Source of the DNA: Promethearchaeota archaeon | GTDB taxonomy: Archaea > Asgardarchaeota > Lokiarchaeia > Sigyniarchaeales > SOKP01 | DNA: 25,061 bases | Reading direction: 5' to 3' | Assembly (NCBI GenBank): GCA_016930515.1 | Contig: JAFGGO010000090.1 | Coordinates: forward strand, 1 to 25,061 | Shown: piece by piece, positions 1-25,061 of the stretch | How the letters are laid out: each line of letters begins with the position of its first letter | How positions within the stretch are numbered: the stretch's first letter is position 1 | Program-made: the position numbers and the translations under genes | The notes under the pieces: model-generated | Databases searched by the model: none | What the model was told of the DNA's origin: nothing | The model's input: the letters and a program-made list of their open reading frames with translations, nothing else

Positions 1-197
1 TAAAACTTTATTTTTTCCAAAAAGATAAAATTATTATTTTCAAGCAGCATATTGGAATGAGAAGATTCAAGAAAAACATAAAATCGATTAATAACGATTC
101 GATAAAAGATTACTACAAAATTTTTTACAATATCGTTTTAAATAGGACTACGAATTAAAATAAACATCTAAATTTAATATTTAAAAAGACGATTTAA

Positions 198-1292
198 ATG
201 AAAAAAAAATCTATAATCCTTCGAATCCTTTTACCTTTCGTGGTATTAACTCTTTTGTCTATTGGAATATTAATGTTCCGAGAACTTTCTGCCGTATTAT
301 TATATCCATATGGCTTGTTGTTGTTTACATATATTTTTTTGATAATATTCACTACCCTTCAAAACAAGACGGAGATAAAAAGAAGGTTCCTGAAATTTTA
401 CACGATAATAATTCCGCTTTTATTATTGATTATAAGCGTCATTGGTCTTGTCAATTCCATATATATGCTTAATTGGGAGTTGAAAGTCTTTTGGACATTA
501 ACAACAATGTCTCTGATAATAATTTTCCCATGGTTATTATTTGCAATAGTGTCAAAACAAAGAGACGAAAAACGCGAGGAAAAAATAAATGCTAAATACA
601 AAAAAATCTCGAAAGCATCTAAAAACCAAGAACAAATTCAGGAAATCATAACACGAGCAAAAATAATTCAGAGAAAAAACGGGATATACTTTTTAATATT
701 AATTATGCTTACGCCATTATCATTCTTTTTAATAATGTATATAATGGGATTGGGAGTTAATCCAATCTTCCTCGACTTCATTGGAGTTTTTTCATTGATT
801 TATTATCCGATTTTGTTAGGAATCATTTTAGCTTTACTTTTATTACAAAAAATTCGACCCAAGGCTTTAAAGAATAGATACATAATGGAATCAGAGGAAG
901 AAATCCAAAAAGAGAGATTGGAAAAATCTAGGCGGAAAGTTGAATTTGACGAAGATGGTCGAAAAATCATTTTAAAATTTCGGGGAGCAAATTTTTTCGG
1001 TCAAGAATCTAAAGGTGTGGCACAAATAAGAGGAAATGGGAATTTGATTTTATATAAGAACGAACTTTTTTTCAAGCAATGGTTACCGAAAAAAATAATC
1101 TCGATTCCCCTTAAAAAAATAAAATCGGTTGATACGACAAGCTTTCATATATATAGATATACAGGAAGGCCCCTCCTGAAGGTCGTTTTTGAAAACGAAA
1201 AAGGACAAAACGATTCGGTTGCCTGGATTGTAGGAATGTTAGACAGGTGGATAACTACCATCAATTCGTTAATACAAGAACAAACTGGTTAA
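198..1292 (+). CDS. Multi-pass membrane protein with a C-terminal PH/GRAM-like beta domain
   Basis: 364 aa with about 6 hydrophobic segments. The soluble tail (GNGNLILYKNELFF...ISIPLKKIKSV...LLKVVF) has a PH-fold-like pattern. Confidence 0.6.
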   Translation: MKKKSIILRILLPFVVLTLLSIGILMFRELSAVLLYPYGLLLFTYIFLIIFTTLQNKTEIKRRFLKFYTIIIPLLLLIISVIGLVNSIYMLNWELKVFWTLTTMSLIIIFPWLLFAIVSKQRDEKREEKINAKYKKISKASKNQEQIQEIITRAKIIQRKNGIYFLILIMLTPLSFFLIMYIMGLGVNPIFLDFIGVFSLIYYPILLGIILALLLLQKIRPKALKNRYIMESEEEIQKERLEKSRRKVEFDEDGRKIILKFRGANFFGQESKGVAQIRGNGNLILYKNELFFKQWLPKKIISIPLKKIKSVDTTSFHIYRYTGRPLLKVVFENEKGQNDSVAWIVGMLDRWITTINSLIQEQTG

Positions 1293-1308
1293 TTTATGGT
1301 TTTTCATC

Positions 1309-1319
1309 TTTTTTTTTTT
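1309..1319 (+). terminator. Oligo-T tract, candidate archaeal terminator
   Basis: 11 consecutive T starting 17 nt after the stop at 1292. The AT-rich background weakens the call. Confidence 0.35.
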
Positions 1320-1419
1320 CAGTGAAATATCTGATAATTCAGAATGAACTTTTTTAATGAATTATAGTATTATTATAAAAGATTTCTAAATAAATTAGGA
1401 TTTTTTTAGGATTTAATTT

Positions 1420-1896
1420 ATCTATAATCTATAAAAAATGAAATTGGTATCTATTCAATCTAAGGGACTTTTTCTTTTAATAAATTAATAAGATTTAATC
1501 CAATTGTTTTAAAGGATTTTATCTTCTTTTTATCTATCCGCATCCATATACTCTTGCAACCTGTCGCAAAAATTCTATTCATAAATTGAAGTGATTGAGG
1601 ACTTTATTTCTATCCATCTCTTAATATCAAGGATTAATTTAGATCCTCCGACATCAACGAGAATTCCTATCGTGTGATTAGTTATATTTTGTAATTGATT
1701 TATATCTGGACCAATTATTGATATCTTATCGTTAGAAATTTCACCTAAGGAAAAATACCTTGCAAGTATAAATCCTAATTCTAAGAATTGCCTTCCGAAA
1801 TCAACGGTAACTCCCCAATTAATTCTAATTTCTTGGGGCTCAAATCATAGAATCTTTTATCTCTTTGGGTTTATTGGTAGAAATACTTTTGCTCAT
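1420..1896 (-). pseudogene. Decayed fragment resembling the N-terminal part of acetyl-CoA decarbonylase/synthase beta subunit (CdhC/AcsB)
   Basis: Hand translation of the minus strand. 1844-1575 gives FEPQEIR..VDFG..GFILAR..EISNDKISIIGPDINQL...TIGILVDVGGSKL. After a frameshift, 1582-1420 gives SIWMRIDKKKIKSFKTIGLNLINLLKEKVP*IE*IPISFFID. This is collinear with recalled CdhC motifs (EGERIR, VEFGG, KITIIGPDI, GILVEVAG, IWMRISK, FPxIEKIQVT). It has frameshifts and in-frame stops. Confidence 0.6.
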
Positions 1897-1982
1897 TATT
1901 TATAATATCTTTATTTGACTATCTAAAAATTATTATTGATATCGAATAATTTACATTCTATTTCATATTTTTATAATTTACA

Positions 1983-3494
1983 TTGAAAAGCTACGATGCT
2001 ATCTTCATTCATCCCCCGAAAAACACATTAGTTCCCAAAAGTATGAATTCGCATTTCGCAAGAGGGACTTATATTTTCGTTCCAATGGGAACATTTGCAA
2101 TTGCAGATCTATTAGAAAAAGAGGGTTTTAGCGTAAAAATAATTAATTATCCATTGGAAAAAATATTAAATCCACACTGGGATTTGCAAAAACATCTCAA
2201 GGAGTTTGAATTTGAATTATGTGGCATAGATCTGCATTGGTTGCATAATTCTTATGGAGCAATAGAAGTTGCAAAGAGCGTCAAGCATGTTAATCCAAAC
2301 GCCAAGGTTTTATTTGGAGGATTTAGCGCTTCTTATTATCACGATGAAATATTGAATCATTTCAAGGTTGTTGACGGTATCGTACGAGGGGAAGGCGAGA
2401 TTCCTTTTTTACAATATCTTAGGGAATATAAAAAGGGATCTGACCTAAGTAATGTTTCTAATTTAACATATAGGAACACATGTGGAAGTATTAAAGTAAA
2501 TCCCTTATCTTATTGTGCCAAAACCTTGGAAAACCTCAATTTTACAAATCTTTCTTTAATGGATCACGCAAAAGAATACATCGAATCGTGTAAAAAGATA
2601 ATGGGAATACCATTCAATTTATCGATCGGTAGGGGATGCCCTTTTAATTGTCCTTTTTGCTCTGGAGGCCAGCAATCGCAACAAAAATTAACGGGTCGCA
2701 TAAAAGTACTTTTAAGAGATCCAAAAAAAATTCTTGATGATATATCTACTTTATATGATGATTATAAAATAGAAAGCGTGTTTTTTGGTCATGGTACATA
2801 TCCTGCTACTTTTAAATATTGGAAAGAATTGTTTGGGTTAATTCGGAATGAAAAATTCGATATTGGTGGTGATATTGAGATCTGGAGATTACCATTTCCT
2901 AAAGATATGTGGAAATTATATTACAAAACATTTACTCAACAAAATACATCTATTAGCATCTCTCCTAGGACTTTATCTCAAAAAGTTCAGAACATGATAG
3001 CCAAAATATGCGATCCAACTTTTAAATTTCCAGAGAATCAAATCGAGAGCTTAATAAAGAACGCTAATTTATATGGTTTGACATTAAGGATTTGGTTGAC
3101 TATTGGTTATCCGTTTCAGACATTAAAAGATATAATCAAGGATTTTTATTTTACTTACAAATGCTTTTGGAAATATGGATTATCCAAATCGAATTCAATT
3201 ACATTTATGAATGAACCATACTATATTTTCCCAAGCTCCCCCGTACATGAACAACCTGAAAAATTTGGATTAAAATTAAAATATAAATCCTTCCTAGAAG
3301 TAATGAACGCCTTTAAACGCTCAAAAATTTCATTTTTTTACAATATTATCAATTACGATAAAAAACACATGTCTGGAGTTTCAATTCAAAACTTGAATAA
3401 GTTACTTCTGGTTAGTTCAATTCCAATGTTTTTAACAGCAAGCAAGAAGAAAAAAGATAAAAAAAAATTAAAAACAAATCCTCCAGAATTATAG
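1983..3494 (+). CDS. B12-binding radical SAM protein, Ta0216/CloN6-like subfamily
   Basis: N-terminal cobalamin-binding domain with GIDLHW..GAIEVA and FGGFSASYY, then RGEGE and GRGCPFNCPFC. TTG start. Confidence 0.8.
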   Translation: MKSYDAIFIHPPKNTLVPKSMNSHFARGTYIFVPMGTFAIADLLEKEGFSVKIINYPLEKILNPHWDLQKHLKEFEFELCGIDLHWLHNSYGAIEVAKSVKHVNPNAKVLFGGFSASYYHDEILNHFKVVDGIVRGEGEIPFLQYLREYKKGSDLSNVSNLTYRNTCGSIKVNPLSYCAKTLENLNFTNLSLMDHAKEYIESCKKIMGIPFNLSIGRGCPFNCPFCSGGQQSQQKLTGRIKVLLRDPKKILDDISTLYDDYKIESVFFGHGTYPATFKYWKELFGLIRNEKFDIGGDIEIWRLPFPKDMWKLYYKTFTQQNTSISISPRTLSQKVQNMIAKICDPTFKFPENQIESLIKNANLYGLTLRIWLTIGYPFQTLKDIIKDFYFTYKCFWKYGLSKSNSITFMNEPYYIFPSSPVHEQPEKFGLKLKYKSFLEVMNAFKRSKISFFYNIINYDKKHMSGVSIQNLNKLLLVSSIPMFLTASKKKKDKKKLKTNPPEL

Positions 3495-3572
3495 AAATAA
3501 GAATTTCATTTATTCAAAGCCTTTTAATAGCACTGTGATTTATATTATTTTATAATTCCAAAAGGTGCATAA

Positions 3573-4289
3573 TTGGTGTTTAAAGCGAAAAAAATATTGA
3601 AAATCAATGTACTTTTAATCGTAATTTTTTTGCTTGCTGACATCCCATTATCGCTTGTTTTGGTTTATTTAGAGAATATTCCTCCTTTTTTGGCATTATT
3701 TTTTGAGTATGTCGAATGTGGGCGCTCAATTTTTATACCATTTTTTCCAAAAATAAATATTTTAGGATTCTTACCGAACGCGGAAGAAATAACCAAATTC
3801 ACATTTGGACATTTGTTCGACATCATCATAGTAGCTAATTTGATCTTACTCGTAGAGACGATAATATATCATTATTATATCAAGAGGAAAGTGAATAATA
3901 AAAAAATTCAGAAATTAATCGGTTTTCAGATATGTCTTGAAGATTTTATCGATAACCCCTCTCATGAATTCTATCCTGATATGGAAAATTTAGAATCTAA
4001 AGAAGATATCATACAAGTATACTTCAAAAATTCTGCGAATAGTTACCTTTACGATAAAGAATTAGATAGTAATGAAATTCATCTTGTGACTAAAAAAGAA
4101 AAATCAAATTTTTTGATTCCTCGTATTTTTTTAAAATTCCATAAAAAATGCGATATAGGGCTATCTTCGTTAAATTTTAAACCATATTCGCCCGAAAAAA
4201 TATCTATTTTATATTCTTTTTCTAAAGCTTTCCTCGTGAACTGTACTCCTTCTTATCCTTGCATTCAAATTCGAGAGGTGGAGCAATAA
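3573..4289 (+). CDS. Hypothetical membrane protein
   Basis: 238 aa with 2-3 N-terminal hydrophobic segments and a soluble C-terminal half. AGGTG RBS before the TTG start. Confidence 0.6.
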   Translation: MVFKAKKILKINVLLIVIFLLADIPLSLVLVYLENIPPFLALFFEYVECGRSIFIPFFPKINILGFLPNAEEITKFTFGHLFDIIIVANLILLVETIIYHYYIKRKVNNKKIQKLIGFQICLEDFIDNPSHEFYPDMENLESKEDIIQVYFKNSANSYLYDKELDSNEIHLVTKKEKSNFLIPRIFLKFHKKCDIGLSSLNFKPYSPEKISILYSFSKAFLVNCTPSYPCIQIREVEQ

Positions 4290-4327
4290 AAATGTGGAAT
4301 ATTCTCTTTCTTATTAACAATAATCGA

Positions 4328-4335
4328 TTTATATA
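4328..4335 (+). promoter_or_regulatory. Candidate TATA box of the core operon
   Basis: TTTATATA in the intergenic gap, about 70 nt upstream of ATG 4402. Confidence 0.35.
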
Positions 4336-4401
4336 TGATTTAAACATTATAAAATTTTTAAAACTAAAAAAATCAACAAATTCAAAAATTAGGTGAAAAT
4401 T

Positions 4402-5772
4402 ATGGATTGGAGTAATGAAATGAAAGAAATGTTTGAGAAAGTAATGTCGATGACGCCAGAAACATTTCGTGAATCGATAAAACCAATGTGGAAAGAAGCC
4501 GCTGAAAAAACAGCAACGCTGAGAAACTCGGGTTTTATTTCCAAGGACGATTTAATTTCGTCTTTATTCGAAATAACTCCTCAAGCATTCCAACCGACGG
4601 TAGTTAAAGATTTAGAAACGCTTGGTATCGATACAGATCGTTATATTAAGATATCTGAAGCGAGAAAAGCCTATACTCGAACATGGGACGAGCTCAGCGG
4701 AGCATTTTTACCAGGGGTATATCATTTTACCATATATTTAACTGATCGATGCAATCAAAATTGTCTCCATTGTGCTGCTGCGGTAATGGATAAACGTCCA
4801 GAATTGCCCACGGAGACTTGGATTGATATTATTGAAAATCTTGAACAGAGTTTGCGAAAACAGAATCGAAGAGGATGTTACATATGGTTTGGGGGAGAAC
4901 CTACTATTCGCAAGGATTTAAAAGACTTAATCAAATATTGCGGAGATAAGGGATATTATCAAGCGGTTGCCACAAATGGAATTTTATTTAATGAGGAACT
5001 TGCAAAATTATGTGCAGATGTTAAGATGAGTCACGTCTTTATTAGCTATGATAGTACTGATCCTAAAAGAGCAGCTAAAATTAGAGGGTATCCCAAAGCA
5101 AAAGAAGCCGCTGAAAAAGCAATTGAAATGGCTTCAAAATATGGTCTTTTTATCATTGGCAACGCAACTGCTCAGAAAGAGAATTTCGATGAATTGGAAA
5201 CCCTAAAAAATTATTTCGATTCAAAGGGCGTAATTCCCTATTTTAGACCATTGATCAAGCAACGTTCTGCGGATAAAAATTGGGAAGAAATAGGATTAAA
5301 CATGGACGAATATCGACAATTCTACGATTTCAAATATAAACATGTTATAGAAGCTATCAGAAAGGGAGAAGGTTCAACGCTTAATAAATTCTATACCTGG
5401 GACATGGTGCCTTTCATGGAGTGTCCTATTAACGATAAGGAACGCGCAGCGATAGAATGGGGTACGGGATGTCAGGCGTGCCGTTCTATTTCCGGAATTG
5501 ACATCAACGGAGATGTATTTCCATGTGATTATCCTTCAGAATTAACCTTGGGCAATGTTCTAGAGCAAGGTTTTGACGAAATTATGGAAACAGAAATGTT
5601 CAAGGCTATTAGAGATAGAAAAATAAAGGGAAAATGTGCAACTTGCCATCATCTTGAATTATGTGGTGGGGGTTGTAGAGTTCACGCTGAAAATGAAACA
5701 GGCGATTTTCTGGCACCGTTTCCATTTTGCTGGCATAAAAACACTCATAAACACGAAAATCAAGAAAATTAA
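4402..5772 (+). CDS. Radical SAM/SPASM protein with an N-terminal DUF2621/PCP_red-like module
   Basis: CNQNCLHC, FGGEP and ATNG motifs. SPASM cysteines: GCQAC..GDVFPC..CATCHHLELCGGGC..PFC. Start moved from GTG 4393 to ATG 4402, because AGGTGA at 4391-4396 is the RBS and MDW matches the MEW start of the paralogs. Confidence 0.88.
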   Translation: MDWSNEMKEMFEKVMSMTPETFRESIKPMWKEAAEKTATLRNSGFISKDDLISSLFEITPQAFQPTVVKDLETLGIDTDRYIKISEARKAYTRTWDELSGAFLPGVYHFTIYLTDRCNQNCLHCAAAVMDKRPELPTETWIDIIENLEQSLRKQNRRGCYIWFGGEPTIRKDLKDLIKYCGDKGYYQAVATNGILFNEELAKLCADVKMSHVFISYDSTDPKRAAKIRGYPKAKEAAEKAIEMASKYGLFIIGNATAQKENFDELETLKNYFDSKGVIPYFRPLIKQRSADKNWEEIGLNMDEYRQFYDFKYKHVIEAIRKGEGSTLNKFYTWDMVPFMECPINDKERAAIEWGTGCQACRSISGIDINGDVFPCDYPSELTLGNVLEQGFDEIMETEMFKAIRDRKIKGKCATCHHLELCGGGCRVHAENETGDFLAPFPFCWHKNTHKHENQEN

Positions 5773-5784
5773 AGGCGAGAATAA

Positions 5785-7185
5785 ATGGAATGGGAAAATA
5801 ATACTCAAATCCTCTTTAATAGGATTGTAGAACAAATGCCGCAAGGATTTAGACCCTCAGTTGAACCTTTAATCTTAGAAGCTTCTGAAAAACGATGTCT
5901 TGAACGAAATGGAGCATATATCAATGATGCGGATGTGGTTTTAGGTATTTTTGACATTATCCCCGAAGCATTTAAACCCGTCATGGTCGAGGACTTAACG
6001 GCTTTAGGAATAGATGTGGAAAGATATATCGAACTTAGGGATATAAAAGATAGATTAAAGGTCTCTTGGGAAAAACTAGAACGAGGATTCCATCCAGGAA
6101 ACATTCATTTTGCCATGTATCTTACCGATAAATGCAATCAAAGATGCATTCATTGCGCTGCAGATGATTTAATACCCAGACCAGAATTACCTTCTGAACA
6201 ATGGATCCAAATCATAGAAAATGTCGAAACAGGTCTTAGAAAACAAGGAAGACACGCCTGCTTCGTATGGTTTGGAGGAGAACCAACATTACGTAAAGAC
6301 ATTGGCGAAATAATGAAATATTGCAACGATAAAGATTACATTCACGCCCTTATTACAAACGGCGTTCGATTTGATGATGAATTCGCAAAAATGTGTAAGA
6401 AAAATAATATTAGCCATGTGTTCGTTAGTTTTGATAGCGTTGACCCTGAAAAGAATGATAGATTACGAGGATTTAAAAACTCCTTACAATATGCAAAGAA
6501 AGCCATTGACATGTGTCTTAAATACGGAATTTTCGTTTGTTCTTCCATTACGATTATGAAAGATAATATTAACGAACTTGAAGAATTGAAAGCTTTATCT
6601 GAGAAATGGGGATCTCAACCTTATTTTAGGTGCGTTGTAAAACAAAATCGAGCTGCAGAACATTGGAGCGAAATAGGCCTTTCGAAGGAGGAATATAGAA
6701 AAATGTACGATTTTAAATTTAAACACGCTATTGAAACGATAAGAAATGGTCAGGCTGGAACTCTTCCTGCTTACGAAATCTACGACATGATGCCATTCAT
6801 GGAAAAACCCAAATCGGATAAAGAACTCGCAGCGATCGAATGGGGTGTAGGTTGTTTGGCTTGTAGGACGATGATGGGGGTAGGGATCGATGGTACTATT
6901 TATCCAGCGGGATATCCTACAAATCTAACGCTTGGAAATGCACTAAAAGACAATTTCGAGGATGTATTGAACTCCCAACTCTATAAAGATATTCGGGATA
7001 GAAAAAGGATAAAAGGAAAATGCGCCAGTTGTCATCATCTTGAACAGTGCGGAGGAGGTTGTCGCGTGACCTCTGAATATATCACGGGAGATTTCTTTGG
7101 CTCTTTCCCGTTCTGCTGGCACGAGAACGATCACGAACACGATACAATTGATTTAAAGAAGAAAGAGATTGAATTAATTGAATGA
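5785..7185 (+). CDS. Radical SAM/SPASM protein with an N-terminal DUF2621/PCP_red-like module (tandem paralog of 4402-5772)
   Basis: CNQRCIHC, FGGEP, ITNG, GCLAC and CASCHHLEQCGGGC..PFC. Collinear with the upstream gene over its full length. Confidence 0.88.
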   Translation: MEWENNTQILFNRIVEQMPQGFRPSVEPLILEASEKRCLERNGAYINDADVVLGIFDIIPEAFKPVMVEDLTALGIDVERYIELRDIKDRLKVSWEKLERGFHPGNIHFAMYLTDKCNQRCIHCAADDLIPRPELPSEQWIQIIENVETGLRKQGRHACFVWFGGEPTLRKDIGEIMKYCNDKDYIHALITNGVRFDDEFAKMCKKNNISHVFVSFDSVDPEKNDRLRGFKNSLQYAKKAIDMCLKYGIFVCSSITIMKDNINELEELKALSEKWGSQPYFRCVVKQNRAAEHWSEIGLSKEEYRKMYDFKFKHAIETIRNGQAGTLPAYEIYDMMPFMEKPKSDKELAAIEWGVGCLACRTMMGVGIDGTIYPAGYPTNLTLGNALKDNFEDVLNSQLYKDIRDRKRIKGKCASCHHLEQCGGGCRVTSEYITGDFFGSFPFCWHENDHEHDTIDLKKKEIELIE

Positions 7186-7200
7186 CCAAGAGGTGAAAAT

Positions 7201-8616
7201 GTGCGAGTATTAATTCTCTCGGCTAGTAGGGAAATTGTCCACGTGATGGTTCCTCCATTGGGAGAAGCATATTTAGCTTCATATTTGCTCTCTCGAGGGC
7301 ATGAAGTAATATTATTGGACTTAACTTTGAGTAATGATTATAAAAAAGATATTTCGAACACTATTTTCGATTTTAATCCTCAAGTCATTGGCATTTCGAT
7401 TCGTAACATTGATTCGACTACATATCCGGGAAATTTATTCTTTTATCTTCCCGTGAAAAATGTCATACAATATGTAAAACAGCTCGTTGAACCAGATATC
7501 CCCATAATACTGGGAGGTGCGGGCTTTTCCATTTTTTCGGAAGAAATTCTAAAGGATTTAAATCATAAAATGGGAATCATAGGTGATGGAGAATATGTTT
7601 TCGAGGCAATAATCAAAAAACTTCAAAATGGTGAAGATCCACGCACAATAGAAAGAGGGGTTTGTTATTTGGATAATCAAGGAAATTATCACCAAACTCC
7701 GCCGTGGCGCGTGGAAAATTTAGACGAATTGCCTTTTCCCATAAGGGATATGATGGATAACGACGCATATCTCATTGATCCATTAGTTCAATCTGGACCT
7801 TTTTGGGGAAATATTCAAACTAAACGGGGTTGCCCCATGAATTGCATATATTGTAGTTATAGATATATAGAAGGCTCTAATGTTCGATATCGTTCTCCCA
7901 AAAATATAGCCGAAGAATTAGATTTAATCGTGAATAATTATGATATAAAAAATGTATTCATTGTCGATAGTCTTTTTAATATTGATTATAAACACGTAAA
8001 AGAAACTTGTATAGAAATTAATAATCAAAATTTAGATTTTAAATGGGGCGCAAATTACGTTCCGAGCAATAAATTTATAGATTTAATGCCGCTCATGAAA
8101 GAAAGCGGAGCGGCTCATTTTGCAACTGGAATTGAATCCTTATCCGAAGATATGCTAAAAAATATGAAAAAAAATAGGACTGCTGACGAGGCAATGCTCA
8201 CATCTAAAAGATGTGTAGAATTGGAAATAGAACAATTAATGCATGTAATGGTTGGAGGGCCAGGAGAAACTCGAGAAACGATTCAAGCGTCTTTAGATCG
8301 CTTGGAAATGATGGAAAGCTACCACGGAGCACTTTGGCAAGGGGATGGAGACGTTCTCATCTTCGTGGGTATAAGAATTTATCCTAATACCATCCTTCAA
8401 ACTATTGCAGTAAAAGATGGTATAATAAAAAAAGGAGAAAACCTGTTAAAACCTAAATTTTACCTAACACCGAACATTAAAGAAGTCGATCTTTTTCAAA
8501 TCGTTCGGAATTATGGTATTAAAAATCCCAGGTGGATGATGCCTGGTCTGGGATTTAATAATCCCAAAGGATTTGCTGAAATGAGTAATATACAATTCGC
8601 AAAATATCAAAATTAA
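7201..8616 (+). CDS. B12-binding radical SAM protein, GISIRNID type (BzaD/TsrM/ladderane-cluster-like group); putative C-methyltransferase
   Basis: PPLG, GISIRNID, LGGAGFS, GDGE, QTKRGCPMNCIYC and GGPGET motifs. AGGTGA RBS at 7191-7196 before GTG. Confidence 0.8.
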   Translation: MRVLILSASREIVHVMVPPLGEAYLASYLLSRGHEVILLDLTLSNDYKKDISNTIFDFNPQVIGISIRNIDSTTYPGNLFFYLPVKNVIQYVKQLVEPDIPIILGGAGFSIFSEEILKDLNHKMGIIGDGEYVFEAIIKKLQNGEDPRTIERGVCYLDNQGNYHQTPPWRVENLDELPFPIRDMMDNDAYLIDPLVQSGPFWGNIQTKRGCPMNCIYCSYRYIEGSNVRYRSPKNIAEELDLIVNNYDIKNVFIVDSLFNIDYKHVKETCIEINNQNLDFKWGANYVPSNKFIDLMPLMKESGAAHFATGIESLSEDMLKNMKKNRTADEAMLTSKRCVELEIEQLMHVMVGGPGETRETIQASLDRLEMMESYHGALWQGDGDVLIFVGIRIYPNTILQTIAVKDGIIKKGENLLKPKFYLTPNIKEVDLFQIVRNYGIKNPRWMMPGLGFNNPKGFAEMSNIQFAKYQN

Positions 8617-8662
8617 CCATAAAAAATTCAAAATAAAAAACTTATAATGTAGGAGAAAAAGA

Positions 8663-9835
8663 ATGGAATGGAAACCAGAAGTAAAAGAATTATATGATAA
8701 AATAGTAGAAAAGATGCCGGAATTTATAAAACCCGTTATTGCACCAGAGCTTTTGAAAAAGGTCGAGATTAAATGTATAGAAAGGAACGCACAAAAAATT
8801 GCTGAAATGGATTTAATAGTAGGTTTATTTGAAGTAACGCCTCCTACTTTCCAACCAACAGTAATTGCAGATCTGGAAGAAATGGGCGTGTCTTATGATA
8901 GATATCTCGCAAAAGTGAAATCTGATTTTAAATGTAATACTGATCTTAATCAGATGATCGAAGATATTTCTAAAATTTGTGATATTTCAAGTGTAACTTT
9001 CAATAGAGAAGCGATGTGGAAATCTTTCAATACCTTTAAAGATTTTTTTAAGGGTGCTCCCGTTTCGATCAGAACAACCACTAAACCTATTGAAAAAAGG
9101 GATGTAGCAGTAAGATATGTGGAATTTTTTATGCCTCACAATCCAGATCCTTATACCATGGCAATAAAAGAAGGTTTGCTCTTGAAAAATGGACATCCAA
9201 TTCACGAAATGATTATCGAATCTATGAATACTTTCGAAATGATGGGATACGGAGTTGATGTAGATGCAAAGATGGGGCTATCGAAGATTTGGCCTTTTGT
9301 AGTACCTGGTTCGATCGAACCTATTTTTTCAATGAAATCCGTACCGCCAGCATTTAAAAAATACAAGCAATATTTTGAAGAACACGGTTTAACAGTATTC
9401 AGTCTTTTTGCGTTCGACTTTTTAAATCATACAATGAATATTTATTTCATGCTCAAGCAACCAGCGCAATCCACACATGAAAGTTGCGTAAAATTGGTGG
9501 AAGATTTGGGACTTACTCCCGCATCTGAGGAAATAATGGAAGGGTGTCGCAACGCGGCTCATTTAAACTATACATTTAGTTGGGAATCAGGAAAAATCGA
9601 ACGATTATGCTTTGGTGTGACTGTTGATGACGAAAAAGATGTTCCAACACATCTACATCCTTTAATTAAAGAATTCGTTGAAAAAGCCCCCCTACAGAGC
9701 GAATCGAGAAAATTTATTTGGGGCGCAACTTTTACACCAAGAGGAGTTTATTATAAAATTGAAAATGATTACAATGGTACGATGGTGGATTTCTTAGGAA
9801 TGGGATGCAAGGCAGGAATTGAAAAATATAATTAG
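8663..9835 (+). CDS. ABBA-family aromatic prenyltransferase (NphB/CloQ type) with an N-terminal DUF2621/PCP_red-like module
   Basis: After about aa 90 there is a ~300-aa domain with DPYTMAIKEGLL..GHPI, YGVD....GLSKIWPF, MNIYF, YTFSWESGKIERLCF and YYKIENDY. These match recalled NphB/CloQ motifs (DPY..v.kGL...gHP, GfkKty.F, NLYF, TL.W...kI.RLCF, YyKl). Confidence 0.8.
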   Translation: MEWKPEVKELYDKIVEKMPEFIKPVIAPELLKKVEIKCIERNAQKIAEMDLIVGLFEVTPPTFQPTVIADLEEMGVSYDRYLAKVKSDFKCNTDLNQMIEDISKICDISSVTFNREAMWKSFNTFKDFFKGAPVSIRTTTKPIEKRDVAVRYVEFFMPHNPDPYTMAIKEGLLLKNGHPIHEMIIESMNTFEMMGYGVDVDAKMGLSKIWPFVVPGSIEPIFSMKSVPPAFKKYKQYFEEHGLTVFSLFAFDFLNHTMNIYFMLKQPAQSTHESCVKLVEDLGLTPASEEIMEGCRNAAHLNYTFSWESGKIERLCFGVTVDDEKDVPTHLHPLIKEFVEKAPLQSESRKFIWGATFTPRGVYYKIENDYNGTMVDFLGMGCKAGIEKYN

Positions 9836-9864
9836 ATTTGTCTATTTTATAGGTGATTTTTAAA

Positions 9865-11016
9865 ATGAGAATAATAATCGATGGACCAATAAACAAGGAT
9901 TTAATTACTAAAATTAAAAATCAAGGGTTTCCAGTGACACATTGTATAATACATGTGCCACAAAACCCTATGGGAAATTCGTCAATTTTTCTTCCTAAAA
10001 AAATTCCTTCTTTCGATGATTTCAAAGATATTACTTCATTTTTATTAGATAACGATATTATTCCAATTGCTGGATTGGATTCGACTTGTCAAGGGAATCT
10101 TGAGGCTCACATACAGCAATATAATGCAATAAATGCATTAATTCAAACTTTAGAGGCTATAGGTTATAAGGATATATTGGTTTCTTCTCCAAATAATATT
10201 GGATTTTTTAAAGAACATGCGCCATCAATGAAGATTGTTTTATCATATTCACAATATGTAACCTCAATCAATAGGGGTAAAATCTTTTTTGAAATAGGTG
10301 CAGACTCTATTATTCTCCACCCAGATATAATTAGGTATTTTAATATATTGAAGAATTTTATCAAGCTAAAAAAGCAATTTAAATCGTCTAAAGATATAGA
10401 TTATATTTTACCATTAAATATCGGATGTAATTGGGGGTGTATTCATTGGTATCATCATCATAACCTGCAGAGTCATCGTACTACAAATTCTCCTGTTTTT
10501 TCAAATCAAGAAAATTTATCCAATGTTTTATATGAATTTGATTATCCACTATTAAACTGTTGGAGAGAGAGAATTAAAAATCCAGAAAATATTTTAAAGG
10601 CGGGATGGATATCGCCAGTAAATATAGGTAAATACGAGAATTTAGGATACGATACATTTACTCTCTATACGAATGGATTTTCGAACGAAAAAACAATGGA
10701 AATCATCAATAACTATGTTGAAAAGCGAAACAAAATGAGCTTAAAAAACATCATTAACATTCCTGAACCCTATGGAGAATATTGGAAGCAGATGGAAGGC
10801 AAGGACTTTTTGTTCGATTTAAATACATCTGAAATAGAGACTTTTTGTTTGAATTATCCGTATGAAGCTCACTATCCTTCGGAAAAAATCATAAACGAAT
10901 ATTGTAATGATTTTACTAAAATTTTGAAAATAAGAAGCTCTAAAGAAAGAGAAAATGTATTAACAACAATAAAAAATAAAATAAAAAATATGGAAAAAGG
11001 AGCCATTACGAGGTAA
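9865..11016 (+). CDS. Divergent peptidase U32-family (Fe-S hydroxylase-like) protein
   Basis: Aligns with the two downstream U32 genes (LDSTC, NIGCNWGC..H....SH, GWISP...Y..LG). Start moved to ATG 9865, with RBS AGGTGA at 9851-9856. Confidence 0.7.
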   Translation: MRIIIDGPINKDLITKIKNQGFPVTHCIIHVPQNPMGNSSIFLPKKIPSFDDFKDITSFLLDNDIIPIAGLDSTCQGNLEAHIQQYNAINALIQTLEAIGYKDILVSSPNNIGFFKEHAPSMKIVLSYSQYVTSINRGKIFFEIGADSIILHPDIIRYFNILKNFIKLKKQFKSSKDIDYILPLNIGCNWGCIHWYHHHNLQSHRTTNSPVFSNQENLSNVLYEFDYPLLNCWRERIKNPENILKAGWISPVNIGKYENLGYDTFTLYTNGFSNEKTMEIINNYVEKRNKMSLKNIINIPEPYGEYWKQMEGKDFLFDLNTSEIETFCLNYPYEAHYPSEKIINEYCNDFTKILKIRSSKERENVLTTIKNKIKNMEKGAITR

Positions 11017-11020
11017 AAAG

Positions 11021-13060
11021 ATGAGGATATCCTTGGCATGTAATTGGAAATTAGATTTATTAGATTTAATCGAACAAGATTCTAATCTAAAGAATGTAGT
11101 TAATGATTTTTACGGAACTCCAGATATGAATTTTACTGGATCTGGTCGTCCCTTCTTTCTTATGGCGAAAAGAAATAGAAACGAGATTGAAAATTTTATT
11201 AATAAAGTCCACGATTTAGGCTTAAAATTTACTTGGTTATGGAATGGTGAATGTCTTGGATACTATAAATTTAATTCACAAGAGCAAACGAAAGCGTTAA
11301 ACGAATTAGATTGGATAGATGATATGGAAATTGAATATCTAACAGTTACGGATCCATATTTAGCTCAATTTGCCAAATATTACCATCCAAATTTAAAGCT
11401 TAAAACATCTGTTATTGCTGAAATTAATTCACTCACACGAGCACTCCAATGGCAAGATATTATCGGTTCAGAAGGAGTGTTAACTTTATCAATAATGTTG
11501 AATCGTAATTTTCCTTTACTCGAGGAAATTAGAGATACAATAACTTGTGATATCGAATTACTGACTAACGATTGCTGTCTCAACGAATGTCCATATCGAT
11601 TTTTTCATTACAATGAATGTTCACACGCCAGCCAAACGCACGACTTTCTTGAGGGATATTACAATGATTGGGCTTCTATTGCATGCCAGAACCAGAAGTG
11701 CTTCAATCCTGAGCAAGTTATTATGTGTAAATGGATACAACCCTTAGATCTAGAAAAATATATCAATATGGGCATTGATTACTTTAAAATATCAGGTAGA
11801 AGATACGGAACACGCTGGATATTTAACGCTTTAAAAGCATATACTAGCAAAAATTTTAAAGGAAACCTTGGAGAAATTTTTAATGGTTATTCATTTGTCT
11901 CAGATCCCTTGATACTAGCTGGGAACCAATTCTCTGAATTCTCAATAAAGCAGGAAAAAATGGGCACCCACGCCGATAATCAAAGCATAATGTTAAGCGT
12001 ACCAGAATTTGACGCAAAATTAAAAGCTGATTTGTTAATTGACTTCGTACAAAATTTACCTTATGGTGGTGCCCGATGTGCAGAAAATTGCGGTGTATCT
12101 TGCTTTTATTGTCATAGTTACGTTAATAAAGCCTATTTTCAACCAGAAGGAGGTATAACCGAATCTTATAAGAAATTCATGTCCTATCTTTATAATTATC
12201 TGAATAAAGGAGAAATGTTTCTCTCAAAAGAACAAAGAAAACTTAAGAATCCTGTTAAAGAATCGGAATCAAATACTTATATTGGAATTCCCTGGGATCC
12301 TAAAGCACAAGAATTTCTTGATGAAGTAATGATATTGATACCAAAAGAAATGCAAGAGCCGGCAAAAAAAGGAATAGGCTTTACAGCTGAAAGGACTGCT
12401 GAAAAGCAAAATAAAACGAAAGTTAATATCGAGTTATTAATCGCAATAATTCTTGAATTAGTTCCTCAACCTTTCAAACGCGATTATATTGAATTTTTAA
12501 TTGAAAAAAAAATCAAATTATCGAACTATATGAGTGAAGCTGAAATAAGACAAATCAAAAATATACCATTTAGCAACCAATTAATCCCCCTGAAGAATAA
12601 TGAAGGGGAAATAAAAACGAATATAAATAAAATAAAAGAAAAACAAAATAAAAAAAAGGTGAAAATAAAATTGAATACAAAAGAAGAATGGGAAGCATAT
12701 CTCACGCGCTTTATGAAAGCATACAATGAATTACCAGATGTGGAGCAAATGCTTGAACCAATCGGATCGGTGGTATTTCAATATGAAATAACCGATAAAC
12801 CCGAGATGAGTTATTGGCAATACATCAATGGCAAAAAGATGGATTGGGGAATGGGTAAATTTTCTAATGGAGATATTCCAATGGTCATACATAAAACGAA
12901 TTTTGAAACGATAAAAAAAGTAAATTCTGGAGAATCTGACCCCATCCAAGCAACAATGGCTGGTAATTATGTAGTAGAAGGAGATGTTACCAAGCTCATG
13001 GCCTGTGCACCCTTGCTTCCGCTTAATGCGAAAGCGCATGAACAAGTGTTTAAGAATTAA
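11021..13060 (+). CDS. U32-family Fe-S protein fused to a DUF2621/PCP_red-like module and a C-terminal SCP2 domain
   Basis: GSGR, WNGEC, NDCCLNECP, GIDYFKISGR and CAENCGVSCFYC motifs. Module at about 12290-12530. SCP2 signature SGESDPIQATMAGNYVVEGDVTKLM within about 12680-13040. Confidence 0.82.
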   Translation: MRISLACNWKLDLLDLIEQDSNLKNVVNDFYGTPDMNFTGSGRPFFLMAKRNRNEIENFINKVHDLGLKFTWLWNGECLGYYKFNSQEQTKALNELDWIDDMEIEYLTVTDPYLAQFAKYYHPNLKLKTSVIAEINSLTRALQWQDIIGSEGVLTLSIMLNRNFPLLEEIRDTITCDIELLTNDCCLNECPYRFFHYNECSHASQTHDFLEGYYNDWASIACQNQKCFNPEQVIMCKWIQPLDLEKYINMGIDYFKISGRRYGTRWIFNALKAYTSKNFKGNLGEIFNGYSFVSDPLILAGNQFSEFSIKQEKMGTHADNQSIMLSVPEFDAKLKADLLIDFVQNLPYGGARCAENCGVSCFYCHSYVNKAYFQPEGGITESYKKFMSYLYNYLNKGEMFLSKEQRKLKNPVKESESNTYIGIPWDPKAQEFLDEVMILIPKEMQEPAKKGIGFTAERTAEKQNKTKVNIELLIAIILELVPQPFKRDYIEFLIEKKIKLSNYMSEAEIRQIKNIPFSNQLIPLKNNEGEIKTNINKIKEKQNKKKVKIKLNTKEEWEAYLTRFMKAYNELPDVEQMLEPIGSVVFQYEITDKPEMSYWQYINGKKMDWGMGKFSNGDIPMVIHKTNFETIKKVNSGESDPIQATMAGNYVVEGDVTKLMACAPLLPLNAKAHEQVFKN

Positions 13061-13120
13061 AAAAAAACAAAAAACATTTTTTTTTATCAAACAAAAATTA
13101 AAAAAATTAGGTGATAATAC

Positions 13121-14527
13121 ATTCGATTCAATGTCGCAACTAACTGGGATTTAAAATTGATTGACGAATTAGCGAAATATCCCGTTTCTGATTTATATGG
13201 TGCATCAAACCATTCTATTGTTGGTGGTGGTCGACCTTCCTTTTTACTTCCAGATGTTAATGATGAATACATAGCAGAATATATTAAAAAAGTGCATGAG
13301 AAAAAAATGGAATTTTCTTTTCTACTAAATGCTCCCTGCATGAATAATATGGAAACAAACTCTCAGTATCATAAGGAACTTATCGATTATTTACAATGGA
13401 TTACTGATATCGGAGCGGATAATGTGATCGTTACGATCCCATTCTTGATACAAATCATCAAAGAACAATTTCCCAACTTGAAAGTTCGTGTTTCAACAAT
13501 TTCACATATAAATAGCGTAAACCGTGCAAAATTTTACGAAATGCTAGGGGCTGATGAAATAACACCTGATATCATGATAAATCGAGATTTTAAAACATTA
13601 AACAAGATAAAGAAAGCTGTAAAATGTAAGATCGTTTTACTTCTGACTGATGGATGTCTTTTTCAATGTCCTTTCAGACACTATCATTATAATACTCTTG
13701 GACACGCTTCGCAAACACACCAACAATTTGAGCGTAATTATGTAGATACATGCATTATTAATTGTTCAGTGATTAAATTTTCAAATCCAGAGGAAGTTCT
13801 TAAATGTAGATGGGTGCGTCCGGAAGATTTATCTCATTACGAAGACATCGGGATTACGGATTTTAAAATCGCGGGAAGGCGAATGACTACTGATTGGATT
13901 CTTAGAGCGGTTAAAGCTTTTTCCTCTCGTAAATACGATGGAAACCTTGTGGACATTATTCAAGGCTTTTCGATGTCTCACGGTGGTTTAGAACAAAAAG
14001 ATCCTAATCTTACACTCTCTAAAACAGTTGGAAAGGAGTCCCAATCAAAATTATACATCGATAATTCAAAATTAGATGGATTTATTGAGTTTTTTAAAAA
14101 GCAAAATTGTGTTGCGATGTGTGATGAGTGTAATTATTGCAAGGAGTGGGCCAAAAAAGCCGTCATATTAAATAAAGAAGAATCGGAAAAATATGTACGA
14201 TCCCTCCAAGCTTATATAGACGATCTTAAGACAAGTAGAGAATTTGGAATTTCAAAAAAGGACTCTAAAATAGAAAAATCGAATGGATTTAAATGGTTAC
14301 CCGAAACAGAAAGATTATTTAACGAACTCATTGAATTATCTCCACAACAATTTCAATCAATCGCCAGAATGGTCATCGCCTCCCTCGCAGAGGAAAAAGC
14401 AAAAAAAAGAGCCTCGTTAGAAGTTCAAAATCAAGATATCGTTAGCGCATTTATTGAAGGTACACCAGGACCATTCCAAGCAGATATGAAGGATGGCCTT
14501 AAAAAACGCGGACTTTTAAAAGAATAA
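13121..14527 (+). CDS. U32-family Fe-S protein with a C-terminal DUF2621/PCP_red-like module; probable ATT start
   Basis: GGGRP, LNAPC, DGCLFQCP, FKIAGR and CVAMCDECNYC motifs. The frame extends upstream of TTG 13157 as (I)RFNVATNWDLKL, homologous to MRISLACNWKLDL. RBS AGGTGA at 13109-13114 and an in-frame stop at 13115. Confidence 0.82.
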   Translation: MRFNVATNWDLKLIDELAKYPVSDLYGASNHSIVGGGRPSFLLPDVNDEYIAEYIKKVHEKKMEFSFLLNAPCMNNMETNSQYHKELIDYLQWITDIGADNVIVTIPFLIQIIKEQFPNLKVRVSTISHINSVNRAKFYEMLGADEITPDIMINRDFKTLNKIKKAVKCKIVLLLTDGCLFQCPFRHYHYNTLGHASQTHQQFERNYVDTCIINCSVIKFSNPEEVLKCRWVRPEDLSHYEDIGITDFKIAGRRMTTDWILRAVKAFSSRKYDGNLVDIIQGFSMSHGGLEQKDPNLTLSKTVGKESQSKLYIDNSKLDGFIEFFKKQNCVAMCDECNYCKEWAKKAVILNKEESEKYVRSLQAYIDDLKTSREFGISKKDSKIEKSNGFKWLPETERLFNELIELSPQQFQSIARMVIASLAEEKAKKRASLEVQNQDIVSAFIEGTPGPFQADMKDGLKKRGLLKE

Positions 14528-14673
14528 CATGGAGGAAAAAAAATTAACCTTATATAGTTTTGGCTCAAAGATTAGCACTATATGAAACCTAAATTTTATA
14601 AAAATTTATGAAAATAAAAAATATCTATAAAAACAATGAATAATTAAAAAAAAAACGAAAAAAAGTGAATAAA

Positions 14674-15603
14674 ATGGAAGGAATATATTTTGATGTCGTA
14701 TTTCCATTAGTATTACTTGCTTGTCTATTATTTTTGATATTACGTGGTATATCTAAAAAATATCCTGAACAAGAATATATGACAAAATCCGAATTTATGA
14801 AGGATTGGCTTAAAGACCACGGACAAGCACATAAGCTAGACGAACAATTTGAAAAAATGCAAAAAGACCCAGCTGGAAAAATATACATGCCATTAACTTA
14901 TAAAGGCGCAAAAATCTTTATGAAAATGGGCCTAACACCAAATCAAGTATCTATTGTAAATCTCATTTTATCGTTCTTTATTTTTTATGGCGTTATTATT
15001 GCTGTAAGAGGACAATCGTTGGATTTATATTCCCAACAACCGTTTTATGGTTGGCTATTTATTCCATTAGCCCTTTTAGTATTCTTTACTGGAATCGTGG
15101 ATGGAATCGATGGAGCAATCGCAAGATTACGAAATATTAAAACACGACGCGGTGGATGGTTCGATAATGTAATTGACAGGATTAGTGATACTTTAATGCT
15201 AGTTTGTTTTGTTCCTGGAACCATTTCTATCGTAATGGGCCTCGATTTTCGATGGGTTGTATGGACTAATATTATCTTGATATTTCTTTATGAATACATG
15301 AGAGCAAGGCACGAAGGATTAGGATTAAAAGAAACTAAACCGTTTATGGGAGAACGAATCACCAGGATATTAACTATGGGAACCTTTTTCTTAATTTACG
15401 GTATCTCGAGTTTTGGCGTTATGATAACTTTTTTGATTGATCCCCCTTCTGCTGAAACGCTTTGGGCAGTAACTCATGGTGGTGTAACGGCTTGGGTAAT
15501 GATAATTATGCAATTGAGCTTGTTATTAATAATGGTCTTTTCGTGTTTGAAATTAGCTAATTATTCTTACAAGGGATTGAAAGAGTTGGATAATAAAGAA
15601 TAA
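14674..15603 (+). CDS. CDP-alcohol phosphatidyltransferase family protein
   Basis: TPNQVS plus the signature DGIDGAIAR-x7-GGWFDNVIDRISD and multiple TM helices. The start is ATG 14674 or GTG 14665. Confidence 0.88.
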   Translation: MEGIYFDVVFPLVLLACLLFLILRGISKKYPEQEYMTKSEFMKDWLKDHGQAHKLDEQFEKMQKDPAGKIYMPLTYKGAKIFMKMGLTPNQVSIVNLILSFFIFYGVIIAVRGQSLDLYSQQPFYGWLFIPLALLVFFTGIVDGIDGAIARLRNIKTRRGGWFDNVIDRISDTLMLVCFVPGTISIVMGLDFRWVVWTNIILIFLYEYMRARHEGLGLKETKPFMGERITRILTMGTFFLIYGISSFGVMITFLIDPPSAETLWAVTHGGVTAWVMIIMQLSLLLIMVFSCLKLANYSYKGLKELDNKE

Positions 15604-15677
15604 ATAGGAGGCGAAACAAAACGAAAAAATTTAAAATAATAACCTATGGAACAATAATTGCAGTATATTATGTATTA

Positions 15678-16973
15678 TTGCATTTTATTTTTCCCAACTC
15701 GTGGGTATCTGTTACTAAAAATTCCATCGATAACTTCTTTACGAATTTTTTTGTATATTGGTGGTTAGTATTTCCGTTACTTGCCCTTCTTTTACTTTTT
15801 GGATTGAATATCTATTATGGGATACATTTTTTGGCTTCATTTGGAACTGGTTATAAACCTAAAGGTGATAATTACGAAAATATTACCATTATGATTGCTT
15901 CCAAGAACGAAAAAGCACTATTGGAAAGAACATTAAAATCCATAATGGATAACGATTACCCTAAAGAAAAGATTCAGTTAATTGTAATAACTAGCGGATC
16001 GACTGATGGATCGGCTGAATTTTGTGAAAAATTTTTCAAACAAAATAATACTATTAAAGCTGATATTATATCTGCCGATCTTCCTAAAAAAGGCAAACCA
16101 ACTGCCCTAAACTATGGATTAAAACTTGTAAAACATGATATAATACTTTTTTATGATTCTGGTTGCATTTTACAAAGAAATTCCTTGAAAAATTTAATTG
16201 CACCTTTAAAAGACCAGAAAAAAAAAGCTGTAATTGGACCCGTATTGGTTGAAAATTGGAACACTAATAAAATTACCAAGGGAATTTTTCTTGATTATGC
16301 AATCGTCTCTGGAGGTGGATTGCTTTTTGAAGTAAAGAATAGGTTAGGTTCTTCTGCATATTTATATGGACGTAATTTTGCGATTCGGACAGAATTATTG
16401 AAAAAATACGGTGGATTTAACGAAGATTCCATGACAGAAGATCTTTATCTTCATATACTGCTCAATTTAGATGGAATTAAGATTTATTATTCACCCAAAG
16501 CAAGAGTATATGAATATGTACCTCATACATCGGAAATATTGAAAAAACAAAGAACCAGATGGATTGCAGGATATACAGTCGATGCGCCCCAATTAATGGC
16601 CATGAAGAACGAAGAAAGAGATGGTAAAAAGATTATTATTGCTAGAAACATGACTATGACTTTTATAGGAAATATGGATACTTGGATGCCAATAATAATC
16701 GTTTTTACAATAATATATGCTCTCATAGGAGAATATTACTTAATGATATGGAATTTATCCCTTTTGTTCTTTCAATTCGGGTTTTTATTCAACGCTATTA
16801 GGAAATACGCTGATGGGCATTATAGTTTATTATTTTACTTTCTTGTTAGCGGTTATATCCACCTATACATGTTCTTACGTCAATTTTCCCTTCCTAAAGA
16901 ATTGAGTTGGGAAAAAACACCGATGATACTAGAAAGACAAGAAGAAGAAGTAAAGGCTTTAACTATTAAATAA
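15678..16973 (+). CDS. Membrane glycosyltransferase family 2 (cellulose synthase/IcaA-like)
   Basis: ASKNE, GSTD, GKPTALN, TED and QRTRW motifs, with N- and C-terminal TM helices ending in WEKT. Confidence 0.85.
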   Translation: MHFIFPNSWVSVTKNSIDNFFTNFFVYWWLVFPLLALLLLFGLNIYYGIHFLASFGTGYKPKGDNYENITIMIASKNEKALLERTLKSIMDNDYPKEKIQLIVITSGSTDGSAEFCEKFFKQNNTIKADIISADLPKKGKPTALNYGLKLVKHDIILFYDSGCILQRNSLKNLIAPLKDQKKKAVIGPVLVENWNTNKITKGIFLDYAIVSGGGLLFEVKNRLGSSAYLYGRNFAIRTELLKKYGGFNEDSMTEDLYLHILLNLDGIKIYYSPKARVYEYVPHTSEILKKQRTRWIAGYTVDAPQLMAMKNEERDGKKIIIARNMTMTFIGNMDTWMPIIIVFTIIYALIGEYYLMIWNLSLLFFQFGFLFNAIRKYADGHYSLLFYFLVSGYIHLYMFLRQFSLPKELSWEKTPMILERQEEEVKALTIK

Positions 16974-17019
16974 TTCTTTTATTTTTACTTATTAAATATC
17001 TAATTTAGTTCGATAACAA

Positions 17020-18468
17020 ATGAAAATATATCTAATTAACGCTGCACCGACGATAATATCCAAAGATAACAAAAAGGAAACTCTATTTCAAACTTCAGCA
17101 CCCCCTTTGGGATTAATGTATCTTGCATCGGCCCTCAAAAATGCAGGACACGCCGTATTCATCGTGGATCAACCGGCCTTCAATCTCACAAATGAGGAAG
17201 TTATAGAATTTATCAAGAAAAAAGATCCGGATGTTGTTGGATTTTCAACATTATGTGCTTCTTTTGAAAATGTAAAAGAAATATCTAAAGAACTAAAAAA
17301 ATGGAACCCTAATCTATCAATTATAGTTGGCAATTATCTTGCCACTTTTTATGCACATAACATATTGACAAAATACGATTGGGTCGATATTTGTGTGAGG
17401 GGTGAAGGTGAAAAAACCGCTCCTGAAATTTTAAATCGATTAGAATCCAATAAAGACCTTAGCGAAGTCGAAGGAATTAGTTATAGAAGCAATGGAAAAA
17501 TAATAGAAAACAAGGACAGACCATTGATAAAAGATTTAGATTCGATTTCTTTTCCAGATAGAAAACTCCTTCCAGCCTTTTATAAAAATAGGATCGGAGG
17601 TGTTGACATTACTAAACGAAAATTTGCAACAATGGTCTCTTCGAGAGGATGCCCTTATTCATGTAATTTTTGCGCTTGTACGGCCTTTTCGAAAGGATTA
17701 TGGAGGACAAGATCTGTTGATAACATTATAGACGAAATATCCATGTTATCAGATGAGGGCTATCGGGAAATTCTTTTCATAGATGATAATTTTACGCTTA
17801 ATCAAAAAAGAATAAATGAATTTTGCATCAAAATTAGAAAGCAAAATTTAGATATTGTTTTTATAGGAGATGGTAGGGTAAATAATGGGTCTGTTGAATT
17901 ATTTAAAACTCTAAAAAAAGCTAACTTTGAAATCTTAATGTTTGGCATTGAAAGTAGCTCCCAAAGAGTTTTAGATTCTTATAACAAAAAAATAACGCCT
18001 GAAATGAGCAGAACCGCGGTAAACAATGCTAGAAAGGCGGGTTTTAAATTTCTTGTTGGGACTTTTATGATTGGTGCTTATGATGAAACCTACCAAGAAG
18101 CAATAGACACGCTTAAATTCATTTCCTCATTGGACATTGATTTTCCACATATAATTTTCACTCGCGCATTACCTGGTACTCAAATTTTCAACGAACTCAT
18201 AAAAAAGAAAATTATTGATGAAGAACAGTTTTGGGAAACAGGTGTAGACATCATCGATTTACCAGGTTCAAAAATGAACAGAGAAGTTATTTTCAAGATT
18301 ATTAAGGACCAATTTCACTTGAAATTTTTTAGACCGAAATACATAATGAAAGCGTTCACAAGAACATTAATAAGCAAGTATAGACGAGAAATAATATTCA
18401 ATCACTTAAATCTTCGAGATATTAATAAATTTGTAAAGATTATTAACAATCCTCCCGATTTATTTTAA
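17020..18468 (+). CDS. B12-binding radical SAM protein (class B methylase-like)
   Basis: PPLGLMYLA, RGEGE, SSRGCPYSCNFC, DDNFT and FGIES motifs. Confidence 0.88.
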   Translation: MKIYLINAAPTIISKDNKKETLFQTSAPPLGLMYLASALKNAGHAVFIVDQPAFNLTNEEVIEFIKKKDPDVVGFSTLCASFENVKEISKELKKWNPNLSIIVGNYLATFYAHNILTKYDWVDICVRGEGEKTAPEILNRLESNKDLSEVEGISYRSNGKIIENKDRPLIKDLDSISFPDRKLLPAFYKNRIGGVDITKRKFATMVSSRGCPYSCNFCACTAFSKGLWRTRSVDNIIDEISMLSDEGYREILFIDDNFTLNQKRINEFCIKIRKQNLDIVFIGDGRVNNGSVELFKTLKKANFEILMFGIESSSQRVLDSYNKKITPEMSRTAVNNARKAGFKFLVGTFMIGAYDETYQEAIDTLKFISSLDIDFPHIIFTRALPGTQIFNELIKKKIIDEEQFWETGVDIIDLPGSKMNREVIFKIIKDQFHLKFFRPKYIMKAFTRTLISKYRREIIFNHLNLRDINKFVKIINNPPDLF

Positions 18469-18495
18469 GATAATAATGAAAAGAGAAAAATATCC

Positions 18496-20001
18496 ATGAA
18501 AATAGCATTAATTAATCCAAGTCTTGAAACAAACATATATACTCCATGGGTTCCTTTAGGTATTTTATATTTAGGAACCATCTTGAAAGAACACGGTTTT
18601 AATGTAAAACTACTAGATGCCGCTGCCAAATTTTACAACAAATACGATGTATTAGAATGGCTCAAGACAATAAAACCAGATGTGGTTGGAATTAGCGTTT
18701 TTACAATAGCATTTCTTCCATCGATTGATCTGATTAAAATTATTAAAGATTGGAATCCTAGTATTAAGATTATAATCGGTCATTATCATCCTACCATGGA
18801 ATACGAAAACATCCTTAATAAATACGGAGATTATGTTGATTATTGCGTGCGAGGAGAAGGGGAATACACTTTTTTAAAGTTATGCGAATTTCTCGATAAA
18901 CACGATGATATACTACCCACTGAAATTCCAGGATTAGCTTTTCAAGATCCAAAGAAAAATTTGATCGTTACTCCTGATGCTCCTTTAATAAAAAATCTTG
19001 ACGAACTTCCTTTCCCAGATAGGACCTTAATTGATTACAAGTATAAATGGAATTTTTCGGGTTTTGAATTTTCGAATTATAACCTAACTTCAATCGTCTC
19101 ATCTAGAGGGTGTCCATTCAATTGTTCCTATTGCGCCTGTACTAAATTCGCACAACGCAGGTTTAGACCGAGAAGTCCTGAGAACATTATTGAAGAAATG
19201 CAAATAATAGCAGATCAAGGATATACTCAATTGAATTTTGTTGACGATAATTTCACGCTCCAACCCAAACGCACCATTAAAATCTGCCAATTAATGAAAA
19301 AAGAGAAGATTGACATTGATTGGCACACTGATGGTCGAGTTGACCAAACATCTCAAGACATGTTGGTGTGGATGAGAAAAGCCGGGTGTAAATCTATTTG
19401 GTACGGCTTTGAAAGCGCTAATCAAAGAATTCTTGATATATACAATAAAAGAACCAAGGTTTCACAATTTAACGAGGCGATTAAAAAAGCCAGAAAAGCA
19501 AATATCGATTTAATCGTGGGATTGTTCATGTTGGGAGCACCTACCGAAACCATAGACGAAGTTAAAAATACCATTCAGTTTGCCGTAAGATCCGATATCG
19601 ATGTTCCCTTTTTTAATGTTGTTGAAATCTTTTCGGGTACGAAATTTTGGCAGGATTACACCACTCAAGGAATAATACATCCAAATGAAAAAATAAATGT
19701 GCCTGTTGCTGGTAAAATCCGAGAAGCTGAAAGGTGGGAAACAAATTCAAGGGTAATCGATTTTCTATTACCTCAAAAGGAGCGTGACCAGATGCTAAAC
19801 GAAATACAAGGCGCATACAAGCAATTCTTCTCGTTTGATAGGAAAAAAATATTGCTCTTGAAATTAATCCTTCGAGCAATAAAGAGCAAATTCATGCTCA
19901 ACATGGGATATAATATCGCAAAGAATTTTAAGAGCGCCATGGAGGCAATGACGACCTTCAGAAATTCCAAACCAAGAGGATTTGGCGTTTACGACGAATA
20001 A
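18496..20001 (+). CDS. B12-binding radical SAM protein (class B methylase-like)
   Basis: PLGILYL, RGEGE, SSRGCPFNCSYC, DDNFT and YGFES motifs. Confidence 0.88.
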   Translation: MKIALINPSLETNIYTPWVPLGILYLGTILKEHGFNVKLLDAAAKFYNKYDVLEWLKTIKPDVVGISVFTIAFLPSIDLIKIIKDWNPSIKIIIGHYHPTMEYENILNKYGDYVDYCVRGEGEYTFLKLCEFLDKHDDILPTEIPGLAFQDPKKNLIVTPDAPLIKNLDELPFPDRTLIDYKYKWNFSGFEFSNYNLTSIVSSRGCPFNCSYCACTKFAQRRFRPRSPENIIEEMQIIADQGYTQLNFVDDNFTLQPKRTIKICQLMKKEKIDIDWHTDGRVDQTSQDMLVWMRKAGCKSIWYGFESANQRILDIYNKRTKVSQFNEAIKKARKANIDLIVGLFMLGAPTETIDEVKNTIQFAVRSDIDVPFFNVVEIFSGTKFWQDYTTQGIIHPNEKINVPVAGKIREAERWETNSRVIDFLLPQKERDQMLNEIQGAYKQFFSFDRKKILLLKLILRAIKSKFMLNMGYNIAKNFKSAMEAMTTFRNSKPRGFGVYDE

Positions 20002-20022
20002 TAATATATATGGATAATAATC

Positions 20023-21459
20023 ATGAAAATTGCGCTAATTTCTCCCGTTCCAATGGATTTAAAAAAGTTAGATCCTCGACCGATGTTTTCGAGTTTTGCA
20101 GAACCGTTAGGATTATTATATGTTGCCGAAATGCTGATACAAAATGGGCATGAGGTGTCAATATTAGACCACGGAGCTACTAATTTTACTTTTTCACAGG
20201 TTTTGGATTGGATAAAAAAACAAGACCCTGATCTGCTTGGTATTTCAGTACTCATTCGGTCCTTTCTCTCTGGAATTCAAGTTGCAAATTTGGCTAAAGA
20301 TTGGAACCCTAATCTTATCGTCGTTTTGGGAAATTATCAAACTGTATGTGCTGAAAGGATAATGAATAAATATTCTTCCGTGGATTTTTGTATTCAAGGA
20401 GAGGGGGAGTATACATTGCTTGAATTGATAAGTTATCTCGAGACCAATAACCCTAATTACGAGGAAATAAAAGGAATTTATTATAAAAAAAACGGAATTA
20501 TTAAGTTTACAGATTCAAGAGAATTGGAAAAGGATTTAAACAAATTCCCATTACCGAATAGGAAATTATTAAACGGAAATTATAAAATGGCGATTGGTGG
20601 ATTAGAGATCGCAAATAAAAAATCTGGAACGATCATCATGAGCCGTGGATGTCCCTTTCAATGTCGATTTTGTTCAGTAAATCAAAGAGGGTGGAGGCAC
20701 CGCTCTATTGAAAATGTAATGGAAGAGCTTCGAGTATTAGACGCTGAAGGTTATCGAGAAATAATGGTCATGGACGACAATTTTACGTTAAATCCAAAAT
20801 GGGTACAAAAGATTTGTAGGAATATAATCAAAGAAGATCTAAATTTAGTGTTTCATTGCGAAGGGAGGGTGGAAGGTACGGATGAAATGTACAAGCACAT
20901 GAAACAAGCGAATTTTAAATCGATCTTCTTTGGCATGGAAAGCGCGGACCAGCGCATTCTCGATTATTATAACAAAAATATAACTCCTTCTAAATGCAAG
21001 TTAGCGCTAAAAAAAGCGAGAAAGGCAGGTATCGAAGTTCTTATGGCATCTTTTATCATGGGATCGCCCGAGGAAACTTTAAGCGACATCAAAACAACAA
21101 TGGATTTTGCGTTAAAAATCGACATCGATTACGCAATGTTTCACATATTTGAAGTGTTCCCAGGAATTAAAATATGGGACGAATTAGTAGCTCAAAACAA
21201 GTTAGACGAAAACAAATATTGGGAGACGGGCGTGAGGGTTCCCGAACTACCATTCTATAAAATAAAAATAGAAGTACTTACGGAAGTCATGAGGAGAGCC
21301 TATAAAAAGTTTTATTCCCTAGCACGACCGAAATTTCTTTTCAAGGAATTCTTGAGATCCATTAGAAGCTATTACCGAATGGAAAAAATTGGAAACTACG
21401 CAAGAGATTATCGATCAATGCTGAAAATGATCGAATCACTGAGCGAAAAAAGGTTTTAA
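20023..21459 (+). CDS. B12-binding radical SAM protein (class B methylase-like)
   Basis: PLGLLYVA, QGEGE, SRGCPFQCRFC, DDNFT and FGMES motifs. Confidence 0.88.
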   Translation: MKIALISPVPMDLKKLDPRPMFSSFAEPLGLLYVAEMLIQNGHEVSILDHGATNFTFSQVLDWIKKQDPDLLGISVLIRSFLSGIQVANLAKDWNPNLIVVLGNYQTVCAERIMNKYSSVDFCIQGEGEYTLLELISYLETNNPNYEEIKGIYYKKNGIIKFTDSRELEKDLNKFPLPNRKLLNGNYKMAIGGLEIANKKSGTIIMSRGCPFQCRFCSVNQRGWRHRSIENVMEELRVLDAEGYREIMVMDDNFTLNPKWVQKICRNIIKEDLNLVFHCEGRVEGTDEMYKHMKQANFKSIFFGMESADQRILDYYNKNITPSKCKLALKKARKAGIEVLMASFIMGSPEETLSDIKTTMDFALKIDIDYAMFHIFEVFPGIKIWDELVAQNKLDENKYWETGVRVPELPFYKIKIEVLTEVMRRAYKKFYSLARPKFLFKEFLRSIRSYYRMEKIGNYARDYRSMLKMIESLSEKRF

Positions 21460-21977
21460 AAATTTAGGGTTGAAAATAACATTGGATCAAATAGAAATGG
21501 TAAAATAAAAGCTATCAATCCTAAATCAAGCAAGTTATAAATTATAGCTAATATCAAGACGATGCTTCCAATTCTTTCAAAACGATTAGATCTATCTATA
21601 TAGTTTCCTCTAAATTTGGCCATTATATCAAATCATAAACCTACTATATGGAGTATGATAATTATAATAACAACAAATATGTTGATTGAATAATATTGAA
21701 AAATAGTAAGGAATCCATATTGATACGTTCGTGGATTATAGGTCATAGCTATCCCCCTATAATATTTGCAATCATATTTATTACCATTGATATCAACGCA
21801 TAATAAAAACATTATCTCGAATTTATATCAACATCTTTGATTGTTAATAAAATACTGTGATTAACTATTTTAAAATTGGTATCAAGCGTTTCTGTTTGAT
21901 TGAATGAAGTTTCACTTTCGGGACAAATTTTTTGGGACGATTCTATAATTCTTGTTCCACAACTTGGATAATATCAT
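21456..21977 (-). pseudogene. Degraded copy of the adjacent zinc-ribbon membrane protein family
   Basis: Hand translation gives YPSCGTRIIESSQKICPESE (decayed CPxCG..FCxxCG) and IIILHIVGL*FDIMAKFRG...RFERIGSIV. These are homologous to the neighbouring genes and carry several stops and frameshifts. Confidence 0.65.
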
Positions 21978-22130
21978 ATATAATTGATTTTTCTTTTTTT
22001 TAATTTGGTGTTAGAATTTATGAATAGGAATTTTTAAATTTATTTAAAATGTAATTTTAGATATATTTAGAAGAAATATATTTTATTCTAATGAAAGAAA
22101 CAGTGATAATAAATAATATATTGAAGAATA

Positions 22131-22493
22131 TCAAATTCTCAGATAAGGTGGATCAATTACATCAATTAATCTAAAAGGGATCGCAACTAAAGCTAAAACT
22201 ATTCCTATAAAGTTAGCCACGAATCCTATATAGCTTAGAATTTTATTATTTTGACTTTTATATTTATAAATTGATGTTTTCTTGATTCGGTCGAATCCCA
22301 AAATACTAAACATTAATCCAATGCCATGTAAAATTAAAATAATAAGTATTCCAAAAAATTGAAGGTCGCGAGTTGCATAATAATAATAACTACTATCGTT
22401 AATGATATTATTACCAATAAAAAAAGCTCCAATTAAAAATACTCCACCCGCAATAATTAAAGATACAAATCCTTTCCTGAAAGAAGAGTTGAT
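22131..22493 (-). CDS. Three-TM membrane protein of the tandem family, without zinc ribbon; probable ATC start
   Basis: The frame is open for 60 codons upstream of ATG 22313 (INSSFRKGFVSLIIAGG...LHGIGL). GGTGA lies 6 nt before ATC 22493, with in-frame TGA stops just upstream. Confidence 0.6.
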   Translation of the reverse strand: MNSSFRKGFVSLIIAGGVFLIGAFFIGNNIINDSSYYYYATRDLQFFGILIILILHGIGLMFSILGFDRIKKTSIYKYKSQNNKILSYIGFVANFIGIVLALVAIPFRLIDVIDPPYLRI

Positions 22494-22535
22494 ATTTCAT
22501 CACCATGATTAACTTGGAAGTTATTATAGCTATTT

Positions 22536-23081
22536 TCAAGATAAATAATATATTGGAGTGGATAATGAATAATATATCGTTATAGGAAATACGATTATTA
22601 TTAAAGTTAAACCTATAGAATTTGCTATTATTCCAATAATGGAGAAGATACTTCCTAAGGTTTCGATTGTATTTGAAGATGTAGTTTTATTACTTCTAAT
22701 TTTTCCAACTATTCCAAGGATTAATCCAGTTGCATGAGCTGCCAGAAGAATAATTACACAAAAGATTTGAATTGTCAAGTATAGAGAACTGTAATAACTG
22801 TACAAAGAGGTTATTGGGGTTCTCATTATAAAAGTACCCATAATAAGAGCAACCGCTCCGATTATCCCTGAAGCAAGTCCAAAACCAAAAACTTTTCGAG
22901 AATCTGAATCAATTTTTTCTAATTTTTTAGGAACTCTATAGGATGGTTTATAGGCTTGATCGGTGTCTGAAATTGGTCTCTTTTCTTTTATTTTTTTCAA
23001 TCGATCTAACGACATCCCACAATCTTGGCAAAAATTTTGAGAATCGTAAACAATTTTACTACCACAGTTTGGACAGAAAAT
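22536..23081 (-). CDS. Zinc-ribbon + three-TM membrane protein; probable ATT start
   Basis: In-frame extension (I)FCPNCGSKIVYDSQNFCQDCG precedes the called ATG 23015. GGGTGA RBS. Confidence 0.75.
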   Translation of the reverse strand: MFCPNCGSKIVYDSQNFCQDCGMSLDRLKKIKEKRPISDTDQAYKPSYRVPKKLEKIDSDSRKVFGFGLASGIIGAVALIMGTFIMRTPITSLYSYYSSLYLTIQIFCVIILLAAHATGLILGIVGKIRSNKTTSSNTIETLGSIFSIIGIIANSIGLTLIIIVFPITIYYSLSTPIYYLS

Positions 23082-23130
23082 TTCTTATTCACCCGAATGT
23101 TTTTTTGGTTACGAAATAAAAGAAAATATA

Positions 23131-23139
23131 ATATTTAAA
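23131..23139 (-). promoter_or_regulatory. TATA box TTTAAATAT (same motif at 23895-23903 and 25018-25026)
   Basis: Identical 9-mer located 50, 51 and 47 nt upstream of the three zinc-ribbon gene starts. Confidence 0.55.
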
Positions 23140-23328
23140 TCCCATAACAAAGATGGTAATAATCGAAGTTTTTAATTAAAATTATTTGAATTAAGAGAGG
23201 ATTGTTTAATATAGCTTAAATTAATCTATTTGAGTTTATCGCTGAAAAGGATTGAATGGTTGATGGAATAAAAGAATTAGCAAATTAAATTAAATTTTTG
23301 ATTTTATCGTTAGATTGGATAAAAGATC

Positions 23329-23844
23329 TTATAGAATTAATATAAATATGGGGAATATGATAATGGCGAGTATTAAACCTATGGAATTTGCTATTATGCC
23401 TAATAAGGAAAAGATCGCTCCCCAATGCTTGAAAGAATTATCGTGTATTATATTCTTGCTTTTAACTTTTCCAATTATTCCCAAAGCTAATCCCGCGGAG
23501 TGAAGCGCTAAAAGCACGATTAGGGATATTATTTGAGTCGTTATTAAAATCGAACCGATATAACTCTCTAGCATGTCAATAGATGGCATCAATAACAAGG
23601 AACCTTCACTAAATCCTGTTGTAGCTATAATTCCAGAAATAAGACCCAAAACAAAAACTTTCCTTGAATCTTTATCTACCACTTCTTTAACAGGAGCAAT
23701 AATAGGTCTATTATAGGTAGGAACTAAATTTGCCTTTGGTATATTTTGTTTTTTTTTCTTCAATTCTTCTAATGAAATACCACATTCTTGGCAAAAATTT
23801 TGCAATTCATCAACAATTTTATTTCCACAATTTGGGCAAAAAAT
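23329..23844 (-). CDS. Zinc-ribbon + three-TM membrane protein; probable ATT start
   Basis: In-frame extension (I)FCPNCGNKIVDE completes the ribbon with QNFCQECG. Close paralog of 22536-23081 (DSRKVF, GIIANSIGL). Confidence 0.75.
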   Translation of the reverse strand: MFCPNCGNKIVDELQNFCQECGISLEELKKKKQNIPKANLVPTYNRPIIAPVKEVVDKDSRKVFVLGLISGIIATTGFSEGSLLLMPSIDMLESYIGSILITTQIISLIVLLALHSAGLALGIIGKVKSKNIIHDNSFKHWGAIFSLLGIIANSIGLILAIIIFPIFILIL

Positions 23845-23941
23845 GATTTTTCACATTAAATTCGATATTTGGATATTAGAAAAAAAGGGAATAAATATTT
23901 AAATTTTATAATAAATTTAGATTCAGAATTTTACAAACTTT

Positions 23942-24340
23942 TCAAACTAAAAGGTTATAGAAAGGTGATAATAATATGAATATAAGTATTGTTAAAGCAA
24001 TTGAATTCAATATTGTTCCAACGATGGATGTGACTTTTCCTGTTGTTTTGATGGCTATGGGTTTTTTTATTAAATTACTATGACCAATCCCCGAAATACC
24101 TATAATCATTCCCGCAATATTTAAGTTTAATACGATTAACATCATAATTATTATATCGAAAACAAAGGAATAATTTGTACTAACATATCCTATTAAAGAT
24201 GGTCCATATAAAACGGCAAGTCGAGTCCCAAGAATAAACGATATAACTAATAATGTAGATGATGTTATTCCCTTTGATAATCCTTTTACAGAATTCTCGT
24301 CTAGTTTATTATATTGGTATTGCATTTTTTCCATGGTCAT
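23942..24340 (-). CDS. Three-TM membrane protein of the tandem family, without zinc ribbon
   Basis: LNIAGMIIGISG..SN and ILNSIAL family motifs. ATG 24340 after AGGTA is preferred to TTG 24376. Confidence 0.65.
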   Translation of the reverse strand: MTMEKMQYQYNKLDENSVKGLSKGITSSTLLVISFILGTRLAVLYGPSLIGYVSTNYSFVFDIIIMMLIVLNLNIAGMIIGISGIGHSNLIKKPIAIKTTGKVTSIVGTILNSIALTILIFILLSPFYNLLV

Positions 24341-24377
24341 GTTAATTACCTTTAAATTAATTTTACAATTTATCAAT

Positions 24378-24971
24378 TTATACTATTAAGTATAATTCCC
24401 AAGAGAAAGCTAAAGGAAAAATTAAAAGCGCAAAAGTTGCTACAGCTATCCCGATAGAATTTAAAACTTCAGCTAGGTTCGAAAAGACGAGCCCGGTAAT
24501 TTTCGCTGAATCTGAAGTTTTAGCTTTGTTGCTTTGACCTTTCCCAGTTATTGCGAGTATGATTCCAGCCACATGGATATTAATAGTTATTATTAAAACG
24601 GTCATGTTTTCAATCGGAGAAAAATAATAACGATAAGGGTAATGAAATTGTAAGATTGGAGTCACAAGTATAAACGCTAAAATGGCGAAAAAAAACGATG
24701 TAACACCAAAAGTGAAAGTTTTTATCGTATATTTATCAAATTCGAATTTCTTCGTTTGTTTAGTAATCACTAACGGTTCTATTGGTTTTGATGGTGGTTC
24801 TGGTTTCTTGTAAGTGGGAATCTTTTCTGTTTTTTGAAGAACAACTTGGCCACTACTTGAAATTATAGTATTATCAACACTTGAATTTTTTTTTTCTAAA
24901 GATGCACCACATTTATGACAAAATTTTTGAGAAGGACTTTTTAATTCAGCATTGCATTTTGGACAATAAAT
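24378..24971 (-). CDS. Zinc-ribbon + three-TM membrane protein; probable ATT start
   Basis: 67-codon in-frame extension (I)YCPKCNAELKSPSQKFCHKCG...PEPPSKP before GTG 24770. IHVAGIILA and LNSIG motifs. Confidence 0.75.
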   Translation of the reverse strand: MYCPKCNAELKSPSQKFCHKCGASLEKKNSSVDNTIISSSGQVVLQKTEKIPTYKKPEPPSKPIEPLVITKQTKKFEFDKYTIKTFTFGVTSFFFAILAFILVTPILQFHYPYRYYFSPIENMTVLIITINIHVAGIILAITGKGQSNKAKTSDSAKITGLVFSNLAEVLNSIGIAVATFALLIFPLAFSWELYLIV

Positions 24972-25061
24972 GGTATTTCACTTCTTTTTTTTGGTCATAT
25001 TTTATGATGATTATTTCATATTTAAAACTTTAGGAACGAGTCATAAAATAAATATAAATTA

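Follow-up and report, generated by a model that had tools for sequence, protein, structure and literature searches.

The window, a stretch of 25,061 nucleotides from a Promethearchaeota archaeon (GCA_016930515.1, JAFGGO010000090.1:1-25061), contains seven intact open reading frames on the plus strand at positions 4402 to 14527. The gaps between them are, in order, 12, 15, 46, 17, 4 and 60 nt, in agreement with the seven co-oriented genes and gaps of 4-60 nt of a sequence-only reading of this DNA. The products listed in that reading, two radical SAM/SPASM proteins, one B12-binding radical SAM protein, one prenyltransferase and three U32 proteins, one of them fused to SCP2, are upheld by Pfam and, for U32a, by homology. 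The 17-nt gap becomes 29 nt if U32a starts at the ATG at 9865; the earliest possible start, a GTG at 9853, lies inside the ribosome-binding site. The 60-nt gap depends on a probable ATT start of U32c at 13121, which follows AGGTGA by 6 nt and is matched by an ATG in an orthologue. A search of Rfam gave no matches, and promoter and terminator scans gave signals near the level of shuffled sequence.

The first two genes encode rS1 (4402..5772), which carries an N-terminal module shared with other enzymes of the cluster, and its paralogue rS2 (5785..7185, 50% identical), which carries the module too. Both match the Pfam Radical_SAM and SPASM families. In rS1 the CX3CX2C motif and eight auxiliary cysteines are all conserved (11 of 11 invariant, n = 26), whereas in rS2 one auxiliary cysteine is missing in 22 of 26 sequences. 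The best NCBIfam match of the pair is to AhbC/AhbD/NirJ, at 132 of 500 bits, and the tetraether synthase (Tes) model gives 57-59 bits against a cut-off of 450; none of the equivalog cut-offs for Tes, AhbC/AhbD/NirJ, MftC or PqqE is reached. The third gene (7201..8616) has B12-binding and Radical_SAM domains and encodes a putative methylase. Its nearest models are TIGR04072, associated with ladderane-island lipids (272.5 of 360 bits), and BzaD, an aromatic C-methylase (199.5 of 450 bits), both below cut-off. No bza or ladderane genes neighbour the cluster, and these top models for 7201, rS1 and rS2 find no cobamide, ladderane or heme context here. Tes, Gms, Grs, Gmm and Ted are likewise SPASM or B12 radical SAM enzymes that act on membrane lipids without O2 (PMC13459092; 10.1101/2025.10.20.683597). 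However, Tes is encoded away from the cluster, and those papers describe no SCP2, U32 or prenyltransferase gene alongside the five enzymes.

Two upstream genes on the same strand, which the sequence-only reading did not include, are co-conserved with the cluster. The gene at 1983..3494 encodes a B12 radical SAM protein similar to TIGR04190/Ta0216 but below cut-off. It is a linked partner more widespread than the cluster, being present in 57 of 135 family genomes and in 28 of the 29 prenyltransferase carriers, and missing from one carrier of U32c (G021). The gene at 3573..4289 encodes a membrane protein of no known family with a conserved N-terminal region of about 105 residues, including a hydrophobic helix, and a hypervariable tail in which no conserved modifiable motif is visible; dN/dS is 0.58-0.75. 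It gave no Pfam match and no usable atlas match. Nearly every locus has it immediately upstream, as do the four reduced clusters described below.

The prenyltransferase gene (8663..9835) matches PTase_Orf2 (PF11468, E 3.5e-58, 197.7 bits) and its product has the shared module at the N-terminus. The PT-barrel fold expected of an NphB/CloQ-type enzyme is borne out by the predicted model, which has ten strands and a pLDDT of 93 and superposes on AmbP1 with Z 34.9 and an rmsd of 2.3 over 286 residues. Residues R137, R151, K208, N259, Y261, R314 and K365 align with those of AmbP1/EpzP and are kept in 58-61 of 62 sequences; we take them to be the diphosphate-binding residues. The nearest structures are all aromatic prenyltransferases: AmbP1, AmbP3, FamD1, EpzP, NphB and CloQ (5yk9, 5y4g, 5ynt, 4ee6, 1zb6, 2xlq) share the barrel (Z 31-35, rmsd 2.3-2.7) and the basic residues of the diphosphate site at 22-30% identity. 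PagF and PatF, ABBA-fold enzymes that modify peptides, give only Z 14.7-15.9. Unlike AmbP1, EpzP, NphB and CloQ, the cluster prenyltransferases form an archaeal clade, have the extra 82-residue module at either terminus and are sometimes fused to SCP2. ABBA enzymes have been described as enzymes of secondary metabolism (PMC7253389), and the present family extends the soluble ABBA prenyltransferases to archaea.

The last three genes encode U32 proteins, which have a TIM-barrel domain (PF01136). U32c (13121..14527, E 3.8e-13), with a C-terminal shared module, and U32b (11021..13060, E 3.3e-7) are above the Pfam cut-off. U32b continues into a Cys-rich segment, the shared module and a C-terminal SCP2 domain (E 3.7e-4, 21.2 bits against a cut-off of 21.3). 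U32a (9865..11016) lacks the module and matches U32 weakly (E 0.028); it is homologous to U32c (BLAST E 1e-22) and has a Cys/His set in common with it. C73, C179, C183, H189, H195, C215 and C330/334/337/340 are invariant in U32c, and from their conservation four of these cysteines could be ligands of a [4Fe-4S] cluster.

The arrangement resembles UbiT/UbiU/UbiV (PMC6747719, PMC10990095) in its SCP2 carrier, its co-occurring pair of U32 proteins and its SCP2-U32 fusion; UbiU and UbiV also co-occur (PMC6747719). An upstream cysteine and a CX3C element further recall UbiV, and an anaerobic host is also common to both. In contrast, the four-cysteine motif of UbiU/UbiV (CX6CX15-16C, also given as CX6CX16CX38C, or CXnCX12CX3C) differs from that of U32c (C73, C179-X3-C183 and C215, with a second CX3C, two histidines and an extra four-Cys segment). 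No tested U32 member shares this spacing. The cluster is archaeal and centred on a single U32c; SPASM enzymes and B12 methylases accompany it, with an ABBA enzyme in some loci, and neither a Ubi pathway nor quinone partners occur with it. The UbiU and UbiV NCBIfam models do not match the cluster U32 proteins, and the TrhP model gives 25 of 534 bits. The best match of U32c is Mk0906 of Methanopyrus kandleri (PDB 5d88; sequence E 3.4e-8, structure E 7.7e-10, TM 0.71 by target), which is 18% identical and lacks the C-terminal segments. U32 enzymes that have been tested hydroxylate aromatic or heteroaromatic carbons (PMC10990095). Of the proposal that the cluster proteins are prephenate-dependent hydroxylases, then, the U32 fold stands and the UbiU/UbiV cysteine spacing does not, while the prephenate chemistry is proposed by analogy and is weakened by two near-complete carriers in which no chorismate mutase was found. 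The same U32 subfamily is found in a Bacillus small-molecule cluster (33% identity, 99% cover) together with DAHP synthase and aminodeoxychorismate synthase/mutase.

In every untruncated locus, and also in the reduced clusters, the SCP2 domain is either part of a fusion or encoded next door. Its fusion partner is U32b in the window, the prenyltransferase in L002 and L099, and a radical SAM/SPASM protein in L002, L006 and L008; where U32a and U32b are missing, SCP2 persists as a stand-alone gene. Always retained and fused to three classes of enzyme, SCP2 belongs to the pathway, as had been suggested.

The shared helical module of about 82 residues, also missing from the sequence-only reading, is present on five cluster enzymes (rS1, rS2, the prenyltransferase, U32b and U32c) and nowhere else in the genome, and it moves between the N- and C-terminus among carriers. 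Atlas matches are to DUF2621/PCP_red, at the 0.8 level only. An AAA+ lid domain was considered and rejected, since the structural Z of up to 8.1 is within the chance range for helical bundles. Bacterial fusions of the module to a prenyltransferase, such as AEV67552.1 of the cultured anaerobe Acetivibrio clariflavus DSM 19732 (32% identity), have no radical SAM, U32 or SCP2 neighbours, and therefore the module need not signal a pathway complex. In the archaeal cluster its most likely role would be to bring the enzymes together in a single complex.

The gene order is the same in all 21 related loci of sufficient length, which supports the proposed co-conservation and shows that the cluster is not a chance arrangement. 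The prenyltransferase is present in 32 of 400 Asgard genomes, every one in the class of the source genome. Within the family it occurs in 29 of 135 genomes and U32c in 35, both being present in 28; the cluster is optional and carried by about a quarter of one Loki-type Asgard family, in keeping with the archaeal host that had been thought probable. The 7201-type gene is missing from three of the 21 full loci, and U32a and U32b are present or absent as a pair. The triad of rS1, prenyltransferase and rS2 recurs at 54% identity on a contig of 43% GC, and the U32c of a distant family (f7) nests among sequences of f1. Related loci share no conserved exporter, resistance gene or scaffold synthase. 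In literature largely without subscription papers we found no description of this gene set, as had been claimed, and no account of Asgard archaea with the prenyltransferase, U32, DUF2621 or TIGR04190.

The prenyltransferase and rS2 have been lost jointly four times, with U32 and SCP2 intact; the independence of these losses is forced by the starred branches. Two of the four lineages are 98-100% complete. U32c is kept with a pairwise dN/dS of 0.11-0.17, a value that also spans time before the loss, and rS1 is retained in two prenyltransferase-less genomes (G220 and G034). The reduced clusters are deletion products, and G021 shows an in-frame scar, a 159-residue reading frame whose interpretation as a module-SCP2 fusion was rejected. 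Since U32c and SCP2 are kept after four losses, the ABBA enzyme is not an obligatory first step replacing UbiA, contrary to the earlier proposal. That the U32 proteins depend on its product holds only in part, with U32c and SCP2 outlasting it in these four lineages. Prenylation is most likely an optional add-on. The base module and its additions (prenyltransferase with rS2, U32a/b, and the B12 enzyme) form a natural deletion series.

The cluster is often inserted into a lipid head-group island, represented here by a CDP-alcohol phosphotransferase (archaetidylinositol-phosphate-synthase-like) and a GT2 glycosyltransferase (14665..16973, plus strand). Three loci (L090, L092 and L097) have the island without the cluster. 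Other frequent neighbours are O-acetyltransferase, UDP-galactopyranose mutase and sulfotransferase. A DeoC/AroA'-type aldolase near some loci was rejected as part of the cluster, as it also occurs at cluster-free loci (L088). Nearly all genomes of the family encode tetraether synthase; a paper on extended tetraethers, which concerns Altiarchaeum, gave no link to the cluster (PMC13003381). Genes for chorismate synthase and chorismate mutase, and with them a prephenate supply, are present in the host, as is one for a polyprenyl synthase, and the MqnA/D proteins of the futalosine menaquinone route were not found in it. Neither type of chorismate mutase was found in two carriers (G010, 99% complete, and G007, 98%), one of the searches having no positive control.

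Quinone partners were sought with the Pfam models of membrane electron-transport proteins named here. Cytochrome b (PF13631), Sdh_cyt (PF01127) and NarI/HdrE (PF02665) were above cut-off in none of 135 genomes, NrfD (PF03916) in one, a non-carrier, and the bd-like oxidase (PF01654) in eight, two of them carriers, so that it does not track the cluster. Hydrogenase cytochrome b (PF01292) and NuoH (PF00146) were above cut-off in none of five carriers.

These results weaken the suggestion that the product is a membrane redox carrier, and it is probably not a respiratory quinone. A linear route of prenylation, hydroxylation and methylation to a new quinone, with the ABBA enzyme replacing UbiA, would account for the likeness of SCP2 and the paired U32 proteins to UbiT/U/V, the BzaD-like methylase, the SCP2-prenyltransferase fusions and the lack of MqnA/D. 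It is improbable given the four prenyltransferase losses, the partner complexes that are absent or mostly in non-carriers, and a patchiness (29 of 135) and variability of tailoring genes unlike those of a respiratory cofactor. Tailoring of ordinary archaeal ether lipids (archaeol, GDGT, glyco- or phospho-head groups) would require no aromatic ring: the U32 and radical SAM enzymes would oxygenate, cross-link or methylate the lipid, and the ABBA enzyme would add an isoprenoid to an alkene or hydroxyl. The dispensable prenyltransferase, the head-group and other frequent neighbours, the near-universal tetraether synthase, the two carriers without a detected chorismate mutase and the membership of known GDGT modifiers in the SPASM and B12 radical SAM enzymes (10.1101/2025.10.20.683597, PMC13459092) are consistent with this. 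We nevertheless consider it unlikely, as the tested U32 enzymes act on aromatic or heteroaromatic carbons (PMC10990095), the closest prenyltransferase structures are all of enzymes that prenylate aromatics, 7201 is BzaD-like, rS1 and rS2 score low on the Tes model and the island also exists without the cluster.

A diffusible secondary metabolite of sediment anaerobes (a meroterpenoid antibiotic, signal or antioxidant) is suggested by the patchy, mobile distribution, with the U32c of f7 among f1, by the usual role of ABBA enzymes (PMC7253389), by the Bacillus biosynthetic cluster and by a relative beside a terpene-cyclase-like gene and methyltransferases. The obligatory SCP2 and the lack of a co-conserved exporter, resistance gene or scaffold synthase argue against such a product, which we regard as rather improbable. 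An enzyme set that modifies a protein or peptide, perhaps the hypervariable tail of 3573 with the shared module as substrate-recognition element, is very improbable: the barrel belongs to the small-molecule NphB/AmbP1 class, SCP2 indicates a lipid and the tail lacks a visible conserved motif to modify. In its favour, peptides are modified by SPASM enzymes and by some with the ABBA fold (PagF, PatF), and 3573 invariably opens the cluster, with a weakly constrained tail.

The explanation we favour, at about even chances, is that the cluster is accessory and modular and encodes an O2-independent tailoring line, acting on a hydrophobic membrane molecule whose ring is aromatic or otherwise electron-rich. 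The cluster encodes no enzyme for the synthesis of an aromatic core, and the ring is deduced from the enzyme families only. Also against this explanation are the divergent U32 cysteine spacing, the two carriers without a detected chorismate mutase, the origin of the reduced clusters by deletion and the isolated bacterial module-prenyltransferase fusions. In the base module SCP2 would hold a greasy substrate, the hydrophobic part of which would be made without the cluster prenyltransferase, and U32c would hydroxylate it, with prephenate as oxygen donor by analogy to UbiU/V. rS1, usually part of this base, may carry out radical chemistry at a C-H bond, for instance to couple two carbons or to remove a side chain oxidatively, and 3573 may anchor or regulate the unit. 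Among the optional parts, the ABBA enzyme would attach one more prenyl group in a Friedel-Crafts reaction. rS2, in which an auxiliary-cluster site is free, would cyclise or oxidise the prenylated form; U32a and U32b together would introduce more oxygen, and 7201 would methylate a ring carbon. The shared module would assemble these enzymes into a single complex. The lipids of different strains would thereby differ in decoration, forming a family that tunes the membrane or envelope and includes no respiratory carrier.

In its fullest form, which we put forward tentatively, Loki-type Asgard archaea would have a new class of aromatic-isoprenoid membrane lipids, made by a tag-assembled, SCP2-centred anaerobic complex with a U32 hydroxylase subfamily not seen before, an ABBA prenyltransferase that would be the first from archaea, and plug-in modules that give strain-specific variants. 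With this cluster one can test whether prephenate-dependent hydroxylation by U32 proteins is general and reaches past ubiquinone and RNA. The anaerobic chemistry and the lipid that the cluster points to would both be undescribed, and they would belong to archaea related to eukaryotes; the lipid may serve as a sediment biomarker.

The window contains seven co-oriented genes at 4402-14527, all intact and spaced 4-60 nt apart. Two radical SAM/SPASM enzymes, rS1 (4402) and rS2 (5785), are followed by a B12 radical SAM enzyme (7201), an ABBA prenyltransferase (PT, 8663; Pfam E 3.5e-58) and three U32 proteins, U32a (9865), U32b (11021), which also includes SCP2, and U32c (13121). The intact reading frames and Pfam matches confirm the gene set seen in the sequence-only reading; the Pfam match of U32a is weak, and this protein is homologous to U32c (E 1e-22). 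The start of U32c is most likely ATT, the same position being ATG in one orthologue; among orthologues ATT, GTT or ATG occurs there, 3' of AGGTGA (13109-13123). The host genome is 4.0 Mb and 94% complete, and the nearest homologues of the window's genes are labelled mostly Promethearchaeota (Lokiarchaeota).

The predicted structure of PT (pLDDT 93) is a ten-strand barrel matching AmbP1, NphB, EpzP and CloQ at Z 31-35, the PT-barrel fold anticipated for this protein. Residues R137, R151, K208, N259, Y261, R314 and K365 are retained in 58-61 of 62 homologues; two arginines among the conserved residues are a sign of the Mg-independent type. U32c is predicted (pLDDT 85) to form a TIM barrel, with the U32 protein Mk0906 as best match. 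All three U32 proteins keep C73, C179, C183, H189, H195 and C215. Their cysteine spacing differs from that described for UbiU and UbiV (PMC6747719), they fall outside UbiU/V by this motif and are therefore placed in a separate subfamily. All auxiliary cysteines are kept in rS1, and one is missing from rS2 in 22 of 26 sequences. None of the cluster's radical SAM genes reached an NCBIfam cut-off, the best models below it being AhbD/NirJ for rS1 and rS2, and TIGR04072 and BzaD for 7201.

A helical DUF2621-like module of about 82 amino acids is carried by rS1, rS2, PT, U32b and U32c, and was found on no other protein of the host genome. It is at the C-terminus of PT in distant loci, and one U32c has two copies. 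Module-PT fusions are also present in Deltaproteobacteria and Acetivibrio clariflavus; no rSAM, U32 or SCP2 neighbours were found in the loci read, a set outside which the A. clariflavus locus lies. The fusion from this cultured anaerobe (DSM 19732, AEV67552.1) has 380 amino acids and is 32% identical. Another (L076:199-8556, GC 34%) adjoins a multi-domain methyltransferase, an ABC transporter and an AstC-like class II terpene-cyclase-like gene, possibly a different meroterpenoid cluster.

The order rS1-rS2-(B12)-PT-SCP2/U32 is found in 21 of 21 related loci of sufficient length, bearing out the expected neighbourhood conservation. A membrane protein without a known family (3573) is immediately upstream in nearly all of them, usually preceded by a second B12 radical SAM gene (1983). 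SCP2 is retained in every case, either as a stand-alone gene or as part of a fusion with U32b, PT (L002, L099) or extra SPASM enzymes, and U32a and U32b are either both present or both missing. A search of 400 genomes across the phylum found PT in 32, all of which belong to the window's class; of the 135 genomes in the window's family, 29 have it. Searches of single-contig genomes from the same order did not find PT. An rS1-PT-rS2 triad (54% identity) is on a contig of 43% GC.

Two genomes with the main cluster also carry a second, paralogous one, 3573-rS1-PT-U32a-U32b-rS2, without U32c or B12 (L031, G020:C76; L032, G019:C102); L031 has an additional second PT. The U32c of another family (L029, G060:C3) nests within family f1 with starred support, which suggests that the cluster may have been transferred inside the class. 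An actin-family gene block is immediately downstream of the cluster in three genomes (L004:12077-14432, L005:11844-14188, L009:8874-11235).

U32c is present in 35 genomes of the family, namely 28 of the 29 PT carriers and seven others. Loci were read for four of the seven, and neither PT nor rS2 was found in any of these clusters. G220 (100% complete) and G034 contain 1983-3573-rS1-SCP2-U32c, G021 (98%) contains 3573-SCP2-U32c-B12 and the scar of an in-frame deletion, and G269 contains a third SPASM paralogue, an SCP2, a GlcD/GlcF-like pair and then U32c. The four do not group together in the U32c tree: each sits inside a set of PT carriers, and starred branches require four changes. What remains of each cluster is intact; pairwise dN/dS for these genes is 0.11-0.17, a figure that covers the time before loss too. 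U32c and SCP2 therefore appear to have a function without PT, and PT with rS2 behaves as a single add-on. The proposed dependence of the U32 proteins on PT is thus weakened in part, for U32c with SCP2. Another plug-in module, seen at L008:15954-20355 and L086:7926-12321, combines a third SPASM paralogue, itself carrying the 82-residue module, with an SCP2 of its own and a GlcD/GlcF-like pair of FAD/Fe-S oxidoreductases.

We hypothesise as the likeliest reading, at roughly even odds, that the cluster encodes a modular set of enzymes that tailors, without O2, a membrane molecule bound by SCP2 and bearing an aromatic ring. U32c would hydroxylate the bound molecule and rS1 would perform a radical step on it; the optional modules would add a prenyl group (PT and rS2), more oxygen (U32a/b) and a methyl group (B12). 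The 82-residue module probably brings the enzymes together. By analogy, the cluster may work similarly to UbiT/U/V, but joined to an ABBA meroterpenoid step.

The sequence-only reading was a linear prenylate-hydroxylate-methylate route to a quinone-like prenylated aromatic, possibly a membrane redox carrier, meroterpenoid or aromatic lipid, with the ABBA enzyme replacing UbiA. The host genome encodes chorismate synthase, chorismate mutase, polyprenyl synthase, four UbiA-family genes, UbiD and Tes; MqnA/D are absent. Cytochrome b (PF13631), Sdh_cyt and NarI/HdrE had no match over cut-off in 135 family genomes, NrfD had one, in a non-carrier, and weak bd-oxidase-like matches occurred in eight, just two of them carriers. 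In five carriers, neither NuoH nor hydrogenase cytochrome b had a match above cut-off. Controls were positive in each search, and ETF:quinone oxidoreductase and NDH-2 were outside the set. A respiratory quinone is therefore an unlikely product, and the cluster falls outside the quinone pathways for want of partners in the genomes searched. With U32c and SCP2 also kept in the four PT-less clusters, the linear route is improbable.

Tailoring of a non-aromatic ether lipid is a minority possibility. Frequent neighbours are CDP-alcohol phosphotransferase, GT2 enzymes, O-acetyltransferase, sulfotransferase, a LuxE-like ligase and further B12 radical SAM genes; the CDP-alcohol phosphotransferase/GT2 island is also found without the cluster. 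Downstream of a GT2 gene, three tandem B12 radical SAM paralogues (17020-21459; 35-41% identical, BchE/HpnJ-like below cut-off), conserved alongside this island in other genomes, are candidates for methylating lipids or for ring synthesis. A run of small membrane proteins follows on the minus strand (21460-25061); some of them have an N-terminal zinc ribbon, and similar genes border the cluster in other loci. A diffusible meroterpenoid is also rather doubtful, and protein modification is very improbable. Small-molecule chemistry is favoured by the occurrence of the same U32 subfamily on a Bacillus plasmid, in a cluster that also encodes DAHP synthase, aminodeoxychorismate synthase and mutase, and ATP-grasp ligases. 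That cluster (L071:10619-21264, Bacillus wiedmannii plasmid CP024685) has two of the ligases and an MFS transporter.

The search for chorismate mutase succeeded in 34 of the 36 near-complete genomes of the family; the remaining two, G010 and G007, both carry the cluster and have chorismate synthase. This is a weak argument against strict prephenate dependence because these assemblies are fragmented. The B. wiedmannii plasmid cluster is a tractable setting for probing putative U32 hydroxylation. No description of the archaeal cluster was found in the open literature; it is real, undescribed there and open to direct testing.

What the first reader, a model, noticed from the sequence alone, without database searches (positions are those of the whole stretch)
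4402..14524. One ~75-aa helical module (DUF2621/PCP_red-like) is fused to five enzymes of three unrelated families: candidate docking or metabolon tag
Seen: an ungapped motif W-x15-P-x15-E-x24-P-x2-F-[QK]-x6-L. It is N-terminal in both SPASM proteins (4402-4640, 5785-6025) and the prenyltransferase (8663-8905), internal in U32-SCP2 (12290-12530) and C-terminal in the third U32 (14291-14524). It is absent from the other genes. Established: it resembles DUF2621 and the PCP_red domain at the C-terminus of BchB/ChlB, whose functions are poorly defined. Inference: its position-independent reuse points to a portable interaction domain that assembles a complex, binds a common carrier or electron donor, or targets the enzymes to a membrane. 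It also independently links these enzymes to one pathway.
Basis: partly seen in the sequence, partly recalled or inferred. Interest (0 to 1): 0.9.

Follow-up and report, generated by a model that had tools for sequence, protein, structure and literature searches.

The report
Shared DUF2621-type tag on pathway enzymes
One small helical domain of unknown function is attached to five enzymes of three unrelated families in a single Asgard archaeal operon. It marks them as one pathway and probably acts as a non-catalytic adaptor, but what it binds is still untested.

Summary
Five ungapped copies of an ~85-aa module lie at the stated coordinates, with invariant W, P, E, P, F and L, and nowhere else in the 4.0-Mb genome. 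Pfam DUF2621 picks out exactly these five.

The module belongs to the DUF2621/PCP_red superfamily. Of 146 relatives, 109 hit DUF2621 and 42 hit PCP_red. It folds confidently (pLDDT 92) as a five-helix bundle.

"Five enzymes" amounts to three fusion types, because the two SPASM proteins are paralogues and so are the two tagged U32 proteins. All three types recur in other Asgard archaea and in a second clade, where the same prenyltransferase carries the module at its C-terminus instead.

Elsewhere the domain stands alone or is fused to about ten other enzyme families. It has no conserved Cys or His.

My best reading is a non-catalytic adaptor or oligomerisation tag for a soluble pathway acting on a hydrophobic prenylated aromatic compound (about 0.4). 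The rivals are an intramolecular cap, a ligand or carrier binder, electron-donor docking and membrane targeting.

The one complex prediction gave no answer. The pathway link is well supported; the mechanism is not shown. The scan's other notes on this stretch are first-reader notes only.

The parts
4402..4650 (+). Module copy 1, N-terminus of rSAM-SPASM protein 1 (gene 4393-5772)
   Evidence: HMM hits. Pfam DUF2621 25.5 bits, profile positions 56-137.
5785..6033 (+). Module copy 2, N-terminus of rSAM-SPASM protein 2 (gene 5785-7185)
   Evidence: DUF2621 18.8 bits in the same register.
8663..8911 (+). Module copy 3, N-terminus of the ABBA (PTase_Orf2) prenyltransferase (gene 8663-9835)
   Evidence: AF2 of the module alone gives pLDDT 92.3 and pTM 0.82. 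The full fusion gives pLDDT 93.6 and pTM 0.88.
12287..12538 (+). Module copy 4, between the U32 core and the SCP2 domain of U32b (gene 11021-13060)
   Evidence: It also gives a weak PCP_red hit (16.8 bits).
14288..14521 (+). Module copy 5, C-terminus of U32c (gene 13157-14527; probable true start is ATT at 13121)
   Evidence: DUF2621 27.5 bits against a cut-off of 27.7. The start was examined.
12686..13057 (+). SCP2 lipid-binding domain at the C-terminus of U32b, joined to the module by a K/N/E-rich linker
   Evidence: Pfam SCP2 residues 572-666, 21.2 bits against a cut-off of 21.3. Conserved in relatives.
9853..11016 (+). U32a, a divergent U32 paralogue without the module, always next to U32b
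   Evidence: BLASTP to U32c E 8e-24. Orthologues lie beside U32b in L002 and L024. No module hit.
7201..8616 (+). Untagged B12-binding radical SAM enzyme inside the tagged block
   Evidence: Pfam B12-binding plus Radical_SAM. Nearest NCBIfam models are TIGR04072 and BzaD, both below cut-off. A 77%-identical orthologue sits at the same place in L002.
3573..4289 (+). Conserved 238-aa protein of no known family, with a hydrophobic N-terminal part, directly upstream
   Evidence: No Pfam hit. A 34%-identical orthologue occupies the same position in the Thor-type locus L002.

Best explanation
The module is a non-catalytic, cofactor-free helical domain of the DUF2621/PCP_red superfamily. I read it as an adaptor. 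It gives the soluble enzymes of one pathway a common binding surface, most simply by associating with other copies of itself or with one shared partner. This would hold the prenyltransferase, the radical-SAM/SPASM enzymes and the U32 hydroxylase-like enzymes together around the SCP2-bearing U32a/U32b core that carries the hydrophobic intermediate.

Shown: five homologous copies confined to this operon; a confident independent fold; the same three fusion types conserved in other archaea; the module at either end of the same prenyltransferase family; stand-alone, tandem and many other fused forms elsewhere; no conserved Cys or His.

Inferred: that it binds protein at all, what it binds, and that a complex forms.
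For: 1. The same domain sits on three unrelated folds in one operon and nowhere else in the genome.
2. In 26 of the 301 Asgard genomes searched that carry it (window genome included), the copies sit together on one or two contigs. Counts run from 1 to 10 per genome, with two clusters in two genomes.
3. The tagged trio recurs in a Thor-labelled locus (six copies) and in an uncultured archaeon (five copies).
4. The prenyltransferase carries the module N-terminally in Asgard archaea and C-terminally in seven members of a second clade.
5. The U32 fusions use variable, low-complexity linkers. The last Cys motif lies 40-62 residues from the module in 14 of 16 sequences (range 8-338), as expected of a tethered unit.
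6. Tandem copies exist, as expected of a self-associating domain.
7. Fusions to SCP2 occur in both orders, and to a NuoE-like [2Fe-2S] subunit that is followed by a NuoF-like gene. Both are parts of multi-protein systems.
8. About 67 of 146 relatives are stand-alone proteins of 75-120 aa, so the domain works as a unit of its own.
9. Conserved positions are W, P, P, F, L and small or hydrophobic core residues. No Cys or His is conserved, so there is no metal or cluster site.
10. Precedent: in E. coli the SCP2 protein UbiJ organises a soluble multi-enzyme ubiquinone complex, and UbiU-UbiV (U32) with UbiT (SCP2) form the O2-independent branch (PMC6747719).
Against: There is no direct evidence of any interaction.

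The prenyltransferase fusion is predicted as one compact body (pTM 0.88). Its linker is almost invariant, at 5 residues by my measure in nearly all of 123 sequences. That fits an integral accessory domain as well as a tag.

Six enzymes of the operon, U32a and five B12-rSAMs, carry no module.

Stand-alone relatives sit in unrelated gene contexts with no recurring neighbour. The superfamily's general role therefore cannot be specific to this pathway.
Confidence: 0.4

Rival explanations
1. The module is an integral accessory domain. It packs against its own catalytic barrel and caps or shapes the cavity for a hydrophobic substrate, with no role in joining enzymes.
For: The full-length prenyltransferase model gives pTM 0.88, with module pLDDT of 84-92 and only a shallow dip (74) at the junction. 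Linker length is nearly invariant across 123 N-terminal fusions and identical in the 7 C-terminal ones. [quoted passage not shown] All three host folds are barrels that take hydrophobic substrates (established knowledge of ABBA, radical-SAM and U32 folds).
Against: One small domain would need three different interfaces on three unrelated folds. The U32 fusions have long, variable, low-complexity linkers. Many stand-alone and tandem forms exist. I could not verify that the BchB helix cited lies inside the PCP_red region. No contact map was available, so the packing is inferred from pTM alone.
Confidence: 0.28
2. The module recognises something chemical that all tagged enzymes share: a constant part of the pathway intermediate, or the loaded SCP2 carrier. 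This would resemble the way RRE domains on several RiPP enzymes bind one leader peptide.
For: It sits N-terminal to rSAM-SPASM enzymes, where RREs sit (established knowledge of RiPP maturases). Module and SCP2 are repeatedly fused, in both orders. The Thor-type locus has four SCP2 units beside six modules.
Against: The fold is helical, not the winged helix of RREs, and there is no PqqD hit. No conserved polar pocket residues are evident. Stand-alone relatives occur in unrelated contexts.
Confidence: 0.2
3. The module docks a common electron donor, such as ferredoxin or flavodoxin, for the iron-sulfur enzymes.
For: Most host families elsewhere are redox enzymes: rSAM, U32, a NuoE-like ferredoxin, PNPOx, HpaB and FMN reductase. 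BchB belongs to a ferredoxin-fed system (PMC7242693).
Against: The prenyltransferase, a SAM methyltransferase and VOC proteins need no electrons yet carry it. The five B12-rSAM enzymes of the operon, which need reduction, lack it.
Confidence: 0.07
4. The module targets the soluble enzymes to the membrane, or to a membrane receptor such as the conserved 238-aa protein upstream.
For: The Pfam DUF2621 profile has about 55 further N-terminal positions that the module does not cover. A conserved hydrophobic protein of unknown family precedes the cluster here and in L002. The last steps of the operon are membrane enzymes, a CDP-alcohol transferase and a GT2.
Against: The module is highly charged and predicted as a compact globular bundle. 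No 238-aa homologue was seen within 5 kb upstream in L024, and its downstream side is cut off by the contig end. Nothing was tested directly.
Confidence: 0.05

Closest known systems
Pfam DUF2621 (PF11084), including the stand-alone 85-90-aa 'DUF2621 domain-containing' proteins of Omnitrophota and Bacillota
   Same: All five copies match profile positions ~55-137 in one register. Of 146 relatives, 109 match, the best at 6e-12. Predicted folds superpose at TM 0.89/0.91.
   Different: The window copies score 17.6-27.5 bits, just under the 27.7-bit cut-off. They lack the first ~55 profile positions. They are fused to enzymes rather than free. The family has no known function.
PCP_red domain (PF08369) at the C-terminus of BchB/ChlB of dark-operative protochlorophyllide reductase; NMR structures 2KRU and 2L09
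   Same: The first ~45 residues (strand, helix, P, helix, strand) match PCP_red weakly. 42 of 146 relatives hit it, the best at 6e-9. Fold likeness to 2L09 is Z 6.0, and TM is 0.56-0.61 by target.
   Different: No window copy reaches the 32.5-bit cut-off. The module has two extra helices carrying the TP..F...L..G.D motif. There is no nitrogenase-like host and no tetrapyrrole context.
RiPP recognition elements (PqqD-like RRE) fused to several tailoring enzymes of one gene cluster
   Same: One small non-catalytic domain is reused on unrelated enzymes of one cluster. It is N-terminal on rSAM-SPASM enzymes and also occurs stand-alone. This is a functional analogy from established knowledge.
   Different: The fold is different (a helical bundle, not a winged helix). 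There is no PqqD hit and no precursor peptide gene. The cluster has SCP2 and an NphB-type small-molecule prenyltransferase.
UbiJ/UbiK- and UbiT-organised ubiquinone biosynthesis (UbiU-UbiV U32 hydroxylases plus an SCP2 protein)
   Same: U32 paralogues plus an SCP2 domain act with a prenyltransferase on a presumably hydrophobic aromatic substrate. SCP2-centred complexes of soluble enzymes provide a precedent (PMC6747719).
   Different: The Ubi proteins carry no DUF2621-like domain. The prenyltransferase here is a soluble ABBA enzyme, not UbiA. The U32 matches are weak. The product is unknown.
AAA+ lid (C-terminal helical) subdomain, e.g. BchI (1G8P), MCM, Rpt
   Same: These are the best structural matches to the first ~60-70 residues (Z 7-7.9, rmsd 1.7-2.8 Å).
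   Different: Z is below the level the tool calls meaningful for helical bundles. There is no sequence signal and no ATPase domain beside it.

Membership tests
DUF2621 (PF11084) | Score at or above Pfam's gathering cut-off (27.7 bits) | tested here: inconclusive
   The five copies score 17.6, 18.8, 23.0, 25.5 and 27.5 bits. In the genome scan one reaches 28 bits 'with its neighbours'. All are in one register, and the hits are the only ones in the genome.
DUF2621 (PF11084) | Homology at family level through relatives | tested here: met
   109 of 146 relatives found with the five-copy profile hit DUF2621, the best at E 6e-12. The Atlas's nearest clusters and fold matches are DUF2621 proteins.
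DUF2621 (PF11084) | Coverage of the whole 139-position profile | tested here: not met
   Matches cover only positions ~45-137. The first third of the profile has no counterpart.
PCP_red (PF08369) | Score at or above the gathering cut-off (32.5 bits) | tested here: not met
   Only copy 4 hits at all, at 16.8 bits and E 0.007, or 15.8 bits in the genome scan. 42 of 146 relatives hit at E <= 0.01.
PCP_red (PF08369) | Same fold as the solved PCP_red domains 2KRU and 2L09 | tested here: inconclusive
   2L09 gives Z 6.0 over 57 residues. 2KRU gives TM 0.56 by target at Foldseek E 0.7. Both lie within the range of unrelated helical bundles.
PCP_red (PF08369) | Location at the C-terminus of a BchB/ChlB nitrogenase-like subunit | tested here: not met
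   The hosts are rSAM-SPASM, PTase_Orf2 and U32 proteins.
RiPP recognition element (PqqD-like) | Winged-helix fold with a three-stranded sheet, and a PqqD-family sequence match | tested here: not met
   The model has five helices and two 2-residue strands. No PqqD hit appears even at E <= 10.
Inter-enzyme docking or oligomerisation domain (functional class) | Demonstrated binding to another copy or to a partner protein | tested here: inconclusive
   The one prediction run, the PTase module against the module-SCP2 arm of U32b, returned 'no answer'. Wet-lab tests are needed.
UbiU/UbiV/UbiT-like O2-independent hydroxylase system (pathway context) | Paired U32 proteins plus an SCP2 domain | tested here: inconclusive
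   Three U32 paralogues are present (Pfam 30-50 bits; U32a only by BLAST to U32c), and SCP2 scores 21.2 against a 21.3-bit cut-off. The Fe-S ligand motifs and the activity were not examined.

The most novel reading that the evidence does not exclude
The DUF2621-type module is a general, portable docking domain. In this operon it assembles a soluble metabolon for O2-independent synthesis of a prenylated aromatic (quinone-like) lipid in Asgard archaea. It would be a small-molecule counterpart of RiPP RREs or PKS docking domains, and would give a function to the orphan PCP_red/DUF2621 superfamily, including the BchB C-terminal domain.
Probability: 0.2. Interest if true: 0.8.

Novelty: new variant of a known kind. 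Interest (0 to 1): 0.55.

Why it matters
DUF2621 and PCP_red are catalogued domains with no assigned function, and I found no paper that discusses them. This operon offers the clearest handle so far: one genome, one operon, and five copies on three enzyme folds, conserved across archaeal lineages.

If the module proves to be a docking or recognition tag, three things follow:
- It would explain how soluble enzymes cooperate on a water-insoluble intermediate.
- It would provide a sequence marker for finding further members of such pathways.
- It would suggest a role for the detached C-terminal domain of BchB/ChlB.

It also marks out an uncharacterised, patchily distributed Asgard gene cluster. 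That cluster combines an ABBA prenyltransferase, U32, SCP2 and radical-SAM enzymes, and its product is unknown.

Tried and rejected
- Complex prediction of the PTase module against the module-linker-SCP2 arm of U32b gave 'no answer' (score 0.00, mark 0.32, controls not run). This is neither support nor evidence against.
- Module-module, module-own-domain and module-238-aa-protein pairs could not be tried, because only one job was allowed.
- Sequence search of solved structures with the 5- and 146-sequence profiles found nothing significant. 2L09 and 2KRU appear only at E ~0.9.
- Foldseek against the PDB found nothing at E <= 0.001.
- The search for related loci with the module alignment failed because no stretch was conserved enough.
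- Gene contexts of the module-ferredoxin fusions and of several stand-alone copies lay on short contigs or showed no recurring neighbour.
- Literature searches for PCP_red/DUF2621, for this Asgard cluster, and for 2KRU/2L09/asr4154 returned nothing relevant.
- A paper on LPOR and nitrogenase evolution did not address the BchB C-terminal domain.
- The module tree is poorly resolved (89 columns), so I draw no order of fusion events from it.
- P0214, with 10 'stretches', is a low-complexity repeat protein and was ignored.
Full report
WHAT IS THERE

The window is a whole 25-kb contig of a 4.0-Mb, 35% GC genome. Close homologues of its proteins come from MAGs labelled Promethearchaeota, Thor-, Hod-, Hermod- and Odinarchaeota, so it is an Asgard archaeon.

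A co-directional operon encodes the following:
- a B12-rSAM (1983-3494)
- a 238-aa protein of no known family (3573-4289)
- two rSAM-SPASM proteins (4393-5772 and 5785-7185), nearest AhbD/NirJ/AhbC but far below their cut-offs
- a B12-rSAM (7201-8616)
- an ABBA prenyltransferase (8663-9835; PTase_Orf2, E 3.5e-58)
- three U32 paralogues: U32a (9853-11016), U32b with a C-terminal SCP2 (11021-13060), and U32c (13157-14527)
- a CDP-alcohol phosphatidyltransferase, a GT2, and three more B12-rSAMs

THE OBSERVATION

W, P, E, P, F and L are invariant at exactly the stated spacing.

This is not chance, for four reasons:
- A profile of the five copies finds only those five among all six-frame ORFs of the genome (E 1e-30 to 1e-39; next best 0.017).
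- A 146-sequence profile gives the same answer.
- Pfam DUF2621, which was built without these sequences, hits exactly these five places in the genome and nothing else, always at profile positions ~55-137.
- BLASTP alone links module regions across enzyme families.

One correction is needed. U32b and U32c are paralogues along their whole length, including the module, and the two SPASM proteins are paralogues too. There are therefore three fusion types: N-terminal on rSAM-SPASM, N-terminal on the prenyltransferase, and directly after the U32 core. They are not five independent events.

WHAT THE MODULE IS

A search of 1.84 billion representatives with the five-copy profile found 236 proteins at E <= 0.001. 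Of 146 aligned module regions, 109 hit DUF2621 (best 6e-12) and 42 hit PCP_red (best 6e-9). The module therefore belongs to a DUF2621/PCP_red superfamily. The window copies themselves stay just under both curated cut-offs.

The module folds confidently on its own (pLDDT 92.3, pTM 0.82). The order of elements is short strand, helix, P, helix, short strand, then three helices.

Matches to solved structures are weak and generic: AAA+ lid domains at Z 7-7.9, 2L09 at Z 6.0, and 2KRU at TM 0.56 by target. Predicted structures of stand-alone DUF2621 proteins superpose at TM ~0.9.

Conserved positions are W3, P19, R23, A/E 34-35, R41, V46, D50, T-P 59-60, F63, L71, G75 and D77. These are mostly core or turn residues. 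No Cys or His is conserved, so a metal or cluster site is unlikely.

WHERE ELSE IT OCCURS

Nearly all long hits belong to the same three enzyme families, down to 23-40% identity in the catalytic part.

A second prenyltransferase clade carries the module at the C-terminus. It contains seven sequences, including one from an uncultured archaeon and others labelled bacterium or Deferrimicrobium. In that archaeon the neighbours are U32a, U32b-module-SCP2 and module-SPASM. These are 58-63% identical to the window's proteins, and the genome again holds five copies.

A Thor-labelled locus has six copies and four SCP2 units.

Among 301 Asgard genomes searched (window genome included), 26 carry the module; 22 of 68 others in the window's own family do. 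Their copies sit together on one or two contigs. The cluster is thus an accessory island, and the module is confined to it.

Outside this pathway the domain takes many forms:
- stand-alone proteins of about 85 aa, roughly 67 of the 146
- tandem pairs
- fusions to a NuoE-like [2Fe-2S] protein that is followed by a NuoF-like gene
- fusions to a SAM methyltransferase, HpaB, PNPOx, LuxC, PNP_UDP_1, VOC/glyoxalase and FMN reductase

Stand-alone copies have no recurring neighbours.

HOW IT MAY WORK

The module is a promiscuous, cofactor-free domain that also exists on its own. That is the profile of a binding module, not of a catalytic one.

Within the operon, the most economical reading is a shared adaptor. 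The three host folds have nothing in common except the pathway. The U32 fusions tether the module by low-complexity linkers, with 40-62 residues between the last Cys motif and the module in 14 of 16 sequences. Tandem copies elsewhere suggest self-association. Repeated fusion with SCP2 points to the lipid-carrier hub known from ubiquinone synthesis (PMC6747719).

I put this reading at about 0.4. Every step beyond 'conserved shared domain' is inference.

The main rival, at about 0.28, is an integral cap on the enzyme's own barrel:
- The full prenyltransferase fusion is predicted as one compact body, with pTM 0.88 and junction pLDDT 74.
- Its linker is practically invariant in 123 sequences.
[quoted passage not shown] I could not check that this helix lies within PCP_red.

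No contact map was available, so the packing in the fusion is inferred from pTM alone.

A common-ligand or carrier reader in the manner of an RRE gets about 0.2. Electron-donor docking gets 0.07; it is disfavoured because the prenyltransferase is tagged and the B12-rSAMs are not. Membrane targeting gets 0.05. The only complex prediction I could run gave no answer.

COMPARISON AND NOVELTY

The domain family is catalogued but has no function, and I found no literature on it. The solved prenyltransferases nearest to this one are AmbP3/AmbP1, FamD1, EpzP, NphB and CloQ. They are about 290-310 aa long and lack the module.

Three things are new: a whole pathway's soluble enzymes share this tag, the arrangement is conserved across archaeal lineages, and the tag can sit at either end of the same enzyme. 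I file this as a new variant of a known kind.

Noticed in passing
window 13108-13160: U32c probably starts at ATT 13121, not at the first canonical start (TTG 13157). The 12 residues upstream (IRFNVATNWDLK) match the N-terminus of its paralogue U32b (MRISLACNWKLD). AGGTGA lies 7 nt upstream, and an in-frame TAA lies just before.
   Followed up: partly
L012 1148-2939: A protein with two tandem modules fused to a thioredoxin-like [2Fe-2S] (NuoE-like) domain is followed by a gene with a Nuo51 FMN-binding domain. The module therefore also occurs in NuoEF/HydBC-type flavoprotein complexes.
   Followed up: partly
L002 (Thor-labelled MAG, GCA_048882645.1) 1199-20355: This is a larger version of the cluster. 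It has six module copies, four SCP2 units (one fused to a third-type rSAM-SPASM and two free-standing), and an FAD_binding_4 plus CCG/Fer4_8 pair downstream.
   Followed up: partly
L024/L028 (uncultured archaeon, CAYGYC010000069.1) 6728-12656: U32a, U32b and SPASM are 58-63% identical to the window's proteins. The prenyltransferase between them is only ~42% identical and carries the module at the other end. The prenyltransferase gene seems to have been replaced or rearranged within an otherwise conserved cluster.
   Followed up: partly
search of 301 Asgard genomes: The cluster is patchy even within genera (12 of 28 in one genus, 2 of 22 in another). It is duplicated in two genomes (10 and 8 module copies on two contigs each). 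It behaves like an accessory biosynthetic island.
   Followed up: no
L001 7252-8273: A stand-alone module gene sits directly after a PNP_UDP_1 gene inside a type II polyketide-like cluster (two ketosynthases, ACP, cyclases, B12-rSAM). A PNP_UDP_1-module fusion fragment (P0155) also exists.
   Followed up: no
window 22536-24770, minus strand: Four small ORFs (130-159 aa) have only weak, sub-threshold Pfam matches to membrane proteins. They are unrelated to the finding.
   Followed up: no
window 12539-12685: The segment just after module copy 4 (IKNIPFSN here, IKSLPYGT in relatives) is conserved before the K/N/E-rich linker to SCP2. The U32b-type module may therefore extend a little beyond the common 85 residues.
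   Followed up: no

Follow-up and report, generated by a model that had tools for sequence, protein, structure and literature searches.

A predicted soluble aromatic prenyltransferase with an N-terminal helical module, embedded in a conserved iron–sulfur enzyme cluster of an Asgard archaeon

The window analyzed here, a 25,061-nucleotide stretch of contig JAFGGO010000090.1, belongs to the 4.0-Mb, 94% complete genome of an Asgard archaeon (Promethearchaeia) and encodes a prenyltransferase (PT) in the midst of Fe–S enzymes (table 1). This neighborhood, already noted in the original prediction, comprises two rSAM/SPASM enzymes, B12-binding radical SAM (B12-rSAM) enzymes, and three U32 proteins; the archaeal host, which had been called only apparent, was recovered in the contig taxonomy check, the closest homologs and the same-family genomes being Promethearchaeota/Promethearchaeia MAGs. 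The small ORF that precedes the SPASM genes codes for a hydrophobic N-terminal stretch of ~80 aa (residues ~24-105) that is kept at the same position in related loci, and the core of the cluster is itself conserved in nine related Asgard loci.

Table 1. Features of the PT locus (positions in the window; residue numbers refer to PT)
Feature	Position	Strand	Evidence or remark
B12-binding radical SAM enzyme, conserved cluster member	1983..3494	+	
Probable small membrane protein ORF	3573..4289	+	tblastn, 8 related loci, E 1e-16 to 2e-5
rSAM/SPASM enzyme 1, N-terminal module 4402-4662	4402..5772	+	nearest named families AhbD, NirJ
rSAM/SPASM enzyme 2, N-terminal module 5785-6042	5785..7185	+	
B12-binding radical SAM enzyme, without module	7201..8616	+	NCBIfam best TIGR04072, E 5.4e-81, below cut-off
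Aromatic PT gene: N-terminal adaptor module, then PT-barrel (predicted)	8663..9835	+	ORF, 390 aa plus stop
Putative adaptor module, PT residues 1-88, DUF2621/PCP_red-related	8663..8926	+	Pfam DUF2621 E 1.1e-4, SPASM N-terminus matches
PT-barrel catalytic domain, residues 94-378	8942..9796	+	AF2 model DSSP, Foldseek, EpzP residue mapping
PT key residues: R137, R146, R151, K208, W210, N259, Y261, R314, K365, E367			
Divergent U32-like protein, without module	9853..11016	+	weak Pfam U32 E 0.028; tblastn cross-matches with U32 paralog
U32 - module (12290-12547) - SCP2 (12689-13057) fusion	11021..13060	+	
U32 protein, C-terminal module 14288-14524	13157..14527	+	Pfam U32 E 3.8e-13
CDP-alcohol phosphatidyltransferase and GT2 glycosyltransferase	14665..16973	+	near cluster in related genomes
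Three tandem B12-binding radical SAM genes, BchE/HpnJ-like	17020..21459	+	outside conserved core elsewhere

Judging from its sequence and its structural model, the product of the PT gene is a genuine soluble aromatic prenyltransferase with an ABBA PT-barrel, belonging to the CloQ/NphB family. Its catalytic domain matches Pfam PTase_Orf2 (PF11468) with an E-value of 3.5e-58 (197.7 bits for a cut-off of 22) over model positions 2-283 of 287, and the solved ABBA prenyltransferases AmbP1, EpzP, NphB, and CloQ are matched by the sequence at E 1.6e-37, 1.2e-36, 5.9e-27, and 4e-13, respectively. The AF2 model (pLDDT 95.2, pTM 0.92) displays, according to DSSP, ten beta strands forming five hairpin pairs flanked by helices, that is, the five alpha-beta-beta-alpha units of the PT-barrel architecture, as seen in a prediction and not in an experimental structure. 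Foldseek placed AmbP3 (5y7c) first (E 2.2e-26, TMt 0.92, rmsd 2.3), followed by FamD1, AmbP1, EpzP, NphB, and CloQ, with TMt values of 0.79-0.88 against the last three. The assignment to the NphB/CloQ type in the original prediction is thus upheld, as is the presence of a ~90-aa N-terminal extension, since some 110 orthologs share both the length of 390 aa and the start "MEW."

The active site was read through an HMMER alignment to EpzP, interpreted with the paper describing that enzyme, in which the diphosphate pocket is made of R49, K117, R232, K283, Y174, and N172, W119 shields the carbocation, and R49 replaces the Asp plus Mg2+ of NphB (PMC3485228). The alignment equates R137 of PT with R49, R151 with R62, K208 with K117, W210 with W119, N259 with N172, Y261 with Y174, R314 with R232, K365 with K283, and E367 with A285; the EpzP diphosphate ligands are matched by R137, K208, R314, K365, Y261, and N259, and the shielding aromatic residue by W210. 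The mapped residues are invariant across 35 aligned homologs, E367 (35/35) included, with the sole exception of R137, whose column holds Arg in 29 of them, Arg or Lys in 31, and Asp in none. At the position of EpzP Y220, PT has Asn302 (Tyr in 17/35 homologs), which adjoins Tyr303. A conserved (N/D)DxxD motif was not found in PT, whose only match, the loop segment DDEKD (322-326), is not kept among homologs. Because an Arg (R137) stands at the site of the Mg2+-coordinating Asp of NphB, PT appears to belong with the Mg2+-independent subgroup formed by CloQ, NovQ, EpzP, and PpzP.

With regard to the acceptor, CloQ offers a point of reference: its Glu281 anchors the phenolic hydroxyl and abstracts the proton, and its Arg160 and Arg176 make salt bridges to the carboxylate of 4-HPP. 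A CloQ-like phenolic acceptor is plausible for PT because the invariant Glu367 occupies the position of CloQ Glu281, which corresponds to A285 in EpzP and whose replacement in the E281Q mutant leaves 1% activity (PMC3485228). The position of Arg176 would fall near residue 263 of PT, a Met, by an approximate offset from Y261 (equivalent to CloQ Y174) and not by residue-level alignment; 4-HPP is therefore not specifically indicated. Of the CloQ-type acceptor originally envisaged, the phenolic character is retained, while 4-HPP as such is not supported on this approximate offset.

The N-terminal extension is best described as a helical module of its own, akin to DUF2621 and PCP_red, which may act as an adaptor throughout the pathway. 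Modeled alone (pLDDT 89), it shows five helices along with a very small pair of beta strands, and sequence comparison finds it at the N-terminus of each SPASM enzyme, with E-values of 3e-15 to 3e-16. The 4.0-Mb genome contains exactly five copies, every one within this cluster, on PT, the two rSAM/SPASM enzymes, and two U32 proteins. The extra domain announced as a "new N-terminal fusion" is thus real, but it is not unique to PT, given that four further cluster enzymes carry it as well, as do bacterial homologs, at either end. As to its family, the PT copy scores 22.6 bits against DUF2621 (PF11084), for a cut-off of 27.7 that the copy on the U32 protein with the C-terminal module exceeds (28.5 bits); the remaining copies score 18-25 bits, apart from that of the U32–SCP2 protein, which gave no match, and a module-bearing relative reaches 28 bits on PCP_red. 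Structural comparison of the module with VIA-align returned the lid of BchI/AAA+ proteins (Z 8.1) and the PCP_red NMR structures 2kru and 2l09 (Z 6.0), weak, generic helical similarities in the chance range; Foldseek with the module alone gave nothing at E <= 0.001, and the best match of the module profile among PDB sequences was at only E 0.096.

The module is also rare: out of 1.8 billion proteins, just 236 representatives match it, many of them free-standing and 80-100 aa long, the others being fused to PT, SPASM, U32, SCP2, or LuxC-rSAM proteins. Natural fusions among relatives include SCP2–module–PT (two sequences) and PT–module–rSAM/SPASM. In PT relatives the module is N-terminal, C-terminal, or absent and, since some bacterial loci encode PT without it, PT function as such does not depend on it. 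A complex prediction for full-length PT with the SCP2 domain scored 0.00, which counts neither for nor against binding.

The recurrence of one small domain on several tailoring enzymes that are unrelated to each other but belong to the same cluster, its location at the N-terminal spot where rSAM/SPASM maturases have their RRE, and the existence of stand-alone versions of 80-100 aa, comparable to PqqD or MftB, raise the question of a RiPP or peptide-derived cofactor. PT would then prenylate a Tyr (or Trp) of a precursor peptide, and the module, as a leader-recognition domain analogous to RRE/PqqD, would allow the SPASM, PT, and U32 proteins to recognize one common peptide, as happens in PQQ and mycofactocin maturation. 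The SPASM enzymes would fit, as they match the PqqE and MftC models at E 1e-27 to 1e-33 and have PqqE as best PDB match. However, neither a precursor peptide nor a conserved small ORF was found in the intergenic gaps of the tightly packed cluster, and the module is all-helical, with PqqD/RRE chains absent among the matches listed in its fold searches, which does not by itself exclude that family. The repeated fusions to SCP2 and LuxC, and links to lipid enzymes, rather point to lipid-like substrates, and the bacterial version of the cluster contains a DAHP synthase gene; on balance, we regard a peptide substrate as decidedly unlikely.

The same SPASM enzymes have their top NCBIfam matches in AhbD, NirJ1/2, AhbC, and NirJ, which, along with the weak similarity of the module to the PCP_red domain found in subunit B of protochlorophyllide reductase and the match of one downstream B12-rSAM protein to BchE (E 8e-62), could evoke tetrapyrrole tailoring, that is, AhbD/NirJ-like and BchE-like enzymes and PCP_red-like modules acting on a porphyrinoid prenylated by PT. 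These family scores (~130 bits) nonetheless remain far below cut-offs of 500-650, and ALAD/HemB was not found in the 94%-complete host genome, on which ground a tetrapyrrole was judged unlikely; the phenol-type ABBA active site of PT and the association with SCP2, LuxC, and DAHP synthase do not fit it either, making this reading hardly credible.

Beyond the window, PT is patchily distributed (11 of the 40 sampled genomes of the host's family), as expected for accessory metabolism, and outside Asgard archaea its family has members in Thermoplasmata and in no fewer than eight phyla of anaerobic bacteria. All 46 loci taken from species representatives carry record titles of MAGs or uncultured isolates, none of them naming a cultured strain. 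The family's genes almost always adjoin the same rSAM/SPASM gene, an adjacency kept in Thermoplasmata, Bacillota, Aminicenantes, Thermoanaerobaculia, and Deferrimicrobium. In an unrooted tree of the anaerobe PT clade, to which all homologs returned from the protein collection belong, the Asgard sequences form one well-supported side, and Thermoplasmata are mixed with many bacterial phyla on the other. Horizontal acquisition and a deep lineage, the two origins put forward in the original prediction, may each account for the gene. The above-mentioned DAHP synthase gene lies inside the cluster of Pseudobacteroides and, together with the chorismate synthase and mutase found in the host genome, counts only indirectly toward the earlier suggestion that a single prephenate node feeds the cluster, which is nevertheless speculation.

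The gene neighborhood also bears on whether PT might instead tailor membrane lipids, by prenylating a lipid-linked or head-group acceptor of archaeal or bacterial lipids and not a quinone-like molecule. A CDP-alcohol phosphatidyltransferase resembling archaetidylinositol-phosphate synthase (E 2.6e-19) and a GT2 glycosyltransferase are found nearby in most Asgard loci, the family best matched by one B12-rSAM enzyme bears the title "lipid biosynthesis B12-binding/radical SAM protein" (TIGR04072), SCP2 is present, and the second-best PDB match of SPASM enzyme 1 is GDGT-MAS. Yet the phosphatidyltransferase/GT2 pair differs in position and orientation from one related locus to the next and is missing in those bacterial versions that were examined, when the aromatic-PT active site and its CloQ-type catalytic Glu are invariant, the combination of U32 and SCP2 mirrors the UbiU/V/T ring-hydroxylation machinery, and DAHP synthase is linked to the cluster. 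Membrane-lipid tailoring therefore seems unlikely to us.

The reading to which we incline, if only slightly, is that PT is a Mg2+-independent, C-prenylating ABBA enzyme working in an adaptor-organized, O2-independent pathway to a quinol-like prenylated lipid. PT is predicted to be active, its basic residues, Tyr, and Asn binding the prenyl diphosphate and Trp210 shielding the allyl cation, which would attack a phenolic acceptor held by its hydroxyl on Glu367; the same Glu367 would next take the proton from the sigma complex, resulting in C-prenylation ortho to the hydroxyl. From there we infer, acceptor, donor chain length, order of steps, and product alike, a pathway starting from a shikimate-derived phenol, which PT would prenylate, the rSAM/SPASM enzymes then trimming or rearranging the side chain of the phenol, the U32 proteins hydroxylating the ring without O2, and the B12-rSAM enzymes C-methylating it. 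These steps would yield a quinol-like prenylated lipid, with SCP2 perhaps carrying the hydrophobic intermediates. The 88-aa module would stand outside catalysis, as an adaptor specific to the pathway and borne by five of the enzymes in a single conserved O2-independent cluster (to which the two B12-rSAM enzymes and the divergent third U32 protein also belong, though they do without it), and could serve as a docking or lid element for a presumed binding partner. A respiratory quinone was considered as the product, and the absence of partners of the NuoH, NrfD, and NarI type counts against this role, as no quinone-using membrane subunit (NuoH/PF00146, NrfD, or NarI/HdrE-type) was found in the 94%-complete genome.

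To our knowledge, prenylation is carried out by membrane-bound UbiA enzymes in all known isoprenoid-quinone pathways. A bolder extension of our reading, possible though doubtful, would be a mobile route, independent of O2 throughout, to a novel quinol-like prenylated lipid serving as redox carrier or antioxidant; it would be common to Asgard archaea, some Thermoplasmata, and anaerobes from many bacterial phyla, and be run by a soluble metabolon in which each enzyme carries its own adaptor around an SCP2 carrier and a soluble ABBA PT takes the role of UbiA.

Asgard archaea are the closest prokaryotic relatives of eukaryotes. ABBA prenyltransferases have been described from the secondary metabolism of bacteria and fungi (PMC3485228), and the clade reported here is conserved within Asgard archaea and strict anaerobes of both domains, where it is embedded in an O2-independent Fe–S cluster and tied to lipid-carrier chemistry by the SCP2–module–PT and PT–module–SPASM fusions. 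The cluster points to an undescribed route to a prenylated aromatic lipid, common to Asgard archaea and many anaerobic bacteria; neither the enzyme, the module, nor the cluster was found described in the literature on Asgard/archaeal aromatic prenyltransferases, DUF2621, and U32/SCP2 systems. If the product were indeed quinone-like, it would enlarge the set of isoprenoid cofactors and reveal a new, soluble way of making such molecules; the membrane and redox biochemistry of Asgard archaea, of which little is known, would be concerned as well. The adaptor domain, being shared, also offers a clear testable case of one small domain marking the enzymes of a pathway and, being carried by so few proteins, a handle for genome mining.

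Several known systems can be set against this one. The module comes near or at the DUF2621 cut-off and weakly resembles the fold of PCP_red, but it is longer by two C-terminal helices and sits on PT, rSAM/SPASM, U32, and SCP2 proteins, when PCP_red is found on a nitrogenase-like reductase. The paired U32 Fe–S proteins and the SCP2 protein of UbiUVT act on a prenylated phenol without O2 (bioRxiv 10.1101/587956). The UbiU/UbiV/UbiT pathway, which makes ubiquinone independently of O2, and the soluble UbiJ/UbiK metabolon, both of Pseudomonadota, have in common with the present cluster the pairing of U32 with SCP2 and, presumably in the latter case, soluble enzymes that deal with hydrophobic intermediates around an SCP2 carrier. 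They differ in that a soluble ABBA PT stands here in place of the membrane-bound UbiA, that rSAM/SPASM and B12-rSAM enzymes replace UbiD/X and the SAM methyltransferases, and that a shared adaptor module has no counterpart in the Ubi system; moreover, the U32 scores of the cluster are weak (30-50 bits), and downstream quinone-dependent complexes were not found in the host genome.

Closer to PT itself, its nearest solved relatives are AmbP1, AmbP3, and FamD1 of cyanobacterial hapalindole/ambiguine biosynthesis and the phenazine enzymes EpzP and PpzP, the AmbP/FamD1/EpzP group matching at E 1e-36 to 1e-37 with 27-30% identity and TMt of 0.86-0.92. All diphosphate ligands of EpzP are kept in PT, but these relatives are stand-alone enzymes of ~300 aa from aerobic secondary metabolism, acting on indole isonitriles or dihydrophenazine, and the position of E367 is an Ala in EpzP and an Asp in AmbP1. 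It is with the Streptomyces aminocoumarin enzymes CloQ and NovQ that PT shares a Glu at the catalytic-base position (E367 corresponding to CloQ E281 via EpzP A285), along with the PT-barrel (Foldseek E 1.5e-17 for CloQ), the basic residue replacing Asp/Mg2+, and the K-x-W and N-x-Y motifs. Identity with them is nonetheless only ~22-23%, an equivalent of Arg176 is not seen by the approximate offset given above, and PT carries the additional 88-aa module. Finally, whereas CloQ is encoded beside the O2-dependent CloR, PT stands in an O2-independent rSAM/U32 cluster, and its clade, unlike the CloQ/NovQ hosts, is that of an archaeon and other strict anaerobes.

The prenyltransferase ORF is real and codes for a protein of 390 aa, the residues 94–378 of which match PF11468 (PTase_Orf2) in Pfam with an E-value of 3.5e-58 (197.7 bits vs a cut-off of 22), and no other PF11468 gene occurs in the genome of the window. 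By sequence, its closest solved relatives are AmbP1 (1.6e-37) and EpzP (1.2e-36), followed by FamD1/AmbP3 (~3e-36), NphB (5.9e-27), and CloQ (4e-13). The AlphaFold2 model, computed from an alignment of 35 homologues, has very high confidence (pLDDT 95.2, pTM 0.92) and displays ten beta strands forming five hairpin pairs with helices at the flanks, preceded by a helical N-terminal domain. A Foldseek comparison with the PDB returned only ABBA prenyltransferases as top matches, the best being AmbP3 (5y7c; E 2.2e-26, target-normalised TM 0.92, rmsd 2.3 Å), then FamD1, AmbP1, EpzP, NphB, and CloQ, in this order. Since the Pfam match, the confident model and these fold matches converge, assignment of the predicted product to the PT-barrel fold is secure, and the original prediction of an NphB/CloQ-type domain with this barrel holds. 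The assignment to this family is not new, since these MAG proteins already bear the NCBI label "aromatic prenyltransferase"; in the literature, we found no description of an ABBA clade in Archaea and strict anaerobes, of the shared adaptor module discussed below, of natural fusions of the prenyltransferase, or of a conserved O2-independent prenyltransferase cluster.

Active-site residues were mapped by HMMER alignment to EpzP and compared with the residue list of the EpzP structure paper (PMC3485228), whose chain numbering is offset by +2, an offset on which eight residues agree. In this alignment, R137, R151, K208, W210, N259, Y261, R314, and K365 correspond to EpzP R49, R62, K117, W119, N172, Y174, R232, and K283, respectively, and E367 corresponds to A285. 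Because NphB has a Mg2+-binding Asp in place of EpzP R49 (PMC3485228), R137 gives the enzyme a Mg2+-independent signature; across the 35-sequence alignment, this column holds Arg in 29 sequences and Asp in none, and all other mapped residues, E367 included, are invariant. The only string resembling a DDxxD motif, DDEKD (residues 322–326), falls within a loop and is not kept among homologues. EpzP A285 is itself equivalent to CloQ E281 (PMC3485228), which anchors the phenolic hydroxyl and takes the proton, and whose E281Q mutant retains 1% of activity (PMC3485228; PMC5371340). On the basis of these equivalences and of their invariance, a CloQ-like mechanism on a phenolic acceptor may be proposed. 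No Arg was seen at the position of the carboxylate-binding Arg176 of CloQ, a mapping that is tentative because it relies on an approximate offset rather than on a residue-level alignment, and 4-HPP itself is thus tentatively not indicated as the acceptor. Overall, the protein is probably a bona fide ABBA prenyltransferase of the CloQ type, predicted to be Mg2+-independent.

The gene was also noted to sit among Fe-S enzymes, as it does: its core cluster, kept in nine related Asgard loci, comprises two radical SAM (rSAM)/SPASM genes, two B12-binding radical SAM (B12-rSAM) genes and U32 genes.

Core cluster and adjoining genes of the window
Order	Feature	Coordinates (strand)
1	B12-rSAM gene	
2	Probable small membrane protein	3573-4289 (+)
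3	SPASM1 (rSAM/SPASM)	4402-5772 (+)
4	SPASM2 (rSAM/SPASM)	5785-7185 (+)
5	Second B12-rSAM gene	
6	Prenyltransferase	8663-9835 (+)
7	Divergent U32	9853-11016 (+)
8	U32-module-SCP2	11021-13060 (+)
9	U32-module	13157-14527 (+)
	Three tandem B12-rSAM paralogues	17020-21459 (+)

In some of these loci SCP2 is a separate gene, and some Asgard genomes carry a second, paralogous cluster, which is more compact in the loci L024 (G030:C76) and L025 (G186:C102), with the order SPASM-PT-U32like-U32/SCP2-SPASM; G030 has two prenyltransferase genes on one contig, ~47–50% identical to that of the window. For the probable small membrane protein, conservation is confined to the hydrophobic N-terminal ~80 aa (residues ~24–105, probably two to three membrane helices), which in related loci invariably lie between the first B12-rSAM gene and SPASM1; the 238-aa ORF may be far longer than the actual gene. 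A CDP-alcohol phosphatidyltransferase/GT2 pair mostly lies within ~10 kb of the core in the related Asgard loci, in varying position and orientation. In the window, this pair is followed by the tandem B12-rSAM paralogues (BchE/HpnJ-like, E down to 8e-62), which were not found adjoining the core in the other Asgard loci examined. The adjacency of prenyltransferase and SPASM genes holds in archaea and bacteria, and further genes in the Pseudobacteroides cluster code for a HemN-like rSAM enzyme, three U32 proteins, a NUDIX hydrolase, and a DAHP synthase (in the locus L062 of a Pseudobacteroides sp. MAG, the DAHP synthase, NUDIX hydrolase, and HemN-like genes are found within the cluster, 14777–15826). 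The prenyltransferase is tightly coupled in evolution to AhbD/NirJ-like rSAM/SPASM enzymes, U32 proteins, and SCP2.

Natural fusions were also detected. The metagenome protein P0272 (762 aa) carries on one chain a PT-barrel (13–293), the module (318–399), and an rSAM/SPASM enzyme (428–732), a Rosetta-stone link which shows the prenyltransferase and its neighbouring SPASM enzyme to be likely partners acting together. In P0060 and P0041 (536 aa), both covered by the domain scan, an SCP2 domain precedes the module and barrel; these two proteins and P0061, also of 536 aa, are 61–66% identical to the prenyltransferase of the window.

The ~90-aa N-terminal extension of the original prediction is real (residues 1–88) but is not a fusion peculiar to the prenyltransferase. 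Indeed, it matches the N-termini of both rSAM/SPASM enzymes of the window (E 3e-15 to 3e-16), recurs at the C-terminus of one U32 protein and inside the U32-SCP2 protein, and is also found in bacterial relatives; a profile search of the 4.0-Mb genome retrieved exactly five copies, every one in this cluster. Pfam places the module near DUF2621, for which four of the five copies score 18 to 28.5 bits (cut-off 27.7) and the one inside the U32-SCP2 protein gave no match, and one module-bearing relative has a sub-threshold match to PCP_red. Modelled alone (pLDDT 89), the module forms five helices and a two-residue beta pair, with weak, generic fold matches to AAA+ lid domains (Z 7–8) and to the PCP_red NMR structures 2kru and 2l09 (Z 6.0). 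No PqqD/RRE chain was among the matches listed; a RiPP-like peptide as substrate is a less well supported reading of the cluster. A search of 1.8 billion representative proteins for the module gave only 236 matches (E ≤ 1e-3), of which many stand alone (80–100 aa), the others being fusions to PT, rSAM/SPASM, U32, U32-SCP2, SCP2, or LuxC-rSAM/SPASM, and their neighbourhoods are rich in B12-rSAM, SCP2, LuxC/LuxE, and aldehyde:ferredoxin oxidoreductase genes. Two loci in other genomes, L075 (7420–12850), where the module lies within a LuxE-LuxC-(LuxC-module-rSAM/SPASM) operon, and L076 (3774–23315), where it accompanies B12-rSAM genes, SCP2, two aldehyde:ferredoxin oxidoreductases, and a polyketide-cyclase-like protein, suggest a wider role with anaerobic enzymes acting on hydrophobic substrates. 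We predict that the module is a pathway-specific adaptor.

Promethearchaeota (Asgard) MAGs are the source of ~110 close homologues, each ~390 aa long and likewise bearing the module at the N-terminus, which bears out an archaeal host. Within the phylum, 12 of the 201 genomes sampled encode the prenyltransferase, all from the family of the window and including its own genome; the other 40 members of the family account for 11 of these, and the other families sampled for none. Records labelled Hermod-, Thor-, or Hodarchaeota (isolates DZ*/TM*, one submitter) include contigs of genomes from this family, such as the "Hermodarchaeota" record G057:C27 (39,989 bases); these labels are thus not evidence of a wider Asgard spread, and the submitter's phylum names look unreliable. 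Among GTDB species representatives beyond Asgard, the family was found on one Thermoplasmata chromosome and, in bacteria, in Deferrimicrobium, Pseudobacteroides and other Bacillota, Omnitrophota, Aminicenantes, Thermoanaerobaculia, and Anaerolineae. The maximum-likelihood tree of the PT domain, unrooted and inferred without characterised outgroups, has two sides (SH-aLRT 99 each). One is an Asgard clade bearing the N-terminal module, save for a first-branching sequence devoid of it and one SCP2-module-PT fusion; on the other, Thermoplasmata are mixed with bacteria, the module is C-terminal, N-terminal, or absent, and the architectures require at least four changes.

With regard to the pathway, genes for chorismate synthase and chorismate mutase are present in the genome, and the acceptor could be a shikimate-derived phenol, whose O2-independent prenylation, hydroxylation, and methylation would yield a quinol-like lipid. 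In the 94%-complete assembly, neither NuoH-, NrfD-, or NarI-type quinone-interacting subunits nor ALAD were found. An accessory lipid or metabolite seems likelier to us than a core respiratory quinone, since no quinone-dependent complexes are obvious, the distribution is patchy, and the family has apparently spread over many anaerobic phyla; the tailoring of membrane lipids or of tetrapyrroles is less well supported than such a product. In the pathway to this accessory product, SCP2 would carry the intermediates in the manner of UbiT and UbiJ, and the role of the module would be to dock the enzymes to this carrier or to one another, or to cap their hydrophobic pockets. More speculatively, the two AhbD/NirJ-like enzymes might stand in for side-chain trimming of the CloR type, which is O2-dependent.

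Follow-up and report, generated by a model that had tools for sequence, protein, structure and literature searches.

Two Escherichia coli genes, infC, which encodes IF3 and is autoregulated through its AUU codon, and pcnB, are bacterial examples of AUU starts led by a Shine–Dalgarno (SD) motif. The alternative initiators of NCBI translation table 11, which is used by the NCBI annotation pipeline, include ATT, ATC, ATA and CTG; to our knowledge, ACG is absent from its initiators. The infC case is discussed in PMC4705826, and N-terminomics of the bacterium Deinococcus deserti revealed an unusual use of non-canonical initiation codons together with mis-annotated genes (PMC2830850). In eukaryotes, eIF1 is autoregulated through its poor start context (Ivanov et al. 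2010, as cited in PMC6237735). Among Asgard archaea, the AtubA tubulin encoded in a Kariarchaeaceae metagenome-assembled genome has been suggested to use a ‘rare ATT start codon’ (PMC13394414). This tubulin is the only case returned by our literature search for near-cognate starts in Asgard archaea, which found nothing systematic, no ACG and no aIF1.

The window analysed here is positions 1–25,061 of contig JAFGGO010000090.1 from an uncultured Promethearchaeota archaeon, a Loki-type Asgard (GCA_016930515.1). Its minus strand carries a tandem array of five intact paralogues and one decayed copy (table 1). The predicted products of the array are small membrane proteins, three of them with an N-terminal cytoplasmic zinc ribbon. 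We consider it likely that the three ribbon genes start at AUU and that a fourth gene starts, probably, at AUC, all behind an SD motif, and that they represent one instance of a genome-wide habit of AUU, AUC and ACG initiation. The remaining intact paralogue, at 24340, is probably co-transcribed with the 24971 gene. No RNA run matched the region, and the two metatranscriptome runs of the source study contained nothing from it.

Table 1. Coordinates of the array genes, their start-site elements and two further genes of the window. Genes are named in the text by the first position of their start codon.
Feature	Position	Strand	Remarks
Zinc-ribbon and membrane-domain gene, 197 codons	24378..24971	-	ATT start 24971-24969; first canonical codon GTG 24770 (codon 68)
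SD-like AAGTGA	24978..24983	-	6 nt before ATT 24971
TATA-box-like TTTAAATAT	25018..25026	-	ends 46 nt before ATT 24971
Ribbon-less paralogue, membrane domain only	23942..24340	-	ordinary ATG start; directly behind 24971 gene
Zinc-ribbon and membrane-domain gene, 171 codons	23329..23844	-	ATT start 23844-23842; first canonical codon TTG 23805 (codon 14, between Cys pairs)
SD-like ATGTGA	23851..23856	-	6 nt before ATT 23844
TATA-box-like TTTAAATAT	23895..23903	-	ends 50 nt before ATT 23844
Zinc-ribbon and membrane-domain gene, 181 codons	22536..23081	-	ATT start 23081-23079; first canonical codon ATG 23015 (codon 23, past ribbon)
SD-like GGGTGA	23089..23094	-	7 nt before ATT 23081
TATA-box-like TTTAAATAT	23131..23139	-	ends 49 nt before ATT 23081
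Ribbon-less paralogue, 120 codons	22131..22493	-	probable ATC start 22493-22491; first canonical codon ATG 22313 (codon 61)
SD GGTGA	22500..22504	-	6 nt before ATC 22493
Decayed sixth family copy	21456..21990	-	ATG then frameshift; 2/4 ribbon Cys lost; in-frame TGA within membrane domain
U32-peptidase-like gene	13121..14527	+	ATT 13121, 6 nt behind GGTGA (13110-13114)
Family-2 glycosyltransferase gene	15621..16973	+	probable ACG start 15621, 9 nt behind GGAGG (15607-15611)

Direct reading of the minus strand gives exactly the four pairs of motif and codon listed in the preliminary description of this DNA (GGGTGA-7-ATT, ATGTGA-6-ATT, AAGTGA-6-ATT and GGTGA-6-ATC). The SD consensus of the genome is GGAGGTGA, and the distance from the end of its GTGA to the start codon peaks at 5–7 nt; the motifs of the four array genes stand at this preferred spacing (6–7 nt). 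An in-frame stop lies 2–3 codons upstream in each case, as had been noted: TAA before 23081, and TGA before 23844, 24971 and 22493. In these last three, with their 6 nt gap, the stop is a trivial by-product, since the GTGA of the ribosome-binding site (RBS) itself contains a TGA, which falls in frame. There is no ATG, GTG or TTG between the upstream stop and the ATT or ATC in any of the four genes. An ATC codon immediately precedes ATT 23844, with a gap to the SD of 3 nt, and an ATG-GTG-ATG run lies 13 nt upstream of ATC 22493 in another frame. The common element reported 47–51 nt upstream of the three ATT codons is present at all of them as TTTAAATAT (table 1); the 8-mer TTTAAATA has 0.02 occurrences per 120 nt genome-wide. 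From its likeness to the archaeal TATA consensus we infer that TTTAAATAT is a promoter element. The 22493 gene has no TATA motif of its own and lies 40 nt behind the 23081 gene.

In the three ribbon genes the ATT is followed by [FY]-C-P-x-C ... C-x-x-C, and it occupies the Met position of a zinc-ribbon start; homologues agree with this placement. Of some 30 homologues taken from 12 related genomes, 27 have ATG immediately ahead of [FY]CPxC, two have GTG and one has ATT. A ribbon was accepted on two CxxC pairs about 12 residues apart and a score over the curated cut-off; the three proteins match Pfam Zn_ribbon_3 (PF13248; 28.0 and 29.6 bits, cut-off 27) or Zn_Ribbon_1 (PF13240; 28.0 bits, cut-off 25) from residue 1–3. 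The earlier statement that N-terminal domains are hidden in four genes thus holds for these three; the 22493 gene has no ribbon, and a start at its ATG 22313 would remove the first two membrane helices instead.

The expectation that standard gene callers truncate such proteins was borne out by Prodigal-type Logan calls and not by the NCBI record, in which the pipeline independently started two of the proteins at ATT. For the 23081 gene, the NCBI protein (P0002) has 181 aa and begins MFCPNCG, and the Logan call (P0001) has 159 aa. For the 24971 gene, the public record of the contig lists a protein of 197 aa with 99% identity, which fits a first residue of M in place of I. The sole public call for the 22493 gene is a truncated Logan call of 60 aa. 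In a further public record, an orthologue with 72% identity to the 23081 protein (P0005) retains the internal Met and was annotated as starting there, and a short isoform of the 23081 protein may be made from this residue.

To count near-cognate starts over the genome, we took the codons that stand at the proper distance from an SD and scored those opening a frame of 100 codons or more without a canonical start upstream or within 10 codons. Such frames are opened by 26 of 2613 ATT codons (1.00%), 14 of 1365 ATC codons (1.03%) and 14 of 795 ACG codons (1.76%), against 0.2–0.4% in controls with shifted spacing (0.31–0.37% in the controls used for the p-values below). This is a 3–6 fold enrichment (p = 2e-4 for ATT, 3e-3 for ATC and 1e-4 for ACG; 3e-9 pooled). 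There is no excess of ATA, CTG, AAG or AGG, the other single-base variants of ATG, in the same count, a selectivity that random start loss or sequencing error would not give. ATA, without excess in this genome, is nevertheless present at homologous start sites in relatives.

Roughly 35–60 genes of the genome, essential ones included, would start at ATT, ATC or ACG behind a strong SD. The check proposed in the preliminary description, a genome-wide count of codons 5–8 nt behind GGTGA-like motifs combined with homology-defined N-termini, was positive. Its suggestion of routine AUU/AUC initiation in the lineage needs two amendments: ACG belongs to the set as well, and usage is much denser here than in one complete genome of the sister family (near-cognate to ATG, 54 : 121 versus 5 : 46; p = 0.002). 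SD matches of 4 nt or more precede 34 of 36 homology-defined near-cognate starts and 32 of 57 ATG orthologues, a comparison in which the entries from this genome were selected for SD and the related genomes are not independent.

Orthologues have ATG exactly at the positions where this genome has ATT, ATC or ACG, and between sister genomes the same site may be ATG, ATT, ATC, ATA or ACG. The U32-peptidase-like gene, the fifth case in the preliminary description, is as described, and its ATT aligns with the ATG of a paralogue at 11021; its orthologues start at ATT in three genomes (G006, G010 and G013) and at ATG in three others (G005, G007 and G026). At or next to the position of ACG 15621, orthologues of the glycosyltransferase have ATT (G005), ATC (G010) or, elsewhere, ATG. 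The homology-defined N-termini of FEN1, a GPN ATPase, a RibL-like enzyme, a cyclase and a SIS protein coincide with such codons. Several Pfam domains begin upstream of the first canonical codon, namely XPG_N of FEN1, the domain of a cyclase, SIS_2 of a SIS protein and Fer4 of a ferredoxin-nitroreductase; the P-loop of the GPN ATPase and the HxGH motif region of a cytidylyltransferase (the RibL-like enzyme) are also upstream of it. FEN1 starts at ATC here and at ATG, TTG or GTG in 21 relatives, the GPN ATPase at ATT in 11 genomes of the taxonomic family and at ATG in the others, and the cyclase at ACG here, ATA in the closest relative and ATG elsewhere. In the 111-codon gene for aIF1 (contig C31, position 21089), canonical starts are absent ahead of codon 58, in the middle of the SUI1 domain, and the ATT sits 9 nt behind GGTTGTGA. 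In 14 genomes the aIF1 start is ATT, ATC or ATA, with a conserved AAAGGTTGTGA in most, and outgroups have TTG or ATG. Throughout the taxonomic family, aIF1 and the GPN ATPase keep their ATT starts. The proofreading factor aIF1 would itself be made from a weak start, as are IF3 and eIF1, and this weak start is conserved.

The start of the 22493 gene is probably the ATC, and the case is weaker than for the three ATT genes. Its kinship to the paralogues is based on tblastn-type matches and on a five-way alignment in which similarity begins right after the ATC. BLASTP against the protein of the 24340 gene gave nothing significant, and a protein-database search found no relative of 66–210 aa, and none outside the array. 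For this gene only, the true start could be the ATG/GTG/ATG at 22506–22498, put out of frame by the gain or loss of a single base (whether genuine or due to faulty assembly at low depth), or the gene could be a dead fragment. The upstream run belongs to an ORF of 42 codons in the +1 frame, the gene has neither homologues outside the array nor a full-length public call, and independent contigs give almost no cover of the site. We nevertheless regard this as unlikely, given the GGTGA exactly 6 nt before the ATC, the point at which paralogue similarity begins, an uninterrupted frame of 120 codons that encodes every membrane helix, the genome-wide enrichment of ATC and its use in FEN1.

Start loss would apply to all four genes: the ATG would have been lost, the ribbon would be untranslated, and the genes would be dead or would yield only the membrane domain from a downstream ATG, GTG or TTG. 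A genuine pseudogene, the sixth copy, is indeed found in the same array, and homologues elsewhere have almost always ATG. The membrane domain can occur by itself, as the ribbon-less paralogues show, and the conserved internal Met of the 23081 protein, from which the orthologue was annotated, also fits this explanation. The neighbouring relic provides an internal control for what true loss looks like in this array. Relaxed selection, loss of catalytic or structural residues, and frameshifts or internal stops would be expected of a start-loss pseudogene; the relic at 21456–21990 is short of two cysteines, frameshifted and interrupted by a stop, and the four genes have no lost cysteines, no frameshift and no internal stop. 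The ribbon segment upstream of the canonical codons is, as judged from codon comparisons, under purifying selection. Between the 23081 and 23844 genes (codons 2–30) dN/dS is 0.14 at a near-saturated synonymous divergence (pS 0.57); against the distant 24971 copy it is 0.55–0.64, with pS saturated. All 12 ribbon cysteines are retained, with synonymous exchanges between TGT and TGC, and where the 23081 gene has its internal ATG the 23844 gene has ATT (Ile). Start loss would also have to account for three copies that each have ATT precisely where Met is expected, 6–7 nt behind an SD, and would leave a first canonical codon between the Cys pairs (23844) or at codon 68 (24971). The excess confined to ATT, ATC and ACG and the same pattern in the essential FEN1, aIF1 and GPN ATPase also argue against it, and we consider start loss improbable.

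An error of assembly or consensus, the organism really having ATG at these sites, is very improbable. The genome is a low-coverage metagenome bin with contig depths of about 6–20, and independent contigs cover one of the four start sites, that at 23844. There, a Logan contig of the source run (23766–24370, at a low depth of about 6–10x) has no difference from the window, ATT 23844 included. Errors would neither fall on start codons nor favour ATT, ATC and ACG over ATA, CTG, AAG and AGG, and other genomes, assembled independently, have the same ATT in aIF1, the GPN ATPase and the U32-like gene. Initiation at an upstream ATG with read-through of the in-frame TGA, for which two of the three ribbon genes have an ATG with only TGA between (25000–24998 for 24971 and 23856–23854 for 23844), can be practically dismissed: the 23081 gene is preceded by TAA and lacks an upstream ATG, TGA is an ordinary stop that simply belongs to the GTGA motif at a 6 nt gap, and homologues begin at M[FY]CP with no extension.

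Under near-cognate initiation, the GGUGA-type SD 6–7 nt upstream would pair with the 3' end of 16S rRNA and thereby place AUU or AUC in the P site. The ordinary initiator Met-tRNA would most likely read these codons with one mismatch, so that the proteins begin with Met. With a TATA-like box of its own some 50 nt upstream, each ribbon gene would be transcribed with a leader of roughly 25 nt that carries the SD. Ribosome initiation at ATT/ATC, the use of Met-tRNAi and the promoter function are thus predicted steps. No 16S rRNA was found in the 94%-complete assembly, and the anti-SD is accordingly deduced from the SD consensus only. No initiator-like Met tRNA was found among the 27 tRNAs of this assembly (ARAGORN with and without introns, anticodon-arm pattern and Rfam tRNA). 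A special initiator tRNA with another anticodon is unlikely because three different near-cognates are in use. A changed genetic code was rejected, as TGA is a normal stop that ends 19% of long frames.

A broader reading, which we offer tentatively and with somewhat less than even confidence, is that one Loki-type Asgard family runs initiation at a deliberately relaxed stringency. The weak AUU of aIF1 would date from the origin of the family and provide a feedback like that of IF3 or eIF1, and AUU, AUC and ACG behind a strong SD would be ordinary selectable starts, replacing ATG even in FEN1, the GPN ATPase and aIF1, with a rapid turnover of start codons from species to species. Such a regime, if real, would parallel the near-cognate initiation of eukaryotes by prokaryotic, SD-based means in the very lineage to which eukaryotes are closest, and would add an adjustable level to the control of expression.

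The four array genes themselves gain little more than defined N-termini; they encode small membrane proteins of an ordinary kind. More generally, callers restricted to ATG, GTG and TTG would lose N-terminal domains or miss genes in Asgard genomes; in this genome the losses are zinc ribbons, P-loops and one half of the nuclease domain of FEN1. Domain inventories and structure predictions are distorted by such truncation in the very lineage from which the origin of eukaryotes is being reconstructed. It appears that an archaeal system which depends on the SD and has factors of the eukaryotic type accepts AUU, AUC and ACG in an appreciable number of genes, aIF1 included, so that start-codon stringency and its possible autoregulation become testable in archaea.

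The proposed starts resemble those of E. coli infC and pcnB in that a weak near-cognate codon stands behind an SD and would be read by the initiator tRNA. As in infC, the gene of the start-codon proofreader itself bears such a codon (IF3 there, aIF1 with its ATT here). The apparatus differs, being the archaeal, eukaryote-like aIF1/aIF1A/aIF2 and not IF3, and so does the extent, with dozens of genes, ACG included, against two or three in E. coli; IF3 is autoregulated, whereas autoregulation of aIF1 is only putative. ATT and ATC are already permitted by table 11, as the two ribbon proteins of the NCBI record illustrate, but in frequency and in their reach into core genes they far exceed what is usual here, and the ATC gene at 22493 is left without a full-length call. 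With D. deserti, this genome shares the recognition at genome scale of several genes that start at codons other than ATG, GTG and TTG; that bacterium has peptide evidence, and ours is an uncultured archaeon known from sequence alone. The AtubA tubulin, from the same superphylum, is similar in detail, in that the deposited protein is too short, an upstream ATT lies at a plausible RBS distance and the N-terminus then aligns, but it is a single gene whose start was called rare. Eukaryotic near-cognate initiation (at CUG, ACG, AUU and others) is governed by homologous factors, eIF1/aIF1 and eIF2/aIF2, which set the stringency; ACG is usable there as well, and the start of the proofreading factor eIF1 is weak, as in aIF1. 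It differs in relying on scanning and Kozak context, where here the SD would position the codon, and in having CUG as the best near-cognate, a codon with no excess in this genome. Near-cognate starts led by an SD are thus known, and the systematic use of ATT, ATC and ACG suggested here for an Asgard archaeon, with aIF1 among the genes concerned, appears to be new to the literature searched.

Four of the six tandem paralogues of a small membrane protein encoded on the minus strand of contig C142 (see table; genes are named by their start coordinates) probably begin with ATT or ATC. The contig, 25,061 nt long and identical with the window, belongs to a metagenome bin of a Loki-type Asgard archaeon of 4.0 Mb (190 contigs, 35% G+C, 94% completeness). 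The only part of these proteins named by Pfam is the ribbon (Zn_ribbon_3 or Zn_Ribbon_1, above cut-offs, with the match beginning at residue 1–3); no Pfam family matched the membrane domain. The plus strand is occupied by one long cluster coding for at least five B12-binding radical SAM enzymes, one SPASM radical SAM enzyme, an ABBA aromatic prenyltransferase (Orf2 type), two U32-peptidase-like proteins, a CDP-alcohol phosphatidyltransferase and a GT2 glycosyltransferase. This cluster might serve to modify lipids or secondary metabolites.

Genes and arrays discussed in the text. Positions are those of C142 unless another contig is indicated.
Feature	Contig	Coordinates	Strand	Remarks
Tandem array of six paralogues	C142	21,456-24,971	minus	
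Ribbon paralogues	C142	24971, 23844, 23081 (starts)	minus	N-terminal CPxC...CxxC zinc ribbon
Ribbon-less paralogues	C142	24340, 22493 (starts)	minus	ATG start in 24340
Dead sixth copy (pseudogene)	C142	21456-21990	minus	ATG then one-base frameshift; two of four ribbon cysteines replaced; in-frame TGA in membrane domain
Long gene cluster	C142	198-21459	plus	
Family-2 glycosyltransferase	C142	15621-16973	plus	ACG 9 nt behind GGAGG; no canonical start for 19 codons
FEN1 flap endonuclease (locus L001)	C126, same genome (G000)	23449-24504	minus	ATC directly behind GGTGATATGA
aIF1 (loci L048/L049)	C31, same genome (G000)	21080-21412 (ORF)	plus	
Ribbon array of a genome of the same genus (locus L043)	C17 of G005		minus	Tandem
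RNA polymerase A'-like N-terminus, 1192-codon frame	C1 of G032, block 1,500,001-1,900,000 (L199-L218)	~1,566,379	plus	ATC behind AAGGTG

The start sites are as initially described: ATT in 23081, 23844 and 24971 and ATC in 22493, each with a purine motif ending in GTGA 6–7 nt upstream and an in-frame stop 2–3 codons 5' of the start. The interval between stop and start is free of ATG, GTG and TTG in all four genes; the stop itself is partly trivial, since at a 6-nt gap the TGA within GTGA is automatically in frame. From 2,820 long ATG-led frames, the Shine–Dalgarno (SD) consensus of the genome was determined as GGAGGTGA; its GTGA end lies 5–7 nt 5' of the start, so the four sites are canonical in geometry. 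The three ATT codons are also preceded by TTTAAATAT, placed 47–51 nt upstream in the preliminary description; the motif is indeed present, and the distance measured to its end is 46–50 nt. Its 8-mer is rare (0.02 occurrences per 120 nt genome-wide). TTTAAATAT matches the archaeal TATA consensus, and its position would imply a leader of about 25 nt with a ribosome-binding site.

Genome-wide, all codons that follow any 5-mer of the SD consensus at the proper distance were counted; a codon was scored if it opened a frame of 100 codons or more, with a canonical start neither upstream nor within 10 codons. The scored fraction is 8.45 per cent for ATG, 3.53 per cent for GTG, 1.74 per cent for TTG, 1.76 per cent for ACG, 1.03 per cent for ATC, 1.00 per cent for ATT, 0.48 per cent for ATA, 0.16 per cent for CTG, 0.19 per cent for AAG, 0.12 per cent for AGG and 0.25 per cent for all other codons. 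Near-cognate codons give 0.15–0.5 per cent in three shifted-spacing controls. The difference between proper and shifted spacing (Fisher's test) is significant for ATT (p = 2 × 10⁻⁴), ATC (p = 3 × 10⁻³) and ACG (p = 1 × 10⁻⁴), with p = 3 × 10⁻⁹ for the three pooled; the same test gave no significance for ATA, CTG, AAG and AGG. The routine use of ATT and ATC behind GGTGA-like motifs, proposed from this contig, agrees with their genome-wide enrichment, which includes ACG as the most enriched near-cognate codon. All five sites originally named, and the ACG of 15621, are within the candidate list. With the full filter, about 37 genes are in excess of the background; the number is about 59 when the filter on the next canonical codon is dropped and about 44 when a looser 4-mer SD is allowed. 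Judged from these counts, roughly 35–60 genes may have near-cognate starts.

The ATT codons had been assigned to the position of the initial methionine. Among about 30 ribbon homologues from 12 related genomes, the codon before [FY]-C-P-x-C is ATG in 27, GTG in two and ATT in one, the last from a congeneric genome; in the genome studied here, all three ribbon genes carry ATT at this codon. The copies 23081 and 23844 are 49–50 per cent identical. Comparison of their codons 2–30 gives dN/dS = 0.14 and pS = 0.57, this segment being reported as 5' of the canonical starts entirely for 23844 and mostly for 23081, although a TTG is listed at codon 14 of 23844. Conserved cysteine codons swap TGT and TGC synonymously, and 23844 has an Ile codon where 23081 has its internal ATG. 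The third ribbon copy is only 31–33 per cent identical to these two, as remote as homologues from other genera, and still has ATT, so that ATT was either long retained or gained more than once. In the G005 array, ATT in one copy corresponds to ATG in its near-identical neighbour, both behind the same AGATGAAAATTAC leader.

The case for the start of 22493 is weaker than for the three ATT genes. Its frame is open for 120 codons, GGTGA is located 6 nt upstream of the ATC, similarity to the paralogues begins directly after the ATC, and a start at its first canonical codon (61) would remove two helices. A protein-database search found no relatives of 66–210 aa outside the array, and an out-of-frame ATG-GTG-ATG lies 13 nt 5' of the ATC. 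For this gene alone, an ATG start put out of frame, or decay to a dead fragment, is unlikely, though such a reading deserves some weight.

It is improbable that the near-cognate genes of the array are start-loss pseudogenes, a reading contradicted by the selection on their N-terminal codons, by the intact cysteines and by the codon selectivity. The signs of decay in the sixth copy, loss of cysteines and of frame, are absent from the four genes. If starts had been lost at random, or the sequence were in error, ATA, CTG, AAG and AGG would be expected as often as ATT, ATC and ACG; the selectivity for the latter three argues against both. An assembly error at the start codons is very improbable; an independent Logan contig from the probable source run is identical over 23766–24370, including the ATT of 23844, the only start site that it covers. 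Initiation at an upstream ATG with read-through of TGA is scarcely credible, since TGA closes 19 per cent of long frames and the 23081 gene has no upstream ATG.

Truncation by standard gene callers, also anticipated in the preliminary description, is seen in Prodigal-type Logan calls (159 and 60 aa); in the NCBI record of the contig, a 181-aa protein beginning MFCPNCG and a 197-aa protein already start at ATT 23081 and ATT 24971, respectively. A full-length call of 22493 is absent from the public protein records searched, and no RNA contigs matched the region. In another NCBI record, an orthologue of the 23081 protein (P0005, 72% identical, 157 aa) is annotated from an internal Met and therefore lacks the ribbon; this suggests that its ribbon is likewise without a canonical start.

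Ten near-cognate candidates were scanned against Pfam. The match begins at residue 6 in FEN1 (ATC; position 7 of the XPG_N model, next canonical codon 55), at residue 6 in a GPN-loop ATPase (ATT; its P-loop precedes the next canonical codon, 25), at residue 7 in a cytidylyltransferase (ATT) and at residue 4 in a cyclase (ACG) and a ferredoxin-nitroreductase (ATT); in a SIS protein (ACG) the next canonical codon, 75, is within the domain. Start codons of orthologues were compared across 24 relatives. FEN1 has ATC in this genome only, and ATG, TTG or GTG in 21 of 21 relatives, so ATC recently took the place of a canonical codon in this essential gene. The SIS gene has ACG here only and ATG in seven relatives. 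For the GPN ATPase, 11 genomes of the family share ATT and the remaining genomes have ATG; for the U32-like gene 13121, ATT is present in four genomes, and three close orthologues carry ATG. The cyclase starts with ACG in this genome, with ATA in the closest relative and with ATG or TTG elsewhere; the start of glycosyltransferase 15621 is ACG here, ATT and ATC in the related genomes G005 and G010, and ATG elsewhere. An SD match of 4 nt or more precedes 34/36 near-cognate starts versus 32/57 ATG orthologues, a comparison in which the rows from this genome are SD-selected and the relatives are not independent.

The same count over 1.2 Mb of the complete 4.36-Mb genome of a sister family (G032) gave 46 ATG and five ATT, ATC or ACG starts, with no significance against controls in this sample. 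The ratio of near-cognate to ATG starts is 54:121 in the genome studied here versus 5:46 in G032 (p = 0.002); near-cognate starts are thus frequent within this genome and the family to which it belongs, and infrequent yet present outside. One of the five cases is the A'-like frame, for which initiation of RNA polymerase subunit A' at ATC is plausible.

We propose that the SD:anti-SD duplex would bring AUU, AUC or ACG into the P site, where Met-tRNAi would pair with one mismatch, at the third position (AUU, AUC) or the second (ACG), a strong SD making up for the weak codon. A single tRNA with a changed anticodon cannot account for three codons; the initiator tRNA was not found in the 94%-complete bin. 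The weak starts probably set low expression, which would suit small membrane proteins and might permit control via aIF1 levels.

ATT and ATC are known alternative initiators (Escherichia coli infC and pcnB; NCBI table 11) and are already used by NCBI on this contig, so at the level of single genes the type of start is not new in kind. To our knowledge, ACG is not among the table-11 initiators. What is new is the density (at least about 1–1.5% of genes), the involvement of core genes and aIF1, the use of ACG, the dependence on SD in an archaeon whose factors are of the eukaryotic type, and how quickly these codons and ATG replace one another among sister genomes. Among the papers that could be searched, the one case was an anecdotal mention of an Asgard tubulin with a proposed 'rare ATT start codon' (PMC13394414); no systematic account was found.

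In the gene for aIF1, the first ATG, GTG or TTG is codon 58 of 111, in the middle of the SUI1 domain, and an ATT is located 9 nt behind GGTTGTGA, 5' of the zinc knuckle. The position of this ATT is kept in 14 genomes (as ATC or ATA in two of them), most of which retain a AAAGGTTGTGA-like SD; in families further removed the codon is TTG or ATG. aIF1 has been reported to discriminate against non-canonical start codons (Sulfolobus work cited in PMC6237735). A discriminator of start codons with a non-canonical start of its own parallels the infC/IF3 and eIF1 arrangements, and by analogy this suggests that aIF1 may exert a similar feedback on start-codon stringency.
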